Shown: positions 1 to 64,000 of the stretch, piece by piece | How positions within the stretch are numbered: the stretch's first letter is position 1 | Layout: the number at the start of each line of letters is the position of its first letter | IMG/VR virus record: IMGVR_UViG_3300005805_000073 | Location: 1-64,000 of that record | Origin: a virus | Taxonomy: Duplodnaviria > Caudoviricetes | Strand: one strand, 5' to 3' | Length of the DNA stretch: 64,000 bases | Notes under the pieces: model-generated | Databases searched by the model: none | What the model saw: the letters and a program-made list of their open reading frames with translations, nothing else | What the model was told of the DNA's origin: nothing | Position numbers and translations under genes: made by a program

Positions 1-95
1 GGTACTTGTTGTAGTTGTTGGTGCTGCTGTTGTGGTACTTGTTGTAGTTGTTGGTGCTGCTGTTGTGGTACTTGTTGTACTTGTAGTTGTTGTTG
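1..95. repeat. 33-bp tandem repeat (ggtacttgttgtagttgttggtgctgctgttgt) encoding a Thr/Ala/Pro linker
   Basis: Two full units plus partial copies are directly visible. Confidence 0.9.
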
Positions 96-279
96 TAAAA
101 TTATGATTATAGGAATAAAACTCACTTAGAGCATGTGGGGTAACACCATCAGGATATATACCTCCTAATGTGTTGATATTTGTTGTAGACAATGACTGGA
201 GGGATAGCTCGCTTGATGGCAATCCTTTTTCGTCGCCTACATCTTTGATTGATATCTGACCGCTGGATACGATGGCCAT
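1..279 (-). CDS. Tail-fibre-associated virion protein, 5' part (runs off the window); not in the ORF track
   Basis: Manual translation from ATG 279 (AGGAG upstream) gives MAIVSSGQISIKDV...PHALSEFYSY, then TTTTAAPTTTTST repeats. The N-terminus resembles the MA.(S)SGQIS..D motif of small phage fibre proteins. Confidence 0.8.
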   Translation of the reverse strand, partial: MAIVSSGQISIKDVGDEKGLPSSELSLQSLSTTNINTLGGIYPDGVTPHALSEFYSYNHNFTTTTTSTTSTTTAAPTTTTSTTTAAPTTTTST

Positions 280-298
280 TGTCTATAATCTCCTATTC

Positions 299-1243
299 TT
301 ACTTAGTGCAGGTGCACTTACTTACCTTCTCATCTAGTTCCTTAACAGCTTCAATTAACAAACCAATCATCTTTTCATATTTCACAGCCATGTGTCCACT
401 TTCACGTGTGGTGACAACTTCAGGTAGCACGGAAACAACATCTTGAGCAATCACACCTGTATCTGATCCTTGTAGTCCTAACTTGGATGCTTCTTCGTTC
501 CATGTATATGTGACACCTCGAAGTGCCTTCACCTTTGATAAGGCATCTGTAATCACTGCCACATCTGACTTCAAACGTTCATCTGATGTTGAGAAAGCAA
601 TGATGTCACCTGATGCTTTCACTTGTCCTGTTGTTGCTCCTGTTGCTGAACCAACGTTGATGCTACCAAATGTAACACCACTTGCAGTTCCTACGGCTTG
701 ACCGATGGCAATTGTTGGTGTTGCTCCTTCGCCGCTGTTATTTGTTAATGACACACCTGTGCCAGCCACTAAAGATGACACATAATCACCTGTTGTGTCT
801 GTACCTAGTGCAATAGAATTAGAAGCAACTGTTGCTGTTAGTGTGACACTTGATGTACCATCAATTGACACAGATCCTGACAAATCACCTGCAAGTGTGA
901 TGGTACGAGCAGTTGTCCAGCTGGCTGCAGTTCCTGTGATGTTGCTATCTGTGAAAGCTACAGTTTTACGTGTGCTAGCAGGAGTGAAGAACAAGCTTGA
1001 ACCATCAAACTCCATTGAGCCTGCGGTTGCTGTGGTTAAGTTTGTACCAGCCACAAACTTCAATGGTGCAACGGTTGTTGTTCCTGTTGCTAATACAAGC
1101 GAACCTGTCATGGTACCGCCTGACTTTTCAAGTTTTGCGGTATCTAGGCTGTTGAAGTTGGCATCAACTTCAGCATTAGTTAATGGAGCGCCTTTATTTG
1201 TTCCTGTTGCTGGGGCTGTTTGTCGAAGCGTTAAGGTAGCCAT
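299..1243 (-). CDS. Tail fibre protein with C-terminal intramolecular chaperone (peptidase S74-like) domain
   Basis: N-terminal KGAPLTNAEVDANF motif, G/T/S-rich body, and SDERLKSDV...GVIAQDV...V.YEKMIGLLIEAVKEL chaperone signature. Confidence 0.85.
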   Translation of the reverse strand: MATLTLRQTAPATGTNKGAPLTNAEVDANFNSLDTAKLEKSGGTMTGSLVLATGTTTVAPLKFVAGTNLTTATAGSMEFDGSSLFFTPASTRKTVAFTDSNITGTAASWTTARTITLAGDLSGSVSIDGTSSVTLTATVASNSIALGTDTTGDYVSSLVAGTGVSLTNNSGEGATPTIAIGQAVGTASGVTFGSINVGSATGATTGQVKASGDIIAFSTSDERLKSDVAVITDALSKVKALRGVTYTWNEEASKLGLQGSDTGVIAQDVVSVLPEVVTTRESGHMAVKYEKMIGLLIEAVKELDEKVSKCTCTK

Positions 1244-1246
1244 AAG

Positions 1247-1438
1247 TTATCCTCTGTTGATTATTGATTGTAATAATTGTTTTATTTCTAACAAGTCGTT
1301 TTTGACTTCGTTAATTTCTTCTTGAAGCTCGGATATCTTTTGAACCTGACGCTTTTCCTGACGCCGAGCAATAACCGATGTTGTATCTGTATTTATAAGA
1401 GCTTTGGAATTCTTATCCCGAATATACGTGGTTTCCAT
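1247..1438 (-). CDS. Small conserved hypothetical protein of T4-like phages (coiled coil)
   Basis: 63 aa with an RD..SKALINTD motif; translationally coupled to its neighbours. Confidence 0.7.
   Translation of the reverse strand: METTYIRDKNSKALINTDTTSVIARRQEKRQVQKISELQEEINEVKNDLLEIKQLLQSIINRG
1390..1397 (-). promoter_or_regulatory. Possible T4-type late promoter TATAAATA upstream of the tail fibre gene
   Basis: Exact consensus match, but it lies inside a CDS. Confidence 0.45.
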
Positions 1439-4400
1439 TATATCACCGCAATGGCACGTAGATTCTTGATGAGAGGTGTCTTGCTCTTATCAGTAGAATT
1501 CATTGTGATTCTTACAGCAAATCTCTTATATGATACCAAACTTGCTGTGGGTACTGAATATGAATATTCCTGTGAAATGCTACTGTTGTATACTGTTGGA
1601 GCCGTTTCATCTAGTTCCACCCAAGTTACATCAGCGAAAGGACGGTCATCTTCTAAACGTTGTAGTTTTGCTTCAACCTTTACTGAACATGCTTCAGGAC
1701 GAAGCATATCAAAGAACACACGTAAATCATCCGCACCGTCGCCATCTAAAGTTACAGTACGTGTTACATAGATGGCATTTGAAGACCCTTCTGCATCAAT
1801 ATCATTTCCTAATACCAACATATTTAATTTTTTACTATCAACAATAGGTGTAATTCTTACATTTGTAGATGACAAGACCGCCTTCACTTTCATTGTAGGA
1901 ATTTGACCTGTAGTATTAGAATGAGAATATAATGTATAGGTTTCTGGTAATTCTACCGTTTCTCCATTACTCATTGAAATATATGAATCGGTAACACTTG
2001 GATAATAGGTGCTTGATGTATCAAGTAACTTATAAGACAATTGAACCTGTGTTACAGGATCTACGGATAGAATGCCAAAGTTTGGTACAAATGCCGTTAA
2101 TGTCTTATTGTTGATACTATCAACTGTAAAGGTTGATGTACCAACTGTAAACTCATCGCCTGCTGTGAAATACCCAGAAGTAATGTATACATCTACATCA
2201 TCACCATTTACTAATGAAATATATCCTTCAACTGTGGTATCATCTTTATATCCTGTAGTTGTGGCTGTACTAGCTAAAAATGCTGTGCTTCTATCATATT
2301 CTTCCACAAGTTTCAATGATGTATTACTCACAATATCTTTTACTTCACCTAGAACAGCACGTACTTTGTAGACGATACCTGAACCTGCTGTTGCTGCTGA
2401 TGTTAAAGTTAATACTGTATTTGATGTAATACTTTCCACTTTACCAATAACACTATTGTCATTATCTTGATAAAGGATATCACCTTCTTTTAATTCTGTT
2501 GTGAACTGTGTGCCTGTACCTGTCACTGTTGTTGGTGTACCTGAATTAATGCTAAGTGTACCGGACACAGATGTTGCGGGAATAAGCATACGAAGATGGT
2601 CACCTACATTCAATGATGTGGTGAATGCCGTGCCAGCACCGGTAACTACATTGCCAACTACGTTATCAATGGTGCCACCCAACGTTGTTTGAGTATCATC
2701 AAACACCTTTACAACATCACCTGGCTTCAATGTGTAGGTGCCTGTTTGTGATAATGTCAAATAGTCAACAGGAGCAGAAGTCAATGTAACTGTACGAGAT
2801 GCCTGACGTTGACGACCATACACATAGAACTTCAAATCTTCAGCTTCAAGTGCTGTCCATGAAGTGTTATTATTTGGAATGAATAATACACCTACATTAG
2901 GTTGTTGTGTGATACGTTCAGTTGTGCCTATCATGTTTTGACCCAATTCAGAGCACCATACTTCATAATCAGTGGTGTTGCTTTCAGGTAATAGAACTAA
3001 AGCATATTCTGTATTATTCTTCAAATATACCGGTGCATCAAACACGAATGCGGTTGAAGTAGCTGCTGTTGCTGAGGCAACAATTTCTGATGGACTCAAA
3101 GTTTTAGTGCTAAATGGGACAATCTTATTGCCTGGGAATCCATTAATAACTTCACGAATTTGAATTGTAAACTTCTTGGTAGATGACTTTCTCTTAAAAT
3201 AAAGAAGCACAGTATCCACCATGGCTCCGTCAGTTTCACCTTCAACAATGAAGGTTTGTGCCATTGGGTCACCGTACGAAGTGGGACTGAATGTGCTTGG
3301 ATTATTTACAAGTAAACGATTTACCACACTATTTTGTGTTTCATCTAGTGCATCTTGACGCACATCAGGGAAACGAGTAGATGCAATTGTACCTTCATTG
3401 ATGCTAGGAATACCTGTGGCTTGTAATTGTATTGCTGCTGATGTTGTTGATGACACATCAGTTAATTTGAATACCTTACTACCGACACGGAATCTGTTAG
3501 CAGGAATCAAGAATTGACCAATCAATGTACCTGAACTATCCACAATCATGTTATCACCATATTCCGATGCACTACCTTCATATTGTGATAGTAAAACATT
3601 AGCATTCAATTCTTGAATGGTTGCTGCTGTAACACCTGTAGGCAATGTGAAATAACGACAGTGTTCTGATACATCTTCACCATCAAAATATGCCTTCACA
3701 AAAGTACCTGGTTTCAATCCTGTTGCTGTAAATGTGACAACCTGTTCTGCAATAAATGGCACAACTGAAACATCAAGTACACGAACACCCACAGTACGAA
3801 GATTGTTTTCAGGCATTCTTCCCAGTGTGGCAATGTTTCGTGTGATGTCTGATACAAGAGGAGCAAATTCACTTCCTCGAAGACCTGCCAATCCTGCAAC
3901 TGTTGTAATGCTCAATACAGGTAGATTGGTGAGCTCCATACCGTTCCAAATTGTTTGCCAGCCGTTCCAATGAATTGAGAAAGCATTGCTATTGAATTCC
4001 CAACCGTCATTGATACCATTGTAATTTACTTGTACATCAGGACGAGCATTCACATCTACCCAAGCAAGTTGAGGGGGATCCAAACGCAAGTTACCTGACA
4101 TATAATTACCTAATAAAGCGTTACCACAAACACGACTCTTTGATGCAAAACGATTTTCTGCAATTGTTAGATAACTTGTAGTTTCTCCTTCTTCTTCATA
4201 ATCAATGATAATGGTTTCATCTGTATTGCCGTCTAGCTCAAACTGAATATTATTGATGTCATATGGCGCACGTAAAATTTTATTTTTTGTGTCTATAGCG
4301 GCATAATAATCTGCATCAAACACATTACCCACATCATGTCCATCAAAGGCATCCACAAGGATACCCTTCTTCAACATAGCGGTACCTGTGCTATCTTGAA

Positions 4401-7203
4401 TCAACATATTGGCTGCACGATTCTCAGCAATGGACAATGCTGTATAATACTCCAAACGATTTACACGTTGTTCCAATTCACCAATATCACGCATTGTATA
4501 ACGACGATTATCTACCAATCGAAGGATGGCTGCATAATCTTCACGGTCATATGCACGTGAGGCATAGGTTGATAATGATGGATATGGTGCCAATTCCACA
4601 GTTGCCAAAGTCATGGCGTGTGGGGCATCAGCGGGTGTTTGAGGATTCAAGGATGATACACCTTGAAGAACCTTAAATTCACCATCACGGGTTAAAATGA
4701 TTTTATCTTTTCTAGGAAGATTGAACGAGAATGATGCTGTCAATACACTTTCGGGATCCGGAATTGCAATACCGTTAGTTGTGTTCAATGTTGTAACCGG
4801 AATGTTCTCAGATGCACCCATACCTGATATAATGGTTGATGCATATGATTCACCCGAATATCCTGTACGTGGAGTTACTGTAGGACGGAAATCAATCACA
4901 TCACGCAGGTCATAAGTGATACCTGTCAAATCAGATGTATACACGGGTAGTTCGTATGTATAGATTTGTTTTCCTGTATCTAATGTTGTTGGGTCAAAAT
5001 CAATCAAAGCACTTTGATAAGAATTTCTATTAAGATATCCTAATGTTGATGACCGAGCAAAATTTCTGAATTTAATAACAAACTTTTTAGCTGCTAATGA
5101 TTCTGTTCCTGTGTATTTGATATATGATGTATTATACACATTGTCATTAGAATTTAAATATAGCTCAAAATCATTAGTTACATCCGTCCAAGCTGCATCT
5201 GATGTGACAGTAGAATATGCACCTGGATATGCCTCTGAAGATGCTGCCATATGTACAGTTTGAATATCATGTACATGAGGCACACCTAGGTATAATGTTT
5301 TATTAGTTGTTAGATTAGTTAAACTGGTTCCTGTTAACACAGAACTATCTACAGCAAGATATGTAGTATCCAGTGTTAAATTGATAGGTGCACCATTGCC
5401 TTGACGTACTCGAGCATACACCTTTCTGTTGGCACCTGCATCAGCAACATTGATTTGTAATGTGCCTGATGTTGTTGAACCTACAGTATATCCTGTGATG
5501 TTAGCTAGATTATATGAAGCACCGGATGGTTCTACAACAATGAAATCTTGTTGATAGGTAGCTGAAGATCCTGCCAGTGTTTGATTTACGCCACTAACGG
5601 AAATTGATCCATTTCCAGAGCCATCAAATGTATATTCGCCTAGATATTTCCAGAAGAAATAATCGGTATCATCTTCATATTCCACAACAGCTTTTGATCC
5701 TGTTGGGAAGATTAATGAATTATAAGTTCCTTCATGTAACTTGAATGCTGCTTGTTCTGGACCGCCTAGATTATCACCTGGTGTGATTGCCACGGTGGCA
5801 GTTGAGTTCGTTGCTGTAATCGTATCTACAGCTGCCAAGTCTGTGAAACCCTTCCCTGATTCGAAGGTGAGACCATACATGTACAACTTGTAGAAACGTG
5901 TGCTACCTGTTCCAGTTGATCCTGAATGATGTTGTAGTAAACGAAACTTTGCGGTTGCCACAAGTGTGGCGCCATCTAACAAACTTATGGTTGTGTTATC
6001 TTCAGCCAATCCCCAGCTACCTGATACATTTTTCACATAGACATAATTACCAAACAATGTGAAGATTTGTTGCTCAACAACATTTTGTGTTTCAGTTGCC
6101 TTGGATACGGTTAGATATTCAGTTGCTTTTAATTCAGAATCAAAACCTTCAACATAGGCCTTACCTGGTTCCACGCCATAAAGAATTTTTGAAGCATCAC
6201 CCAATTCAGCTACAGTGTAACGACCATTGTTCACAGAGGTTTTCAAATGTTCACGTACATTGATATTCAAGCCAGATACTACATAATTTCCTGATTCATC
6301 AAATGTGCGTTGTGCCAACACACGTTGTAATTCCGCGTATTGAGGCTTGTTGAATACACGTTTTACTACACCACCTTCAACAATGAATAATTGATAGAAA
6401 CCATCATCAGGTGTGGTTCCAATATCATATGATTCAAGTTGAGTAACAATCTTGTATCGGTCTGCTCCTGGTGCAGCATAGTTATATGAACCTGCAGCTG
6501 GGTCTAACAAACTTACATCATCATCTGAGGTGACAGAACTGGATACTACTCGAAATCCAATGTTCTTCGAAGGTGCGCTATCATAGAAACTCAATACTTG
6601 TGTTTGTGATTCATGGCGCACAAAAGCACCTTCGGCATACACAATACCGTCACCAATTGTATATAATGAACCTGTACCAATAGCACCTGCACTTACAACT
6701 GAAAACTTAAATGATAACGTTACATCATTTGAGTCTTTAATAGTTAAGGCATCATTTGCTGCAAAAGTTGTTGTAGTTGTTTCAGTGATGGCATCATAAT
6801 ATGAAGTTTCATATTTCAAGTATAAAACTCTTTGTCCTGTAGGATCCTCATCTACGCGTACAATTTTTGCTGTTACTCCCAATTCGTTTGAGACTGTAGC
6901 ATTCACTAATGAGGTCTTATATGTTTCATATGATGCAGCAGCAATTGTGATTCCTGCTGTATTATTATCATTAATCTTTACATATGGAACATTAAATTGG
7001 AATGTTTCATCGCAACCCACAACCACAGAGCCATCTTTAAACACATGGTCGCCGAAGCGCTGTATTTGATTTTGAAGAATGGTTTGTAGTTGTGTAAGTT
7101 CACGGGCCTGAACAGCATAGCCAGGCTTGAAAAGGATTCTGTGGAAATTCTTTTCTCCATCAAAATCATCATAATAAGGTGAGGTTCCTAAATTGATGGC
7201 CAT
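1438..7203 (-). CDS. Large virion/baseplate structural protein (DUF4815 / VrlC-like)
   Basis: 1921 aa; N-terminal SPYYDDF...RILFKPGYAVQARELTQLQTILQNQI and DPMAQTF...LYFKRK motifs. Confidence 0.85.
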   Translation of the reverse strand: MAINLGTSPYYDDFDGEKNFHRILFKPGYAVQARELTQLQTILQNQIQRFGDHVFKDGSVVVGCDETFQFNVPYVKINDNNTAGITIAAASYETYKTSLVNATVSNELGVTAKIVRVDEDPTGQRVLYLKYETSYYDAITETTTTTFAANDALTIKDSNDVTLSFKFSVVSAGAIGTGSLYTIGDGIVYAEGAFVRHESQTQVLSFYDSAPSKNIGFRVVSSSVTSDDDVSLLDPAAGSYNYAAPGADRYKIVTQLESYDIGTTPDDGFYQLFIVEGGVVKRVFNKPQYAELQRVLAQRTFDESGNYVVSGLNINVREHLKTSVNNGRYTVAELGDASKILYGVEPGKAYVEGFDSELKATEYLTVSKATETQNVVEQQIFTLFGNYVYVKNVSGSWGLAEDNTTISLLDGATLVATAKFRLLQHHSGSTGTGSTRFYKLYMYGLTFESGKGFTDLAAVDTITATNSTATVAITPGDNLGGPEQAAFKLHEGTYNSLIFPTGSKAVVEYEDDTDYFFWKYLGEYTFDGSGNGSISVSGVNQTLAGSSATYQQDFIVVEPSGASYNLANITGYTVGSTTSGTLQINVADAGANRKVYARVRQGNGAPINLTLDTTYLAVDSSVLTGTSLTNLTTNKTLYLGVPHVHDIQTVHMAASSEAYPGAYSTVTSDAAWTDVTNDFELYLNSNDNVYNTSYIKYTGTESLAAKKFVIKFRNFARSSTLGYLNRNSYQSALIDFDPTTLDTGKQIYTYELPVYTSDLTGITYDLRDVIDFRPTVTPRTGYSGESYASTIISGMGASENIPVTTLNTTNGIAIPDPESVLTASFSFNLPRKDKIILTRDGEFKVLQGVSSLNPQTPADAPHAMTLATVELAPYPSLSTYASRAYDREDYAAILRLVDNRRYTMRDIGELEQRVNRLEYYTALSIAENRAANMLIQDSTGTAMLKKGILVDAFDGHDVGNVFDADYYAAIDTKNKILRAPYDINNIQFELDGNTDETIIIDYEEEGETTSYLTIAENRFASKSRVCGNALLGNYMSGNLRLDPPQLAWVDVNARPDVQVNYNGINDGWEFNSNAFSIHWNGWQTIWNGMELTNLPVLSITTVAGLAGLRGSEFAPLVSDITRNIATLGRMPENNLRTVGVRVLDVSVVPFIAEQVVTFTATGLKPGTFVKAYFDGEDVSEHCRYFTLPTGVTAATIQELNANVLLSQYEGSASEYGDNMIVDSSGTLIGQFLIPANRFRVGSKVFKLTDVSSTTSAAIQLQATGIPSINEGTIASTRFPDVRQDALDETQNSVVNRLLVNNPSTFSPTSYGDPMAQTFIVEGETDGAMVDTVLLYFKRKSSTKKFTIQIREVINGFPGNKIVPFSTKTLSPSEIVASATAATSTAFVFDAPVYLKNNTEYALVLLPESNTTDYEVWCSELGQNMIGTTERITQQPNVGVLFIPNNNTSWTALEAEDLKFYVYGRQRQASRTVTLTSAPVDYLTLSQTGTYTLKPGDVVKVFDDTQTTLGGTIDNVVGNVVTGAGTAFTTSLNVGDHLRMLIPATSVSGTLSINSGTPTTVTGTGTQFTTELKEGDILYQDNDNSVIGKVESITSNTVLTLTSAATAGSGIVYKVRAVLGEVKDIVSNTSLKLVEEYDRSTAFLASTATTTGYKDDTTVEGYISLVNGDDVDVYITSGYFTAGDEFTVGTSTFTVDSINNKTLTAFVPNFGILSVDPVTQVQLSYKLLDTSSTYYPSVTDSYISMSNGETVELPETYTLYSHSNTTGQIPTMKVKAVLSSTNVRITPIVDSKKLNMLVLGNDIDAEGSSNAIYVTRTVTLDGDGADDLRVFFDMLRPEACSVKVEAKLQRLEDDRPFADVTWVELDETAPTVYNSSISQEYSYSVPTASLVSYKRFAVRITMNSTDKSKTPLIKNLRAIAVI

Positions 7204-7209
7204 GTTTAC

Positions 7210-9381
7210 CTAGAAGTGTAGAAAGAGTTTAATGGTTTCAAATTGTTCTGCGGTTCGAGAGATGGGAGAGAATTCATTAACGTAGATAATGGTTCCTGTG
7301 TTTTTATCAAACTCAGGTTCTACTACAGTATCACATGATAAGTTTTCGTATTCTGTTGTTAAGTTAGTGAACGTGGTATCAGCGGTTAGTCCTTCTGTAC
7401 CAGTCATATACAACAAATATACTTTGTATACTTCCTCTGTCTCATCAAACAATTTTGTTAATACTTTATATATGCCACCTGTTGAGGCTTCAATTTCATC
7501 GTCGGCATTGTATTCAATGTATTCACCCTCAGGCACAGTGATGATAAATGCGCCAGTTGCAGTATCTTCTTGTAGATACCCAATATCAACATCCTGAATA
7601 CTGTTGTATAATTTCAAGTTTTTTACAACACCTAATTGACGAAAATCATTGCCTTGAAACAAGTCAGCATTTTCTGTGGTAATTGTTGCACTGATACAAA
7701 GTGTTCGTGCAAACAATTCTTGTGCAATATTGAATCCATGGCCTCGTTGAGGACCTACATGAATTCTAAACGATGCAGGAGATGTATGTATTCCTGATAC
7801 AATTACATCACCATAGTTGTAATTTTGCCCATAATTTGTGATTTGTACATTTGTGATGGTACCTTCGGCATCAATATCCTCATCAGGATCAACATATAAT
7901 TGTACTCCTGTACCGTCACCTTTTACTTCTAAGGTAATACTATCATATCCTTCGCCGCCATCAAGAATATCAACACGATAAATGGCGCCGTGAACCGTAT
8001 CTAATACCACATCCTTATTGGCTTGACTTGCAACTTCAGACCCTAAAATCACAACACCTTTAAATCCGCCTCCACGAAATGCGCCAAATGCTTCGTTAGG
8101 TACATCTACGTCAGCAAACGTAACAAGTTCAAGTTCGGTATCTGATGTAATAGATGCAATCACCCCGATGATGTTATTATGATGGTCTGTTAGGGACCAC
8201 CCTACTGCAAGTTCTTCTGTGAATATTGTATCAATACCTAATATGGTTTTATCTTCCATATCGGCAGTGATGGTTCCTGTGAACACTTCTGAGCCAGGAA
8301 CGTCCACATCATAATCTAAAGGTGTAGCCTTTGCATCATACATGATGGCGCGTGCATGTGTATAACCACGCATAGAGTCTGTAATTTCAATGTCTGTAAT
8401 GGCACCAGTCATACCATCTGTTGTAACTACGGAACTTCTATATACACCTGGATTATCTATTGCAGCCGAGCTGATAGGTGTCAATGTATGATTAATACCT
8501 GACCCCGGTGTGATTTCAATGTATTCATTGGCTTCAGCATTAGCCAATGTTGTGGCTAAACGAATTTTTCGGTCAGTATAATAAATTACATAGTACACAT
8601 TGTTGTGTACCAATCCTCCAATTGTTGTGCCACTTCCCGTGCTATATAATACTCTATCACCTGTAATGAATGTGTGTCCAATATACTGAATGGTATGAAT
8701 ATCATCACCTGTGGAACCTGTGACTGATGTATCAGCATTAAATGAAATTGTTTGTGGCGCAAGACCGTCACCCACAATCACAAGATAAGGATCAATATAT
8801 CCTTCACCCGGGTCTTCGATACGAACAGATTCAATAACACCATTCACATCAAAGTTCACACCATCCGACACATTTCTTACAGGAATATATTCATCTGTTA
8901 AAAACTTAATTCTATCAAGAACAGGAACCTCATACATAAACTTCCAAATGTAACCGTCATTAAGTTCTTCTGGTTCTGGGTCCATGGATGTGGGTTTGAA
9001 GGTAGAAGCACCATCTCCCACTTTCAAGCACTTATAAATGTGATATTCATCTGTCATCACATAGAAATCTTCTACCACAAATGTACCATCGTCATCATAA
9101 CCTAAAACAGCATAGTCGCTATATGCAACATATGTGGCACCTGATTCCCAGTCCTTGCGTTCAATCATATAAACGACATCGTTAGGACCTGGCACGATAC
9201 GTTTTGCCAATATCATATTTCTATGAATATCAGCAACATAGTGTCGTGTATCTACAGGAGTTTCTGTTTCTGTAAATGTTTTACCTGCAAACACATAGTA
9301 GAAATCTTTTCCTGTAATGATGTCACGGTAAACTGACCTGGCAATTTCATGCCGGGTCACCGCAGGAATCAGGTTTGCCAT
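7210..9381 (-). CDS. gp8: Baseplate wedge subunit gp8-like, with inserted domains
   Basis: R.DW.SG..Y, YVMTDEYHIYKCL, DGYIWKFMYEV and NDFRQLGVVKN motifs; position next to gp7. Confidence 0.85.
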   Translation of the reverse strand: MANLIPAVTRHEIARSVYRDIITGKDFYYVFAGKTFTETETPVDTRHYVADIHRNMILAKRIVPGPNDVVYMIERKDWESGATYVAYSDYAVLGYDDDGTFVVEDFYVMTDEYHIYKCLKVGDGASTFKPTSMDPEPEELNDGYIWKFMYEVPVLDRIKFLTDEYIPVRNVSDGVNFDVNGVIESVRIEDPGEGYIDPYLVIVGDGLAPQTISFNADTSVTGSTGDDIHTIQYIGHTFITGDRVLYSTGSGTTIGGLVHNNVYYVIYYTDRKIRLATTLANAEANEYIEITPGSGINHTLTPISSAAIDNPGVYRSSVVTTDGMTGAITDIEITDSMRGYTHARAIMYDAKATPLDYDVDVPGSEVFTGTITADMEDKTILGIDTIFTEELAVGWSLTDHHNNIIGVIASITSDTELELVTFADVDVPNEAFGAFRGGGFKGVVILGSEVASQANKDVVLDTVHGAIYRVDILDGGEGYDSITLEVKGDGTGVQLYVDPDEDIDAEGTITNVQITNYGQNYNYGDVIVSGIHTSPASFRIHVGPQRGHGFNIAQELFARTLCISATITTENADLFQGNDFRQLGVVKNLKLYNSIQDVDIGYLQEDTATGAFIITVPEGEYIEYNADDEIEASTGGIYKVLTKLFDETEEVYKVYLLYMTGTEGLTADTTFTNLTTEYENLSCDTVVEPEFDKNTGTIIYVNEFSPISRTAEQFETIKLFLHF

Positions 9382-9398
9382 ATTGTTTTTATACTAGA

Positions 9399-9845
9399 TT
9401 ATGAAACTGTGATGGTCCAAGTGATTGACATGCTATCGGAAGCACCCTTGTTTACCACAGGGAATACTGTACGGCAGAGCATTGTGCCTGCTGAAGAAGC
9501 ATTGAAAATACCTGCTTCTGTTAGAGCGCCTGTACCTTCACCTGGTTCAAATGTGGCTACAGCTGTTACAACTGCACCTGATGCAGAATATGAAGTTAAC
9601 GTTTGACGACCACCTGTCAAAGAAGCACCTTGTAGAGCTGTTTGACCTGATGATGCTGCTGTTGAAGAATTACTTACTTCCATGTGTGACATGACACCTG
9701 AAGATGTGCCTACCATACGTGAAGCAATGTGTTCCAAACCAGCGGTTACCACTAGATTTTCATGTGTACGTTCTTCTTTGATGTTGCCATTTTCGTCACG
9801 TAGAACGATGGTCAACTTACCTGAGGCTTTGATGTTTTCTTCCAT
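9399..9845 (-). CDS. Small virion structural protein
   Basis: NLVVTAG...LTEAGIFNA..GTML.RTVF.VVNK...D...ITWT motif of phage tail-base proteins; late promoter upstream. Confidence 0.75.
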   Translation of the reverse strand: MEENIKASGKLTIVLRDENGNIKEERTHENLVVTAGLEHIASRMVGTSSGVMSHMEVSNSSTAASSGQTALQGASLTGGRQTLTSYSASGAVVTAVATFEPGEGTGALTEAGIFNASSAGTMLCRTVFPVVNKGASDSMSITWTITVS

Positions 9846-9880
9846 TGTTTTCTCCTAGAAAAGTAAAAAGTTGTTATGAG

Positions 9881-9888
9881 TATTTATA
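9881..9888 (-). promoter_or_regulatory. T4-type late promoter TATAAATA
   Basis: Exact consensus in the intergenic gap upstream of 9845. Confidence 0.8.
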
Positions 9889-9903
9889 CTACTTGTGGAC
9901 CAA

Positions 9904-12900
9904 TTATAAGATTGGCCAAAGTCTTTCTGATAGTACAGGTGTTCCAATTAAATTACCCGTGGCAGGGTCAATTTCCTGTCTTATGTATGAATATCTGGCA
10001 CCGTTTCCATTATTTGTCCATAATGTAATGTCAAACTTGTAATATTTATTGTTGATTGTATCATGCATTACAAGCTCAGTTGCTACAGCGTAATTACCTA
10101 CTTGGTTATTCAAGGCGTAATTAAATGTTCCATATGTTCTTGTTGCGACATTTGATAGTTCACTCCAACCATAATTCACAGGGTCAATATATTGAGAATT
10201 CCATTCGGTTCCTAACGGAGAAACTTGCCAATCATTTCCACTTTCTAATGATGCATTATACAATACACCATATGTTTCGCGTGTCAAAGATAGGTCAGTG
10301 TCAACAATATCAAACACTTGGGGACCTGGTGGTTGTGTTGTTGTGGTAGTAATTGGCCCCGAAGTTGTGGTAGTAGTTGGCCCCGAAGTTGTTGTTGTAG
10401 TTGTGGTGGTTGGAGGAGAAAAACGTGAGAACATCTGAGCTCGGAAATTCTTAGCCTGTTCCGTAGTTAATGCAGTCGTAAAAATGGCCACTTCAAGTAT
10501 TGTGATTGATGCATATCCATCAGAACCATTGACTTCTTTTCTACGTCCTAAATATATCTGTGAACCTGCGTTCCAACGGAATCGGCTTATATATGATCCT
10601 GCATACACAGTTAATGCGATTCCTTGATTATCATAATCATAATACGTTACAGGTAGGAATGTATTGGTGAAATCCATCCATAATGTATGTGTAGGATATC
10701 CTGCGTTTAATGCTGCATATGTGTAAGCGCCTCCCTCAGTAGTCAGGTTTTCCACTGTGTATAGATTGCCGTTTTGTGGGTTGAACGCAATTTCATGAAT
10801 ATTGGATTGTGTTCCTCCCATGATGGCGCCATGGTCTAACGAATCGTAGTTGCTGAAACGAATGAATACATGCTTGGCATCAATATTTGTAGGAAGAACT
10901 GTTGATATACCATATTCACCTGAATTGTCATTAAACGTAACACCGTTAACTCCTGCACTTTCCACACCTGATGGGAATGTGAAGTTTATTCCTCCGTTTG
11001 CAGCCACCCATTCCGAACTGTTCAATCCACTATCTGCTCTCCACCAGTATTCAGGTGTGATAGGAGCAATAGTTGTAGTTGTAGTTGGTGCTGCTGTTGT
11101 AGTTGGTGCTGCTGTTGTAGTTGTAGTTGTAGTTGTAGTTGTGGTTCGTGTAATGTCCGTATTTTGTGTAACTGTGCCGCCATAACCAATATCCACATAT
11201 CCATTTACAGCATAATCGTCAACACCAACAGAGATGGCGTCTGTGAACAATCCATTTTCATCAATGAAGAATTTGTCTACATCCCTTGCCAATGTTTCTG
11301 TGATAACTGGGGCATCAGACAGAACATAATCAATTTCTAGAACTACAGGATCATCTGTCAGAGCTACACTATCAGTGTATACAGGTAAAATAGTTACTAC
11401 ACTTTCATCAGCAATAGACAGGTCTTCTGCCAAATCACTTGTGGCATCATTTTGTTGGTCAAATGTTCGAATCGCTGTGTCTGTGACAGTGATACTATCA
11501 GCAAAATATATTTCCGTATCAATTTGTGTGATTGTATCAACAGTATTTACCGTTTCTGATTTATTTAGTGTGGATTCTTTTGTCGTTAAATTATCATCTG
11601 CGGCAATGTAATCTTCTGTGGTTCTATACAACCATTTTGTTGATTCATCTGATGTTACAACAGTATCATCTAATACAACCGTTGATACAATAACTTCTTC
11701 AATGAAAGTTACTTGATTTTCATTTACATAATCTTCATCAAAATATGTGCCGCTTGAATATGTATTTACAACATCAATTACCAAATCAATATTTTTAGTT
11801 GAAGAATCTGATAATGTAAAACTATCTGTAATATTATTTTTCTCAAATAGAATTGCAGGTTCATCATTTAACTCAACATCATCATCTAATGAAAATGATA
11901 CTTCTTTGGCCAAAACATCATTTGTTATAAATGAATCAGATAAATCTATACCATAATTAAATACACTATCTAATGATTCATTTACTTCAACTAAGTCAGT
12001 AACATTTAACAATGATACATCTTTTGTAAGATTATCAGCTGTATTAAAGGTGTCACCTAAAACATTTTCTATTTCAAATGCCAATGTGTCATTTGTAATA
12101 ACAGGTGTATCCAATACTTTATCTACAGTAATTTCAAATGTCACATCAGCAACATAATCTTCAGCAAAGAACCCTGATGAATAAGATTCTTGACCCTCAT
12201 CAGTTGCAGTAAATGTATCATCAAATGTTCTAACAATAGTAATTTCAGATTCAGCTGAATCACTGAATATGATGGAATCTGTCACACCAAATAATGTGAC
12301 TTCCTTAATAGTTTGTTCATTAGTCAAGATGGAATCAGCAAACACAGGCTCCACATTTAATGCAACACTATCTACAGTGTCAACTGTGATTACATCCAAT
12401 ACCTTGTTGAAATCATAGACAAATGTTTCTCCATCCGTATATATTTCTGCAAAGTAATCGGGTGCATAAGATTGTGAAGCATACACAGTATCATCAACAG
12501 GTTTTCCAACATTCTTGGCAACACTATCAACAGGTTGAACACCATCAATGAAGTTTTGAACGTAGTATTGTGTGCTTTCAATTGTGATGGGTTCAAAGTT
12601 AATGGCATCTTCAACTAACAATTCACCGAATACAATAAATCCAGCTGGGTGGGCACTATTTTTGTATAGATTATTCCATGTTTCATATGGGGTATTTTTT
12701 GTTTGTACCACATATGAATATGGTTGATAATAGTAATTATCTTGTAGCTTATTGATGTCTGATAGGAAACCTGCATTGTTCTTCCAGGCGCCTGGATGTT
12801 CATAGATGTAACCTACTTGGAAACGAATGCGTGCTGCTGTGATGTTATAGGTATCAACATTGAAATCCGTATATCCTGTGTCATCATTGGTTTCCATGTA

Positions 12901-14088
12901 TCTGGAATCACCGCTGTATTCTTGGAAATAATCTCCTGTAACCAACGTGGCATATTCATTACCGCGTGGGTTATCAAATACACGGTCAAAGTCCTTATAT
13001 GTGGTATAATCATTGCTTTCATCATATGCCTCAGCAAAATAATCACCTGTGATATCAAATCTATGTCCAGTTGAAATGAATCGTAATGAGTTGATGATAC
13101 CACTGAAAGCATCACTTATGGCATATTCTGAGCCTGGAGTCACATAGTCGGTTGCAAAATATTCTTCGGCATCTTTTGATGTTGTTCCTGCCACACGAAC
13201 TATACCGTTATTATTTTCTTGACCAGGAATAGGATATAAAGCTGATTCTGATACTTCAACAGTAAAGGTGTCACGACGACGGAAGTTTTCACCTCCGTAC
13301 AGCACTTCATATCCTATGAGTTGTTGTGTCAAAAATCCATATACGTATTCTACGCCATTATCAAATGCTGTCACCCAAACGGTATCATAATATGGCAAGG
13401 TAGACAATGCCGTGTTCACATCATCAATACGTGTGGCTTTTGGAATATCAATTTCAAGTTTATAGATATCTTGATTTGTAATGATTTGACTGGTGTTTAC
13501 GCAACCAAATTCAAGACTATACAAATTTAATCCTGTTTCTTCTCGACGATGATACTTCAAATAGATGGTTTTCTCCTTTAGAGAAAATACATCAGATGGT
13601 TCAGCTCGTAGTGTAGCTGGTGCTAACGCCAGAGAACTAGGATCTATCTGTGTGTAGTCAGTATCAATCTTGATGGTTTTCTTTGATTCCCAAATACCAT
13701 CTGAGGCACGAAGTACATAATCACCTGGGTACTTAATGGTGACGGTATCATTATACATCATGCGGAAGAATAATTCCGCAGCATTTTCTGTACCCTTGGA
13801 TTCGTAATATTGATTGATGAACTTAATTAATCTACGTTGTTCAACCAAGGCTTCAGGAGAAATATCGTAAGCATATTGCTTACGCATTTCCTCCACAAAC
13901 AAATCCAATGTTAAGTCAACATCTGTCCACTTGCTAGAATTTAAAAGAACACCATTAACCTGACGATTTTCGTCAAGAAATGTATAGTACTCTTTTAAAA
14001 ATGAAGCAAATTTTGGGTATGACTCCCGAAGATAATCGGGAATCTGTCCTTCAATAAGATGCTGTAACTTATTTTTTAAAGTAGACAT
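9904..14088 (-). CDS. gp7: Baseplate wedge initiator gp7-like, with long C-terminal extension
   Basis: QIPDYLRE.YP.F..FL.EYY, YYESKGT...LFFRM.Y, LRASDG.W, LQDNYYYQPYSY and HPAG motifs; follows gp6. Confidence 0.8.
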   Translation of the reverse strand: MSTLKNKLQHLIEGQIPDYLRESYPKFASFLKEYYTFLDENRQVNGVLLNSSKWTDVDLTLDLFVEEMRKQYAYDISPEALVEQRRLIKFINQYYESKGTENAAELFFRMMYNDTVTIKYPGDYVLRASDGIWESKKTIKIDTDYTQIDPSSLALAPATLRAEPSDVFSLKEKTIYLKYHRREETGLNLYSLEFGCVNTSQIITNQDIYKLEIDIPKATRIDDVNTALSTLPYYDTVWVTAFDNGVEYVYGFLTQQLIGYEVLYGGENFRRRDTFTVEVSESALYPIPGQENNNGIVRVAGTTSKDAEEYFATDYVTPGSEYAISDAFSGIINSLRFISTGHRFDITGDYFAEAYDESNDYTTYKDFDRVFDNPRGNEYATLVTGDYFQEYSGDSRYMETNDDTGYTDFNVDTYNITAARIRFQVGYIYEHPGAWKNNAGFLSDINKLQDNYYYQPYSYVVQTKNTPYETWNNLYKNSAHPAGFIVFGELLVEDAINFEPITIESTQYYVQNFIDGVQPVDSVAKNVGKPVDDTVYASQSYAPDYFAEIYTDGETFVYDFNKVLDVITVDTVDSVALNVEPVFADSILTNEQTIKEVTLFGVTDSIIFSDSAESEITIVRTFDDTFTATDEGQESYSSGFFAEDYVADVTFEITVDKVLDTPVITNDTLAFEIENVLGDTFNTADNLTKDVSLLNVTDLVEVNESLDSVFNYGIDLSDSFITNDVLAKEVSFSLDDDVELNDEPAILFEKNNITDSFTLSDSSTKNIDLVIDVVNTYSSGTYFDEDYVNENQVTFIEEVIVSTVVLDDTVVTSDESTKWLYRTTEDYIAADDNLTTKESTLNKSETVNTVDTITQIDTEIYFADSITVTDTAIRTFDQQNDATSDLAEDLSIADESVVTILPVYTDSVALTDDPVVLEIDYVLSDAPVITETLARDVDKFFIDENGLFTDAISVGVDDYAVNGYVDIGYGGTVTQNTDITRTTTTTTTTTTTAAPTTTAAPTTTTTIAPITPEYWWRADSGLNSSEWVAANGGINFTFPSGVESAGVNGVTFNDNSGEYGISTVLPTNIDAKHVFIRFSNYDSLDHGAIMGGTQSNIHEIAFNPQNGNLYTVENLTTEGGAYTYAALNAGYPTHTLWMDFTNTFLPVTYYDYDNQGIALTVYAGSYISRFRWNAGSQIYLGRRKEVNGSDGYASITILEVAIFTTALTTEQAKNFRAQMFSRFSPPTTTTTTTTSGPTTTTTSGPITTTTTQPPGPQVFDIVDTDLSLTRETYGVLYNASLESGNDWQVSPLGTEWNSQYIDPVNYGWSELSNVATRTYGTFNYALNNQVGNYAVATELVMHDTINNKYYKFDITLWTNNGNGARYSYIRQEIDPATGNLIGTPVLSERLWPIL
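10330..10412. repeat. Thr/Pro-rich tandem repeat (TTTTTSGP-like units) in gp7
   Basis: Repeated gttgtggtagt/ggccccgaagttgt units. Confidence 0.85.
11069..11145. repeat. Thr/Ala/Pro tandem repeat (gtagtt and gtagttggtgctgctgtt units) in gp7
   Basis: Directly visible; encodes TTTTTTTTTTTTAAPTTTAAPTTTTT. Confidence 0.9.
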
Positions 14089-15956
14089 TATCCATCAATA
14101 GGTTGAGCAGTTACAGTTAATCCTGAAAGTGTTCCTATGTTTCTGTTCTGTTCACTATCATCAAGAATAACAACAATGTTTTGTGATGGATAAGGATACA
14201 CAGCCTGTGACAGTGTAGGTGTGGTGCGTATAATTGTAGGAGATAAATTTTTACTTAAATCTTGTGGTAAAGCATTGAAGCGAACATCAGATGTTCCTGA
14301 AAGTAACCCTATTATGAATAATTTCGACAATTTAAACAATCCTGAACCACCATAGTTAATAGTACCGTAGTTCTCATCAATAATGGTACCATCTAATGTA
14401 TTGATAAGTTTTAATGTACCTGTACCTGTACGTGATGGTGGGAAGACATCAGGATAATCACGAACATATGCAGTGTATTCAACACCATTCACTTTTGTTA
14501 TGAAATTTGTACTTGTGAAGGAGTTAGGTTCAATGGCAGTTGTAAAATATAAATCTATTGCTTCTTGAACGTTTAAAATAGGAATGATGCGTCGTTGTAA
14601 ACGTAGGTCAATCAATGTACCTACAATGGCACGCTGTGATGTTTGAATTCTATTTACTAATTGTGCATAGTAAAAATTTTTATCAAGTGTAGACAATTCA
14701 CTTGTAAAGTATCTACGAATTTCTCCTGCCACTAAACTTGCAACCTGTGTGTTACTGTAACGAGTAATTTTCTTATCATAAGTTACCTTTACATTCATAC
14801 CTACATGAAGGTACACAGGATCAACAAATTCATGTTGCAATGAAAGTACACTTCGTGGACGAATAACATTATTTAATAGATAATTTTTATCTGAATCTGT
14901 GACAATATAATCATCGTTAGGATCAATAGAAATGAATACTTTGCCATAAATTGGTGGAACATTTTGTTCTCCGCCCCACACGGCAACTGATTTTGCCTTG
15001 TCAAAGTTTGACATAATCAATGACTTATAATCATCCACAGTCACAGCTCTGCCACGTGTGGCATTATACCGAGGGGCATTGAAACGAATACTGTCAATGT
15101 TTTCTCTGTCAGATCCTCCTGAAGCAGCATATACCAAAGAGGTAACTAAAGTACCCCCTAAAGAGAACTGAGCAGAAAATGACGCGGCACCATTTGAAAG
15201 AGCGCCTTTCGATGCAACATATGTTATGTTAATAATGTTACCTACGGTTAAACTTTTTCCAATGACGTTATCACCGAAAAATAGTTTGTAATATCCATCT
15301 GTACCTTCTTCTACCCAGTAAACTTTATCAGTTGGAGTTACATCAATAACCGTTTCAGAACGCTTCCAAGAAGATGTTGTTAAGTCTGAGGTACTATTTT
15401 GTACTACAACATCTAAAGTTGATAGGTCGATGTTGTTATTTCGAATGGTAATAGGACCTGTAATTTGGTCTGATGCTATAGTTTGTTCTTGTGTGATGAC
15501 AGCACCTTCACATAAGTCCACATTGGTAAACGTGAAAGTACCTGCCACCTTATTAGCAGAATGTTCGTCTAAAGAAATGAAACTATAAGATTGATTATTT
15601 ACTGTGGTGTTAAATTTTGAATATTTAGGAATCGTTAAAGGACCTGCAGCAGAACTAGTCACAACAACATTGACCCGAGCTCGTGCAGATATAACAGAAC
15701 GAGGAGTGTATCCTAATGTTTTTGCAATTGATACAACGGATGAACGTTTAATAGCAGTATCAATGAACATTTCATTGGCTTGTAAATGTGCCAATAATGC
15801 ATTGTAATGTGTATTATATGCCAACACATCTAATAGATTATTGATACCAGAACCTTCAAAATTATAATCTGAAAATTGTTCAGATGCTCCAAGATAATTT
15901 TTTAAATTATCTTTAATTTGTGAAAATTCTAGTTCGGTAATTCGTAGTTCTGCCAT
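14088..15956 (-). CDS. gp6: Baseplate wedge subunit gp6
   Basis: ELEFSQIKDNLKNYL...DYNFEGS...LAYNTHYNA and RAVTVDDY...WGGE...YGKVFI motifs. Confidence 0.95.
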   Translation of the reverse strand: MAELRITELEFSQIKDNLKNYLGASEQFSDYNFEGSGINNLLDVLAYNTHYNALLAHLQANEMFIDTAIKRSSVVSIAKTLGYTPRSVISARARVNVVVTSSAAGPLTIPKYSKFNTTVNNQSYSFISLDEHSANKVAGTFTFTNVDLCEGAVITQEQTIASDQITGPITIRNNNIDLSTLDVVVQNSTSDLTTSSWKRSETVIDVTPTDKVYWVEEGTDGYYKLFFGDNVIGKSLTVGNIINITYVASKGALSNGAASFSAQFSLGGTLVTSLVYAASGGSDRENIDSIRFNAPRYNATRGRAVTVDDYKSLIMSNFDKAKSVAVWGGEQNVPPIYGKVFISIDPNDDYIVTDSDKNYLLNNVIRPRSVLSLQHEFVDPVYLHVGMNVKVTYDKKITRYSNTQVASLVAGEIRRYFTSELSTLDKNFYYAQLVNRIQTSQRAIVGTLIDLRLQRRIIPILNVQEAIDLYFTTAIEPNSFTSTNFITKVNGVEYTAYVRDYPDVFPPSRTGTGTLKLINTLDGTIIDENYGTINYGGSGLFKLSKLFIIGLLSGTSDVRFNALPQDLSKNLSPTIIRTTPTLSQAVYPYPSQNIVVILDDSEQNRNIGTLSGLTVTAQPIDG

Positions 15957-16345
15957 TAGCGAAGTCTCTGTAAGGTTAAGTTAAATGTAACAGGTTCTAA
16001 AATTCCTACGACATAGAAATAAAGAATGACATCATACGAATTGCTATCATACTGAGGATTGATTTCAACATCCTGAAGGGTAACTCGAGGTTCGTATTTC
16101 TTGATAACTTCTTTGATAATGTCTCTCATCAAATCAACTGTGAGAAAATCCATAGGTTCAAACAATACTTTATGTAGGTCTGAACCTATTTCTGGACGAA
16201 ATGGTTTTTCTCCCTTGCGTATGAACAAGAGATTTTTCAACGATTGTTTCACAGCATTGACATCCACACGCTTTGCAACATCCTTCGTTGCTGTTTGTCC
16301 AAATGTCAAGTCTAAATCTAAATAGAGGCGATTTGGTTTGGTCAT
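15956..16345 (-). CDS. gp25: Baseplate wedge subunit gp25
   Basis: YLDLDLTF...AVKQSLKNL...GEKPF.P..G...YEPRV motif. Confidence 0.95.
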   Translation of the reverse strand: MTKPNRLYLDLDLTFGQTATKDVAKRVDVNAVKQSLKNLLFIRKGEKPFRPEIGSDLHKVLFEPMDFLTVDLMRDIIKEVIKKYEPRVTLQDVEINPQYDSNSYDVILYFYVVGILEPVTFNLTLQRLR

Positions 16346-16350
16346 GACAT

Positions 16351-16358
16351 TATTTATA
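16351..16358 (-). promoter_or_regulatory. T4-type late promoter TATAAATA
   Basis: Exact consensus a few nt upstream of the gp25 start. Confidence 0.8.
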
Positions 16359-16362
16359 TGGT

Positions 16363-19300
16363 TTATAACTTATTCTGTGTCGCCACATATTTCAAAGCAC
16401 CCCAGTGGTCAATGTTTCGAGGTGTTTCTGAGGCCCCAGCAATACCTCGTCCACGTTCCGCAGAAGGTCCTACTGTGACGTTTCGTGCAGGAACTCCGCG
16501 TTGTATTGCACTCTCTACAATGGTTTTTACACGTGCAGATGCGGCGTATGGTTCAATAATATACACTTTATTCTTATCTGCCAAGTTTTCAGTTGCAACT
16601 AAATCATATGATTTGGCGCATCCTGCACTGAAGCAGAAGATTGGAATCTTGGGATTTTGACGCATAAATGTGATGATTTCTACAGTTGGGGTATTGTATC
16701 TGAATCCCTTCACTTTGGCATTTACACCAAATCCTGTCTTGAACAACTTCACTTGTGCTTCTAAATCAAGGTCTCCTGGTCTGTTATCCAATCCTGCAAC
16801 AAGGATGGCATCCCATTCCGACTTATTTTCAGCTGCCGGTTCTTCTGTTGCTGGGGCGGCGGCAGGAAGGAGATTCACAAGATTCTTAGGATCATGCACA
16901 GTAGCACCCTTCATGGTCAATGTTTCCATACGAATTTTTGAACCTTCACGTCCTCCTTCTAACTTCACACCTTGTTGTTGCCATTGAATATGAACCCAAG
17001 GTTTATATGTTGTTTGTCCGTTCACTTCACCCAATTGATATTCCAAATGTAGCCGGTCATATTGCAATGCCTGTTTCAATTGTACAGCAACATCATAATA
17101 TTCTGAGAATTGTTTATTTGGGAATGTGATGTCAATTGCCAATCCTAATTCATGAAATGATGCTACAGTTGGTGTGTTCAATGCACCTGTTACAACAGAT
17201 GAATTCTGTAATCCGATTATGATATTGACATTGTTCTTACCCAGTTTTTCAAACAAGGGTTCAATCACATTAGTAGCCAATTGTTTCATGTTACAAACAA
17301 TATCTTCTTCTTTCAACCCATGTTGTGCACGAAGTGTGGCGCCAGTCAACAACATACCCAGTGTAACGTTAGGAGATAAATCCAGGGTTGTTGGGAATGT
17401 TGTAACACCATTCAATGTTTCACAAGATGCCACCTTAGGTGGTTCAGCAGCAGGTGCGGGTGTCTCATCACGCGCACCTTCAGTGAGAGGCCTATTTAAA
17501 TCTTCAGATGTTACCACACCTTCATTGACTGCCTTTGATTTCACTGCATTAATGGCATCACGATTTTGGTCAGGATTTTCTGCCAAAGATGATAATGTAG
17601 ATGACATTTTATCTACACGACCTTCTAATGTTAACGGAGGTAACACAGGTTCTTGAGGAGATTTCAATCCTACAGGATCTCCCACATTAGCACCCCCTGC
17701 TGTTTGTGCTCGATTTGCCTGTGCCAAAGCCGCTGCGGCACCACCTGGTTGAGGTAGTAAACCTAATCCTGTGCCATTCACCACAACTGTTCCTGCCCCT
17801 GCTAAAAGTAATGCTTGCCCTGCAGGAGAAGCTAGGGATGCTTTCTTTTCTCCTGAGAGGCGAAGTACGCCATTTGCTTTAATGTTAACATTATCTCCCG
17901 TCATGCTTGCTGTTTGTGCTGACTTGATGTTAATATTTCTTTGCGCTGTGGCATTAATGAATTCTTTAGCTTTGAAATTTATACTTCCTCCAGCCGTGAC
18001 ATTGAAATCTTTTGCCACACTGAAGTTTACAGATTTATGGACATCAGCGTTTAGATTACCATCAACTTGTAAGTTACAATCTGTTTTAACATAGATGTTA
18101 CAGTTTCCTTCCACAGTAATATTTGCACGACCTCCAATGTAAATATTACCATGACGTTCATAAATTTCATATCCATCACCTACAATTTTACGAATCATGC
18201 TACCATTACGGTCAATTTCCATGAAGGTACCTTCACGATGATACCAATGTAAACGTTCATTGTTTGGTGTATCATCTTCCTCAATAACGTGTCCTGATTC
18301 TGATTCTCTTACATGATTATATGGATATCGTGCATTATAAGGTGAACGAGGTTGGTCCCAAGCAGGTTCTCCTCGTGCAACAGGAATTTTTGTGATACGT
18401 TCCTTGTCTTTTGCTCCTACAATGGTATCTTGAATTTTTTGATTTCGTGCTAAACGATTTGTATCAGGTTCTCCAATACGATTTACACGAGGATATACTC
18501 TATTAGGGTCATAAAATCCTTGATTGTCGGGAACTTCACGTAATGCAGCATTGGTAGGTTGTGCTTCAACATTAGTAAAATCACCATATCTACGTGTTGT
18601 GTTCGGACCGCCGGATGTAGCAGGAGGCTCAGGATCAGGTACGGATTCTGCTGCTTTATCAATGTCAGCTGCAGACAAAACAGATTCTCCTGCTGCCGCC
18701 TTTTCTGCAATACCAACAGCAGGACCTTCAATGACAACAAGACCTGTTCCTTCTACGGTTTCACCTAAATCTGTAGTTTCGGTTGTATCTTTAATTTCTC
18801 GTTCAGCAATTTTGCTTGCAATGGCTTTAAATCCACGTTTAAAGATATCTTGTACTTTTCGTCCTATGATACTAGCAAACTGTCCGCCTAAACCAAATGC
18901 ACGCGCAGCTCTTTCACCTACTAAACGAGCTGCCAACATATGTCCTAAAATTTGTGCCTTGTTAGTAATAGCATTTTGTAGGAAGTAGGCAAATGTTGTT
19001 TTCCATTGACGAAGTGCATGACGATACATCAACAATCGTTGAATTTTTTGTAAGGTTAGAAAATTCTTAGGACCAATAAGTTTTTCTAACCAATATTGTC
19101 TATTTGCCAATACATACCAACTTAATGATGAACGTAGTACATATGGGATATTTCCATAAATGGCGGCTGTGATGACACCTGCCAATACAGCTTGATAGGC
19201 ATAATCTTCACGTTCATTAGAAGGTATGGCTTGCCATGAGGTTACAGCAGTTTGACTTACAACACCTATTTCCACAAGGTCTGAAACTGTTAAACCATAT

Positions 19301-19983
19301 AACCCTATTTTTCCATTTTCATCTACTGTATCAAGACCATGAGGTATACCCTGTGCCTCACGTTCTCTCCGAATTTCATCCTCAAGAAGTATGGCAAATA
19401 TTTCCACCTCGTCAGGATTTAACGGTCCAATGTGTCCTTCAGGACTCTTTTCAGGTGCAAGAACTCTTTTATTTGGAGTAGGTGCTTCAATTAATGACCC
19501 TTCTCTATCAAGAACGATGTTGCCTTCAGCGGTAGTTAATAAGGTTAGTTCCTGAGCCGGGATATCTTCAAAATTTTCATATTGCGCAGCAGCACTTAAA
19601 TCATCGGGAGTAATAAGAAAAGGATTTGTTGAATTAGAAGTTTCTAATAATTGAGGTAAGGCTGATAATGCATTAATAGTATTTGTAGCTGAGTCAAGGG
19701 ATTTTTTAACAGCAGAAGATGTTTGTGCAACAGTATTTAATAATGGATCTGTTGTACCATCAGCATTGACATCACCTACTAATCCTCGAGCCTCGGCAAT
19801 TTCTTGAACAATTTGATTGACAATAGCAGGTGTTAGAAACGCTAACGTACTAAAAGAACCCTCATTATCAATAATATTTTTTAAGGTAGGGGATATAGTC
19901 ATCAAGGTTTCAATACTATAATCTCCTTCCTTAGGAAATTGTCTTTGTATTTCATTAATAATAACTCGTTTTGTCGATGCCAT
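16363..19983 (-). CDS. gp5 C-terminal-part homolog (spike beta-helix region) fused to M15-type peptidase and other domains
   Basis: YPYNHVRESESGHVIEEDDTP..ERLH.YHR.GTF.EI is a gp5 hallmark; downstream LSPN.TLG.L...SFHELGLAID...WVHI resembles peptidase M15_3. Confidence 0.85.
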   Translation of the reverse strand: MASTKRVIINEIQRQFPKEGDYSIETLMTISPTLKNIIDNEGSFSTLAFLTPAIVNQIVQEIAEARGLVGDVNADGTTDPLLNTVAQTSSAVKKSLDSATNTINALSALPQLLETSNSTNPFLITPDDLSAAAQYENFEDIPAQELTLLTTAEGNIVLDREGSLIEAPTPNKRVLAPEKSPEGHIGPLNPDEVEIFAILLEDEIRREREAQGIPHGLDTVDENGKIGLYGLTVSDLVEIGVVSQTAVTSWQAIPSNEREDYAYQAVLAGVITAAIYGNIPYVLRSSLSWYVLANRQYWLEKLIGPKNFLTLQKIQRLLMYRHALRQWKTTFAYFLQNAITNKAQILGHMLAARLVGERAARAFGLGGQFASIIGRKVQDIFKRGFKAIASKIAEREIKDTTETTDLGETVEGTGLVVIEGPAVGIAEKAAAGESVLSAADIDKAAESVPDPEPPATSGGPNTTRRYGDFTNVEAQPTNAALREVPDNQGFYDPNRVYPRVNRIGEPDTNRLARNQKIQDTIVGAKDKERITKIPVARGEPAWDQPRSPYNARYPYNHVRESESGHVIEEDDTPNNERLHWYHREGTFMEIDRNGSMIRKIVGDGYEIYERHGNIYIGGRANITVEGNCNIYVKTDCNLQVDGNLNADVHKSVNFSVAKDFNVTAGGSINFKAKEFINATAQRNINIKSAQTASMTGDNVNIKANGVLRLSGEKKASLASPAGQALLLAGAGTVVVNGTGLGLLPQPGGAAAALAQANRAQTAGGANVGDPVGLKSPQEPVLPPLTLEGRVDKMSSTLSSLAENPDQNRDAINAVKSKAVNEGVVTSEDLNRPLTEGARDETPAPAAEPPKVASCETLNGVTTFPTTLDLSPNVTLGMLLTGATLRAQHGLKEEDIVCNMKQLATNVIEPLFEKLGKNNVNIIIGLQNSSVVTGALNTPTVASFHELGLAIDITFPNKQFSEYYDVAVQLKQALQYDRLHLEYQLGEVNGQTTYKPWVHIQWQQQGVKLEGGREGSKIRMETLTMKGATVHDPKNLVNLLPAAAPATEEPAAENKSEWDAILVAGLDNRPGDLDLEAQVKLFKTGFGVNAKVKGFRYNTPTVEIITFMRQNPKIPIFCFSAGCAKSYDLVATENLADKNKVYIIEPYAASARVKTIVESAIQRGVPARNVTVGPSAERGRGIAGASETPRNIDHWGALKYVATQNKL

Positions 19984-19986
19984 AAT

Positions 19987-21135
19987 TTATCCTGCTGCAG
20001 GTGGAATGGGTTGCTTCAATGGAATAGTTGTATATTCCCAGTGCCATGATTCTTTAGGAATGTTTTTAAATCCATATGTTGCTGCATTTTGATTAAGCCA
20101 TTTAAATGTCACAGAACCATATCCACAATTTGTAACGTCAATACCAAGACCCCAACCGTGATTTGATGTTCCCGGTGTTCCGCCCAGACCCATACTTTGT
20201 GTTCTGCCTTCTGTTGAATCAGGAGGATTTTTATCATACCATCCTTTTCTCTTAATCAAATCAATGGAAACTTCAATTCGACGATACGAATCTGTGATTT
20301 TTAATGTTTGACCTGTATCTGCCTTAAACTGTACTGCCATTCTATCAAAAGCCTCTGCTGCATCTTTATATAAACGATGTCCAGGAGCTTGTGCTAATGG
20401 TGTAAGAGCATTAGGTGAAATTCTTCCGTTACGATATCCTGCATTGTACAACGCAGCTGAATTGGCTGAACTACCAATAGAATCTTTCTTGATAGGTACA
20501 CGAATAAGTTCGCCTGCTGTCCAACCTCTTTCTGGATTAGTTAATCTTCCATTATATTCAACATACCCATCAACCGTACCAGGAGACACTGCTGCACGAA
20601 CAGCAGCTTCTGCAACAGTAGCGGCACCTGACACGGCTTGTACAACAGCTCGACCTGCGCTGGTTATTGCCTCAGCTAATCTACTACGTGTTGATTCACG
20701 TTCTTTTTTCACAGCATCAGCTGATGGATAGGGTTTAGCCAGTGCAGATAATCCTTTAGATGGGAAAGTAAGTGTTCTTAATAAAGCTTCGGCAAGCTTA
20801 GATAAAATCTCAAGGATTGAAATTGATTCAGCACGTCCTGGAAATGTACCCATCATTACAGGTAATTGAGCTTCATCACCATCAAGAAAGAATCCCATGA
20901 TCCATGTACCTTCAACTGGACCTATAGGCGCACTACCTGTCCCTGACACTGAGGCTGAGGTGATAGGCATAATAGGAATAGCCCAAGGTAAATCTTTTGT
21001 GGGTAAAATTGTTTTATCAGGATTGTGATATCCCACAATTCTGACTCGACATCTTCCTAACATTTCTGGGTCATTTCTATCTTCAACTACAGCCATGAAC
21101 CAATGAAATCCCCCATTACTATACATATTAGACAT
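19987..21135 (-). CDS. gp5: gp5 N-terminal OB-fold fused to an M15B (VanY-like) peptidase
   Basis: WFMAVVEDRNDPEMLGRCRVRI.G.H...LPWA...GFFLDG..AQ.P (gp5 OB) plus DSYR...PGTSNHGWGLGID...ESWHWEY (M15B). Confidence 0.9.
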   Translation of the reverse strand: MSNMYSNGGFHWFMAVVEDRNDPEMLGRCRVRIVGYHNPDKTILPTKDLPWAIPIMPITSASVSGTGSAPIGPVEGTWIMGFFLDGDEAQLPVMMGTFPGRAESISILEILSKLAEALLRTLTFPSKGLSALAKPYPSADAVKKERESTRSRLAEAITSAGRAVVQAVSGAATVAEAAVRAAVSPGTVDGYVEYNGRLTNPERGWTAGELIRVPIKKDSIGSSANSAALYNAGYRNGRISPNALTPLAQAPGHRLYKDAAEAFDRMAVQFKADTGQTLKITDSYRRIEVSIDLIKRKGWYDKNPPDSTEGRTQSMGLGGTPGTSNHGWGLGIDVTNCGYGSVTFKWLNQNAATYGFKNIPKESWHWEYTTIPLKQPIPPAAG

Positions 21136-22535
21136 TATCCCAAACCCTTGGCATAAGATTCCTTAATCAATTCTAACTTCATTGTATATTTGCTAGGCGT
21201 GATGATATGCCGAACAGCAGTCACTAAATAACTACCTGACATATAATTATCCACAAGATTATCAATATTTTCATCTGCACCTTTCTCACCCATATGCGGA
21301 TAATAGAATTGAACAACTTCTCCTGCTTGTGTACTTGTTAATCCAGGAATAGTTATTTCTACTCTAATGTTACTTATATCATTCAACAAACTTGTTCGCT
21401 GAAGGACCCAATCTTCGTGTTTTGGTTCTTCGTAATCATCAAATATTTTTTTATGTTTAGGACGAAATACTTGATAGGACATCACATTTCGAATTTGTTC
21501 TGAAGGAAATGTAGGTGCTTCACGATCCATTAAATGTTCATACTTAGAAAAATTACTTGGAAAATCCCAAATGAATTCTTTAAATCGTTTGGTCACTACA
21601 TCAAATTCATATAAAATAGACGCATAGTGCCCGTGTTCTTGACTTCGGAGCACATCAAAATTTCTAGGTACATCAACTTTTTCTACTTTCTTATATCCTT
21701 CAGATAATGTATTTTTTGTTTTATCCTTTTCAGAAATTTTCTTAATCATGGAATCGTCAAAACCATAAAAATACATTTTTCTGTTTGTTACATCTTCTTG
21801 AGCTTTGAAGATGCTATCAATGCTTGCAAAATAAAATTGTTGAGATGTTTCCCAAAACAATGTATTAGGTGCTTCACTATCTGTATCAATATGTCGATTT
21901 GCCAACCAGTTAATACATTTCATGGGACTCCACATAGGCGCCACCCATACAACCTTATTTTTTGAATCTACCCCTGGCTTCAATGCTAAATTTGTTCGTA
22001 ACTTCGACGGCATACCTTCTTTCCAATCAGGGATGGTCAATGTTTCACCTGCAGATAATCCATTAGGTACAGGATAATCTTTTTCCCATACTCTAGGCAT
22101 TGACAAATACTTGTCAAAAATTTCTTTGGCAATTTCATGAGTTTTGCCATTAAATTTCTTCGACACATAGGTAACAGTGTCAACTGCACCCTCCATAGAA
22201 ATCAACGACATCATATACATCTGCTGACGGTCTGTGCTTACAGGACTTCTATCTCGCACAGCATAGACATAAAATGCCTTGGCAAAAACATCAGTATCTT
22301 CAAACCCCGGTACCACATAGCGAATGTTCATCACTTCGCCGCCTGTTAATGGGATAGTACCTATCAAATTAGCGCCATCAGATACCACCACAGTAGCCGA
22401 CAAGGTGTTTGAAAAAATATCTTCATAGATAGATAGTTCCACAATAAATTCTGTGAAGTCATATTCTTGTCCACCCTTAAACAACTTCACTTCAGTTATA
22501 TTAATGGACCCAGGTTTTATAGGGATTTCAGCCAT
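21135..22535 (-). CDS. Baseplate hub protein (gp27-like)
   Basis: IVELSIYEDIFSNTLS...D...LI...PLTGGE and AGEVV.F...SG.YLVTAVRH motifs; position between gp53 and gp5. Confidence 0.7.
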   Translation of the reverse strand: MAEIPIKPGSINITEVKLFKGGQEYDFTEFIVELSIYEDIFSNTLSATVVVSDGANLIGTIPLTGGEVMNIRYVVPGFEDTDVFAKAFYVYAVRDRSPVSTDRQQMYMMSLISMEGAVDTVTYVSKKFNGKTHEIAKEIFDKYLSMPRVWEKDYPVPNGLSAGETLTIPDWKEGMPSKLRTNLALKPGVDSKNKVVWVAPMWSPMKCINWLANRHIDTDSEAPNTLFWETSQQFYFASIDSIFKAQEDVTNRKMYFYGFDDSMIKKISEKDKTKNTLSEGYKKVEKVDVPRNFDVLRSQEHGHYASILYEFDVVTKRFKEFIWDFPSNFSKYEHLMDREAPTFPSEQIRNVMSYQVFRPKHKKIFDDYEEPKHEDWVLQRTSLLNDISNIRVEITIPGLTSTQAGEVVQFYYPHMGEKGADENIDNLVDNYMSGSYLVTAVRHIITPSKYTMKLELIKESYAKGLG

Positions 22536-22537
22536 GA

Positions 22538-23275
22538 TTAATAGGGAGCTTGATTATATGCTGTGATGAACTGTTGTAGAAATACGGGTTCAATTAATTT
22601 AATGTTGCGCTTAGCTTCATTTTTTTCTGTCTCATATTCGTATATAGACACAGAATATATATCACCATTGGTAGCCAATACAGCATCGTAATCCACAACA
22701 TATCCTGTTGTTGTATCACGCCATTCATACACATCACTAGAAAGATTGTCTGGATATTTCAAATCAATCATGTCAGTAAGTTGACGTTCAGATAAAGGCC
22801 ATTCTTCTCTTGGGTCTGTGATTTCATTAATAATGAGAATGACCCAATGATATAAAGGTGTACCATAAAACTTGTACGATACATTTTCAGGTGTATCACC
22901 ATCAGATACCACATAAGGAACTAGAATTGTGGATTTTTCCAAATATTTTTTTGTAGGTTGAATTCTAACCAATATATCCGTCATTGTGATGGGACTACCT
23001 AAATCACTTTTTATAAAATTTCTTACTGTGGCCACACCTGAATATGCCTCTGCTTCTTCTTCAAGATAACATTTAGTATCAGTATCAATTCTAGAAATCA
23101 TACCCACCATAATATCATTTACATATAATTCTGCACCAGGTGTTATTTCTCTAATAAACAAGGTGTTTGTTCCTGTAATTATTTTTCCAGAAATAGAAAT
23201 GGTACCTGTTAACGTACTATCCGTTCCTGTGAATTCTGAAACAGGGACTATAATTTGAGGTAAATTACGCAACAT
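22538..23275 (-). CDS. gp53: Baseplate wedge subunit gp53 with N-terminal inserted module
   Basis: YVVSDGDTPENVSYKFYG...HWVILIINEITDP..EWPLS motif. Confidence 0.9.
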   Translation of the reverse strand: MLRNLPQIIVPVSEFTGTDSTLTGTISISGKIITGTNTLFIREITPGAELYVNDIMVGMISRIDTDTKCYLEEEAEAYSGVATVRNFIKSDLGSPITMTDILVRIQPTKKYLEKSTILVPYVVSDGDTPENVSYKFYGTPLYHWVILIINEITDPREEWPLSERQLTDMIDLKYPDNLSSDVYEWRDTTTGYVVDYDAVLATNGDIYSVSIYEYETEKNEAKRNIKLIEPVFLQQFITAYNQAPY

Positions 23276-24336
23276 TATAGATTCTCATTGGCTACACGGT
23301 CGCCTGTGATAGGTACGATTTCTCGGAATGTTAAGCTCATCACAATATCAGCTGGAACACCGCCACTGTTTTTAAATGTAACAAAGTCTTGTCCCCCATA
23401 TTTTACTGTCATATTGGTTAACACACAATCACTAAATTGATGAACATGAGTATTTACCGATCCTTGGTACATATAATATAAGGAAAATTCTGAAGGATAG
23501 ATAAGATAAAAGGCATTTTCTGCCACTTCAGGTAACATATTTTGACGTAAAATTTTTATAATTTGTAAAGCATTTTGAGCTTCAGCTACACTGCCGGGAA
23601 GAAAAGTATACTCAAAAGTAAAGGTACGAAATTCAACTTGTTTGAAAATTTGTTCACGATAAGGATTTTTAATCTTACCAAGTCCTTTAGTGACGGCAGC
23701 ACGTTGTGCGGCAGCATCCGCCTGTGTTAATAATTCTCCTTTTTTACTTGGATTAATTTTATCTAACATGGCTTCACCTGCTATACCTTTGGCAATATTG
23801 AATGCACCTATTTTTCCCCCGGATAATACAGCACCTAAAGCTTGTTCTTCCCAAGTAGCGGAATATTCAGCTCTAGGGGGTTCTTGTAATCCTAGACATA
23901 TGGATTTTGCTAAGGTTGTTAACTGATTACTACCTGAAATCGCTGCTGCACCTAATCCAGCAAGAGCTCTACCACCTTTAGCTAGTAAATTTCCTGTAAC
24001 TATTTTTTCTGTTAAAGAACCACCCCCAGCAGCAGATGCTCCTACGATAGCGGCAGTAGTTCCTGCATTTCCAGCATCTGCACGGCGTGCACTAGTTTCT
24101 GTATAAGTTCCGCCGGTGGTTCCTCCACCTCTGGCTTGACTATTCTGTTCTCGAACACGGATAAGAATTTTCAACCAATGAGGTTGTTCTGGTGTTCCTA
24201 CACCTTCAGGATATCGAAGCTGTTCAGTTGAACGTGATGTGGATGCTCCTTCTTGATACCTAGGCTGACTGGCAACTGAGGCATCTTGTGAGCTTACACC
24301 ATTAGGTCCCGGTGCGGCAGGAGTTTGATTAGCCAT
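23275..24336 (-). CDS. gp48: Baseplate tail-tube cap gp48
   Basis: NPYREQIFKQVEFRTFTFEYTF.P.S..EA...YP.EF motif. Confidence 0.9.
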   Translation of the reverse strand: MANQTPAAPGPNGVSSQDASVASQPRYQEGASTSRSTEQLRYPEGVGTPEQPHWLKILIRVREQNSQARGGGTTGGTYTETSARRADAGNAGTTAAIVGASAAGGGSLTEKIVTGNLLAKGGRALAGLGAAAISGSNQLTTLAKSICLGLQEPPRAEYSATWEEQALGAVLSGGKIGAFNIAKGIAGEAMLDKINPSKKGELLTQADAAAQRAAVTKGLGKIKNPYREQIFKQVEFRTFTFEYTFLPGSVAEAQNALQIIKILRQNMLPEVAENAFYLIYPSEFSLYYMYQGSVNTHVHQFSDCVLTNMTVKYGGQDFVTFKNSGGVPADIVMSLTFREIVPITGDRVANENL

Positions 24337-24366
24337 CTAAATATTCCTATATGGAGTGTTACCAAT

Positions 24367-24374
24367 TATTTATA
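24367..24374 (-). promoter_or_regulatory. T4-type late promoter TATAAATA for the leftward baseplate operon
   Basis: Exact consensus 30 nt upstream of gp48, overlapping the gp4 start. Confidence 0.8.
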
Positions 24375-24841
24375 TGGCCTATACGAAAGATACCTATCGA
24401 GGACGATACGTTCCTAAAAATCCACACAAATATCGTGGAGATGTCACCAATATTGTATATCGTTCAAGTTATGAAGTACGATTCATGAAATGGTGTGACT
24501 ATAATGAAGGGGTAATGGAATGGGGTTCAGAGGAGATTGTGGTCCCCTATCTGAACCCCATGGACAGAAAAATTCACAGATATTTTGTGGACTTCTTCAT
24601 CAAGATTAAGACGAAAGATGGTAAGTTGAAGAAGTATTTAATAGAGGTGAAACCATTTCGTTTCACACAAGAACCTCAAATCCCTAAAAGGAAAACTCAA
24701 CGTTTCATGAGTGAGGTTGTACAATGGGCTGTAAATAATGCAAAATGGGATGCGGCCCGTAAAGCGGCTTCACAACATGGATGGGAGTTTATGCTCATCA
24801 CAGAGAAAGACTTGGGTGTTTTACAAAACTCAGATAAATAG
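24374..24841 (+). CDS. gp4: Head completion nuclease gp4
   Basis: Y.GRY.PKNP.KYRGD..NIVYRSS.E...WGSEE...YFVDF...IEVKP motif; start moved to MAYTK. Confidence 0.95.
   Translation: MAYTKDTYRGRYVPKNPHKYRGDVTNIVYRSSYEVRFMKWCDYNEGVMEWGSEEIVVPYLNPMDRKIHRYFVDFFIKIKTKDGKLKKYLIEVKPFRFTQEPQIPKRKTQRFMSEVVQWAVNNAKWDAARKAASQHGWEFMLITEKDLGVLQNSDK
24833..24840 (+). promoter_or_regulatory. Possible late promoter variant GATAAATA upstream of gp2
   Basis: One mismatch to TATAAATA; overlaps the end of gp4. Confidence 0.5.
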
Positions 24842-24874
24842 TAAGAGTATTTTTACTTCATCCCCAACATAGTG

Positions 24875-24903
24875 ATTTTAACACCTTGTCAAGCCCTAGT
24901 CAA
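24875..24903 (-). promoter_or_regulatory. Sigma70-type promoter TTGACT-N17-TAAAAT pointing antisense into gp4
   Basis: Near-consensus hexamers with 17-nt spacing; a second TTGACA is nested in the spacer. Confidence 0.6.
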
Positions 24904-24923
24904 GCCCCCAATTTCACCACTTT

Positions 24924-25505
24924 ATGAAAACTAATAATCCCTTTGAAGCTCTACGTACCGGAAGTAAGGAAAAGAAATCCTATCAATGGTATCAAGCTCA
25001 AATTAGAAAATTAGGATTGAACAGTTTAACACCTGAAAAGACTTTGGACTCTGGTATAGGAAAACTAGTGGCTAAGGTTGAAATAGGAAAAATGTACTTG
25101 TTCATGTATAGTCCAAAGATGTTCAAGACACTTCCTTACTATGATGAATTTCCATTGGTGATGCCATTCAATGCCATTAAAGGAGGATTTGCTGGGTTGA
25201 ACCTTCACTATATTCCCCCTTTATTACGCATGAAACTTTTAGATAGTTTGTTGAAGTTGAGTGACACCCCCGCGTTAACTAAAACAACAAAACTCAGAAT
25301 GACTTGGGATATTGTGGGGAATTTTTCTCGCTTTCCTGAAACAAGAGCCTGTGTGAAACGATATCTTTTACCAAATGTACAATCTCGGTTTCTTGAAATA
25401 AATCCACAAGATTGGAAAGCTGCTATACTTCTTCCTGTTGAATCCTTCCAAAATGAAACAAAGTCAAACGTGTATCAAATTTCAAGAGAGCTTATAGATG
25501 CTTAA
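24924..25505 (+). CDS. gp2: DNA end protector gp2
   Basis: GKMYLF.Y.PK...LPYYD.FPL...GLNLHY.P...CVKRYL motif. Confidence 0.9.
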   Translation: MKTNNPFEALRTGSKEKKSYQWYQAQIRKLGLNSLTPEKTLDSGIGKLVAKVEIGKMYLFMYSPKMFKTLPYYDEFPLVMPFNAIKGGFAGLNLHYIPPLLRMKLLDSLLKLSDTPALTKTTKLRMTWDIVGNFSRFPETRACVKRYLLPNVQSRFLEINPQDWKAAILLPVESFQNETKSNVYQISRELIDA

Positions 25506-25517
25506 TGGAGACATGAA

Positions 25518-26084
25518 ATGTCAATAGAACAATTTCTCACCGTTGTTCGTAGTAAAGGATTGGCCCGTGTTGAGAAATTTTCAGCCAGAATATATCCTCC
25601 TGCATCATTGACAGCTGCAGGACCTGAAAATGACACACTGATGTTGATGTGTGAAGAGGCCGCCTTTCCTGGAAAAACTGTTCTAACCAGAGCCGCCCGT
25701 ATCCACAATTTAAATATACAACGTCCTTCTACTGTAGATTTCTTTGGTGAATCAGCCAACTTCACCTTCTTTATGGATTCTGAATGGAAAGTGAAAACAT
25801 TCTTTGATAACTGGATGGATACAATTATTGGAACATCCCGTGAGGTGTCCCCTTATAATGATATCATAGGAAATGTAGAAATTTATGCTGTACATGAAGG
25901 TGCTATAGGAGAAGATACATCAACCGCCTATAAAGAAACAATTCGTTATAAAATAAAATTACATGAAGCATTTCCTAAATCAATGAACTTAATGCAGGTG
26001 TCATATTCTACACCAGGTATTCATCGGTTAAACGTGGGATTTGCCTATAAATATTGGACTGTTGAAAATTATAACCAGGGTTAA
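25518..26084 (+). CDS. Tail tube / baseplate-tail tube initiator (gp54/gp19 family)
   Basis: CE...PG...FF.WMD.I...L.EAFP..M....S......L.V.FAY..W motif. Confidence 0.8.
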   Translation: MSIEQFLTVVRSKGLARVEKFSARIYPPASLTAAGPENDTLMLMCEEAAFPGKTVLTRAARIHNLNIQRPSTVDFFGESANFTFFMDSEWKVKTFFDNWMDTIIGTSREVSPYNDIIGNVEIYAVHEGAIGEDTSTAYKETIRYKIKLHEAFPKSMNLMQVSYSTPGIHRLNVGFAYKYWTVENYNQG

Positions 26085-26087
26085 ATT

Positions 26088-26786
26088 ATGAAACTAAATC
26101 ATTTACCAACATTTGAAACCACATTACCTATCACAAAACAACAAATCTCTTTTCGTCCTTTTGTGATGAAAGAAGAAAAATTGTTGTTATTGGCATCAGA
26201 AAGTGAGGATAGAGAATCCATTTATCGTGCTTTAAACGATTCTATTAAAGCATGTACAAATGATGCTGTCTCATGTGATACTCATCCTATGGTTGATGTA
26301 CAAAAATTATTTCTTGAAATTCGAGGAAAATCTGTAGGAGAAATCATTGAGTTCAATTTAGTTTGCGGTAACTGTAAACACACAACACCTTCATCATTAG
26401 ATGTAAATACTGTTGAAGTAAAGTTTGATGAAGGACATACTAATGTTATCAAGCTTTCAAACGATTTGATTGTGACTATGAGATATCCAAAGCTCAAACA
26501 TCTTTCAAATCTATCGAATCCTGAAGGATCCATTGATGACATCTATGATATGGTAGCTGATTGTATTGAAATTATACAAACCAAGGATGAAGTGTATAAT
26601 CGTGAGAACGCCTCGAATTCAGACTTTCGTGAATTTATTGACAACATCACAAGTGGACAATTTGAAACATTGAAGGAATTTTTTGACACCATGCCAGTGA
26701 TTCATCATGACATTCGCTTTTCATGTCCAAAATGTGCTCGAAACAATTTAGTTAACATCAACGAGATTGTAAATTTTTTCGTCTAA
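26088..26786 (+). CDS. gp26: Baseplate hub assembly protein gp26
   Basis: FRPFVMKEEKLLLLA...D...LFL.IRGKSVGE...C..C...MRYP...C.KC motif. Confidence 0.9.
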   Translation: MKLNHLPTFETTLPITKQQISFRPFVMKEEKLLLLASESEDRESIYRALNDSIKACTNDAVSCDTHPMVDVQKLFLEIRGKSVGEIIEFNLVCGNCKHTTPSSLDVNTVEVKFDEGHTNVIKLSNDLIVTMRYPKLKHLSNLSNPEGSIDDIYDMVADCIEIIQTKDEVYNRENASNSDFREFIDNITSGQFETLKEFFDTMPVIHHDIRFSCPKCARNNLVNINEIVNFFV

Positions 26787-26962
26787 CTCTTTCTCATGAT
26801 TCAGTTGTAAATTATTATGAAACCAACTTTATTTTGATGCAGGAACATCAATATTCTTTAACCGAGCTAGAGAATATGATGCCATGGGAAAGAGATGTGT
26901 ATATTGGGATGTTGATTCGTCATCTTGAAAAGAAAGCTCAGAAGAAAAATTCTCAATACTAA
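26774..26962 (+). CDS. gp51: gp51-like baseplate hub assembly protein in the -1 frame of gp26; not in the ORF track
   Basis: Manual translation FFRLTLSHDSVVNYYETNFILMQEHQYSLTELENMMPWERDVYIGMLIRHLEKKAQKKNSQY* contains the LMQ.H.YSLTELENMMPWER motif. The first ATG is at 26837, inside the conserved region. Confidence 0.85.
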   Translation, partial: FFRLTLSHDSVVNYYETNFILMQEHQYSLTELENMMPWERDVYIGMLIRHLEKKAQKKNSQY

Positions 26963-26975
26963 CAGGTAAAGATTC

Positions 26976-29345
26976 ATGGTACAAAAAGGTAAAACTACCA
27001 AGACCAAAAGAACACAACAGACAAAAGGTAAGTCAAAGGACCAACTGGCCCGTGACCTGCAAGCCGGATTGTTAAATAGTTCTCCTGCACATAATATGGA
27101 GCGCAATGTTGAGTTTGGTGGAAAAATGACTACTAGTATTGGGTCTATAATTGAAAATCTTACTGTAGAAAATGATGTAACACTTTCTGAAGAACAAAAT
27201 AAATTGTTCCAAGAAATGTTAAAGGCATTAAAAAAGATTTCTACTAGTACAGGTGATACCTCACGTGACCGTGAAGAATTGCGAACCATGATGGCTAAAA
27301 TGGTTGTACAAACAGAAAAACAAACAGAACAATTACAAAAAGAAGTAGAAAAGAGTGATAAGTCAATAGAAAGCAAGGAAGAAGAAATTCGTTATCTTCA
27401 ACAATGGCAAGATAAAGCAGAAGAAGATGCTAATCTGTCTGAGGATGAGAAAGAGGCTATTAAGAAAGACCTTGAAGGACGAAAGAAAGAACTAGAAGTT
27501 TTACAAGCAGAAAAACAAAAACTTCAAAAAACAAAAGAAAGTCAGGAAAAACTATCCCAAGATATCAAGGGAAAAATGGAAGAACCTGAGCCCAAGAGAT
27601 TGACATTAAAAGGCGCCATCAAAGGTGACATGACCAATATGTTACAGGGTATGATTCCTGGATTGGATTGGACTCCAAAGCCTGGCCAGGGTTATCGGGA
27701 TATGTTGAAGGGTAATACAAAAGAATTGTTCACAGGAAAAGGATTCATGAAAGCATTTAATAGTGTGCTTCTTGAACCAGGTAAACATGCCCCATCAAAT
27801 GAACAACTAATTGAATCTCAACGTTTGGCATCAAAGCAAGAAGAAGAATTACAAGGATTACAGGCTAGAATGATAGGAAATGAAGAAAAGAAGCCTGAAA
27901 CCAGTGGTGCTATAGAACAAGCCACAACAGAAGCAGCTCCTGAAAGTCTCTTACCAACTCTTACAAGTTTGTTAGAAGAAGTGGCTGTCATCAGAAAGAT
28001 TGTTGAAGGAAGTTTGGAACGAGATAAGGGTGGAAAATATCGTAGTACTGACACCGGTGAATATCTTGATAAAGAAAAGGTACGAACTGCAGGAACTGGA
28101 TTGTACACAAAGAATGAATTGAATCAACAATTAAGACTTTCTGAAACAGAACTAAAGAAAACAAAAATTGATGAGCTAGAACGTATGGCTGTGGAAGAGG
28201 GTCGTATCTCTCCTCTTGAACGAGCCTTGCCTGAAGAATCTGTTGATGAAGTGGAGGAAGATGTTGTTAAGGGTGAAATAGCAGAACCTACAAAGATGCT
28301 CGAAACTCTTGAAGAACAAGGAAAAATTCAGACAAAGGTTCTGACAACACTTGAAGAAATTGAAAAAGATACAACAATCAGTGCCAAGGTAGATAAGGAA
28401 CTTGATGCTGAGAAAGATGCAGATGAATCAACTTTGGATACCAAAGAAGATAATTTAGTGAAGGGGTCTGTCCAAGCTGAAAAGAAAGAAACGGCAGTTG
28501 CTACTATGGAAGGAGGACCCGAATCTCAAGGAGGGGGTAATCCTCTACTTGATAGATTGAAAAATAGAATCATGAATAGAGTGGGGGCACGTTTAGGAGA
28601 TATGGCAAAATCTAGAACAGGTATGAGTGGCAGAGTACTTCGAGGTGCTTCTCGTATGCTAGGTGGCGGAGGAGGAGGCGGATTACGTGCCGCAGGAATG
28701 TTAACTAGGGCTGCTCCTTTAGTGACTGGTGCCGGAACTGCTGCGGCCGGAGGCGCCGCAGCCGCTGGCGGAGCAGCCGCAGCAGGAGGTGCCGCAGCCG
28801 CAGGTGGTTTGGCTGCTGGGGGTGCTGCTGCTGGGGGTGCCGCAGCCGCAGGTGGATTGGCGGCAGGTGCCGGAGGAGCAGCTGCAGCAGGCGGCGCCGC
28901 AGCCGCAGGCGGAGCAGCCGCAGCAGGAGGTGGAGCTATGGCAGCCTTGGGAGGTGCAGCAGCAGCTGCCGCACCGTTTGTGTTAGGAGCTCTGGCTGTA
29001 GGGGCCATTGGTTATGGTGCTTACAAATTATGGCAATGGCGAAAGAAGAAGCGTGAAGAAAAGAAACAACAGGAAGAATTAAAGAAAGCCATGATGCAGG
29101 CACAAATTGCACAAGCAAGTCAGATGGCAAACAATAAGCCTGCCACAAGTACTGCACAACAAGTTTCTTCTGCAACCGAAGCAGCAACACCTGATATGCC
29201 AAGTTCAGGCACATCAACAACCATCAATAATATGGGGGTGGCATCAGGAGGCGGCGATCCTATTACACCGCCCGGCCCCACATCGGTTCGTATTCAAGAC
29301 AATAGTTTCATACGATTCCAAGATAAACGAACAGCACGGGTATAG
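26976..29345 (+). CDS. Tape-measure / baseplate hub gp29-like protein
   Basis: 789 aa with a charged coiled-coil N-terminus and a Gly/Ala hydrophobic segment; follows gp26/gp51. Confidence 0.65.
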   Translation: MVQKGKTTKTKRTQQTKGKSKDQLARDLQAGLLNSSPAHNMERNVEFGGKMTTSIGSIIENLTVENDVTLSEEQNKLFQEMLKALKKISTSTGDTSRDREELRTMMAKMVVQTEKQTEQLQKEVEKSDKSIESKEEEIRYLQQWQDKAEEDANLSEDEKEAIKKDLEGRKKELEVLQAEKQKLQKTKESQEKLSQDIKGKMEEPEPKRLTLKGAIKGDMTNMLQGMIPGLDWTPKPGQGYRDMLKGNTKELFTGKGFMKAFNSVLLEPGKHAPSNEQLIESQRLASKQEEELQGLQARMIGNEEKKPETSGAIEQATTEAAPESLLPTLTSLLEEVAVIRKIVEGSLERDKGGKYRSTDTGEYLDKEKVRTAGTGLYTKNELNQQLRLSETELKKTKIDELERMAVEEGRISPLERALPEESVDEVEEDVVKGEIAEPTKMLETLEEQGKIQTKVLTTLEEIEKDTTISAKVDKELDAEKDADESTLDTKEDNLVKGSVQAEKKETAVATMEGGPESQGGGNPLLDRLKNRIMNRVGARLGDMAKSRTGMSGRVLRGASRMLGGGGGGGLRAAGMLTRAAPLVTGAGTAAAGGAAAAGGAAAAGGAAAAGGLAAGGAAAGGAAAAGGLAAGAGGAAAAGGAAAAGGAAAAGGGAMAALGGAAAAAAPFVLGALAVGAIGYGAYKLWQWRKKKREEKKQQEELKKAMMQAQIAQASQMANNKPATSTAQQVSSATEAATPDMPSSGTSTTINNMGVASGGGDPITPPGPTSVRIQDNSFIRFQDKRTARV
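28735..28965. repeat. GC-rich tandem repeats encoding (A)AAAGG units
   Basis: More than ten imperfect gccgcagccgc(a/t)ggcgga-type units. Confidence 0.9.
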
Positions 29346-29348
29346 CAG

Positions 29349-29388
29349 GAAAGGGGGCTTTTTAGGCCCCCTTTCTTTTTTGCTTTTT
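29349..29388 (+). terminator. Rho-independent terminator between convergent gp29-like and gp32 genes
   Basis: gaaagggggc / gccccctttc 10-bp stem followed by a T run. Confidence 0.9.
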
Positions 29389-29394
29389 ATTGAA

Positions 29395-30318
29395 TTAATC
29401 TTCAGCTAACTTGCTGAAATAACTCAAGGTGTCATCGTCATCATCTTCATCTGCCTTAGAGGTCTTGATGACAGGCGCAGAAGCTGATTTCATCTTAGGT
29501 GCTGCTGCAACAGGTTCATCTTCCATACGACTCTCGGAAATCTTATCGGCTGTCATGGATGATACCGGACTTCCCTTTAACACCATGTCGAGCTTCTTCT
29601 TCAATTCTTCATAGCTCTTGAAGTTCTTGGCGTCCAAGAAGGTTTGAAGGGGATGCTGCTGATTCCAGATGGCCTCGATAGCGGCATCATCATCAGCAAT
29701 GGCTGACACAGGCTCAAATTCAGACTTATCATAGTTCCGATATCCTTCAACATTACGAATCTTCAACTTGAAGTTAGCACCCTTCCAGAAATCAAAGGGA
29801 TTGGTGGGATCCTCATCCTCGAACTGAGGTTGCATCACATCCTTAATCTTGTCGAAAATCTTCTTACCAAACTTGTACAAGAACACCTTGCCCTCGTTCT
29901 GAGGATTGGCAGAGTCCTTCACAACAAGAATGTTTGTGATGTAACTCAAACGACGCTTTTGCTTACGAGCAATTTCCTTATTGCTCTCAATGCCAGAGTT
30001 CCAAAGTTCTGAATTCAATTCAGATACCGGATCCGGCTGATTCAATGTGGTCAAGCTGTTCTCAATATACCAGCGACCAGAGGGACCTTGGAATCCATGA
30101 TTCCATAGACGTACCCAGGGAAGTTCCTCACCCTTTGTGGGAGGAAGAAAACGAATCACGGCATAACCATTGCCTGCCTTATCAACGGCGGGACTCCAGA
30201 AGCGGTCATCTTCCCGGCGTTCGTTCGTTTGTGGGTTTGCAATCTTTTCCACCTCTTTCATGAGGTTATCGAAGTTGCCACGATTCTTGCGTAAATCAGA
30301 TAAACTTGTGTAAGACAT
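29395..30318 (-). CDS. gp32: Single-stranded DNA-binding protein gp32
   Basis: DDRFW.P.VDKAGNGYAVIRFLP...GPSGRWYIENSLTTL...LYKFGKKIFDK...RNYDKSEF; acidic tail. Confidence 0.97.
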   Translation of the reverse strand: MSYTSLSDLRKNRGNFDNLMKEVEKIANPQTNERREDDRFWSPAVDKAGNGYAVIRFLPPTKGEELPWVRLWNHGFQGPSGRWYIENSLTTLNQPDPVSELNSELWNSGIESNKEIARKQKRRLSYITNILVVKDSANPQNEGKVFLYKFGKKIFDKIKDVMQPQFEDEDPTNPFDFWKGANFKLKIRNVEGYRNYDKSEFEPVSAIADDDAAIEAIWNQQHPLQTFLDAKNFKSYEELKKKLDMVLKGSPVSSMTADKISESRMEDEPVAAAPKMKSASAPVIKTSKADEDDDDDTLSYFSKLAED

Positions 30319-30380
30319 TGTGTTTCTCCTTGTATAACGGTGTATGTAAAGTGTATGTTGCGTATGGTACTGCCATAATA

Positions 30381-30569
30381 TTAATACCTATCATCAATCT
30401 CATCATATTCTTCGTCTGAATAACTCTCATCAAAATAATCTTCATCAAATTCAGTGTCAAGCATATCGTAGATTGCCTTACGATGTTTGCCAAACTTATC
30501 CCGTTCTACTCTCTTGGGCTTTTTGAAGCTGCGATATTCATCTTCTTCCCAATCATTATTTTTACTCAT
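30381..30569 (-). CDS. Small hypothetical protein with acidic C-terminus
   Basis: 62 aa, coupled to the gp59 stop; D/E-rich tail. Confidence 0.65.
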   Translation of the reverse strand: MSKNNDWEEDEYRSFKKPKRVERDKFGKHRKAIYDMLDTEFDEDYFDESYSDEEYDEIDDRY

Positions 30570-31143
30570 AGAAGGCCTTGTGTGTAATCATTGAAAACTT
30601 GTCTTTCTCCACTTTGATGAATGGTGAATATTTGTGTATCATTCGTGAGACAGAATTCCAAACTGGGTCTAACACCAGATGTTCATCTATCTCTATAGTA
30701 AATTTATATAGTTTATTTAGAATTACAAGTGTTTCTAACCGACATTTTTTACCACAATACGCCTTTAATATCACCGGATGTCCCTGAGAACAATTCCATG
30801 CATCTTCTATAATGGATACCTGTGTTGCCAAATATTGAATATCCTGCGTGTAACTATATGTTAATCGTTCCTGACTTCTTTTCCAATCAATGTAAATTTC
30901 AGGACCTGTGGTTTCAAAAATGCCCCATTCATTCCCATGTAAAAAATTTGATACCAAATAACCAATAAATTCATCTTGGTCATAGTTATACTGTTTCATC
31001 AACATTTCTAGCTTCTTTTTGAAACTTGGTTTTACACCTGCTTTAGGTTTACGAGGTGTGATACCACTACGAATATCATAATTATCTGTTGTGAAATGTA
31101 ATCTAAGAGCAGTGTAAATTTTATAGGCGTCAGTAACATTCAT
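30562..31143 (-). CDS. gp59: Helicase loader gp59-like
   Basis: AYKIY.ALRLHFT...YD...HP.ILK......LETLVIL motif; next to gp33 and gp32. Confidence 0.8.
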   Translation of the reverse strand: MNVTDAYKIYTALRLHFTTDNYDIRSGITPRKPKAGVKPSFKKKLEMLMKQYNYDQDEFIGYLVSNFLHGNEWGIFETTGPEIYIDWKRSQERLTYSYTQDIQYLATQVSIIEDAWNCSQGHPVILKAYCGKKCRLETLVILNKLYKFTIEIDEHLVLDPVWNSVSRMIHKYSPFIKVEKDKFSMITHKAFYE

Positions 31144-31409
31144 AAAGGTAGCTTAGATGACTTCTTCAATAAATTCATTTCCTCAGCTTCAGCTTGTATC
31201 TTAGCCTTCAATGAGCTAGTAATCATGGTTGCTACGGCCACAGGTTCAATACCCTTTTCTTCACAATATTCTATTAGAGCTTCGAAGCATCCAATGTTTC
31301 GTCGAATGGCTTCTTTTTCAATATGAATAGAAAATTCAACCGAACTTGTGAATTCTCTAGTAATAAGGTATTCAACTGTTAATATTTTAGGGTCTTGCTC
31401 ATCTGTCAT
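31140..31409 (-). CDS. gp33: Late transcription coactivator gp33
   Basis: F...IE........EA...YCEE..IE...V...I..SLK.KI..EA...NLL motif. Confidence 0.9.
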   Translation of the reverse strand: MTDEQDPKILTVEYLITREFTSSVEFSIHIEKEAIRRNIGCFEALIEYCEEKGIEPVAVATMITSSLKAKIQAEAEEMNLLKKSSKLPL

Positions 31410-31897
31410 GTTTTAGGCTCGTAGAAAATATGTCCACCTATACGAACAATGGGTCTTGCAAATGTCCAATTAGGTGACACTTTAGTATTGTGAAAGTATA
31501 ATGCATTCTCTAAACTAACAACATTCACATCATTTGTCAATACCTGTTCGGCAATTTCTTTTGCTTTGGCATATATCTGAGCATTGAAACGTGCCTTAGG
31601 CCCGCACGTCCAAGAGAATTGACAACCACGTGGGTTGCGTTGATATACGACACCACAAATAGTTTTTGGAAAATCAGGATGTCGAACACGGTTCATGGTT
31701 ACAATGGCGACGGCTAATTTTCCAAGATATGGTTCAGCGGGTGCTTCGTAATAGATGTTTTTAGCCAAACATTCAACATCTTTTGGATTTAACAATGTAA
31801 TAGGTTCTAATACAGGAACACGTTCCAATGGTTTTGCATTAGGTGATAACGCTATGGACACAAATAACAGCAAGGACAAAATAATGAATTTTTTCAT
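31406..31897 (-). CDS. SleB-like cell wall hydrolase (Hydrolase_2) with signal peptide
   Basis: CLA.NIYYEA.......AV..VTMNRV....P.TICGVVYQ....QFSW...ALYFH...IGGHIFY; N-terminal MKK plus hydrophobic stretch. Confidence 0.92.
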   Translation of the reverse strand: MKKFIILSLLLFVSIALSPNAKPLERVPVLEPITLLNPKDVECLAKNIYYEAPAEPYLGKLAVAIVTMNRVRHPDFPKTICGVVYQRNPRGCQFSWTCGPKARFNAQIYAKAKEIAEQVLTNDVNVVSLENALYFHNTKVSPNWTFARPIVRIGGHIFYEPKT

Positions 31898-31916
31898 AAT
31901 ACCTCCTTGTTATAGA

Positions 31917-31945
31917 AACATACTATAAAGTTTGGATAATGTCAA
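31917..31945 (-). promoter_or_regulatory. Sigma70-type early promoter TTGACA-N17-TATGTT
   Basis: Upstream of the hydrolase gene, followed by an AAGGAGG RBS. Confidence 0.75.
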
Positions 31946-32694
31946 GAGTATCCAAACATCTCATAGTCATCTTGAAACAGGTAGCGTACTACATCGTCAA
32001 ATTTTTTTGTAGTGAAATCAATATTTACACTTGTATTGTTACTTGAATTAATTTGTTCAAGGTTGTTAGTTGAATATCCTAACGTTTTTTCAATCCAATA
32101 ATTAAACTCTGATAGGTTTTCATAACGAAATGTTTTTACTTGTGGATGATAAGCATACTCAGTTTGTGTTACAAACATACTTGTAACGAATGATGGATTT
32201 TCTGTTTGAAAAATCTCACCTACAATACAACCGGGTTTTAATTTACTATTTTTATCAAAATGTGTATATATGAAATTGTAAAATACTTCTTCATTTTCTA
32301 AGAAATTAAAAAAACTTCTGCTTTTTTTAAAATCAGCTATACTGTTATCCTTCTCCACAATTTCAATTTCACCACAAAATTCACATATGGACAAAATGTT
32401 ATGTACATCCATTTCTTTTAATTGTGAATTCAACTTACTTTGTAAATGTCTCAACCCTGAAATGAAACGACTTTTTGGATGTCTAACTAATCCAAATGCA
32501 AGTTCTATGTTTGGTTTATTTGCACACTGTGCAGATTTCATGCGAGAAAAACTTGCATGAGCATGAACTATCATATTAGTACTTTGTTCATTGAGCAATT
32601 CAGAAAAAAATAATTTTTGATATGAATGTGTTGCTGTTCTTGGCACCTTAACCCAAAAATATTTTTTACCATCTAATAACGAAGAAACAATCAT
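31942..32694 (-). CDS. Sulfotransferase family protein (Sulfotransfer_2-like)
   Basis: KVPRTAT (5'-PSB loop), VRHPKSRFIS (3'-PB) and terminal F.DDYEMFGY. Confidence 0.8.
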   Translation of the reverse strand: MIVSSLLDGKKYFWVKVPRTATHSYQKLFFSELLNEQSTNMIVHAHASFSRMKSAQCANKPNIELAFGLVRHPKSRFISGLRHLQSKLNSQLKEMDVHNILSICEFCGEIEIVEKDNSIADFKKSRSFFNFLENEEVFYNFIYTHFDKNSKLKPGCIVGEIFQTENPSFVTSMFVTQTEYAYHPQVKTFRYENLSEFNYWIEKTLGYSTNNLEQINSSNNTSVNIDFTTKKFDDVVRYLFQDDYEMFGYS

Positions 32695-32699
32695 ATTGT

Positions 32700-34208
32700 T
32701 TATGAAGTGAATTGTGTATAGCAGCTGTATGAAGAATTACACACACACGGAAAACTTGCCTTATAACAAACACCATAAGGGTTATAACACGCATATCCAC
32801 AGAATGCTGTGATTACAGACACCTCTGAATTGATATTCTCAGTGAAAAATCTATAGGATTCTACTGCTTCTTCAGGTGCTGAAGTGTATATTTTAAGAAA
32901 CATATGTTTTGTTTCTACTTTATTATTTTCTGAATCTAGAGCTCTAGTAACAATCCGATATGCGGCTGAAGGTAAATCAACAGGAGGATTTATCGTCAAT
33001 TTTGTACCATCAACGGTTATCCAACTAGGAAGGCTTGTGAATCCTCCTCCCTCGTTTGGTATTCCGTTAAATTGTAATTGTGTGGCATATAAATTGTTAT
33101 ATTCCAACACTATCTCATGTGAAGTCCCTTTTTGAATTGATACTTCATTAGGACCTGTGATGATACTAGATAATGTGGCAGCTCGAACCAATCGGTTAGG
33201 TGTAGTGCCATAGGTGATTTCGTTGCGGAATAGGATATCAATGCTACATCGTTCAATTAAATGAGTTTGTATTGCAGAGGCGTTCATGCTAGGATTTTCT
33301 ACAATATGTTGAGCCAAAGCTCCTGACACCACACCTGCAGCAATGGAAGTACCTGAGGCTTCCAACATACCTCCACTTATATCTGCAACATTCACATCTA
33401 TGCCTGGGGCAAAAACATCAACTTCAGGGCCAAAATTGCTTAGTGCACCTTCACCCCAGCTAATCACACGGTCATAGGCATCACTTGCACCAACTCCTAA
33501 TACCATATTTAATCCCACAGGTGAATAATCATCAGCAGCAACGCCTGTATTACCCGCAGCTGCAACCACCACAAGATTATCTGCGTACAACTCAGCAATT
33601 TTCAAATCTAGAATTTGACTCTTAGGAACCAACCAAGAACAATTCACAATGGCGACGGATGCAACATCATGATGATTTAAAATGGCATCAAAAGCAGCCA
33701 GTAAAACACTATATGTCGTTGATGAACCCGTTGGAATTTTCACATCATTAAGGTTCACATTTTTGGAAATGCCTAAAGTTTTACCTGCAATCACGCTGGC
33801 AACCGAAGTACCGTGTCCATTTGTAGGGGTGAAATCTGAATTATAACTAAACAATTTGTTTACTGTTGTATGAGAGAATTCTGGGTGTGTATCATCAATA
33901 CCAGAGTCAACAACATAAACATTCACACCATCACCATAGTTCTTTACCTTATAGAAGTTGGTCATGGGCAATCCTTCAGATACAATACGAAGCTGATGCC
34001 ATTCAAATGATTCTACTGGTGTAACCTCAGAATCAATTTCAAAAGTGATAACTCCTGAAACTTCTGAAAATGAGGTTGATTCTGCACTCAAGGTTAAAAC
34101 ACCAATATTCGAAAACACATCATGAATCACAGTGCCAGCTGATTCTAACTCAGACCGTAGAACATCGATGTCAACATTTTTATCATATATTACATTATAC
34201 TTTACCAT
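32700..34208 (-). CDS. Subtilisin-family S8 protease with prodomain, Ig-like domain and Cys/Tyr-rich C-terminal peptide
   Basis: Intact triad motifs VVDSGID, NGHGTSVAS and SGTSIAAG, plus AAGN oxyanion motif. Confidence 0.95.
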   Translation of the reverse strand: MVKYNVIYDKNVDIDVLRSELESAGTVIHDVFSNIGVLTLSAESTSFSEVSGVITFEIDSEVTPVESFEWHQLRIVSEGLPMTNFYKVKNYGDGVNVYVVDSGIDDTHPEFSHTTVNKLFSYNSDFTPTNGHGTSVASVIAGKTLGISKNVNLNDVKIPTGSSTTYSVLLAAFDAILNHHDVASVAIVNCSWLVPKSQILDLKIAELYADNLVVVAAAGNTGVAADDYSPVGLNMVLGVGASDAYDRVISWGEGALSNFGPEVDVFAPGIDVNVADISGGMLEASGTSIAAGVVSGALAQHIVENPSMNASAIQTHLIERCSIDILFRNEITYGTTPNRLVRAATLSSIITGPNEVSIQKGTSHEIVLEYNNLYATQLQFNGIPNEGGGFTSLPSWITVDGTKLTINPPVDLPSAAYRIVTRALDSENNKVETKHMFLKIYTSAPEEAVESYRFFTENINSEVSVITAFCGYACYNPYGVCYKASFPCVCNSSYSCYTQFTS

Positions 34209-34232
34209 GGGATTCCTCGTTTATAGTACAAG

Positions 34233-34838
34233 TTATCTATTATTTATATTGTTTGTATAACTAAACATTTCATTTATCCCTAAAATTTTTGTGGCCCATA
34301 TCTTTTCCATACAAAAATAACATCCCCCGCATTCGTTATAAGATACTCCGCAGGAAGCAGTCATTTTCAACAAGTCTAAAAGGTCATATTCTATATATTT
34401 TCTCACAATTTCTATCTTGTCCCACTCAATAAATGGTCTAATGTGACGCTCATTCAACGGGTCTCCACGAACAGGAGGGGTATCATCTGGGATGTATACT
34501 GTGGGAATAAATTGGTCGGTCACCACCTTGTTACATCCCGTAAACACGTAATCTGAATGACATACATTAAATACATCTCGAACCACATTTCGTATCCAAT
34601 CTCTGGGAGCTGAGCAATTATATGTGATAGTCAACGGAAATTTTTCCTGTATCCAAGAAATAATAGCTCTAACATAGGAGGGTCTTACTGTACCTCCTCT
34701 ATAGGAAACGCAATCCAAATGCACGTTTAATTTATTCTCGTGGATTTCTTTTGCTAGCAAATATAACAATAATGTACTGTCTATTCCGCCTGAAACTAAT
34801 ACGGTTATCTTACGAGCGTCGTTAGGTATCATATTCAT
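34233..34838 (-). CDS. QueC-like PP-loop ATPase (paralog 1)
   Basis: VSGGIDS PP-loop and C-terminal TASC...CGGCYFCMEK Zn site. Confidence 0.8.
   Translation of the reverse strand: MNMIPNDARKITVLVSGGIDSTLLLYLLAKEIHENKLNVHLDCVSYRGGTVRPSYVRAIISWIQEKFPLTITYNCSAPRDWIRNVVRDVFNVCHSDYVFTGCNKVVTDQFIPTVYIPDDTPPVRGDPLNERHIRPFIEWDKIEIVRKYIEYDLLDLLKMTASCGVSYNECGGCYFCMEKIWATKILGINEMFSYTNNINNR
34241..34248 (-). promoter_or_regulatory. T4-type late promoter TATAAATA upstream of the subtilase
   Basis: Exact consensus about 33 nt before the subtilase ATG. Confidence 0.7.
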
Positions 34839-34849
34839 AGAAAAGGTAA

Positions 34850-35120
34850 TGGGGGTATTCTGTTCCCAGGAACCCCCTAACCCGGCTAAAATGTCTTACG
34901 CAGCTAGGGCGTAAGAGGTAGCGAATGACATATAATTGTTGTCATTTAATGTTTTTGCTCTGCTTAGGGCAGTCGCCTATCCGGTAGCTCTATCCTATAC
35001 TTCTTCCCCTGTCGAAACCAAGCACCCCCGAATATACCACACAAAACACTAATGGAGGTGAGGGGAGTCGAACCCCTGTCCAAGAAAAGTTTCCATTTTA
35101 GCAATCTACTACCATCCTAC
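34850..35120 (-). ncRNA. ssrA: Circularly permuted (two-piece) tmRNA; tag peptide (A)DNNYMSFATSYALAA
   Basis: Acceptor piece with T-arm AGGGG-TTCGACT-CCCCT and CACCTCC-A (ends 35053) precedes a 23-nt spacer. The coding piece starts GGGGGTG (35029) with a GGTTTCGAC loop. The G3.U70 pair is present. The tag ORF at 34943-34896 follows TAAAT and ends ALAA*. Ends are approximate. Confidence 0.92.
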
Positions 35121-35124
35121 TAAA

Positions 35125-35784
35125 TTATTTATACACCTCGTATAAATCACGATAATACAACAACTGTTCCACATGAAGGTCACGTTTGCTTTCAAACACT
35201 TGCATGAACCCATCTGATACTGCAATCAAGATGGTCAGTCTGTTCACAGGTATCTTGGTTCGTTCCTCAAACATGATGGCATAGGCAGCTGCTTGCATGA
35301 AATAGTGTTGGATGTGTTCCACATCTTTCTCTCGTCGCGCCGTCTTGAAGTCAATCACACTGAGTTTACCATCAAAATTGGCTATGCAATCCACTCGACC
35401 TGCCAACCGAAGATGGTGTGACCATAACGCCACTTCTTGAGCTCTGATATTGTCAATTCTGTCTAACACAGGATTAGCAACCTGAAACATCTCATGGTCC
35501 CAGAGGGACATATCTCTGCCTGACAAATTGTTCTGAAGATATTTTTCTACTAAAGTATGAAATCTAGTACCCCAGGCAGCTGCTTGTCGAGACACCTTAT
35601 TGGCCTCTTCAGCACCAACACGTGCCCTCCACTCCTGAATACCCTTTTTGGTGTGCTCAGAAAGAACAGAGGTGACAGATGGATAGAGCCCACCATCAGG
35701 TGTTTGATAGGCTCTGGTTCCATCTGCCTGTGTCACGGCGGATATGGTTTCTATTGTTACTGGATCATGGAGGAATGTTTTCAT
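35125..35784 (-). CDS. PD-(D/E)XK exonuclease of T4-like phages
   Basis: YPSVTSVL...EWR.RVG.EEA...GT.FH...E..L.S..L.LAGRVDC...IDFKT...YF.Q..AYA motif. Confidence 0.92.
   Translation of the reverse strand: MKTFLHDPVTIETISAVTQADGTRAYQTPDGGLYPSVTSVLSEHTKKGIQEWRARVGAEEANKVSRQAAAWGTRFHTLVEKYLQNNLSGRDMSLWDHEMFQVANPVLDRIDNIRAQEVALWSHHLRLAGRVDCIANFDGKLSVIDFKTARREKDVEHIQHYFMQAAAYAIMFEERTKIPVNRLTILIAVSDGFMQVFESKRDLHVEQLLYYRDLYEVYK
35126..35133 (-). promoter_or_regulatory. T4-type late promoter TATAAATA directly upstream of the tmRNA
   Basis: Exact consensus overlapping the exonuclease stop codon. Confidence 0.75.
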
Positions 35785-35790
35785 AACAAT

Positions 35791-35819
35791 AATATATCAC
35801 ATCACTAGAATTTTGTCAA
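35791..35819 (-). promoter_or_regulatory. Sigma70-type promoter TTGACA-N17-TATATT
   Basis: Directly upstream of the exonuclease start. Confidence 0.75.
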
Positions 35820-36571
35820 GCCACAGCCATGTCCTCACAAGCCATTCTGGCCATGATGTATTCCTTCACCAAAGGACCTCGAACAATGTCTTCCACATCA
35901 AACTCCACGTGACGGAAAGATGGCATATGGTGAGCAATGGCCATGAACTTTTTCAATCCTGACATGTCTGACCGTTTCTGTAAATCCGTCTGGCGGAAAT
36001 CACCACAGAAGATGATTTTGGTGTTTTGCCCGACACGGGTCATGATGCTGTTCAGTTCCATATCATTCATGTTTTGGGCTTCATCCACAATCACAATGCA
36101 GTTGTCCAAGGTCAATCCACGAACATAGGAAGTGACCATGAAATGGATGAGACTTTGTTCTTTCAATTTGTTATAGGCACGTTCCCCGAATCGTGGGAAC
36201 AAATCAGCACAAATTTCTTGATAGGGTTGTGAGTAGATTTCCACTTTCTCCTTTTCATTTCCCGGAAGAAACCCAATGTCACGGGAAGGCACTGCTGAAC
36301 GAACTATCACGACTTTACTATAATTGGAATTTTCCAGTATCTCCTTGAAAGCGCTGTGCATGGCGATGTATGTTTTCCCTGTTCCTGCCACACCATGGCA
36401 CAAGATGGCCTTGTGTCCTTTACGATAGAAATTGAAGAAGTTCTCCTGATTATTAGTGAGGGGATAAATTTCCTTTAAATCTGTGAGTTTTACTTTATGT
36501 TTGGATTCTTGTTCTTCTTGATAGATGTAGGTTTGGGAGGTGACCAACTTAAGGCGCTTTTTTCTGGACAT
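35816..36571 (-). CDS. phoH: PhoH family ATPase
   Basis: GVAGTGKT, RSAVPSRDIGFLPG, RGLTL...IVDEAQN and GDFRQTDL motifs. Confidence 0.97.
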   Translation of the reverse strand: MSRKKRLKLVTSQTYIYQEEQESKHKVKLTDLKEIYPLTNNQENFFNFYRKGHKAILCHGVAGTGKTYIAMHSAFKEILENSNYSKVVIVRSAVPSRDIGFLPGNEKEKVEIYSQPYQEICADLFPRFGERAYNKLKEQSLIHFMVTSYVRGLTLDNCIVIVDEAQNMNDMELNSIMTRVGQNTKIIFCGDFRQTDLQKRSDMSGLKKFMAIAHHMPSFRHVEFDVEDIVRGPLVKEYIMARMACEDMAVA

Positions 36572-36594
36572 AACGTACTCGTTGGGTTAAAGGT

Positions 36595-36628
36595 AAAAAA
36601 CCCCGACGAGGCCGAAGCCTCACCGGGG
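36595..36628 (-). terminator. Rho-independent terminator with UUCG tetraloop
   Basis: Minus strand ccccggtgaggc-ttcg-gcctcgtcgggg followed by tttttt. Confidence 0.9.
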
Positions 36629-36649
36629 TATACTACGGACGGAGAGTCC

Positions 36650-36916
36650 TTAGATAAAACTACTATTGTTTTTAATTGTAGAACCGGGGGTTTTTTCATG
36701 AATCTTTTGTAGTACCTCTCTGAATCCATTGTCGGGCCGGCGAATTCGTAATCGCACGGCATCTCCGATGGTAGGTGCTGTAAACATGACTTTTTGCACC
36801 TTCATCTCACCACACTTAGGACAGGGCTCCTCCGTAGGCTGATTCATGTTAGGTATACTTAGATACTTCGTGAAATACTCCTCACAAGCTTCACATTGGT
36901 ATTCATATGTTGGCAT
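36650..36916 (-). CDS. FmdB-family zinc-ribbon protein
   Basis: MPTYEYQCEAC...PCPKCG; start moved to MPTY. Confidence 0.9.
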   Translation of the reverse strand: MPTYEYQCEACEEYFTKYLSIPNMNQPTEEPCPKCGEMKVQKVMFTAPTIGDAVRLRIRRPDNGFREVLQKIHEKTPGSTIKNNSSFI

Positions 36917-36924
36917 ATTTTTAT

Positions 36925-37104
36925 TTATCTTTCGTAGTTTTCTGCCACACGTTGCACCGTGTCTCGTACCCATTGCAATAGCAATACTGCTGATTCATTT
37001 CCTTGCACCAGACGTTCAATGTTGTCTAGTTCTTCGTGTATTTCTATCACAAAGAAACGTATTCTATTGTCTACTTCTTCATAGTATTCTTCATGCTTTT
37101 CCAT
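36925..37104 (-). CDS. Hypothetical 59-aa protein; not in the ORF track
   Basis: Manual translation MEKHEEYYEEVDNRIRFFVIEIHEELDNIERLVQGNESAVLLLQWVRDTVQRVAENYER*; AGGAG upstream; fills the gap. Confidence 0.75.
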   Translation of the reverse strand: MEKHEEYYEEVDNRIRFFVIEIHEELDNIERLVQGNESAVLLLQWVRDTVQRVAENYER

Positions 37105-37112
37105 ACATACTC

Positions 37113-38408
37113 CTACTTGATATCAGTTGAAACATCAGCGTCCGTCTTATCCTCACGAAGTTCAAGGAACACTGGCAGAAACAAGCTTGTTTGTCCAGTT
37201 TTCTTATCTTGAATTCTGGCATTGTACTTCACTGCCACCACCTTGCCTACTGTGTTCTTCTTGGTATATTTATCTCGCTGTTCATCCGTGAATCCAGAAC
37301 CCACGTTCACTTTCACCACACCATCAGCCGATGTCAACACCAAGGCACCCAACTTGCCTACATTCTTACCTGTTCCCTCCTGCCAATCCATGCAAAGCAA
37401 ATCACATTCCAATTCACCTTTGAACTTCACTTGATGCTTCACACGCTTGTCTTCCCATCCCTGTGTGATGTCCTTCAGGATGATGCCTTCTTCACCTTTG
37501 TTGAAATATTCCTGAAACAACTCATGAGCTTCATCTTCAGTGTTCACCACACGATTTTCAATCAATGAGATGCGACCAGGCAACACCTGTTGCTGTAGTT
37601 TACCAAAACGTTCCTGATAGGAAGTCTTGTACACACCTTGCTGAAATGCTGAGAAAGGAATAATGTCCCAGATGGTGGCGTGTACCATGGAAGCTTCCAT
37701 AGCAGAGATGGTACCCTTCACAGCCTTGTTCAGGATGCCATTACCCTTCTGACGATTCATGATGCCTTGGCTGTCACGAACCACTAGTTCTCCATCAAAC
37801 ACGCAGGATTCAGACCCTGCCATGAATAGAAATTCTTGTTCCAGATTGCCAAGCAAGTCAATCTGCTTGCCGTTTCTGGAACGAAACTCCACCTTGCCAT
37901 TATCAACAATGGCATTGAATCGCATCCCATCCAGCTTCAATTGTACATAGGCAGGATAGGACATCTTGGTCATCACCTTTTCATCAAAGCCTGATGCCAA
38001 CATCACGGGATAGGTGGGAATCAACCCAGGCCAAATTTTGTTCACTGTGGCCTCAGATACACCACAGCGCAAATCCTTTTCAATGATGCGCTCAATCACC
38101 TTGGCATCGTCGGCAGTGACACTTTCCAAAATGATTTTCAGATGATTGATGGCAGCATTACCTGTGACCATACGCTTGCTGATTTGATTCAGGTTGTCCA
38201 AAGCACTCTCCAACATCATGGTGCTTCTGTTTGTTGAAGTAGGTCCTGGAATATAACTGGGAATCTTTCGAATGTAGAATTGTGTATAGGGATCCAATGC
38301 CAAGAACAACACACGCTGAAGCAGTTGGTTCTTAATATTCTGCTTTAGAATGTGTTCTTTTTCCAAACGACTTGTGGTATTGGCTAGGTCACAAAAAATG
38401 GATTCCAT
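37113..38408 (-). CDS. gp30: ATP-dependent DNA ligase gp30
   Basis: KLDGMR adenylation motif, DGEL, EEGIILK and WEDKR...K.K motifs. Confidence 0.96.
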   Translation of the reverse strand: MESIFCDLANTTSRLEKEHILKQNIKNQLLQRVLFLALDPYTQFYIRKIPSYIPGPTSTNRSTMMLESALDNLNQISKRMVTGNAAINHLKIILESVTADDAKVIERIIEKDLRCGVSEATVNKIWPGLIPTYPVMLASGFDEKVMTKMSYPAYVQLKLDGMRFNAIVDNGKVEFRSRNGKQIDLLGNLEQEFLFMAGSESCVFDGELVVRDSQGIMNRQKGNGILNKAVKGTISAMEASMVHATIWDIIPFSAFQQGVYKTSYQERFGKLQQQVLPGRISLIENRVVNTEDEAHELFQEYFNKGEEGIILKDITQGWEDKRVKHQVKFKGELECDLLCMDWQEGTGKNVGKLGALVLTSADGVVKVNVGSGFTDEQRDKYTKKNTVGKVVAVKYNARIQDKKTGQTSLFLPVFLELREDKTDADVSTDIK

Positions 38409-38432
38409 GATATCCTCCTTGAGATATCATGG

Positions 38433-38461
38433 AATCTAACACCATATATGGTATTTGTCAA
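38433..38461 (-). promoter_or_regulatory. Sigma70-type promoter TTGACA-N17-TAGATT
   Basis: Upstream of ligase, followed by an AAGGAGG RBS. Confidence 0.75.
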
Positions 38462-39561
38462 GTGTTATTTAACAAATGGTGAAAATTGTGTCCAACTGTA
38501 GCACCACTTACAGTTTTTTTATTGTGTATTTTTTGTAGTTCCAAAAGGAATTGTTGATGTTGTTCATGTTCTGGTTCAAATACTGAAATAGCTTTAACAT
38601 GAGCAGAAGAATATGCACCCGTTCCCCAATACACATGTTGTCTATAGTGGATATAAAGTTGAATTTTAGATTTAGAAAAAATATCGTTAAATGTGTGATA
38701 AAAATCTTCCATCTCTTTGTAATTATATTCGCTGACCACCATAGAAACAATAAAGTGTTCTATACTATCTTGTGTGCTTAAATATTGTATGTTGGAAATT
38801 AATCTATCCCAATCTCCGTTCAACCGCGTAATGTTTTCATATGTATCTTTGGTTCCTGCGTCTACACTAATTTCTATTCGTTTGATGAACTTTCTGGCAC
38901 CTAAACTCATCCACATTTTTTCATTTAACAAATTGCCATTTGTAATAATCTGTATTTCTTCTAGTTTAGGATATTTTTTAGGATCAAAATCTATCAGATA
39001 ATTTCTATACAGTTTAGAGTAAAAAGGATCACCGCTTCCAGTTATCATTAAACGTTTCACATTAGCAGCAAATTTTGTTTCAATTTGTTCTAAAAGATAT
39101 TCTTTTCTTTTGTGTGCAAATGAATTTACATCGTCATTCGGCACTTGTTCATTTCTGCATGATGGACATTTTAAGTTACAACTCCTATCGAATCCGAATA
39201 AAATATACTCAGGGAGACCCTGAAAATTCTCAACATCTTCTAAAGAAGTTATATTAAAAGTTTTGAGTGCTTCAGACTTTTCTATGAATTCTATAGGTAC
39301 TTCATCGGTATTAATTAATTTAGATAAAGAAGGACAAACTTTATGGTCGCAGTGACGATAAGTTCCATCTAGTACTGATTTTCTAATATCAGTTACCGTA
39401 GGACCTTGCCAATCTTTTAATAGGTCTTCCTGCATCGGTGGGGCATCGCCCCCTATATTAGTAGGTGCCCAACTAGGACAACATATCCACTGACCTATAG
39501 GTTGAATATCTAGATATGTGAAAGGATTTTTACAGACATACTTTTTTAATTTTTCTGACAT
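38458..39561 (-). CDS. Radical SAM enzyme with N-terminal twitch/SPASM-like Cys cluster (1)
   Basis: CNLKCPSC; N-terminal C.NPF...CCPSW...C...CP; TGSGDPF and TNG motifs. Confidence 0.9.
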   Translation of the reverse strand: MSEKLKKYVCKNPFTYLDIQPIGQWICCPSWAPTNIGGDAPPMQEDLLKDWQGPTVTDIRKSVLDGTYRHCDHKVCPSLSKLINTDEVPIEFIEKSEALKTFNITSLEDVENFQGLPEYILFGFDRSCNLKCPSCRNEQVPNDDVNSFAHKRKEYLLEQIETKFAANVKRLMITGSGDPFYSKLYRNYLIDFDPKKYPKLEEIQIITNGNLLNEKMWMSLGARKFIKRIEISVDAGTKDTYENITRLNGDWDRLISNIQYLSTQDSIEHFIVSMVVSEYNYKEMEDFYHTFNDIFSKSKIQLYIHYRQHVYWGTGAYSSAHVKAISVFEPEHEQHQQFLLELQKIHNKKTVSGATVGHNFHHLLNNT

Positions 39562-40187
39562 TAGAATGCCACCCATTTTCCTGATCCGTAGTGTGGATAT
39601 TTGGATTTATAGGTGTAATGAATTACATCTGCAGGTATCTCTCGTTTTTTGTTCCATGTGGCTTCAGTCGGTGTGTAGGTAGAAACACCATTATCTTCAA
39701 CTATAAAATATAATGGCAAATCAAAATTTCTAGCATACTTATGTACCTCATAGAATATACCAGTCTCAAAACACATATCACCAATAAAGCACCAAACTTT
39801 ATCTGAACTATTTTGTAACTTTAATGATTTTGCTACGCCTAAGGCAATAGGTAAAGTAGCAGTTACAATAGCGGATGAATAGAATTTTTCATCAATATTA
39901 CATAGAGTTATAGACTTCCCTTGCAATATTTCATTCTTAACCCATTCAGAAGATATACCTTTTAACAAAGCATGATAATGTGACCTCCAAGTACTAAAAA
40001 CCCAATCTGAAGGCTTTATACGCTTGAATATTTCGATGAGTTGAGATTCGTTACCATCGGAAAGATGAATAGGACCGCGTATTTGTCCGGCCTCCCAATG
40101 TGCAACTATATCTGTTTCAAACTCCTGCAAATCCTTTTCACTGATGGTTACTTCTCGCACGGATGCATATTGCTCTAGATTAATCAT
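39561..40187 (-). CDS. Truncated TPP-dependent dehydrogenase E1 alpha-like subunit
   Basis: G..HLS.G.E, STWRSHYHALLKG and IGD....G.FYE...LP..F..EDN motifs; only 208 aa. Confidence 0.85.
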   Translation of the reverse strand: MINLEQYASVREVTISEKDLQEFETDIVAHWEAGQIRGPIHLSDGNESQLIEIFKRIKPSDWVFSTWRSHYHALLKGISSEWVKNEILQGKSITLCNIDEKFYSSAIVTATLPIALGVAKSLKLQNSSDKVWCFIGDMCFETGIFYEVHKYARNFDLPLYFIVEDNGVSTYTPTEATWNKKREIPADVIHYTYKSKYPHYGSGKWVAF

Positions 40188-40188
40188 T

Positions 40189-40749
40189 TTACATCTCCAC
40201 TAAAACGTTCTTGTCCCTATTCTGTAATATCGGATTATCGCTGGGCCATTCTATATTGAAACGAGGATCATTCCATTTTACAACTTTTTGCGATGATTCA
40301 TCTACATATTCCCCCTCATAAAATAAATTATAGTGGAAGATGCAATCTGTCAAGGCGTAGTGACCATTTGCAAAACCAGGGGGTATAAGTACTTGGTCTC
40401 TATTCTTTTCAGAAATTATATAGGATTCCCACTTGCCAAAGGTGGGTAATGTTTCTCGCATATCTAGCACCACCAAATATATATCACCCACTAATGCTTG
40501 TACTAGCTTCCATGTTTTAAAATCATAATGAAGCCCTCGAAGAACACCTTTATAAGATTGAGAAAACCGTGAATGAATATTGTCCAAAGATACTAAGGAA
40601 TTTACAGGATGATGTTTGCTATGATAGGTTGTGAATATTTCTCCACGAAATTCTTTATACACAGACGGTGTATATATTGGAACCCATTTATCAAAAGTTT
40701 TTAAATAACTTATGTCATATTCATTCCATTTTCTATTTTTATAATTCAT
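40189..40749 (-). CDS. rmlC: dTDP-4-dehydrorhamnose 3,5-epimerase
   Basis: RGE, GVLRGLHY, KLV, G.IY.V.LD.R, IPPGFANGH and W.DP..NIEWP motifs. Confidence 0.92.
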   Translation of the reverse strand: MNYKNRKWNEYDISYLKTFDKWVPIYTPSVYKEFRGEIFTTYHSKHHPVNSLVSLDNIHSRFSQSYKGVLRGLHYDFKTWKLVQALVGDIYLVVLDMRETLPTFGKWESYIISEKNRDQVLIPPGFANGHYALTDCIFHYNLFYEGEYVDESSQKVVKWNDPRFNIEWPSDNPILQNRDKNVLVEM

Positions 40750-40750
40750 A

Positions 40751-41917
40751 TCACACCTCTGTATATATTTTTTCTGTTGCATTTTTCAATAAATCAAAAT
40801 ACATTATTTTACAGTTATCTTTTGTGAAATTGTTATATTCTTTTTTAAATTCAGACAATTCTCTTTTTTCCATAGAAACAATTTTATCTACAAACTTCTG
40901 TGCATGTACCATTCGCTGTGCAGCATCTTCAATTTGGTCATAATCATGATTCCAAAAATCAAAACGGTATTTCAGTCCTAAATTCTCTAATGCCTGTAAC
41001 ACGTTTGGTTTACCAAGAAACACAAATGGGTGACCAGTAAACGTAGGGCGCATTATTTTTTCAGAAATATGCCCCCATGTCTTGGAAGTATGTAATGTGC
41101 CTCCTCCCATATCAGGAGTTATATGATAAAATCTTGTTTCAGCAACAATTTCAAAGTAGCTATCTAAGTATGATACTAAATTAAAACTATTTCCTCGAAT
41201 ATTGTAGTCATCATATCCTTGATAATCATGGAAATATGGTAACTGCTTTAAAATATCAAAGCTATTAAATTTTTCTTTAAACACGCGCGGAACTAGGTCA
41301 TCAATTATACCTAGGTCATAATCAGGTGCAGTACTCCCCCACATGAAATCATTTAAGTATCCTCTTTGATGTAAAAATTCCAACATCTCAACTTTATGAT
41401 ATCTAGTATGTCCTACATGGTATATACCTTTATACTTTCTTAAAAATTGGTGTTGAGTTCTTTCAATATTACGTAAGGATTCAAAAGATGAATAGTTAAC
41501 ATCATCCACTCCTGTATAATGAAACATTAATGCAGGAAACCAAAAATGATTTTGTCTTTTAGACAATAAATTTCCGCTGATTATTCCGCAGTCTACATCT
41601 ATCAGACTTTCACATGCAAGAAAAAAATCCTCGGATACTTCCTGTAGGTCGTAACCAGATACATCATAAAATATTTTTTTGAATTTTCTATGCTGTAACT
41701 GTTTTTTTAAAGAAGGTAAAATTACATCAAATGACCGCCAATCTGAAAAACCAACAAATAAAGTGGTGTTTTCATCCATTTCAGAGAAATCTACAATTTC
41801 AACATCTGTATATCTTATGAAACAATGCTTTAGTTCAGTAAATTGGTCATGTTCATGCATTAATAACCAATCACCGTTTAATAATTTAAATTTTATGAAG
41901 CAAAGTTTTTTTGTCAT
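40751..41917 (-). CDS. Putative glycosyltransferase (GT10-like TEK motif), paralog 1
   Basis: SYFEIVAET...ISEKIMRP....PFVFLG...L..LG...F; function inferred. Confidence 0.5.
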   Translation of the reverse strand: MTKKLCFIKFKLLNGDWLLMHEHDQFTELKHCFIRYTDVEIVDFSEMDENTTLFVGFSDWRSFDVILPSLKKQLQHRKFKKIFYDVSGYDLQEVSEDFFLACESLIDVDCGIISGNLLSKRQNHFWFPALMFHYTGVDDVNYSSFESLRNIERTQHQFLRKYKGIYHVGHTRYHKVEMLEFLHQRGYLNDFMWGSTAPDYDLGIIDDLVPRVFKEKFNSFDILKQLPYFHDYQGYDDYNIRGNSFNLVSYLDSYFEIVAETRFYHITPDMGGGTLHTSKTWGHISEKIMRPTFTGHPFVFLGKPNVLQALENLGLKYRFDFWNHDYDQIEDAAQRMVHAQKFVDKIVSMEKRELSEFKKEYNNFTKDNCKIMYFDLLKNATEKIYTEV

Positions 41918-43134
41918 CTTAAATATTTTTGTAGATAGGAAAGTTTTATAGGTAGGGAAGTTTTATTATATTTGTGACCAAACTCTATGAAATTACGGAA
42001 ATAATGTAGCGTATTATTTGTATCCATGTTTGTATAATCTTTAGAATTTTTCAAATATTGTATAAAATTTAGGATTTGTTGTTTTAGTTCTCCAGGCAAA
42101 AGTTGCATCATATTTTTTTCTAAATGTTCAATAACTTCTAACCTTATATCAAAATTTATAGCATTTAAATAAAAGGGACCTTCAACAAAACCAAAAGATA
42201 TTTGTCCGTCATCAAATATATAACGTTCCTCAAATAATTTCTTCCGAAATTCAAAAAAATGAAAACAATTCAACACTGAACAGGTGTATTGAATTCTATA
42301 ACTAACATTACCATATATTTTTCCTGCTTCTTGTACTTTTCGAAGGTTGTTACAAAAAACTTTCCAATTGAAATTGGTACGAACATACTCTCCAACTTCT
42401 TCTGCGCCATCACAGGAAACACCAAAATGAACTGTCTTGAAATTTTTTAATAAATCAAAAACTGATTTTCCTTTATGTTCAATGATACTAAGATTTGTAT
42501 TAAAGGTTAAAGTTATTTTATCCTTATTTTCAAGACTTTCTAAAAATTGATACATGGCATCCATATACAGAGGTTCACCGCCAGCAAAATATATCTTTTC
42601 AAGACCTTTCAAATTTTCCTTAGGTATTTCAAATGAAGTTTTTTGAGAAGTATCTAATACAATTTCTGATGATCCTATAAGTTTATTAAACTCCTTTCTC
42701 TCTGATATCCATGCTGTGGAATAGTCAGGCGTACACGTTCTACACTTGAAATTGCATATATTAGAAGGCCTTAAATCTAAGTATACAAAATCAGGTGTTA
42801 TAGATCCATCGCTTTTTGTACTATTTAAAATTTTTTCCTTTAAATGACCGTAATCTTCATTACTTTTAATTCGCTCACTTTTCCCGCCGGATTTTTCCAT
42901 ATCCCAACAATAGGAACAATGAGAATTTTGCACACCGGTTAATAAATCTCGTCTAATTTGTTTATATTCCTCACTGTTAAATGCATCTGTTGTTGATTGA
43001 TGTTCTAGGTTAATATCAGAAATAAAGGTTCTAGAATAACAACAAACTTTTAGCTTATTGTTGGGATATGCATTTAAATGTATAAAAGGAAGGGAACAAA
43101 AAGTATCAGACATAATATAATTCAGGATATTCAA
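41914..43134 (-). CDS. Radical SAM enzyme with N-terminal twitch-like domain (2)
   Basis: FCSLPF...VCC...CSYCW, then CNFKCRTC, FAGGEPL and NTN motifs. Confidence 0.92.
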   Translation of the reverse strand: MNILNYIMSDTFCSLPFIHLNAYPNNKLKVCCYSRTFISDINLEHQSTTDAFNSEEYKQIRRDLLTGVQNSHCSYCWDMEKSGGKSERIKSNEDYGHLKEKILNSTKSDGSITPDFVYLDLRPSNICNFKCRTCTPDYSTAWISERKEFNKLIGSSEIVLDTSQKTSFEIPKENLKGLEKIYFAGGEPLYMDAMYQFLESLENKDKITLTFNTNLSIIEHKGKSVFDLLKNFKTVHFGVSCDGAEEVGEYVRTNFNWKVFCNNLRKVQEAGKIYGNVSYRIQYTCSVLNCFHFFEFRKKLFEERYIFDDGQISFGFVEGPFYLNAINFDIRLEVIEHLEKNMMQLLPGELKQQILNFIQYLKNSKDYTNMDTNNTLHYFRNFIEFGHKYNKTSLPIKLSYLQKYLR

Positions 43135-43639
43135 CTAAACAATGAATTCCTCCCTTTAAGGCTTCTTGATAGCCTAAAACGATATCATCGGATGTTTTTA
43201 AATCATGAAACGTGACATGCTTGCACATGGAACGAAATTCATTAATGTAATTATTTTTATGTTGATGTCCGGGGTCTAAAGGTTTATCGCTACCTTTTCC
43301 TAAACGAATCAATAAATTTATTGGTTTACCTGTCATCAAGCTATACTTGTCCACACTATTAATTAACTGGTTAGACGCTACAATGATGAAGTCCCAGCGA
43401 GGATAAAAGGTAACGACATTTTTACCTGTCATAGCTAATCCTAGCGACATGCCCATTTGAGTTTCTTCCATAACAGGCGTTTCAATCATATTTTCTTTCG
43501 GCACATTTCCTAGAGTAGTACTCATAGGATTTCCGGGATATATAATTTGTTGCCCTACGAAAATAAAATTTTCTTTTGCCAGTAAAGTCATGGCATCAGT
43601 TAAGGAATCTTTATATGGGGTGAAATTTGTATTGCTCAT
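43106..43639 (-). CDS. Truncated E1 beta / transketolase pyrimidine-binding subunit
   Basis: ETPVMEETQMG...GLA..G...V....R.DF...A.NQLIN...GHQH motifs; lacks the C-terminal domain. Confidence 0.85.
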   Translation of the reverse strand: MSNTNFTPYKDSLTDAMTLLAKENFIFVGQQIIYPGNPMSTTLGNVPKENMIETPVMEETQMGMSLGLAMTGKNVVTFYPRWDFIIVASNQLINSVDKYSLMTGKPINLLIRLGKGSDKPLDPGHQHKNNYINEFRSMCKHVTFHDLKTSDDIVLGYQEALKGGIHCLVEYPELYYV

Positions 43640-43640
43640 A

Positions 43641-44579
43641 TTAACGATGTATCCAATTAATGTCCATAGTTGTTACCAAAGATTCAGCTATCAACTCATG
43701 GCATTTTTTTGAAGGATGATGGTCACCTGGACCAATAGAAAAGAACGGATCTGAATCAATTTTCATCTCATTATTCTCTTCCATTAAATGTTCTAATGAT
43801 GTATAGTTTTTTTCATTATAATGAAATGTAACAAATCTATCTCGCATCCATTCATCATTCATAATGTGAGGAACATTTTCTTTAGGCCACGATAATATTC
43901 TGGCCTTAACTCCGCGTTGCTCAAATTTCTGAAGAAAAGACTTCACCATGTTTACAACATTTATACAGTGTCTCTGAAGCAATTCTTCATAGGTTATATT
44001 ATTTTCTAACAAATAGCTTGTGATATATTCTAAATTTTCTTCATCCATCCCATGTTGATGCAAAGTCACTTCCTTTACTGTACCATCCTGATACTTCAAC
44101 ACATATTTGGTTCTTGATGGCATTGTAAACTGATAAGTTATGTATGCAAACTCATCAAAATCATAGTTAGGTTCAGATATGGCGTACATGCTATCTCCCT
44201 GCATGGGACGATGTGACACATCATAATTAGTAAAATATCTGTGATTATGTGGATTAAATACTCGTTCCCAATAATCTATGATGTTAAATTCTGCTCCTCC
44301 GTTATTAGGATGAACCACCTCAAATGTATTTAATTTATTAGCTAATAAACGAGGATATCGCAAGGATTCCATAGCTCGCAGATGAGCATCATTAATTAAA
44401 TGCCTATGAAAATGATTTGGAGGAGGCTCCATGATGGTAGGCAAATTATAATAATAATATAATCCTTGCCCCCATGTGAATGAACACCCCGCAGATACTA
44501 TTCCTCTACGGATTTTAGAATCAGGAAGTTTAAATTTAGTATCTGGGGTTTTACCTGAATAGAATTCTAATGGATGCAT
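43641..44579 (-). CDS. SGNH/GDSL-like hypothetical protein
   Basis: GCSFTWGQG at the N-terminus and D.HPS...HELIA at the C-terminus. Confidence 0.55.
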   Translation of the reverse strand: MHPLEFYSGKTPDTKFKLPDSKIRRGIVSAGCSFTWGQGLYYYYNLPTIMEPPPNHFHRHLINDAHLRAMESLRYPRLLANKLNTFEVVHPNNGGAEFNIIDYWERVFNPHNHRYFTNYDVSHRPMQGDSMYAISEPNYDFDEFAYITYQFTMPSRTKYVLKYQDGTVKEVTLHQHGMDEENLEYITSYLLENNITYEELLQRHCINVVNMVKSFLQKFEQRGVKARILSWPKENVPHIMNDEWMRDRFVTFHYNEKNYTSLEHLMEENNEMKIDSDPFFSIGPGDHHPSKKCHELIAESLVTTMDINWIHR

Positions 44580-44606
44580 AATCTAGTAGTTTGAAGTTTA
44601 TTTTAT

Positions 44607-45665
44607 TTATGACTGTTTGTTAAATTGAGATTTAGGAGACCACATGAATAAATGCTCTCGTATTTCAGGATAATTCATAGGATATTCATTCTCAAAATTT
44701 TTCATAATATCTTGCTGTAGAATAAACAATTGGTTTTTATTATGAAGGAAAATATCTTTGTACTGAGAAGTCAAATCCTGAAGCTCTTCGATTGTCCTAT
44801 GACTCAATTTAATTAACTCCTTTTCAATTGCTAAAATTCTGTCATTGACAGATAGTTCATCATATGTTTCATCTATTAAAGGAGAAAATGTCCTGAATCC
44901 TAAATCTCGTAAACCTCGTAAGGTATTTTTTGATGCAACTATAATAAATGGTTGAGGTATGAGAAATTGTCTAAAAATTTTTTGACTGAAGAAACTATGT
45001 TCTATACCGGTAGTAAATCCATTTCTAGTATACCAGTGCCATTCACCTGTTTCATCAATCACATCCTTAAAAATAGTATCGGTTATGATGTTAACACAGG
45101 TAGATTTATACAGATGCAACAAATGTTCATGATAGGTCCAATTATCATTTAAATTTTCAGAGGGATTTTCAAGAAAATTTTTTTTATTATCCCATACTAT
45201 GGAATAGTAACAATCGTTTAATAAATTTTCACTGTTCAAAAAATTTATTAAATGAGTTCGATGTGGTTTATGTTCCTTATTTAAAAATAAAAATTTTTTC
45301 TCCTTGATAGAAAAATCATGTTCCTTTCGGAATACTGTATCTGCCATGAATACCAACCAAAAAGGACAGAAAACATATTTAAATCCCAACTTCTCTATGA
45401 ATTTTTTGTAAGACGAACTAAAATTTTCTGAAATGATGACAATTTGACCAATGTCTATATTTTCCCATAATAAAAGAGAATGAAGTGTCTGTAAATTTTC
45501 TATGTGCTGAAATGTTAAAGGTTCTCCTCTTTCATGATAGAAAAATTTTTTCCCTTGTTTTAATAAAGGAACAATTTCTTGAAATAATGTTATAATCTCT
45601 TGTTTTGAAGAAAATATTAAAAACGGAGATTTAGATATGATACTATATTGGGTTACCTGATACAT
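44607..45665 (-). CDS. Putative glycosyltransferase (GT10-like), paralog 2
   Basis: FLFLNK...HR...VNIITDT...SQKIFRQF..PQPFII...LR.LGFRTF...DE.YD. Confidence 0.5.
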   Translation of the reverse strand: MYQVTQYSIISKSPFLIFSSKQEIITLFQEIVPLLKQGKKFFYHERGEPLTFQHIENLQTLHSLLLWENIDIGQIVIISENFSSSYKKFIEKLGFKYVFCPFWLVFMADTVFRKEHDFSIKEKKFLFLNKEHKPHRTHLINFLNSENLLNDCYYSIVWDNKKNFLENPSENLNDNWTYHEHLLHLYKSTCVNIITDTIFKDVIDETGEWHWYTRNGFTTGIEHSFFSQKIFRQFLIPQPFIIVASKNTLRGLRDLGFRTFSPLIDETYDELSVNDRILAIEKELIKLSHRTIEELQDLTSQYKDIFLHNKNQLFILQQDIMKNFENEYPMNYPEIREHLFMWSPKSQFNKQS

Positions 45666-46452
45666 CTAAAGCCTCACCCTCAAAATTTATATATCCCTCA
45701 GGACATGCTAATCTAGTAAAAGCTAAATATGACCATCTCTTGAACCCATGCCGCACAGGAAGAACCTCATGCCATACATTATTCTTTGTGAAGTCTATCA
45801 TCACATAAGTCCCACGAACAGGAGGTATTTTTTCAGATATAGGTTCTGTATTTTCAAAATTGTTTGCAGTACATACAAATTCTCCCCCATTCTTTTCACT
45901 CCATTCTTCCTTATTAGTTAGATACACGATAACAGCTGCAATTTTACCAGATGCAGAATGATTTTTAGCTTCTCCTCCGTCCTGATGTTTGCAAATATAA
46001 CATCCTTTATCATCATACATTGTGATGTTATCATTGAAATTTATAATCCAACCTTTCTTCAAATTTTCAGTGGTAAAAATATGTGAATATACGTCATTAC
46101 GTAAAAATCTTTCTACTAAAATTCGTAGATTATTTTTCGGTTCCTCCAATGGCTCTGGGATCGAAATTAATCTATACCATTTTTGATGCCACTGTAAATT
46201 ATTTTTTCGCACAAACATATCTCTTTCTGGTACATCTTGCAGAGGAATTATTGGAGGCATATCCAGGTTATTATGAAAATTTACAATTGGATAAAAGCAA
46301 TCCCAGTGTGATGGTTCATAATCAGGAAAGTTTATAATTGTATCGCAGGTAGCATTAAACCATTCTGAATTATCTGTGAGTTCTTCTATTGAACCCACAT
46401 GAAATCCTGTCTCAAAGAAATTTTTAAGTTGTTCTGATGTAAGCATATACAA
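45643..46452 (-). CDS. 2OG-Fe(II) oxygenase (prolyl-hydroxylase-like)
   Basis: HQD...YL...W....GGE...WHEV..V...R motifs. Confidence 0.85.
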   Translation of the reverse strand: MYMLTSEQLKNFFETGFHVGSIEELTDNSEWFNATCDTIINFPDYEPSHWDCFYPIVNFHNNLDMPPIIPLQDVPERDMFVRKNNLQWHQKWYRLISIPEPLEEPKNNLRILVERFLRNDVYSHIFTTENLKKGWIINFNDNITMYDDKGCYICKHQDGGEAKNHSASGKIAAVIVYLTNKEEWSEKNGGEFVCTANNFENTEPISEKIPPVRGTYVMIDFTKNNVWHEVLPVRHGFKRWSYLAFTRLACPEGYINFEGEALDVSGNPI

Positions 46453-46458
46453 TGCCTC

Positions 46459-47451
46459 TTACGGTGTTGAATTAGGATTAAATTGTCCTTTGTTGTTTTT
46501 ATACCATACTATTGTTTCTTTTAAAGCCTGCTTTAAATCTCTCTTAGGTTTCCAACCTAAAGCATTAATTTTCTTTGAGGATAGCAGTCGTACAGGTATC
46601 ATAGGTGCCTTATTGTTAACATATGAAATAGGATTGATGTTACTATCTAACTCCTTAATCCAACCTAGCACCTCATTCACGCTGAATCCTTCCCCATAAC
46701 ACACATTAAAGATATCATACCGGTCGCAATTTTCAACTACAAAAATAAATCCTTCTGCCATATCTTCAACATGAAGCAAATCTCGCACTTCAGTGCCATC
46801 TCCCCAAATTGGAATTGGATTTAACCCATCAGCAACTTTTCTAATATTGGCAGGCGTCACGTGACACTTTTCATAATCAAACTTATCATTTGGTCCAAAA
46901 GCATTAGAAGGTCTCACAATTAAACATTGCATAGGATCGTGAATTTGATTGGAAAAGAAATCACATAACATTTCACCATATCGCTTTTGCCCACCCACAG
47001 CCTTATATACAGGAACTAAAGGAGTAGCATGTACATTCATATCCTCTACACACCAATCTTCGCCCATATCGGGGTATGTTGTATTAGATGAGATGAATAA
47101 AAACTTGCGCACCTTATTCTTCCAGCTCTGTTCCATTAAATTGACATTCATTTCCACATTAGGAGTTACATGCAATAATGGATTATATTTTGTATCTAAT
47201 GCGTTGGATGTATTGGCAGCACAATGAAACACTACATCAACATTTCTAGAAACTTCCGCACAAAATTCTGCGTCTTGTAAATTTCCTACCATGTGTTCAA
47301 TTGTATCACATCCCTCAAAATCATTTCTTAAATTTCTACTAAATGAAGTGGCTCGTAGGTTGCGATATCCTTTTTGATATAACAGACGCAATAAATGGGA
47401 ACCTATAAATCCACTAGCACCTGTGACTAAAATTTTATCCTCAAAACGCAT
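46459..47451 (-). CDS. NAD-dependent epimerase/reductase (GDP-L-fucose synthase-like)
   Basis: TGASGFIG, ISSNTTYP, RPSNAFGPND.F....HV.PA and WGDG...RD..H motifs. Confidence 0.9.
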   Translation of the reverse strand: MRFEDKILVTGASGFIGSHLLRLLYQKGYRNLRATSFSRNLRNDFEGCDTIEHMVGNLQDAEFCAEVSRNVDVVFHCAANTSNALDTKYNPLLHVTPNVEMNVNLMEQSWKNKVRKFLFISSNTTYPDMGEDWCVEDMNVHATPLVPVYKAVGGQKRYGEMLCDFFSNQIHDPMQCLIVRPSNAFGPNDKFDYEKCHVTPANIRKVADGLNPIPIWGDGTEVRDLLHVEDMAEGFIFVVENCDRYDIFNVCYGEGFSVNEVLGWIKELDSNINPISYVNNKAPMIPVRLLSSKKINALGWKPKRDLKQALKETIVWYKNNKGQFNPNSTP

Positions 47452-48460
47452 TTTTATTCTCCTTCATGGGGTTCATATAACATTGTATAGTCTTATTTAT
47501 TCCTTCCTGCAAAGTTGTTTGAGGTAAAATTCCATATTGTGTTTGCCTCTCTGCACCTAAGCAACGAATGGCATCGCCGTTCATCTTAGTAGTGTCCCAA
47601 ACAATCTTCTTTTTCTTTCCTGTGATTTTTTGATACTCATCAACAATGGTTTCAATTGTCTGTTTGATAGTCACAGCCTCACCACATCCAAAATTAATGA
47701 CATCTCGTACTTCCTTCTTTACCACATCAATTGTTGCCTGTGCAACATCGTCTCCAAATACAAAGTCTCTACGAGGAGAACCATCACCCCAGCATACCAT
47801 TTCTTCCTCATCCTGATTGAATAGCTTCCATATATTTGTACTAATAACTGTTGCATCAGGAGCAAAATTATCATGTATACCGTAAATATTAGAAGGACGA
47901 ATGACTGTCCAATTGTCCCAGCCATACTGAACCTTTAAAGCATCCAAAGACAATTCACCCATACGCTTTGACCAACCTGGGTGCCAATCGTTTTTTGAAG
48001 GAGTAGATGCCCAAGTTTCTTCACGATTCCAAGTATCGCCTTCATGCATGATATCTGCTGGCTTATACACACCAACCGATGAAAGATAAACGAACCAATC
48101 TACATTTGCGTCAAATGACGCTTTAATCATATTGGTATTAAACATTAGCATTGGAAAAAGATAATCTGCCGGTCTTGTTGAAGAACGCAAAGGAGATCCT
48201 TTTACACCTGCTATATGTAAAACAACATGAATTTTTTCTTTTTGAAATAATTCCTGACAGTTATTGAGATAAGTTAGGTCCGTTTCAATTAATTTCAATT
48301 GCCCACGACAATCCACTGCCCATTGTTTTATTTCATTTGAAAATTTAAGGTCCACTGCATAGACAGTGTTAGCACCTTCCTCTAAACATTTTCTAACTGT
48401 AGGAGTTCCTACCAATCCGTTAGCACCTGTCACAATTATATTTTTTCCTCTCAGTTCCAT
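47441..48460 (-). CDS. NAD-dependent epimerase/reductase (GDP-L-fucose synthase-like)
   Basis: TGANGLVG, SSVGVY, W.KR..E, RP.NIYG.HDNF and WGDGSPRRDF motifs. Confidence 0.9.
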   Translation of the reverse strand: MELRGKNIIVTGANGLVGTPTVRKCLEEGANTVYAVDLKFSNEIKQWAVDCRGQLKLIETDLTYLNNCQELFQKEKIHVVLHIAGVKGSPLRSSTRPADYLFPMLMFNTNMIKASFDANVDWFVYLSSVGVYKPADIMHEGDTWNREETWASTPSKNDWHPGWSKRMGELSLDALKVQYGWDNWTVIRPSNIYGIHDNFAPDATVISTNIWKLFNQDEEEMVCWGDGSPRRDFVFGDDVAQATIDVVKKEVRDVINFGCGEAVTIKQTIETIVDEYQKITGKKKKIVWDTTKMNGDAIRCLGAERQTQYGILPQTTLQEGINKTIQCYMNPMKENKNAF

Positions 48461-48462
48461 AA

Positions 48463-48672
48463 TTACTCCTGGTAGAATCTACCGTAGTTTATATGACTCC
48501 ATGCTCGCTCAAAAAAATAAAAAGCAAAGAATCCTGTTAAATTCATTAATAATGCATTATTAAAATTAGAACTACTCAAAGATAAACTGAGTATTGCCCA
48601 AGAATTTACAACAGCAACTATTCTCCAAGTTATTGCTTTGAGTGTTGTTCTTTTTTTATTCTCTACTATCAT
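48463..48672 (-). CDS. DUF2061-like small membrane protein
   Basis: R...KAITWR......FFERAW..I.YG motif. Confidence 0.8.
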   Translation of the reverse strand: MIVENKKRTTLKAITWRIVAVVNSWAILSLSLSSSNFNNALLMNLTGFFAFYFFERAWSHINYGRFYQE

Positions 48673-49108
48673 CTTTTTTTAACCAACCATCATCGGCTCT
48701 TTTGTTCCAGCTTATTTCCCAATCTTTAAAATCAGCGGCCAAACAATCTACTTTATAATCTTTTCTACCTCCGACAACCTCCTGAATCACATTTTTAGCT
48801 GTATTGCGAATACCATTTAATCCATGTGTTAGTTCTAGGTTGTTACCATCGCGTATACCACGACGATAATTAGATTCATTATGCCAAATATGAAGGTTCA
48901 TTTGTGATACTACCACAATAGCACGGATAGTTTCAGCTGTGATGGGTTCCTCTGCATCGTTCAAAATTAATTGAATATCATGCACGATATCTTTAATTTC
49001 TTCTGCATACTCCTGCTTATACTCAGGAATGAATACTTCTTTCAACTGTACAATACTTAAACGGTCAATTAAATCACCTAACGTGTGTAGATATTTACGC
49101 TCTGTCAT
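48656..49108 (-). CDS. Hypothetical helical protein (DUF4254-like)
   Basis: TLGDLIDRLSI..LK motif. Confidence 0.55.
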   Translation of the reverse strand: MTERKYLHTLGDLIDRLSIVQLKEVFIPEYKQEYAEEIKDIVHDIQLILNDAEEPITAETIRAIVVVSQMNLHIWHNESNYRRGIRDGNNLELTHGLNGIRNTAKNVIQEVVGGRKDYKVDCLAADFKDWEISWNKRADDGWLKKDDSRE

Positions 49109-50049
49109 AAATTAGTGAAATTCCTATGGTTGTGTGTGATAATGAGTTTATACGCTTCTATAAGTTGCTTGATACCGTAATCTAAATCAAAAACTGGAAA
49201 CCATCCCAAACGTTCCAGTTTTTCATTGGACACAATATAATTTCTCTTGTCAAAATCCTCCTTGAAGTTATCTTGTTTAATAACCAAAGAAGGAATATAT
49301 TGTTTAATTTTTTCTGCCAATTCCAGTTTACTTAAATTAGCAGAAGATAAACCAACATTGAATGCCTGACCTTTGCACTTAGTATAATTTTCAATAACAA
49401 ACTCAAAGGTACGAGCAATATCTCGTATGTGTATATAGTTACGTTTAAAATCAGCCTCAAACAACACTAGGTACCCATCTACCACAGACCTGTATACAAA
49501 ATCATTCACTAACAAATCTTGACGCATTCTTGGCGACACACCAAATACAGTGGCGAGTCGTAAGGATACTCCATTGCCTTTTTTCAACATGGCATTTTCA
49601 GCATCACATTTTGTTTTAGCATATAAAGAAAGAGGGTTAAAAGGGCTCTCCTCAGTGATGATATCATTTGAAGAACCATACTGACTATTAGTGTTAGGTA
49701 GTATTAATTTTTGATGATCCTCTAGAACTTCTAATATATGTTCAATTTGATGAAAATTCAAGTCCATTGCTAGTTGTGGATTCTTATCACAGGCAGGCAT
49801 ACCTACTATAGCTGCCAATGGAATAATAACATCGTGCTGTTTTACTAGGTCTTGTAACATATTTTTGTTACGAACATCCCCTAAAATAAATTTAAACTGT
49901 GGATGTTTGAACAAGTGTAACAAAGACAACTGTTTATAGTGTAGATTATCTAATACTGTAACCGGATATCCCAACGAAAGAAAATGTTCTGTTATTACCG
50001 TTCCTAGATATCCTGCTCCGCCTGTAATTAATATTCTATTCTGTACCAT
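49105..50049 (-). CDS. NAD-dependent epimerase/dehydratase
   Basis: TGGAGYLG, LAAIVG.PAC, YA.TK, RLATVFG.SPRMR.DLLVN and D.RNY motifs. Confidence 0.92.
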   Translation of the reverse strand: MVQNRILITGGAGYLGTVITEHFLSLGYPVTVLDNLHYKQLSLLHLFKHPQFKFILGDVRNKNMLQDLVKQHDVIIPLAAIVGMPACDKNPQLAMDLNFHQIEHILEVLEDHQKLILPNTNSQYGSSNDIITEESPFNPLSLYAKTKCDAENAMLKKGNGVSLRLATVFGVSPRMRQDLLVNDFVYRSVVDGYLVLFEADFKRNYIHIRDIARTFEFVIENYTKCKGQAFNVGLSSANLSKLELAEKIKQYIPSLVIKQDNFKEDFDKRNYIVSNEKLERLGWFPVFDLDYGIKQLIEAYKLIITHNHRNFTNL

Positions 50050-51397
50050 AAACATACCTGTTAATATTGTCACGAAACATTGTTTTATCAGCAAAGGTTA
50101 AAAGATGATTTCTATTATGTATCAGTACTTCAGATATTGAATTATACCAGTCATGAATTTCAGATAAACTTTTGCTAGATAATCTATCAATTTCTGAACA
50201 TAACATTAAGTATCGTTTATCCCCGCTCTTTTCATTATCGTAGCTTTCATCTATAAAAGGATGAAAAGTTTTAAATCCTAAATTTTGTAAATATTTCAAA
50301 TATCCATGCGCACCGAAAACAATGAATGGTTGAAGCACCACCATAGGATTAAATATTTTTTCAGTTATAAAAATATCATGGTCAAAATTTGTTTCTGTAA
50401 CAATATGTATATAAGAATCTAAATAAACCTCTTTTTTGAATGCTCGAAAAGATTCGAAAGATTCTTTATCATTTGAATTTTGTGTATCAAACTCAATAGG
50501 TATTTTATTGATAAAACTCATTGCCGATAATACAATTTTTTTATTGAATTCTGGATCCGATGTTTTATATACAGGAACTCCATTATCAGGTACTCGAAGA
50601 AAACTAGCATAGATATTTTCCCATAAATTCCTACTTTCAAAAAAACAACCTATTGTAAATCTGTGAGCTTTTGCAGAATTTCTATTTGGACATACAAAAT
50701 GTTTACCTCGTAGCTTATCAGAAAAAACTTCATGTTCAGAAAACCAGGTAGTTTCATAACCTAAAGCATGATTTGGATTATATTTCAATTCTTTAGCTTT
50801 TTTTGCGGTACTAAGAATAAGATTATCTTCAAAGAAGAATTTGAAGTTATAGCGTTTCACCGTAGGATGTAAGTCATATAAATTGGATGTACCTACAAAA
50901 AATATAAAATTATCTTCATCTAATCCTAGAGATTTTATTTCTTTGGAGAACTCCTGCAAAAAATACATATCAGAAAATGGTTCATGAGAATAGTTAATCA
51001 CGAAAGTTAACTTACCCTTTTTAGCAAGTGTAACTGCCATTTCAGACACATTATCAACAAAAGATGTAGTATAAAACTCTCCAAACTTATTTTTTTCTCT
51101 ATAAGTTTTTAAAAGTCTCCTATGATTTCCAAAAATTTCTATGGGATAGAAATAGGTGTCATTATCAGAAAGAACATCGGTTTTTTCTAAAACAATTATA
51201 TTTTCCCATGTTACCATGTTACCACAAAATTCAGAATGGCAAGTATGCAGAAAAAAATCTTGGGTGTTGTAGTCAAAGTTGTAATGTGGATATTTCTCTA
51301 CATCTAAGGAATTATGTTTTCTAACCGCATCACTCCAAAGATTGGGAAATGGAATTTTTCTTCCTGCATCAAAAAAATCATACACGTATTTTATCAT
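50036..51397 (-). CDS. Putative glycosyltransferase (GT10-like), paralog 3
   Basis: SYIHIVTETNF...FITEKIFNP...QPFIVFG...L..LGFKTF...DESYD. Confidence 0.5.
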   Translation of the reverse strand: MIKYVYDFFDAGRKIPFPNLWSDAVRKHNSLDVEKYPHYNFDYNTQDFFLHTCHSEFCGNMVTWENIIVLEKTDVLSDNDTYFYPIEIFGNHRRLLKTYREKNKFGEFYTTSFVDNVSEMAVTLAKKGKLTFVINYSHEPFSDMYFLQEFSKEIKSLGLDEDNFIFFVGTSNLYDLHPTVKRYNFKFFFEDNLILSTAKKAKELKYNPNHALGYETTWFSEHEVFSDKLRGKHFVCPNRNSAKAHRFTIGCFFESRNLWENIYASFLRVPDNGVPVYKTSDPEFNKKIVLSAMSFINKIPIEFDTQNSNDKESFESFRAFKKEVYLDSYIHIVTETNFDHDIFITEKIFNPMVVLQPFIVFGAHGYLKYLQNLGFKTFHPFIDESYDNEKSGDKRYLMLCSEIDRLSSKSLSEIHDWYNSISEVLIHNRNHLLTFADKTMFRDNINRYVYGTE

Positions 51398-52845
51398 AAA
51401 ACCTTTACGTTATATTTTTCACTAAATTCAATGGCATCTTTTCTGTTATTCACCATGGGCTTGCCTTTGATGTTCAAGCTGGTGTTCAACACCATGGGAC
51501 ACCCTGTTTCACGATACCATTCTTGAAGAAATTCATAGAAATCAGGAGAATCCGTTTTGGATACTGTTTGTACTCTGGAAGTTCCATCAGCATGAATAAT
51601 GGCAGGGAAGGCTAATGGATGTTTACACACGGCCGTGTATTGCATATACGGGCTTTCTGCTGTAGGCATATGAAAATATTCATGTGCATGTTCAGCTAGG
51701 ATGGCAGGTGCAAATGGACGGAACTTCTGACGTTTCTTGATGGCATTCACCTTGTCTTTGATGTCATCACCACGTGGGTCAGCCAACAAACTTCTATGAC
51801 CTAGTGCTCTGGGACCGAACTCAGCTCTTCCGGATGCCACACCTGCAATTTTATCTTGTTGCAATGTTTCAATTAATTGTTCTGTGGGATATTTTATACC
51901 CATATCATAACCAAGATATGGCCCATGCCAATTTAAAAATTCTTGTTGATGTGCTGTGATTGCACCCAAACTATTGCCAGCATCTCCTGGATTTGGCATG
52001 ATCCAAACTCTTTCAAAATACTGAAAGGCTATGCTATTAGCCACACAATTTAAAGCACACCCCCCGCCTAATACTAGATTTTTGCTGCCAGTCAATTTCT
52101 TAGCTTCATCTAATAAATCATGCAGATACAGCTCATATACGAATTGTGTGGCAGCAGCAATATCATACATATCTTGTTCAGTATGTAACTCAGGTCTCCA
52201 CCACATACAACCACGATGAAGATTATGATTGAATTTTAGAATATGTCGGCTGTCAAAAAAATCTTCCAGAATCATGGCTGTGTATTTCAACGGGTCACCA
52301 TAGGCTGCCATGCCCATCAAGATGTATTCTTCTTCATTGGGTTTCAATCCCACACGTTGCGTCATGGCTGAGTACCACAGCCCCAAACTATGTGGATATT
52401 TGATGGAAAACTTCTTTTCCAACTTGGTTCCCTTGCCATGCCAGATGGAGGTGGTGTCAAACTCACCAATGGCATCAATTACCAACACAGCGGCTTCATC
52501 AAAATTGCTGGTGTAGTATCCGCCGGCTGCGTGACTATGATGGTGGTCCACTGTGATGACAGGTGCCGTGATGCCATAGTTCCGAACATATTGTTTGGCA
52601 TTATTGTTCACCCAACCTTGTCCAGCCTGGAGTTGGCGTAGTGACTTCATGAGAGGTCGTTCATACCAGACCACTTCATCAGGTTCACCATATCTATAGG
52701 CATCTGCCACGATGTACGCATTTAGATGAGCGTCATTCTTCACACCAGAATATCGTTCTGATTGTGAGGCAAACAATATCTCCTTGTCTTGCACCACCGT
52801 GATGGCAGCATCATGGCTATTAGCCGAAATTCCCCAAATAATCAT
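51394..52845 (-). CDS. Carbamoyltransferase (NodU/CmcH family)
   Basis: SHDAA, HH.SHAA, DAIGE, GGCALNC.AN, EFGPRALG.RS and NTSLN motifs. Confidence 0.95.
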   Translation of the reverse strand: MIIWGISANSHDAAITVVQDKEILFASQSERYSGVKNDAHLNAYIVADAYRYGEPDEVVWYERPLMKSLRQLQAGQGWVNNNAKQYVRNYGITAPVITVDHHHSHAAGGYYTSNFDEAAVLVIDAIGEFDTTSIWHGKGTKLEKKFSIKYPHSLGLWYSAMTQRVGLKPNEEEYILMGMAAYGDPLKYTAMILEDFFDSRHILKFNHNLHRGCMWWRPELHTEQDMYDIAAATQFVYELYLHDLLDEAKKLTGSKNLVLGGGCALNCVANSIAFQYFERVWIMPNPGDAGNSLGAITAHQQEFLNWHGPYLGYDMGIKYPTEQLIETLQQDKIAGVASGRAEFGPRALGHRSLLADPRGDDIKDKVNAIKKRQKFRPFAPAILAEHAHEYFHMPTAESPYMQYTAVCKHPLAFPAIIHADGTSRVQTVSKTDSPDFYEFLQEWYRETGCPMVLNTSLNIKGKPMVNNRKDAIEFSEKYNVKVL

Positions 52846-54287
52846 TGTATTTTAAGTGTGACTTCCTCTTCATTCGGTAAAACTGTTTCCTTGCAGTAAT
52901 GATAAAAGTCTGTATATTCTGGAAACACTTCAAGGAAATTTGTATCTCGGCGCTTATCATACTCATCAACAAACATAGCAAAATTTTTTCTGGCCCGCAA
53001 ATTCTTTAAAGAATTTCCCATTTGTTCAGCACACAAATTATATAACCTGTGCATTCTATGTATCTCATGGTCGTAAAATCCCTTATTAATAAGAGGGAAC
53101 CATGTGGTTTCTTCGTGATTTCTAAACATAAATGTCACACAATCTTCGAGGTGCTTTAAAAAGTTTTCCGTAGCAATCCAAGGAGCAAGAAATTCTGGAT
53201 GTCGCAGATAAGGTGTGTCTACACTCAAAGGTAAAAGACGGTCAGGAGTTCCATATGTGTTTTTAATTTCTAGCATGTCTGCCAAGAAATCTTTAAACGT
53301 GGTTATAGATAATAAATTAAAGGTAGACATAATTGTAACCCTAGAATTTTCCACACGTTGTAGAATCTTATGTATATTCTTTAACCAGTAATCATAATTC
53401 AGTCCAAAACGAATATACTCAGCTTTTTTACCATATGCCTCACAACTAGTAAACACATTGATAGTTTTAACTGACTTATTTTCACTAATTATCTCCAACT
53501 TTTCGATGAATTTTTCAATAATTTCAGGGGGACTGCCTAAATTGGAGTTGATGGAAAATTCTAATTGTGGTTGTGGATTTTCAATCAAAAAGTCCAATAC
53601 CTTAAATGTGTTTTTACTTAAAAGAGGTTCTCCCCCTGTAATACGAAATGTGTGCATCTTCTTCACTGCATCTGGCCACCATTGCCAAAATGCTTCGATG
53701 TAGGGATTTTCTTCACTTTGTAAAATAGGTAGCCCTTTACCTCGTTCTAAATCACTTATGTCATTAAATGATCCCCCAAGAAGAGGATATGGACCATGCT
53801 GCTTAATCTCCTGCATCCATGTAGTAGAATATAAGGGAGAACAATAGGCACATTTAAAATTACAGGTGGTGTCGAAATCTACTTCCACGTATGTAGGGAC
53901 TACATCAGCGTCCCATGGCATTTTTGCTATTTCTCTTAGATGAGGTGCTGCCCAAAATTCTGAACTTTTTGTGATACGGTCACTGTAAACATTTTCTTGC
54001 CCTTTGGTAGCATCTTCCACCCGCCAGCAATAATCACATTCACCTGGGCGTTCTCCCTCCAACATCTGCTTTCTAAGTTCTTTCTTATACTCCGTATTGT
54101 GTAGAGCTGATGGATTTTTCTTTAGCTCATCTAATGGAATTAAGTGCACTTTAGGATGGTGACAACTATGATTTGTCCCAGTACTCAAATGTAATGTTAC
54201 TTGTAGCCATTTGGCTGCACAAAAAGAGGGACTGATGGCTTCAAGATGTCTTTTGGTGCCTTCAAAAATTGTAAGAGCCTGCTTCAT
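52842..54287 (-). CDS. Radical SAM enzyme with N-terminal twitch-like domain (3)
   Basis: FCAAKW...SCHHP...CDYCW, then CNFKCAYC and TGGEPLL motifs. Confidence 0.92.
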   Translation of the reverse strand: MKQALTIFEGTKRHLEAISPSFCAAKWLQVTLHLSTGTNHSCHHPKVHLIPLDELKKNPSALHNTEYKKELRKQMLEGERPGECDYCWRVEDATKGQENVYSDRITKSSEFWAAPHLREIAKMPWDADVVPTYVEVDFDTTCNFKCAYCSPLYSTTWMQEIKQHGPYPLLGGSFNDISDLERGKGLPILQSEENPYIEAFWQWWPDAVKKMHTFRITGGEPLLSKNTFKVLDFLIENPQPQLEFSINSNLGSPPEIIEKFIEKLEIISENKSVKTINVFTSCEAYGKKAEYIRFGLNYDYWLKNIHKILQRVENSRVTIMSTFNLLSITTFKDFLADMLEIKNTYGTPDRLLPLSVDTPYLRHPEFLAPWIATENFLKHLEDCVTFMFRNHEETTWFPLINKGFYDHEIHRMHRLYNLCAEQMGNSLKNLRARKNFAMFVDEYDKRRDTNFLEVFPEYTDFYHYCKETVLPNEEEVTLKIQ

Positions 54288-54301
54288 AATATCCTCAAAA
54301 G

Positions 54302-54949
54302 TTAATTTTTATATCCTATTGTCATATATCTGTGAAATTGTGTACAATCCAAGGACTTGGTATATACTATTCTTTTCAAAGAATGTACCTCATTAAATTC
54401 GTATAAGGTATTTTGACAACGTATGTGGTCAGCACAATTGTAGAAATTATTTCCTTGTAAAACAATAGGAACGTCCTCTGGAACATCTTTTAACCAAAAA
54501 TTATAATCTTCTTGCGTCATATGTTCGGTACTAGTGTTAGCTATGACCGATACATTTTTATAATTGGTAAAAAATTTTGCATTTAAGGTATAGAATTTTA
54601 TTCTAGAATCCTCGCCGCACAATCTTTTTCCTATAAATTCACATTCTGGGTCAACATCAACACTAAACACTTTGTCTAGTTTAAAATTGTCTACTAGTAG
54701 TTGTGGCAACAGACCGTACCAACCACCAATAACACAAGCATTTCCTGCCATATCAGGAAAATAGTTTTTCAGAACATTTATTAACCAGGCCTTGCTGCGT
54801 ACTTGACTAGACCAAAAATTTTCTAGAATACGAAATTGTGTTTTGGAGCTATTACCTTCAGTTCTGATTAAATCCATCCAATTAATGATTCTTTTACTTG
54901 AAATGTTAATCGAATCAAAAAAATCTGCATCTAATTCTTGTAGGTTCAT
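54302..54949 (-). CDS. Putative class I SAM-dependent methyltransferase
   Basis: VIGGWYG...VD.DP glycine loop and acidic strand; NTSTEH motif. Confidence 0.6.
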   Translation of the reverse strand: MNLQELDADFFDSINISSKRIINWMDLIRTEGNSSKTQFRILENFWSSQVRSKAWLINVLKNYFPDMAGNACVIGGWYGLLPQLLVDNFKLDKVFSVDVDPECEFIGKRLCGEDSRIKFYTLNAKFFTNYKNVSVIANTSTEHMTQEDYNFWLKDVPEDVPIVLQGNNFYNCADHIRCQNTLYEFNEVHSLKRIVYTKSLDCTQFHRYMTIGYKN

Positions 54950-54952
54950 AAT

Positions 54953-55066
54953 TTAATGATAGATGAAAGGATCTCGCTTCTTCAATTCTTCAAGTTTTCT
55001 CTTGGTTTTGTATGCCATCAACTTTTTCAACAGCACATCTACAATTTTATCAATAATTTTCATCAT
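54953..55066 (-). CDS. Small basic hypothetical protein (37 aa); not in the ORF track
   Basis: MMKIIDKIVDVLLKKLMAYKTKRKLEELKKRDPFIYH*; overlaps the guaC stop. Confidence 0.7.
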   Translation of the reverse strand: MMKIIDKIVDVLLKKLMAYKTKRKLEELKKRDPFIYH

Positions 55067-56082
55067 CGCACCGTGTATTGCTCCAATGAGCGGTTCAGTT
55101 GGTTGTTTACTTGTATGAATTGTGACTTTTCGGACAATTCAGAAATATTTAGTGCTCCTACATAGGCACAAGTGGAACGAATTCCACCCAAAATATCAGA
55201 AATGGTGTGTTCCACCAAGCCTTTGTATGGGATTTGTACCACTCTACCCTCGGAAGCACGGTATTTCTTCACTTGATTGTGTCGCTGTTGGGCTGCATGA
55301 CTGCTCATCCCGTAAAAAGTGACTTTTCCATCACGAATTTCCTGTTCCGACTCATCATGACCGGCAAAAATACTGCCGGCCATCACCATTTTAGCTCCCA
55401 CAGCCAAAGCTTTTGAGAAATCTCCGGGAAAAACACAACCTCCATCACTTTGCACCCCACCTCCCACCTCTTCAGCGGCAGGAACACACTCCATGAGAGC
55501 GGAAAATTGAGGATATCCCACACCTGCCACACGCCGAGTGGTGCAAACAGCGCCAGTCCCAATGCCAACCCGAGCCAAATCAGCTCCAGATGTGATGCAA
55601 CGTTGAACTGCTTCAGGTGTCACCACGGTTCCTGCCATGATGAAGGCATCTGGAACACATTCTCTAACCTTTTCAATGAAATTATAGAAAGGATTCATGT
55701 ATCCATTAGCCACATCAATGACAATTTTTGGAATGAAGTTGGGAATTCTGTCCTTCCAGGTACTAATAATGGCATCTGCTTGGTTCAATTCACCATCATT
55801 CATGCCAATGGTGATGAACGCATGGCTGACATCCTGTTGATGCACCCAATCTGCCAAGGTGTGATGCTTGGTGATGGCAGTAAATGCACCGAATTTCTTC
55901 AAGGCATGATGCATGCTGAACGTACCCACACCATCCATGTTGGCAACAATCACGGGAACACCGGTGATAGATGCTCCCCAACGACCTGAAATCGTTGTGG
56001 ATACATCCACCTGGCTTCTGGAAGTGATATCCGAGAATTGTGGCACAATCAACACATCATCAAAATCCAACTTCACCGTCAT
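55063..56082 (-). CDS. guaC: GMP reductase
   Basis: LDFDDVLI.P, ANMDGVGTF, DVANGY, VGIG.GAVCTTR...GVGYPQ.SA, SDGG and ASEGR motifs. Confidence 0.95.
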   Translation of the reverse strand: MTVKLDFDDVLIVPQFSDITSRSQVDVSTTISGRWGASITGVPVIVANMDGVGTFSMHHALKKFGAFTAITKHHTLADWVHQQDVSHAFITIGMNDGELNQADAIISTWKDRIPNFIPKIVIDVANGYMNPFYNFIEKVRECVPDAFIMAGTVVTPEAVQRCITSGADLARVGIGTGAVCTTRRVAGVGYPQFSALMECVPAAEEVGGGVQSDGGCVFPGDFSKALAVGAKMVMAGSIFAGHDESEQEIRDGKVTFYGMSSHAAQQRHNQVKKYRASEGRVVQIPYKGLVEHTISDILGGIRSTCAYVGALNISELSEKSQFIQVNNQLNRSLEQYTVR

Positions 56083-56083
56083 A

Positions 56084-56344
56084 TTATAGAACCTTTTTAG
56101 TTACTGTCTCGTAAAGCTTTTCAAAATCCTTATGCAATTCCACTTCTTCATTAAAATTTCCCTTGTGATAGGTGCGCGCCAGCTTATTCAACACCTTCCG
56201 ATTCAGTTGCAAAGCATCACAAATGTCATCCTTTAGATTTTTAATGAGGTCTCGTTCTGCCTCAACACGGGACATACTGGCGGAAATTTCCTTTAATGCA
56301 TCAAGTAGCTTAAGTTTTTCTTCAGGGGTTGCAGTCAAGTTCAT
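56084..56344 (-). CDS. T4 DsbA-like dsDNA-binding protein
   Basis: K..NKLA.TYHK.N..EE......LYE.V motif; 86 aa. Confidence 0.7.
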   Translation of the reverse strand: MNLTATPEEKLKLLDALKEISASMSRVEAERDLIKNLKDDICDALQLNRKVLNKLARTYHKGNFNEEVELHKDFEKLYETVTKKVL

Positions 56345-56831
56345 TGTTTATTTTCCTCAAGTCAAAGTTGGGTCCTGGGTCATGTTTTCTCCCTCTGGGC
56401 CATGCAATTTCTGCATGTGTAAGTATGGGATAGTTGTTTGAATCAGGATACCGTAAGTTAATATAATCTAATAATTTTTTCAAGCCCTTATATTGATTAC
56501 AGGTGTATTCCATGAAATTTACGCCCTGTAATGCTATACCTATACTAAAATTGTTCCAACCTGATATACCATTCCAGGAAGTAATGCCTGCATGTTTTGC
56601 GACATACCGTAAATCCATAAATTGATGTATGGAGCCGTCACGTTGTATGAAATAGTGGTATGCCAATTTTCTTGTCCTGAGAACCAGTCTCGTACTAATG
56701 GCATTTAAATTTCCTCCGTCATTATGTATCACAATGTAATTACGTGTAGTGTCGCGTGGTGTTTTACTCGGCAAGAAATTCTTTGTTACCGCTGGTGCTT
56801 GGAGTTGTAGTATCAGTAGTAGTTGTAGCAT
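56322..56831 (-). CDS. N-acetylmuramoyl-L-alanine amidase (Amidase_2)
   Basis: IVIH, HYFI.RDG.I, A.HAG, N..SIGI and H..I...RK.DPG motifs; AAGGAGG RBS. Confidence 0.92.
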   Translation of the reverse strand: MLQLLLILQLQAPAVTKNFLPSKTPRDTTRNYIVIHNDGGNLNAISTRLVLRTRKLAYHYFIQRDGSIHQFMDLRYVAKHAGITSWNGISGWNNFSIGIALQGVNFMEYTCNQYKGLKKLLDYINLRYPDSNNYPILTHAEIAWPRGRKHDPGPNFDLRKINNELDCNP

Positions 56832-57018
56832 GGAGTTCCTCCTTGTCTGGTACGATGAACCATGCTATAACATAACCTAATATTGCTGGGAATGGAGTCC
56901 AAATAGCGGCCACCCACACAAAACGTATTAGTGTGACATCTATCTCCCACATATCGCTCAATCCTGCACACAGTCCACCTAGTTTGCCCTTCTTTTTGTC
57001 ACGATACCAACGCTTCAT
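56764..57018 (-). CDS. PspC-domain membrane protein
   Basis: YRD...GKLGGLCAGL...D.TLIR....(TM)..Y..AW..VP motif. Confidence 0.9.
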   Translation of the reverse strand: MKRWYRDKKKGKLGGLCAGLSDMWEIDVTLIRFVWVAAIWTPFPAILGYVIAWFIVPDKEELHATTTTDTTTPSTSGNKEFLAE

Positions 57019-57911
57019 AATACCTCCAGATATTTAAAATAGGCTAGTTCTTTTGCCTTGGTCTCCAAATCAACATCAATATTTAGTCCATAATCATCAA
57101 TCTTTTTGAACGCATAGTCGGAGTGAGCTCGGGGATTACCTTCCACATTTTCGTTTAAATTTTTGCTTTCACTGTAATGAAACAAAGGTGTGGTATCCCA
57201 GGTAGATGCTGCCAACTCAGCTGCTTGTTGAGAAGTCAACCCAGCTGGGTGAAATGTGTGATGAAAATAATCAAATGTGATGGGTGTCTTGATACGAGAA
57301 TAAATTTCCTCGTACAATTGCTTCACAGAAAAAGAGTTGGCTTTGTCATCATTCTCTACAACTAACCGTTGTTGTGTAGCACTGTTTAGATTTTGAAACT
57401 GCTCACAGAACCGGTCAATAATGTCCTGAGAATAATTCATACCTACATGAATGTTCAAAGGATAATAATGGCTTACAGGAATACCCATCATGTCAAACAA
57501 CAGATTATGATGTTGTAAATCATGAATGGACCTACGGACCACCTCTGATTTACTAGACGCTAACTTTACAAAATGGTCAGGATGAAAACTTACACGTTGA
57601 CCCGACATCTTGACAATTTCTCCAGCAAGCTGTAGTTGTTCAACAATGTCCATATGATTAGGTAGGTCAGTTACTTCATATTCAGAATTCCATGGGTAAA
57701 TATTGCTACCAATACGAAATACCTGGACGCTATTTGTGGCATTCCATTTTAGAATGGTAACTAAATCTTTCGCGTTCTGTAAGGCTAGCAAGGACGTGCG
57801 TTCAAGCTTTGTGTCCTGTTTGAAAGAAGCTTGGCGCAACGTCCGGCCAGTAGTTATTTTTTGTTTACCTAATGTGAGATTGATACAGCAGTACCCAACA
57901 CGATGTGGCAT
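57015..57911 (-). CDS. uvsE: UV damage endonuclease
   Basis: GYCC, FRI.S...P, R.SFHP..F, ENDD, DYFHH and H.SE...AHSD motifs. Confidence 0.93.
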   Translation of the reverse strand: MPHRVGYCCINLTLGKQKITTGRTLRQASFKQDTKLERTSLLALQNAKDLVTILKWNATNSVQVFRIGSNIYPWNSEYEVTDLPNHMDIVEQLQLAGEIVKMSGQRVSFHPDHFVKLASSKSEVVRRSIHDLQHHNLLFDMMGIPVSHYYPLNIHVGMNYSQDIIDRFCEQFQNLNSATQQRLVVENDDKANSFSVKQLYEEIYSRIKTPITFDYFHHTFHPAGLTSQQAAELAASTWDTTPLFHYSESKNLNENVEGNPRAHSDYAFKKIDDYGLNIDVDLETKAKELAYFKYLEVL

Positions 57912-57936
57912 AACACCTCACTTGAAGTCATACTGA

Positions 57937-57965
57937 AATATAACACTTTGTTATGTGGAAGTCAA
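57937..57965 (-). promoter_or_regulatory. Sigma70-type promoter TTGACT-N17-TATATT
   Basis: Upstream of uvsE, followed by a GAGGT RBS. Confidence 0.7.
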
Positions 57966-58508
57966 GTCCTGAATACCACATTTTCTAAAGGCCCAGGCGC
58001 GTTCTCGGCACTGCCAACACTGGCGACAGCGGCCAATAGCTCTTTCCGTACAGGTGTGTGTTAATGGTAACAAGTCCATCACATCATGTTCCATATACAA
58101 TTTCAGGATGTCAATCTTGGTCAGATGAAAGAATGGATATATGGCTCTTTCACTTTTCATCTGAATTCTTTTTGGTCCCTCTGGTAATTCATCTTCTGGA
58201 TAACTGTTATCACCTATGTAAAAAGAATCACACAAATTGTGTCGCACCACACGATTAATGGCATCACCTAGTATCATTTCATGCGATAAATCTGGATTTC
58301 CTAACACAACGGGAGAATGAATACAGGAGTTGGTTTTGTTAATCACCCAATCAATGATGGGTTGCACATATGTGGTCGCACCATCATGTTTAGGCACCGT
58401 GAATGGTTGAATACATGATGGTGTTTTCTGGGCCACAAGATATAGAAGAAGTGCACTATCCATGCCGCCGGATAAAAAAATGCCTACTCTATGTTCTGCT
58501 GTATGCAT
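57951..58508 (-). CDS. QueC-like PP-loop ATPase (paralog 2)
   Basis: LSGGMDS and THTC...C..CWQCRER.WAF motifs. Confidence 0.8.
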   Translation of the reverse strand: MHTAEHRVGIFLSGGMDSALLLYLVAQKTPSCIQPFTVPKHDGATTYVQPIIDWVINKTNSCIHSPVVLGNPDLSHEMILGDAINRVVRHNLCDSFYIGDNSYPEDELPEGPKRIQMKSERAIYPFFHLTKIDILKLYMEHDVMDLLPLTHTCTERAIGRCRQCWQCRERAWAFRKCGIQDLTST

Positions 58509-58514
58509 TACTTC

Positions 58515-58607
58515 TTAGCGCTTCTTCCGATTGGAACGGTTCTTTCGTTTCTTGCTACCAATCTTTCTGCGACCACGGCGTGGTCGGTTCTTATGCGGAT
58601 GTGGCAT
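58515..58607 (-). CDS. 30-aa highly basic peptide; not in the ORF track
   Basis: MPHPHKNRPRRGRRKIGSKKRKNRSNRKKR*; AAGGAG RBS upstream. Confidence 0.75.
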   Translation of the reverse strand: MPHPHKNRPRRGRRKIGSKKRKNRSNRKKR

Positions 58608-58645
58608 ATTCTACTCCTTGTCTTGTGGCTTGTTCTTTGATGGCT

Positions 58646-58870
58646 TCAACATGCTGTCCACTCAATTCTGTTGCCATCTTCATCAATTCTGGGAAATTCT
58701 CCTTCGTGAGTTTCATTTCGTTTGGGTGCATCATATAATCCTATCTCCTGTGAAAATGCAGTTAATTCATCTGCTTTGTTAAAAATTCTATCCCAATTAT
58801 CATCAAACTGTTTCTTGTTAACACTCAATGGTCGAGGACTATCACCTTTGCCGTTCATAAACACTCTCAA
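58646..58870 (-). CDS. Small hypothetical protein
   Basis: GKGD.PRP.......DNWDRIF, a motif common in small T4-like phage ORFs. Confidence 0.65.
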   Translation of the reverse strand: MRVFMNGKGDSPRPLSVNKKQFDDNWDRIFNKADELTAFSQEIGLYDAPKRNETHEGEFPRIDEDGNRIEWTAC

Positions 58871-59459
58871 ATAACTGGTTGAACTGATTCACATCCTGTA
58901 ACATTTCTTCATCACTATATTTAGATGGATTGTAACGATATTGATTTTTTACAATAGGCAAATTTAATGCTTCATTTATCATGAATGGATTATTAAGAAT
59001 ATCTAAATCATAGAAACTATAGTCACACCTAGATTCAAAATTCATATGCTTATAGTAATAATCTAATCGTTCTTGTATCTCCTGTTCAGATATTACCAAT
59101 GTACCAACGTAAGGATATCGGACATCTTTATTTGCATAAGAATCGGTTTGTTTGGCTACAACGTTTTTTAACACATATCTTCGAATATCCTTAGGTTTGA
59201 TAAAAACCGTTTTATATTTACTATTCAATATATTTTCTACCATGTCCCAACTGTGATTGGAAATGATTTTAATCAAAGGTAAATCAACTATAACCTTTTC
59301 ATATTTTTCCTGTATCTGTTCCGGTGTGTTGTATCTAGGATTGAAAATAGAGCTAGCAAAGGAACTACGATTTTTAAAATCCAAGAACACCAACCCTGCA
59401 TGAATTTGATGCCAGGTGAAGGTGGATGCTGTTCTAGGTAATGATATAATGCAATACAT
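58842..59459 (-). CDS. Putative sulfotransferase-like P-loop protein
   Basis: N-terminal IISLPRTAST resembles the PAPS-binding loop. Confidence 0.45.
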   Translation of the reverse strand: MYCIISLPRTASTFTWHQIHAGLVFLDFKNRSSFASSIFNPRYNTPEQIQEKYEKVIVDLPLIKIISNHSWDMVENILNSKYKTVFIKPKDIRRYVLKNVVAKQTDSYANKDVRYPYVGTLVISEQEIQERLDYYYKHMNFESRCDYSFYDLDILNNPFMINEALNLPIVKNQYRYNPSKYSDEEMLQDVNQFNQLFESVYERQR

Positions 59460-59674
59460 TAGTCACCTTTTTTTTCTAAACCAAAATTTATATACTTATA
59501 CCAAACACGTTCATGAATGAAGTATATTATAGGCTTTATTATTAATTCAACAACACCTGCGATGGATGAAATGTAAATGCTACCTGTAAGAATATATCCT
59601 ATTATTACTGTCTGTAAACTTCCTAGTATCCTATACGAAATGGATTTTGCAATATGCCGTTTTACATGAACCAT
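59459..59674 (-). CDS. DUF2061-like small membrane protein
   Basis: RHIAKSISYR...YFIHERVW motif. Confidence 0.85.
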   Translation of the reverse strand: MVHVKRHIAKSISYRILGSLQTVIIGYILTGSIYISSIAGVVELIIKPIIYFIHERVWYKYINFGLEKKGD

Positions 59675-60439
59675 TTACCTACCCATCTCCTTACGAATCT
59701 TGGTTGCTGAGATGTTTTCTATCTCGGCATCAAGTGAAATTTTCTCAACTTCATATCCCACATCTCTTCCGTAATACACACCACAGATGTTAGGTGCCTG
59801 AATGACAATATATTTGTTATTGTATTCCTTTAATGCCTCATGAATTCTATTTTTCACAAAGATGAAGTCAAATGGATTCTTTTCATCAGTGCCATGAGTA
59901 TCACGAACCATAATCATCACTTGTCCTTGCTTCTTCAAAATCTCCTCGAACAGCTTCTTATGACCATCATGGAAAGGTTGGAATCTTCCAATCATTAGTC
60001 CTGTAGGCTTTTTGTTGTCAAAGGCAATACCCATGTTGATACGCCACATAATATCCTTTACTTGATCCTCAACAACTCCCCACTCGGTAATCACATAGTC
60101 GGGATGTATAGGGCGTTCAAATGCTCGGTTGGTATCCTCAAACCGCCCTTCTGAAATAGTATCCATGAAGATGGTAAAATCAGCAGAATAGTGTCTCCGA
60201 GTTTCCTCAGTGGGACATACAAAGTCTGCTACTACGTGTTTTTCGTAATCTTCTGCCACCCAGGCCAGGTCTGCCATACGTTGTGCTTGTCGAACTCGAC
60301 CTTCATTGGTGAAATCCCAATCATTATATTGTTTGCGAACTTCATCAGCATTTAAATACACAGCATCTAACTTTTCGGCTAACACTTTTGATAACGTGGT
60401 CTTACCTGAGCCAGGAAGACCCATCACTAAAATTCTCAT
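59675..60439 (-). CDS. cysC: Adenylyl-sulfate kinase fused to a cytidylyltransferase-like (HIGH-type) domain
   Basis: GLPGSGKT...NAD.VR...F...GR..Q...DFVCP; C-terminal IGRFQPFHDGH...SATKIR. Confidence 0.88.
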   Translation of the reverse strand: MRILVMGLPGSGKTTLSKVLAEKLDAVYLNADEVRKQYNDWDFTNEGRVRQAQRMADLAWVAEDYEKHVVADFVCPTEETRRHYSADFTIFMDTISEGRFEDTNRAFERPIHPDYVITEWGVVEDQVKDIMWRINMGIAFDNKKPTGLMIGRFQPFHDGHKKLFEEILKKQGQVMIMVRDTHGTDEKNPFDFIFVKNRIHEALKEYNNKYIVIQAPNICGVYYGRDVGYEVEKISLDAEIENISATKIRKEMGR

Positions 60440-61461
60440 ACTCCCTCCGGCGTTGTAGACCAAACTATGGTTCGTAATTCAGGTTTATATTCCTTTCGTA
60501 TCTGTGTTTCTACAAAACGTTTAAAATCATTTACATCTCTAAATGTGTGTCGAACACCGCGGTGATAAACACCAAACATCCCTACAATTTCAAGAACATC
60601 AATCTTATTGATGATGAGGTCTGTGACATCATTAATGTACATGGCTTGAATGACATCATCAAGATGCAACCAACGTACCTGACGCTTTCTTCCTGTTGTA
60701 GCTCCAAATTCTTGTCCAGCTTCCTGAATCTTGTCTAGAAGTTCCTGGTCACCTTTATCATTATAAGATTTAAATCCTGAATATGTTTCATAAGCCTTCA
60801 TCACACCATACACACTACGCCAAGTTCTAGGAGGCACACCATTCAATGCCACAGCACCTGAAGTGCAATGTGAACTGGTGACATAGGGATAATCACCCCA
60901 ATCAATATCAATTTGAAATCCTTGAGCACCCTCACAGAGGATGTTTAAGTCACGATGTTCATTATGAAAGAATTGATATGTATCAATCATATCATATGGC
61001 AGGTCCCAACTATTATATTTCAAAAACTCACGCATACGGGTTCCTGTTCTTCCATACTTGTCACGATAGGTAGGACCAATGCCCTGACGTGTGGTACCTA
61101 TTTTTGTATCACTACTATCTTCATCAAGGTGTTTTTGTGTTGTGATATGACACCGAGCATCAATCATGATGGGAGCATCAAATCCTAATTGTTCCAGCAT
61201 TTCAATTTCTTCACGAAGCTTCGGTAAATTCACAACACACCCAACACCAATCACGCAAGGAATGCCGTAAAATATTCCCACTGGGACTTGGTGTGTAACA
61301 ATTTTCTTACCTTCATGATAAATGGTATGTCCGGCATTGGCACCGCCATTATACCGTAACACAACATCATAATTATTGTTCTTGGCCAACCAGTGGGATA
61401 CCTTCCCTTTGCCTGTATCACCTGCCTGTAAATCTACCACAATGTCTGCATAACGAATCAT
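60436..61461 (-). CDS. purA: Adenylosuccinate synthetase
   Basis: GDTGKGK, GGANAGHT, IGTT.QGIGPTY.DK, EGAQG..D.D.G.YPYVTSS, GATTGRKR and NKID motifs. Confidence 0.95.
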   Translation of the reverse strand: MIRYADIVVDLQAGDTGKGKVSHWLAKNNNYDVVLRYNGGANAGHTIYHEGKKIVTHQVPVGIFYGIPCVIGVGCVVNLPKLREEIEMLEQLGFDAPIMIDARCHITTQKHLDEDSSDTKIGTTRQGIGPTYRDKYGRTGTRMREFLKYNSWDLPYDMIDTYQFFHNEHRDLNILCEGAQGFQIDIDWGDYPYVTSSHCTSGAVALNGVPPRTWRSVYGVMKAYETYSGFKSYNDKGDQELLDKIQEAGQEFGATTGRKRQVRWLHLDDVIQAMYINDVTDLIINKIDVLEIVGMFGVYHRGVRHTFRDVNDFKRFVETQIRKEYKPELRTIVWSTTPEGV

Positions 61462-61470
61462 AATTTATCC

Positions 61471-61794
61471 TCAGGCGCTGAAGCTACTCCCACAGCCGCA
61501 TCCACCTGTTGCATTAGGGTTATTGAATTTAAATCCTGAAGCTTCCATCGTAGATATGTAGTCTAAATTTAATTCATTAAGATATTGACTACTAAAAGGA
61601 TCTACTAGAATTTTCACTTTATCTGATACTTCTACTACCTCATCATCTTCATTGGAGGCTTCTTCTATTCCCATGGAGTATCTAAATCCAGAACAGCCGC
61701 CTGGCATTACACTAATTCTTACGTAACTGCATTTCTCTCGTTCCAATGCAGTTTCTAATTCTGATAATGCAGAAGGGGTTACTTGAATATTCAT
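61471..61794 (-). CDS. iscA: Fe-S cluster assembly accessory protein (HesB/IscA)
   Basis: GGCSGF.Y...LDY......GF.F.NPNA...CGCG.SF motif. Confidence 0.95.
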   Translation of the reverse strand: MNIQVTPSALSELETALEREKCSYVRISVMPGGCSGFRYSMGIEEASNEDDEVVEVSDKVKILVDPFSSQYLNELNLDYISTMEASGFKFNNPNATGGCGCGSSFSA

Positions 61795-62006
61795 CAGCGA
61801 CCTCGATTCACGAAACGAGTTAAAGTATGTACAGCTTGCTTGTTTTCAGGTCGGACGAACACCACTCTACCTGCTGTCTTGTGGTCATACACCATGGCAC
61901 CCACATACTTCTGCACACCTGAGCACCCCACACAAGTTTGTGTGTCTGGAAGCACTTCCAGCCGACTACTAGGAATCATGGACTTACACCGAGCACAGGT
62001 TCTCAT
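61794..62006 (-). CDS. TraR/DksA-like C4 zinc-finger protein
   Basis: CARC...IP..RL..LP....CV.C motif. Confidence 0.8.
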   Translation of the reverse strand: MRTCARCKSMIPSSRLEVLPDTQTCVGCSGVQKYVGAMVYDHKTAGRVVFVRPENKQAVHTLTRFVNRGR

Positions 62007-62692
62007 ATTTCCTCAAAGGTTAATTTGATTGGGTCAACAAGTTCCGATTCATCATGAACATAGTATTTTAATACAGCAACCGCGCCTACCGGATATTGCA
62101 CATTGGAATAACTATAAAATCTATAATTAGAGTTTTTAATAAAGTCAAACACAGCATTCTGTAAAGATTTCACTACCCAAAAATCATCAACCATAATATA
62201 TCTAGGTTGTAATCTTTTAGTTAACATAAGCTCTTCCATTAAACAATCATAGGTATGACCACTATCCAACCAGGCAAAATCTATACGAACATTATCTCGT
62301 TTTAATTTTTGAAGAAGCTCTGTTCCTGTTGTATGATAATATTCCACATTATTTTTTTCATAATGCGAATTAATGAAATCAACGCAGCGTTGTGAATGAT
62401 TCTTTACATCATAATCACACGTATATAATTTAAATTCATCCAAGGTTTCATACAACAGATAGCTAAAGGATCCATAGTTGGTTCCTGTTTCAACAAATGT
62501 GAGGGGTCTAGATTCTTCTGCAGCTGCCTGTAAAATGGTTTCCCGCATAAATGTGGTACCAATTTTAGAAAATTTTAAATCATTTTCAGTAAGCATATCA
62601 ATACAACCTGCATTGCCACCCCAGCCCATGCGGTTATTCAAGCTCTCATTCTTTAAAAATTCAAAGACAGGACCTTGGTAAATGTCTTTCAT
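62003..62692 (-). CDS. Class I SAM methyltransferase (Methyltransf_24-like)
   Basis: VETGTNYG.....D...IDFAWLDSGH.Y......DD motifs. Confidence 0.8.
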   Translation of the reverse strand: MKDIYQGPVFEFLKNESLNNRMGWGGNAGCIDMLTENDLKFSKIGTTFMRETILQAAAEESRPLTFVETGTNYGSFSYLLYETLDEFKLYTCDYDVKNHSQRCVDFINSHYEKNNVEYYHTTGTELLQKLKRDNVRIDFAWLDSGHTYDCLMEELMLTKRLQPRYIMVDDFWVVKSLQNAVFDFIKNSNYRFYSYSNVQYPVGAVAVLKYYVHDESELVDPIKLTFEEI

Positions 62693-62717
62693 ATCATCTC
62701 CTAATTGGATATCATGT

Positions 62718-62745
62718 AATATAATATTTTTTCTATTGTTGTCAA
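62718..62745 (-). promoter_or_regulatory. Sigma70-type promoter TTGACA-N16-TATATT
   Basis: Upstream of the methyltransferase gene. Confidence 0.6.
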
Positions 62746-62747
62746 GT

Positions 62748-63800
62748 CTATTTTTTATAAAGTAAATTACCGGCCTCGATATAGAATTTACGTTCTACTG
62801 CACCGGTTGAGGCAGAGGTTCGGATTTTAATACGAGTGGAAAATAGCATCAAACTGGTGCTACCCTTCACCATGAACTTGATGTTATTACCTGATTTCAC
62901 AGCTTCAAACTTCATGGTGCGAATCATACTATCAAACACACTCTTAGGAATTTCTTTGATTTTTCCTCCATCAATATCCACTAGGTCAGCAAGGTCACTA
63001 CCAAACACCTCTTTGGAAATGAACTCAATGGCATTTTTTGAAAACATGACATCACCTGACTTCTTCACCATGTGTTCACCTAGTTTATTATAGATGGCAC
63101 TGATGGCCTTGTTCACGGCTTCTTTTTCCGTGTCCGTCATGGCACGTTGTTCAAAGATGGGACGATATTCTTCAATGAATGCTGTGGAGATGTTAAACGC
63201 CTCAGCAATCTTCTTCATTCCATTAAAGGGACTGAGATTGGACACCGTCTTGGATTTAGACTTCACAGAGAAAGGAATCTTTTCAGTGGCAATCACTTTC
63301 TTCTGAGCATTCATCACTTGTAGGGTGACATCCACATCGGACTTGATTTCTCCGCCTGATACTTCACCGGCGATGCCATCGGCAATCACACGGAAATATA
63401 ATAATTCTTTGGTATTGTTCTCCACATATTTCTTTTTAGTATCGAGCAATCGCTTACCAAAATTACTGGTTTGCACACCTTTCACCAGAGTATCAATCTT
63501 TTGATTGATGCCCCCTATATCATTTTGATTTTCATAAAGAATTTTATAATCTGGACCAAAGGCATCACTTGTGCTTTTGGCTTTTAATCGAATGACACAT
63601 TCCACACTCACCAAATCTTTGTTCTCCACGTGATCCTTGATGACCGTGATTTCCTCATGCCCATCAATGAATTTCATGGGATTGATGATGGTGCGAAGTT
63701 CATTCAACTTCTTTTTATCAATTTCATCATAGGCAAGATATAATCCTGTGGCGAGACAGAAAATCCCTTCCATGATGTCGCCTTCGTTAACTTTTGCCAT
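62748..63800 (-). CDS. Hypothetical protein, possibly PD-(D/E)XK nuclease fold
   Basis: Start moved to MAKVNEGD; E....KSDV...FSVKS pattern is suggestive only. Confidence 0.5.
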   Translation of the reverse strand: MAKVNEGDIMEGIFCLATGLYLAYDEIDKKKLNELRTIINPMKFIDGHEEITVIKDHVENKDLVSVECVIRLKAKSTSDAFGPDYKILYENQNDIGGINQKIDTLVKGVQTSNFGKRLLDTKKKYVENNTKELLYFRVIADGIAGEVSGGEIKSDVDVTLQVMNAQKKVIATEKIPFSVKSKSKTVSNLSPFNGMKKIAEAFNISTAFIEEYRPIFEQRAMTDTEKEAVNKAISAIYNKLGEHMVKKSGDVMFSKNAIEFISKEVFGSDLADLVDIDGGKIKEIPKSVFDSMIRTMKFEAVKSGNNIKFMVKGSTSLMLFSTRIKIRTSASTGAVERKFYIEAGNLLYKK

Positions 63801-64000
63801 GTTGGATGATGTCGTAATAGAATTGGTTGCTATCTTCTGTAGAATATTTAGGGGAATTCTCCACACGATAGGTGTGATGATTAATCAAACGAGAGACCAC
63901 GAGGTCTCGTTTCGTGGTGAAACTCGGGTCAAAGAAACGCATTCTGTTGTTGGGTTGAATGGCATAATGGCCTGAGTCTAAACGAATCACATGTCCGCAT
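63787..64000 (-). CDS. 3' part of a conserved hypothetical phage protein (extends beyond the window)
   Basis: Open frame ...CGHVIRLDSGHYAIQPNNR..., matching a conserved T4-like phage motif. Confidence 0.7.
   Translation of the reverse strand, partial: CGHVIRLDSGHYAIQPNNRMRFFDPSFTTKRDLVVSRLINHHTYRVENSPKYSTEDSNQFYYDIIQHGKS

Follow-up and report, generated by a model that had tools for sequence, protein, structure and literature searches.

A subtilase with a hypervariable cysteine tail and a neighbouring QueC-like ATPase in a candidate late-gene module of aquatic T4-like phages

Introduction

Proteinase K, Vibrio proteinase 1S2N, aqualysin, PCSK9 and furin/kexin share an I9-type propeptide, an S8 domain with a D/H/S triad and a beta-sandwich domain, and PCSK9, PACE4 and PC5 also have a Cys-rich C-terminal region. 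The phage protease described here is built in the same way, but it is cytoplasmic and without a signal peptide, its beta-sandwich is Ig-like/dystroglycan-like rather than a P-domain, and its Cys region is a hypervariable knot of 20-40 residues. We know of no obligate PP-loop ATPase partner for any of those subtilases or convertases. In the S8 peptidase systems of RiPP biosynthesis (LanP/NisP, PatA/PatG, and QhpE with the QhpC gamma subunit) a subtilase is likewise tied to a short Cys-rich peptide that becomes cross-linked; in the phage, however, the core is part of the protease chain rather than a precursor of its own. The phage subtilase matched the corresponding models weakly (PatA/PatG, 43.5 against a cut-off of 421; QhpE, 45.8 against 165), and in about 60 loci no LanB/C/M, YcaO or radical SAM-SPASM maturase gene was syntenic with it. 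A lanthipeptide- or cyanobactin-type S8 system was rejected because the PatA/PatG score fell below the cut-off and the loci held no dehydratase or cyclase genes.

Lasso peptide synthetases pair a B protease with a C cyclase, which is a PP-loop enzyme resembling asparagine synthetase and activates a carboxylate, and borosins carry the substrate peptide fused to the C-terminus of their own enzyme. The phage module may be likened to the former as a pair of protease and PP-loop enzyme and to the latter as an enzyme-core fusion. It differs from lasso synthetases in its folds, with an S8 protease in place of a transglutaminase-like one and a QueC-type enzyme of 200 aa in place of an AsnB-type enzyme of 600 aa, and the tail analysed here offers no Asp or Glu for an isopeptide ring. 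With QueC itself (7-cyano-7-deazaguanine synthase) the phage ATPase has in common an SGGxDS PP-loop and a C-terminal Cys cluster, but it is shorter (201 aa) and has a protease as its constant neighbour. Knottins, conotoxins and cyclotides likewise combine conserved cysteines, hypervariable loops, several frameworks (C-C-CC-C-C among them) and a conserved preceding region; the phage module, known here from its Cys spacing, is instead fused to a 470-residue enzyme and has no secretion signal. As in RaxX/RaxST and other sulfated peptides, a sulfotransferase gene adjoins one for a peptide-like module with many Tyr, Ser and Thr residues. The phage enzyme differs in matching carbohydrate-type Sulfotransfer_2 and Gal3ST-like families, Tyr positions are not conserved among the phage tails, and the gene is missing from about 40% of loci. 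We found no paper describing the protease-ATPase module, and did not find the module in any cultured phage.

Results and Discussion

Organisation of the locus

The locus lies in a 64,000-nucleotide stretch of the virus record IMGVR_UViG_3300005805_000073 (Caudoviricetes), referred to below as the window. Three tightly packed genes at 31942-34838 on the minus strand encode a QueC-like PP-loop ATPase (201 aa; QueC1), an S8 subtilase (502 aa) and a Sulfotransfer_2-like protein (250 aa). A preliminary description of this DNA had reported these sequence features, and all of them were found in place. It had also put the sulfotransferase gene just 3' of the protease gene; the two do adjoin, with a gap of 5 nt after the stop codon rather than 6. 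The late promoter that it proposed ahead of the protease gene is borne out by a perfect T4-type late box, TATAAATA, at 34241..34248 on the minus strand, 33 nt upstream of the protease ATG and within the last QueC1 codons. A second TATAAATA box is found at 35126..35133 (minus strand), upstream of a tmRNA gene and the QueC-like gene. Of the seven late boxes in the window, six are on the coding strand and precede a gene start or the tmRNA by no more than about 150 nt. Judged by its promoter, the protease gene is expressed late.

Architecture of the protease

The subtilase gene (32700-34208, minus strand) gave a clear match to Pfam PF00082 Peptidase_S8 (E 3e-24, 86 bits against a cut-off of 21.8). 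Its family comprises more than 850 homologs of about 500 aa from T4-like phages of freshwater and other aquatic habitats; the best 120 of these, nearly all 499-526 aa long, covered 82-100% (mostly 97-100%) of the query. The catalytic residues D101, H132 and S288 were invariant in those 120 homologs, as was N220, the oxyanion Asn as set by alignment to the subtilisin motif AAAGN. Residues 1-69 (34002..34208, minus strand) form an I9-like domain without a signal peptide, with a beta-alpha-beta-beta-alpha-beta order of secondary structure (AlphaFold2, whole-model pLDDT 90), which we take from knowledge of the family to be a propeptide. A dip in pLDDT at residues 62-66 likely marks the autoprocessing junction in the model. 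The proteinase-K-type catalytic domain (residues 70-340; 33189..34001, minus strand), which carries the clade-specific patches DRVISW (246-251) and LFRNE (326-330), aligned in Foldseek to proteinase K, Vibrio proteinase and aqualysin with target-normalised TM scores of 0.88-0.91 and E about 1e-21. Proteinase K and Vibrio proteinase were the best structural matches (TM about 0.9), and PCSK9 aligned too.

The catalytic domain is followed by an Ig-like (cadherin/dystroglycan-like) beta-sandwich (residues 341-442, the fold itself spanning about 345-442; 32883..33188, minus strand), modelled with a pLDDT of about 90-97 and aligned by VIA-align to adhesin and dystroglycan Ig-like domains with Z 8.7 and 8.6. 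Next comes an acidic linker with two predicted beta-strands (residues 443-469; 32802..32882, minus strand), which had been read as a leader-like stretch. The same linker is present in sister-clade subtilases that have no Cys tail, and it is therefore not a leader specific to a core. The protein ends in a six-Cys tail (residues 470-502; 32703..32801, minus strand) with a conserved Cys scaffold and hypervariable loops.

Variability of the Cys tail

The window tail, FCGYACYNPYGVCYKASFPCVCNSSYSCYTQFTS, has 33 residues in the pattern C-x3-C-x6-C-x6-C-x-C-x5-C with six Tyr, and lacks Asp and Glu, which leaves the C-terminus as its sole carboxylate. Six tail cysteines were present in 104 of the 120 homologs, the remainder having four-Cys or knottin-like C-C-CC-C-C frameworks. 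The usual framework is C-C-C-CxC-C, with a minority of C-x5-C-x5-CC-x3-C-x4-C, and both the number of cysteines (4, 6 or 8) and the length of the loops (0-13 residues) differ widely between tails. CxxC pairs are rare, the loops are aromatic and Gly/Ser-rich, and the residues past the last Cys vary in length and sequence. AlphaFold2 modelled the tail at moderate confidence (pLDDT 61-77), and sequence and structure searches with it returned no match to a known fold or family.

Comparison of homologs bore out the suspicion that a hypervariable Cys tail sits on a conserved protease: identity of the non-Cys tail residues fell to 53%, 33% and 13% where that of the catalytic domain was 93%, 77% and 59%, and variability rose toward the C-terminus from the catalytic domain through the Ig-like domain and linker to the tail. 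A 98.5%-identical strain from two other studies differed at 9 nt of the 99-nt tail against 20 of the other 1407 nt (odds ratio 6.9, p 5e-5); in the same strain a codon test of the tail was marginal (p 0.065). Eight close pairs together showed 44 nonsynonymous and 29 synonymous codon changes in the tail, against 246 and 449 in the rest of the gene (odds ratio 2.8, p 6e-5); relaxed constraint would account for the raised ratio in the tail as well as diversifying selection would. From these alignments, the residues between the tail cysteines are the fastest-evolving part of the protease.

Such a pattern is consistent with more than one function. As in toxin and RiPP precursors, a conserved pre-region and Cys scaffold here go with hypervariable loops and interchangeable Cys frameworks, and the protein could be a true RiPP-like precursor fused to its own protease. 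The tail would then be self-cut at a conserved A-x|C site, the QueC-like ATPase would activate the carboxylate of the freed peptide (for C-terminal amidation, a nitrile as in QueC chemistry, or head-to-tail ligation into a cyclotide-like knot), the sulfotransferase would decorate it, and a bioactive knottin-like molecule would be released at lysis. An Ala at position -2 before the first tail Cys recurs among the homologs and favours such cleavage; a P2 Ala followed by a hydrophobic P1 is a suitable site for an enzyme of the proteinase K type. Position P1, on the other hand, is not conserved, the linker is older than the Cys tail as its presence in the Cys-free clade indicates, and the variable ends past the last Cys also count against processing of this kind. 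Chemistry at the tail C-terminus would be implied by one lineage (P0108, locus L009) in which a Hint-like domain starts right after the tail, with Cys1 at the junction and a TxxH block (TNDH); its residues 530-604 scored 26.6 bits against the Pfam Vint cut-off of 27 (E 5.8e-6). The C-terminus as the only carboxylate of the window tail also counts for a RiPP-like precursor. The Hint lineage nevertheless retains both QueC-like genes, and Hint and QueC-like functions are therefore not alternatives. No transporter or immunity gene was found nearby, and no fused form of greater length. We consider a self-releasing RiPP-like precursor rather unlikely.

The climb in variability toward the C-terminus equally recalls phage host-recognition proteins. 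The tail could thus be an unmodified structural domain, a small disulfide-rich binding tip that directs the protease, released by lysis or carried on the virion, to a variable target, comparable to the Cys-rich C-termini of proprotein convertases and the variable tips of phage receptor-binding proteins. The ATPase, a kinase-nucleotidyltransferase and the sulfotransferase would then belong to a sugar and nucleotide modification repertoire linked by operon structure only, and the complex prediction described below would be a false pass. The resemblance of the Ig-like domain to adhesin domains and late expression together with structural genes speak for an unmodified tip. The missing signal peptide speaks against it, since no disulfides would therefore form before lysis.

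Pairing with a QueC-like ATPase

QueC1 (34233..34838, minus strand) matched Pfam QueC above the cut-off (E 4.5e-6), with the match confined to the C-terminal 45 residues; against the TIGR00364 equivalog it reached 20.9 bits (cut-off 150) over residues 134-178 only, short of a full-length match. A search of PDB sequences gave no match at E up to 1, and the N-terminus showed weak similarity to LarE. The PP-loop motif SGGIDS occupies residues 16-21, and C102, C163, C170, C173 and C176 are invariant, the last four making up a C-terminal C-x6-C-x2-C-x2-C cluster. No QueD, QueE, FolE or DpdA/Tgt was found among the Pfam-scanned window proteins, several ORFs being familyless and the record about 46% complete.

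Every Cys-tail locus with room for it has a PP-loop ATPase gene immediately 5' of the protease gene. This pairing spans two genome arrangements and 40-100% sequence identity, and the QueC1 and protease genes overlap by 4 bp in two loci (L007 and L009). The sole exception to QueC1 was locus L058, where a different PP-loop ATPase holds the position. In the second arrangement, QueC1 and the protease cluster with a gene for an unknown 205-aa protein, which in the window lies at 58842..59459 (minus strand), and directly upstream of QueC1 is a gene that in the window (59675..60463, minus strand) encodes a 262-aa fusion of a P-loop kinase (weakly APS-kinase-like) to a cytidylyltransferase-like domain. 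The window also encodes QueC2 (57951..58508, minus strand; 185 aa), a paralogue 30% identical to QueC1 that in other phages lies beside QueC1 and the protease. None of the 27 sister-clade loci, whose tails are without Cys, had a QueC1-like gene adjoining the protease; in two of them (L068/L069) a 232-aa QueC2-like gene was located about 9 kb downstream. The expectation that a QueC-like gene goes with the Cys tail thus held strictly; as a correlation the link is weak, the two clades representing essentially one evolutionary split.

In complex prediction, QueC1 and the protease scored 0.64, and the best of three controls 0.00; among reference pairs, 58 of 80 solved complexes and 2 of 110 mismatched pairs attained that mark. 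Runs agreed in at least 97% of contacts, with a partner pLDDT of at least 87. QueC1 is predicted to bind clade-specific invariant patches on the catalytic domain: the protease-side interface comprises residues 80, 245-249, 324-331, 334 and 338, of which 245-249 and 324-331 are invariant in the Cys-tail clade and differ in the clade without QueC1 (DRVISW against SDNVPTF, LFRNE against LFQDP). The predicted interface leaves out the tail.

These results bear on both readings of the tail set out above. An obligate, docked (in prediction) ATP-dependent partner counts for a RiPP precursor; that the model keeps the tail out of the interface counts against it, and likewise against action of the ATPase on the tail. 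Strict, translationally coupled pairing through two arrangements and 40-100% identity sits poorly with a purely structural tip, as does a predicted docking surface that is invariant only in the ATPase-bearing clade. A tip with unrelated neighbours would be easier to accept given the two mismatched pairs of 110 that passed the complex test, and given that related QueC-like genes elsewhere lie among glycosyltransferase and hydroxylase genes.

The sulfotransferase

The 250-aa protein encoded at 31942..32694 (minus strand) matched Pfam PF03567 (E 2.7e-5, 24.9 bits against a cut-off of 22) and the PHROG 'galactose-3-O-sulfotransferase' (E 6e-8). Its PAPS-loop-like motifs VKVPRTAT and VRHPKSRFIS correspond to the 5'-phosphosulfate loop (PKxGT-like) and the 3'-phosphate motif (RxPxxRxxS-like) of PAPS-dependent sulfotransferases, and P18, T20, T22, R71, P73, R76 and S79 are invariant in six orthologs. 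The matched families are carbohydrate-type, which favours the structural tip, and the genome is rich in sugar-modification genes; both points count against the mode of action proposed below.

The gene is facultative, present in about 60% of loci and missing from about 40%. Asp and Glu together made up 3.7% of residues in tails with an adjacent sulfotransferase gene and 12.4% in those without any (p 4e-5, not phylogeny-corrected). In phylogenetically independent pairs the association with acid-poor tails ran in the same direction in 3 of 3 (median p 0.25, too few for significance). The proposal that the sulfotransferase is a tailoring partner therefore stands in part: tails are acid-poor where it is present, but some 40% of loci do without it, and the tails of homologs show no conservation of Tyr. 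This accompaniment of acid-poor tails by the sulfotransferase is a further point against an unmodified structural tip, a reading that we judge unlikely.

Proposed mode of action

Taken with the pairing described above, the preliminary RiPP-like reading can be kept for a tethered, variable Cys module that is probably modified, and is not supported for the radical SAM linkage and the core-specific leader. We propose that the subtilase starts as a cytoplasmic zymogen and, by family precedent, probably removes its own I9-like propeptide. After the catalytic domain come the Ig-like spacer, the acidic beta-hairpin linker and a mini-domain of 20-40 residues that keeps its cysteines (usually six) and alters nearly everything between them. 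QueC1, which retains the ATP-pyrophosphatase loop and the Cys cluster, would be the obligate partner, predicted to dock on the rear face of the catalytic domain, beside the exit of the Ig-like arm. There it could carry out an ATP-dependent (adenylating) modification of the tethered Cys tail or of a protease product, with the protease body in the role of a RiPP leader peptide. The optional sulfotransferase would probably add negative charge, as O-sulfate, to tails without Asp and Glu. Disulfides most likely form between the cysteines after the protein leaves the reducing cytoplasm at lysis, and the variable knot would then be the recognition or bioactive part.

The module may thus make a modified, variable recognition domain or peptide. 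That aquatic T4-like phages share in it a conserved set of late genes, encoding a two-protein enzyme with a variable 'business end', is a reading we hold tentatively, with confidence just short of even. A bolder version would make it a new phage class of ribosomal natural-product machinery. The subtilase would be both scaffold ('giant leader') and releasing protease for a fused hypervariable Cys-knot peptide, the docked QueC-type ATPase would activate the peptide carboxylate so that an amide or nitrile forms or the chain is closed head to tail as a cyclotide-like knot, and the optional sulfotransferase would add charge. We regard this as speculative and doubtful; if true, abundant freshwater and marine T4-like phages release diversifying bioactive peptides at lysis.

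Other genes in the window

Further candidate tailoring genes had been listed, and all are present: three radical SAM genes (38458-39576, 41914-43134 and 52842-54287, the last scoring 26.1 bits, under the Pfam cut-off of 29.5), a 2OG oxygenase (45643-46452), the second QueC-like and APS-kinase-like genes described above, and an IscA-like gene (61471-61794). Their proposed connection with the protease did not hold. The radical SAM, 2OG and most of the other genes belong to a nucleotide-sugar island and are not syntenic with the protease; the nearest radical SAM gene in the window is 4.2 kb away. Radical SAM genes were absent from the module in the roughly 60 loci examined and, where present, lay upstream of genes for PhoH, PDDEXK or carbamoyltransferase, within the sugar island. 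A ranthipeptide/SCIFF or sactipeptide route was found to be without support, there being no syntenic radical SAM-SPASM maturase and the Cys module being fused to a 470-aa enzyme. The sugar island of the window genome is large, with epimerases, carbamoyltransferase and radical SAM genes, and as such lends some weight to the structural tip.

The IscA-like gene, which in locus L007 lies three genes upstream of the protease, raises the question of a metal- or sulfur-handling tail. Its six cysteines would bind Zn or an Fe-S cluster with help from the IscA-like protein, or carry a persulfide, and act as a tethered sulfur or cluster donor to the PP-loop ATPase in chemistry of the LarE, TtuA or ThiI type. 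PP-loop enzymes do include sulfur insertases, and both the weak LarE similarity of the QueC1 N-terminus and its five invariant cysteines would fit. We nevertheless think this very improbable: Cys spacing and number vary widely, unlike conserved metal sites, the rarity of CxxC pairs and the aromatic, Gly/Ser-rich loops look like small disulfide-rich domains, and of about 60 loci only one has IscA linked to the protease.

The tmRNA gene directly upstream of the module (34896..35113, minus strand) is of the permuted, alphaproteobacterial type (Rfam RF04321, 119.7 bits), and its tag peptide as given by ARAGORN is DNNYMSFATSYALAA.

Genomic context and predicted timing of the module

The three genes of the module lie on the minus strand, with spacers of 24 and 5 nt between them. 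They encode QueC1, a QueC-like PP-loop ATPase of 201 aa (34233-34838; Pfam QueC, E 4.5e-6 over the C-terminal part, plus the PP-loop), an S8 subtilase of 502 aa (32700-34208; Pfam Peptidase_S8, E 3e-24) and a Sulfotransfer_2-like protein of 250 aa (31942-32694; Pfam Sulfotransfer_2, E 2.7e-5). The preliminary description was right in every detail that we checked, except that the last spacer is 5 nt and not 6 nt. T4-type genes flank the module on both sides, with PhoH, a PD-(D/E)XK nuclease and a permuted tmRNA upstream, and a SleB-like cell-wall hydrolase, the late-transcription coactivator gp33, gp59 and gp32 downstream. The window belongs to a 76-kb IMG/VR virus record that is ~46% complete, and the public runs containing the stretch were lake and freshwater metagenomes from six studies. 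The tmRNA (34896-35113, minus strand; Rfam RF04321, 119.7 bits; tag peptide DNNYMSFATSYALAA) is of the permuted alphaproteobacterial type, which suggests an alphaproteobacterial host; since the runs come from lakes, this host is possibly a freshwater SAR11-like bacterium.

A perfect TATAAATA box was found 33 nt 5' of the protease ATG, and a further box precedes the tmRNA. Of the seven boxes of this type in the window, six stand on the coding strand just 5' of the tmRNA or a gene start, and most of them precede baseplate and tail genes. This placement, upstream of the protease ATG and of late-type genes, identifies the protease as a predicted late gene. Freshwater metatranscriptome RNA contigs spanned two stretches of the protease gene, but we do not count them as evidence of expression because DNA carry-over is possible.

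A conserved subtilase with a hypervariable cysteine scaffold

The protease was modeled with AlphaFold2 using 120 homologs (mean pLDDT 90). In this model residues 1-69 form an N-terminal beta-alpha-beta-beta-alpha-beta propeptide without a signal peptide, and the catalytic domain finds its best structural matches in proteinase K and the cold-adapted proteinases of Vibrio and Serratia (TM ~0.9). An Ig-like sandwich follows at residues ~345-442 (Z 8.7 and 8.6 to adhesin and dystroglycan Ig-like domains), then an acidic linker with two predicted strands (residues 443-469) and the 33-residue tail, modeled at pLDDT 61-77. D101, H132, N220 and S288 were invariant among homologs. The family comprises more than 850 matches in public metagenomes; the best 120 of these were nearly all 499-526 aa long, with a query coverage of 97-100% for most. 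A search for longer fusions of the protease (880-2510 aa) found none at E 1e-30 or better, a negative that weighs little.

Six cysteines were present in the tails of 104 of the 120 sequences, in the framework C-x3-6-C-x3-12-C-x3-13-C-x-C-x3-9-C. Another 11 carried a four-Cys framework (C-x5-C-x5-C-x4-C), and a few showed either a knottin-like arrangement (C-x5-C-x5-CC-x3-C-x4-C) or eight cysteines. The residues between the cysteines were the fastest-evolving part of the protein, with identities of 53%, 33% and 13% where the catalytic domain was 93%, 77% and 59% identical, respectively; the Ig-like domain and linker were intermediate. The proposal that a hypervariable tail would be found on a conserved protease is thus borne out. 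A strain that is 98.5% identical over the stretch, and that occurs in runs from two other studies, showed 9 differences from the window within the 99-nt tail, against 20 in the remaining 1407 nt of the gene (odds ratio 6.9, p 5e-5), with two changes apiece in three tail codons. When eight close pairs were pooled, the ratio of nonsynonymous to synonymous codon changes was 44:29 in the tail and 246:449 elsewhere (odds ratio 2.8, p 6e-5). These comparisons show relaxed or diversifying evolution of the tail loops, with the cysteines strictly retained, and are not proof of positive selection.

The tail alone matched no Pfam family and no PDB sequence at E values up to 10. The ESM Atlas gave no usable match by features, all structure rows having TM <0.45, and a fold search with the C-terminal model returned matches confined to the Ig-like domain, so that the tail itself was barely probed. 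In its conserved cysteines and hypervariable loops the tail resembles modules of toxins and host-recognition proteins. One lineage carries a further domain: in the protease variant P0108 (L009 6001-7953) a putative Hint (Vint-like) autoprocessing domain, showing an N-terminal Cys and a TxxH block, is fused directly after the Cys tail. In this locus QueC1 and its paralog QueC2 lie side by side ahead of the protease, and the sulfotransferase is absent. The position of the Hint domain implies, as far as domain order can tell, that the tail C-terminus would undergo chemistry in at least one lineage.

QueC1 is a constant partner of the Cys-tail protease

Homologs of 19 window proteins were mapped on 6 loci found by exact protein and 80 from IMG/VR. 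QueC1 directly precedes the protease in every Cys-tail locus with room upstream, across two arrangements and with L058 as the exception. This locus, the only one without a QueC1 match, has a different PP-loop ATPase of 281 aa at the same position. The first arrangement, which is that of the window, reads PhoH, PD-(D/E)XK, QueC1, protease, (sulfotransferase), SleB, gp33. The second reads carbamoyltransferase, an unknown 205-aa protein, (QueC2), kinase-nucleotidyltransferase, QueC1, protease, (sulfotransferase) and a 78-aa Zn-ribbon protein; in L007 and L009 the QueC1 and protease genes overlap by 4 bp. The cluster genes of the second arrangement are all present in the window too, but 24-27 kb off, at 57.9-60.5 kb, which speaks for a broader functional set.

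Phage subtilases of a sister clade (563-577 aa, 27 loci) share the propeptide, the catalytic and Ig-like domains and the acidic linker, and end in a Cys-free tail (...KGMQAAFGGGNFQLK). None of the 27 loci has a QueC1-like gene beside the protease; L068 and L069 carry a 232-aa QueC2-like gene ~9 kb downstream. The acidic stretch, previously described as leader-like, is therefore also present in the clade without a Cys tail, and is not a leader peculiar to the Cys core. That the tail is an ordinary unmodified binding tip, as its likeness to host-recognition modules would allow, and that its neighbours are unrelated to it, we consider unlikely in view of the constant position of QueC1.

Several other genes lie near the module in other loci. 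The 78-aa Cys-rich Zn-ribbon protein (DUF6171-like) is conserved in L007 (8331-8567), L009 (7953-8186) and ten more loci, its gene lying shortly 3' of the protease or sulfotransferase in the second arrangement; it has no homolog among window ORFs of at least 50 aa. Downstream of the module, L007 also encodes a second short S8 protease of 258 aa consisting of the catalytic domain only (8579-9355) and two PF11397 (Skp1-type GlcNAc transferase family) proteins (9412-11923). In the four-Cys-tail lineage a 260-aa gene lies between protease and sulfotransferase (L034 11516-12298; equivalents in L021, L041, L042, L051 and L052); its product has a GDSL/SGNH-like N-terminal motif and no Pfam match.

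A predicted complex of protease and QueC1

QueC1 keeps the SGGxDS loop, five invariant cysteines and invariant polar residues that include N103, R124, H132, R134, K141 and E178, and is, from these motifs, probably an active ATP pyrophosphatase. On the QueC equivalog model it scores 20.9 bits, below the cut-off of 150, and sequence comparison with the PDB gave no relative. The proteins most like it are all viral, and QueC2 (57951-58508, minus strand) is 30% identical to it.

We folded the two proteins together from the protease alignment (120 sequences) and the QueC1 alignment (91). The complex scored 0.64, and the best of three controls 0.00. Of 80 solved complexes, 58 scored at this level, as did 2 of 110 mismatched pairs; this calibration holds only roughly because the alignments were our own. 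Three runs shared at least 97% of contacts, with a partner pLDDT of at least 87. No solved complex of this kind is known to us, so the prediction is unlikely to repeat an existing structure. The prediction supports, but does not show, binding of QueC1 to the protease. On the protease side the predicted interface comprises residues 80, 245-249, 324-331, 334 and 338, which fall in two motifs that are invariant in the Cys-tail clade (DRVISW and LFRNE); the clade without QueC1 has SDNVPTF, and LFQDP or LLVDN, at the same positions. By homology with subtilisin, this surface would lie on the rear face of the catalytic domain, towards its C-terminal end and the exit of the Ig-like arm, and outside the substrate cleft. 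The tail is absent from the confident contacts of the complex. A metal or sulfur-relay role for its cysteines seems very improbable to us.

In an unrelated phage contig (L090 4942-8995) an Asp/Asn beta-hydroxylase gene lies between two more distantly related QueC-like genes, one of which encodes a protein with an unknown 220-aa C-terminal extension, and genes for a PF11397 glycosyltransferase and a papain-like (C1) protease adjoin them on the opposite strand. These neighbours are a hint that the QueC-like phage family works with protein- or glycan-modifying enzymes, and not in queuosine synthesis. The combination of QueC-like genes with proteases thus recurs in L090.

The sulfotransferase is optional and the radical SAM genes lie elsewhere

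A sulfotransferase occurred in ~60% of the Cys-tail loci (adjacent in 16 distinct loci, one gene away in 7, absent from 14), with its PAPS-loop-like motifs conserved. Tails beside an adjacent sulfotransferase were rich in Ser, Thr and Tyr, and their Asp plus Glu content was 3.7%, vs 12.4% in tails without one (p 4e-5, uncorrected for phylogeny). In a tree from which the tail was left out, the presence of the sulfotransferase switches at least four times, and each of the three independent pairs links its absence to a more acidic tail, a number of pairs that cannot reach significance. As a lead, these compositions would fit a role of sulfate in supplying charge that is encoded directly in other tails. 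Conserved Tyr sulfation was considered and rejected: Tyr content did not differ between loci with and without the sulfotransferase (p 0.66), and Tyr positions in the tail were not conserved among homologs.

The three radical SAM genes, together with the 2OG oxygenase and carbamoyltransferase genes, belong to a large nucleotide-sugar or glycan modification island (38458-54287, minus strand), which further includes three NAD-dependent epimerases/dehydratases, a dTDP-sugar isomerase, a TPP-enzyme fragment and several ORFs without a family. In other loci the radical SAM, 2OG oxygenase and carbamoyltransferase genes were variable and never adjoined the protease. Among the tailoring genes that had been expected to co-occur with the tail, the QueC-like gene did so strictly and the sulfotransferase in part, and the radical SAM genes did not. 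The RiPP-like idea accordingly keeps its hypervariable core, its strictly co-occurring QueC-like enzyme and its predicted late expression, and loses radical SAM thioether formation. We regard a true released RiPP-like peptide as rather unlikely, and a new class of ribosomal peptide machinery would likewise be a minority outcome.

Interpretation and novelty of the module

The observations agree with a late enzyme of two subunits that carries a variable Cys module on a tether; the docked ATPase would probably modify this module, as would the sulfotransferase where there is one. We tentatively favour this model of a docked partner and a modified tail, at somewhat less than even confidence and with no commitment on release.

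In cultured phages, tblastn of the protease found only the S8 proteases of Bacillus and Acinetobacter phages, at 35% identity or less, and QueC1 matched only Ralstonia phage RsoM2USA (29% identity, amid unannotated genes). Megablast of the region gave no match. By these sequence searches, no cultured phage was found with the module. The literature held no description of it that we could find, the 'subtilisin' matches being a tail-sheath domain name. Precedents exist for S8 proteases carrying C-terminal domains, for QueC-like genes in phages and for Cys-rich mini-domains. Absent from the papers searched and from cultured phages is their combination here: a protease fused to a hypervariable Cys module, an obligate PP-loop ATPase that is predicted to be bound, an optional sulfotransferase and one constant location in the core genome of an aquatic T4-like lineage that is widespread.

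The module is not a one-off: its protease family is large, and it keeps one place among the conserved genes for replication and late transcription in these phages. In a predicted complex it joins a secretion-type protease to an ATPase of the nucleotide-biosynthesis type. Should the tail be modified or released, the system would represent a new ribosomal-peptide route and a large natural collection of mini-protein scaffolds; if the tail stays attached, it would be a new variable targeting domain on a phage enzyme, with the ATP-dependent partner unexplained. Phage QueC-like genes are usually annotated as queuosine genes by default, and either way the module offers a cloneable three-gene system (2.9 kb) for probing their function.

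Other genes of the window

Between the sugar island and QueC2 lie genes for a UvdE-type UV damage endonuclease (57015-57911, minus strand) and an Amidase_2 N-acetylmuramoyl-L-alanine amidase (56322-56831, minus strand). A 789-aa ORF (26976-29345, plus strand) occupies a stretch of raised G+C (0.47 vs ~0.37), its sole match being a marginal one to Pfam ATP-synt_E (22.3 bits vs a cut-off of 22). The window also encodes a short (341 aa) adenylosuccinate-synthetase homolog, a candidate PurA or PurZ (60436-61461, minus strand), and a member of the IMPDH/GMP-reductase family (55063-56082, minus strand). PurZ-type enzymes, which go with 2-aminoadenine genomes, are known in Arthrobacter, Vibrio and Acinetobacter phages, and the phage relatives of the adenylosuccinate-synthetase homolog were mostly found in phages of these same three genera.

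Follow-up and report, generated by a model that had tools for sequence, protein, structure and literature searches.

In an uncultured T4-like myovirus, one phage gene very probably encodes a functional tmRNA that is circularly permuted, consists of two pieces and has the betaproteobacterial structural type. The gene occupies the minus strand from about position 35133 to 34848 of a 64,000-nt stretch of DNA (hereafter the window), itself taken from a 76,233-bp IMG/VR virus record whose completeness CheckV estimates at 46%. A sequence-only reading of the window had claimed that the phage encodes a tmRNA in two pieces and in circularly permuted order, with alanine identity and a tag ending in ALAA, and had named ARAGORN, covariance models and compensatory changes among homologues as ways to check that claim. 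ARAGORN called a tmRNA at 34805-35142(-), flagged it as permuted and returned the same tag, DNNYMSFATSYALAA. The Rfam model tmRNA_permuted (RF04321) matched over its full length (model positions 1-213) with 119.7 bits (E 8.7e-23) against a gathering cut-off of 47. The claim is upheld by this agreement between ARAGORN and Rfam, by helices that covary in 15 homologues, and by a tag that is conserved at the amino-acid level. Judged by these comparisons, the tmRNA gene is real and intact-looking, and it is probably functional.

Layout and structural type of the two-piece tmRNA

The gene encodes a complete circularly permuted tmRNA in the order acceptor piece, 23-nt spacer, coding piece (Table 1). 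The individual sequence features that had been read from the letters alone (T-arm, acceptor strands, spacer, G3:U70, P2a pairing and tag) are all present on the minus strand. As a whole, this feature set is far beyond chance; the sole element that is not is a 9-bp complement, which we consider below.

Table 1. Coordinates of the tmRNA gene, its parts and the adjoining genes in the window.
Feature	Position	Strand	Remarks
PhoH-like gene	35816-36571		Before the exonuclease gene
PD-(D/E)XK exonuclease gene	35125..35784	(-)	Upstream of tmRNA; Pfam PDDEXK_1
Putative T4-type late promoter motif TATAAATA	35126..35133	(-)	5 nt upstream of leader GTAGGATGGTAGTAG
Acceptor piece	35053..35120	(-)	Leader, P2 5' strands, T-arm, acceptor 3' strand, discriminator A; 5' end 35120 placed from the promoter position
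Leader GTAGGATGGTAGTAG	starts 35120	(-)	Invariant in phage homologues
P2 5' strands	P2c 35113-35108; P2b 35101-35099 (CUA); P2a 35089-35081	(-)	
T-arm AGGGG/TTCGACT/CCCCT	35077-35061	(-)	
Acceptor 3' strand CACCTCC	35060-35054	(-)	Followed by discriminator A at 35053
Spacer, 23 nt	35052-35030	(-)	Expected to be removed in maturation
Coding piece	34848..35029	(-)	Acceptor 5' strand, D-loop analogue, P2 3' strands, PK1, tag frame, PK2; 3' end 34848 approximate, taken from the end of the Rfam beta_tmRNA match
Acceptor 5' strand GGGGGTG	35029-35023	(-)	7 bp with CACCTCC, including G3:U70
D-loop analogue GGTTTCGAC	within 34848..35029	(-)	In coding piece
P2 3' strands	P2a 35011-35003; P2b 34992-34990; P2c 34988-34983	(-)	
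P2a pairing	35089-35081 with 35011-35003	(-)	CTTTTCTTG with CAGGGGAAG
PK1 region AGGCGACTGCC..AAGCAGAGCAA	34953..34982	(-)	Invariant among phage homologues
Tag frame GAC...TAA	34896..34943	(-)	15 codons and stop TAA; encodes DNNYMSFATSYALAA
Predicted PK2-like pseudoknot	34851..34885	(-)	CCGGG 34885-34881 with CCTGG 34870-34866; GGGGG 34877-34873 with CCCCC 34855-34851
9-bp match	35102-35094 with 34893-34885	(-)	GCTAAAATG with CATTTTAGC; exact complements in this window only
PP-loop ATPase gene (weakly QueC-like)	34233..34838	(-)	Downstream; ATG about 10 nt past tmRNA

The discriminator A at 35053 is followed by TTA and not by an encoded CCA, so maturation should need 3' trimming and a CCA-adding enzyme. 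Some T4 tRNAs are likewise encoded without CCA. Searches of the record and five relatives, one of them a 177,878-bp contig of 99% completeness, found no SmpB, an absence that rests mainly on this one relative because the window's own record is incomplete. A CCA-adding enzyme of the PolyA_pol family was likewise absent from the record and its relatives, the same contig included. Since neither factor is phage-encoded, both would come from the host. The lack of a CCA and of a terminator means that our reading of maturation depends on assumed steps, and we counted this against the functional reading.

The structural type of the RNA was assigned by comparing covariance models. The beta_tmRNA model (RF01850) scored 81.2 bits (E 6e-25), which is 2.8 bits under its gathering score of 84, a shortfall due largely to the lack of the terminator hairpin and to the greater length of the tag. 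Homologous phage genes score higher on this model (89-100 bits for close relatives and 130.5 for one gene). The alpha_tmRNA model (RF01849) scored 57.8 bits, above its cut-off of 50 but under the beta score, and its alignment leaves the P2b pairs non-canonical; moreover, the T-loop is the canonical TTCGACT and not the reduced alpha type. A default Rfam run labelled the gene alpha for no other reason than that beta_tmRNA narrowly missed its cut-off. An alpha affinity is thus not supported, given the higher beta score and the canonical T-loop, and by these measures the RNA is beta-type, i.e., nearer the betaproteobacterial model.

The likeness to betaproteobacterial two-piece tmRNAs (Sharkady and Williams 2004, as cited in PMC9004378) extends to gene order, the T-arm, the GGTTTCGAC element, the layout of the P2 sub-helices and the PK2 element GGNAACAGAA. 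Furthermore, its 24-nt PK1 signature recurs unchanged in the two-piece tmRNAs of Variovorax, Roseateles, Caldimonas and Burkholderiaceae metagenome-assembled genomes (MAGs). Unlike the betaproteobacterial genes, the window gene is missing about 45 nt from the PK2 region, has neither the terminator hairpin nor an encoded CCA, uses a GAC resume codon, and encodes a longer, phage-specific tag, whereas the bacterial genes recovered have ANDERFALAA or ANDSFYLKQA-like tags. No recent bacterial donor was found when 401 sampled Burkholderiales genomes were searched by blastn, which returned only matches of 26-42 nt; these lie mostly in the T-arm/acceptor region, and the best are in two-piece genes with ANDERFALAA-type tags. 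Because the beta scores of the relatives, the T-loop and the PK1 signature all point to the beta type, with no close donor, the host is plausibly a betaproteobacterium; this is a hint, not an assignment.

Among the bacterial genes from Variovorax, Roseateles, Caldimonas and Burkholderiaceae MAGs (L036-L044), we also noted ARAGORN tags such as ANDSFYLKQA(T) and ANESLYLKQA, which are without the usual LAA/VAA degron end.

Helices and tag frame across phage homologues

The structure was tested on 15 distinct phage genes, which we treat as one family because they can be aligned over their whole length at a mean column identity of 77%. Across these sequences, the 30 canonical pairs of the acceptor stem, T-arm, P2a, P2b and P2c are 96.7% paired. 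Nine of the 30 (six of them in P2) change on both sides, so that the compensatory changes proposed as a check are indeed found among the homologues. None of 500 shuffles reached the covariation score or the percentage paired of the observed alignment, and in a slid control, in which partners were moved by 1-3 columns, pairing fell to 46-58%. Within P2, pairing is 89.6% for P2a, 97.8% for P2b and 100% for P2c. All seven pairs of the acceptor stem form in the window; all 15 homologues have the G3:U70 pair (U:G), and one pair of this stem undergoes a compensatory C-G to U-A change in five sequences. We conclude that the two pieces would be held together by the acceptor stem and P2a/b/c, 25 bp in total (7 + 18).

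PK1 is identical throughout the phage homologues and so offers no variation by which its pairing could covary. In PK2, the G-run/C-run stem is swapped for a different complementary sequence in one homologue (L025), RNAalifold places both-side changes in the predicted outer pairs (272-274 with 302-304), and the hairpin belongs to the Rfam beta_tmRNA consensus; the pseudoknot topology given in Table 1 is our own reading. RNAalifold additionally predicted a helix between GUAG (35120-35117) and CUGC at the tag end, both sides of which are invariant. Thermodynamic folding was no better than for shuffled sequences (z = -0.11) and hence gives no support, a common outcome for pseudoknotted RNAs. No other segment of the gene varies as much as the spacer (about 20-37 nt long, and 12-40% identical where its flanks are 70-94% identical), as expected for a part that is discarded.

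The spacer of the window contains no ORF. Some phage two-piece tmRNA genes have a long intervening segment with a small ORF and a Shine-Dalgarno-like sequence, among them L027 (3540-3640), where a 15-codon ORF comes after AGGAG, L028, and phage Melnitz (L061:1560-1720), whose ORF spans about 45 codons and extends into the coding piece at its 5' end. The spacers of L017 (3260-3300), L010 and L025 contain a direct duplication, with CTCAGAAGT occurring twice, that is lacking in the window's shorter spacer.

The sequence-only reading had instead assigned the joining of the two pieces to a perfect 9-bp helix between GCTAAAATG in the acceptor piece and CATTTTAGC after the tag. The complementarity is real, but it is not conserved: the nine pairs are only 62.4% paired across the 15 homologues, a value equalled by 98 of 500 shuffles, and three of the nine are broken in the closest relative, L017, whose RNA is 94% identical. 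A perfect helix of at least 9 bp also arose in 14% of 300 dinucleotide-preserving shuffles of the 276-nt RNA, and the CUA at 35101-35099 within GCTAAAATG is the 5' strand of the covarying P2b. The homologue test and the shuffling rule out this match as a conserved element, and we conclude that it is fortuitous or at most lineage-specific.

The tag DNNYMSFATSYALAA is carried by the window, L017-19 and L026. Further tags in the 15-gene family are DNSYMSNANSYALAA, DNSYMSYANYSYALAA, GNQYGSYMSSGYALAA, GTYNTPLALAA, GAYNAPLALAA and GTNNMPLALAA, and the more distant pair L027/L028 carries the classical betaproteobacterial tag ANDERFALAA. The tag frames of the window and L017 differ at two places, both synonymous (TAT/TAC and CTA/TTA). 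Short-tag relatives encode LALAA via CTT GCA TTA in some cases and CTC GCA CTC in another, and the last Ala codon is GCT, GCC or GCG among the homologues. The resume codon is GAC (Asp) where an Ala codon is usual, which we counted against the functional reading. Overall, most changes in the tag frame are synonymous and ALAA always closes the tag, the pattern predicted by selection on the peptide.

This pattern bears on whether the RNA could act as a decoy that soaks up host SmpB or AlaRS and blocks host trans-translation with no tagging at all. With no SmpB of the phage's own, the RNA must compete for that of the host, and a precedent has been proposed for the tRNA-like-domain-only RNA of mycobacteriophage DS6A (as cited in PMC4131195 and PMC11915505). 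Two relatives, L012 (3184-3420) and L015 (3184-3440), moreover keep the tRNA-like domain in natural deletion variants whose tag frame ends after ...GCACCTCT, with the tag end, stop codon and PK2 missing. A pure decoy, however, needs neither PK1 and PK2, which are kept, nor the tag frame, resume context, stop codon and ALAA end, which are conserved through mostly synonymous change and across at least five tag variants; we therefore consider a decoy role unlikely and favor a tmRNA that tags. The deletion variants could be real degenerate alleles or assembly artefacts, and their existence suggests that the gene is dispensable for some relatives. In L015, the tag frame stays open and reaches the ATG of the PP-loop gene downstream without a change of phase.

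Phage context, putative late promoter and exchange of the gene

The phage is a T4-like myovirus by its gene content (gp32-type SSB, PhoH, ATP-dependent ligase, baseplate wedge and hub, tail tube cap and tail fibres), and T4-like gp32, baseplate, tail, PhoH and ligase genes flank the tmRNA on both sides. Its gp32 is about 55% identical to marine cyanomyophage versions. The exonuclease and PhoH-like genes upstream of the tmRNA matched PHROG 298 (E 3.9e-66) and PHROG 170 (E 6.1e-81). No intrinsic terminator was found after the tmRNA gene, including the interval before the PP-loop ATPase gene, and the transcript may therefore run on into the latter.

Enzyme genes lie around the tmRNA (31942-34838, 38458-39576 and 52842-54287), namely a PP-loop ATPase, a subtilase (S8), a sulfotransferase and two radical-SAM proteins. 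The PP-loop and subtilase proteins are 41-46% identical to their counterparts in phages whose PhoH and exonuclease are about 90% identical. This hypervariable enzyme block might be a peptide- or nucleotide-modification module.

The tmRNA gene appears to have a promoter of its own. The arrangement of ATAAATA, 5 nt and the leader is invariant in 15 of 15 phage homologues, whatever gene lies upstream. The full motif, TATAAATA, occurs at seven places in the window (1390-1397, 9881-9888, 16351-16358, 24367-24374, 26046-26053, 34241-34248 and 35126-35133), and each copy lies 6-150 nt upstream of a gene start or of the tmRNA on the matching strand, several of them before baseplate or tail genes. The number of copies in the window is not above chance (7 copies vs 6.7 expected), and it is because of position and conservation, not motif count, that we read the copy at 35126-35133 as a T4-type late promoter. 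On the strand of the gene, no sequence resembling a sigma-70 promoter is conspicuous.

To place the gene among its relatives, we used 33 related IMG/VR loci retrieved with the exonuclease protein. A permuted tmRNA is present in 26 of these, usually directly after the exonuclease gene; it is absent in L020 and L030-L034, and some other relatives have truncated copies. The PhoH and exonuclease proteins of the window are 90-92% identical to those of the L002 group and 74% to those of the L017 group, whereas the tmRNA shows the reverse (94% identity to L017 and 71% to L002). A sliding comparison places the switch of nearest relative at the tmRNA start, and downstream of it both relatives are at 40-60%. 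Two further loci, L010 and L011, are mosaics whose 5' half resembles that of the window and whose 3' half is of the short-tag kind. Together, the opposed identities, the switch point and these mosaics indicate that the tmRNA gene sits at a recombination boundary and has itself been exchanged in parts.

More widely, the PK1 signature of the window recurs in 54 IMG/VR contigs, whose tags are diverse. The beta-type family had no blastn match in 50,697 GenBank phage records, and there is no tmRNA beside the exonuclease of phage C48C1, the nearest GenBank exonuclease. Four tmRNA genes among the relatives (L002-L005; e.g., L002:3153-3427) were missed by ARAGORN, with an Rfam score of 111 bits and an intact tag frame, GTNNMPLALAA; an ARAGORN-only annotation would thus under-count phage two-piece tmRNAs.

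These comparisons also weigh against passive carriage, in which the gene, as recently captured host DNA or a decaying pseudogene, would play no part in infection. Such an origin would fit the identity of the PK1 signature with that of some Burkholderiales tmRNAs, the loss of the bacterial CCA and terminator hairpin, and the loci in which the gene is absent or truncated. Yet the 401 sampled Burkholderiales genomes yielded no recent donor, most related loci retain the gene, which shows compensatory changes and has an invariant promoter of the phage late type, and the tag is phage-specific, unseen in the bacterial genes recovered, all of which makes passive carriage very unlikely, even more so than a decoy. 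Least credible of all is that the locus is an attachment site or a remnant of integration into host ssrA and not an expressed gene: integration often takes place at tmRNA genes, and fragments of ssrA are frequent in temperate phages (PMC4383910; PMC9004378), but this gene is full-length and no mere 3' fragment, its promoter and both pieces are conserved, and it lies in a T4-like phage with lytic-type replication and structural genes and no integrase near the locus.

Proposed role and relation to known phage tmRNAs

As a functional two-piece tmRNA, the gene would be expressed late in infection as one precursor, which might extend into the PP-loop ATPase gene. Cleavage by host RNase P would take place before G1 (35029), the 23-nt trailer on the acceptor piece would be trimmed back to A35053, and a host CCA-adding enzyme would add CCA. 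The two RNAs would stay together through the 25 inter-piece base pairs, host AlaRS would charge the RNA with alanine, and host SmpB would deliver it to ribosomes stalled on broken mRNAs. Translation would then resume at GAC and append A-DNNYMSFATSYALAA, whose ALAA end would direct the product to ClpXP-type proteases. The likely benefit would be extra ribosome-rescue capacity and amino-acid recycling at a time when mRNA decay yields many stop-less messages. The RNA may steer rescue or proteolysis during infection, and it may point to the host.

The sequence-only reading had regarded a viral permuted tmRNA as unusual and possibly novel, a view overtaken by published examples (PMC9004378; PMC11915505) and by the many IMG/VR contigs with the same PK1 signature. 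A two-piece tmRNA has been described in the OM43 phage Melnitz, in a survey that counted 53 two-piece genes among 133 unique phage tmRNAs, 50 of them from aquatic phages (Buchholz et al. 2022, PMC9004378), and a 2025 tmRNA database holds 79 phage sequences (PMC11915505).

Melnitz (EXVC044M, a Methylophilales phage, MZ577097), considered here with the pelagimyophages, is the closest known parallel in several respects. Both it and the window's phage are aquatic T4-like (Kyanoviridae-type) myoviruses of about 38% G+C with a permuted two-piece tmRNA, in both the order is PhoH-like gene, PD-(D/E)XK nuclease, tmRNA, and in both the TATAAATA motif lies upstream of the tmRNA. Both tags end in YALAA (ANDNYVPVDYALAA in Melnitz), and SmpB is reported in neither phage. 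In contrast, the Melnitz RNA is alpha-type, with 106.7 bits on alpha_tmRNA and a reduced T-loop, whereas that of the window is beta-type with a canonical T-loop; in Melnitz the CCA is encoded, and the spacer is about 150 nt long with an ORF as opposed to 23 nt. A glutamine riboswitch follows the tmRNA in Melnitz, but none was found in the window at E up to 1. The two tmRNAs have no blastn similarity at E 1e-5, and a search for the tag strings in the Melnitz supplements (PMC9004378) found none.

One-piece phage tmRNAs (mycobacteriophage Bxz1 group and Bacillus phage G; PMC4131195) are alike in that ssrA is present without a phage SmpB, and they are presumed to supplement host trans-translation (PMC4131195). 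They differ in having the standard, unpermuted order, and their phage groups and hosts are unrelated.

These results confirm that aquatic T4-like phages repeatedly carry a ribosome-rescue RNA among their accessory genes. They open no new category, since phage two-piece tmRNAs have already been described in aquatic T4-like phages; what is new is that the published alpha-type examples (Melnitz and pelagimyophages) are extended to a beta-type family that is common in IMG/VR. The putative late promoter, the lack of CCA and terminator, the variable tag body with its fixed ALAA, and the switch of relative at the gene boundary provide handles on phage tmRNA function and on host tracking.

More speculatively, and with the odds clearly against it at present, the tmRNA of freshwater-type T4-like phages could form a cassette that is expressed late, can be exchanged and always sits at the same recombination boundary, behind PhoH and the nuclease. 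Whole or half genes would be swapped (alpha-type in Melnitz, beta-type here, mosaics such as L010) and the tag body diversified while ALAA is kept, so that the tag and tRNA-like domain would be tuned to the SmpB, adaptor and protease set of the current host, and the CCA-less design would tie maturation to host enzymes. If this were true, the locus would be a host-range marker rather than just a source of extra rescue capacity.
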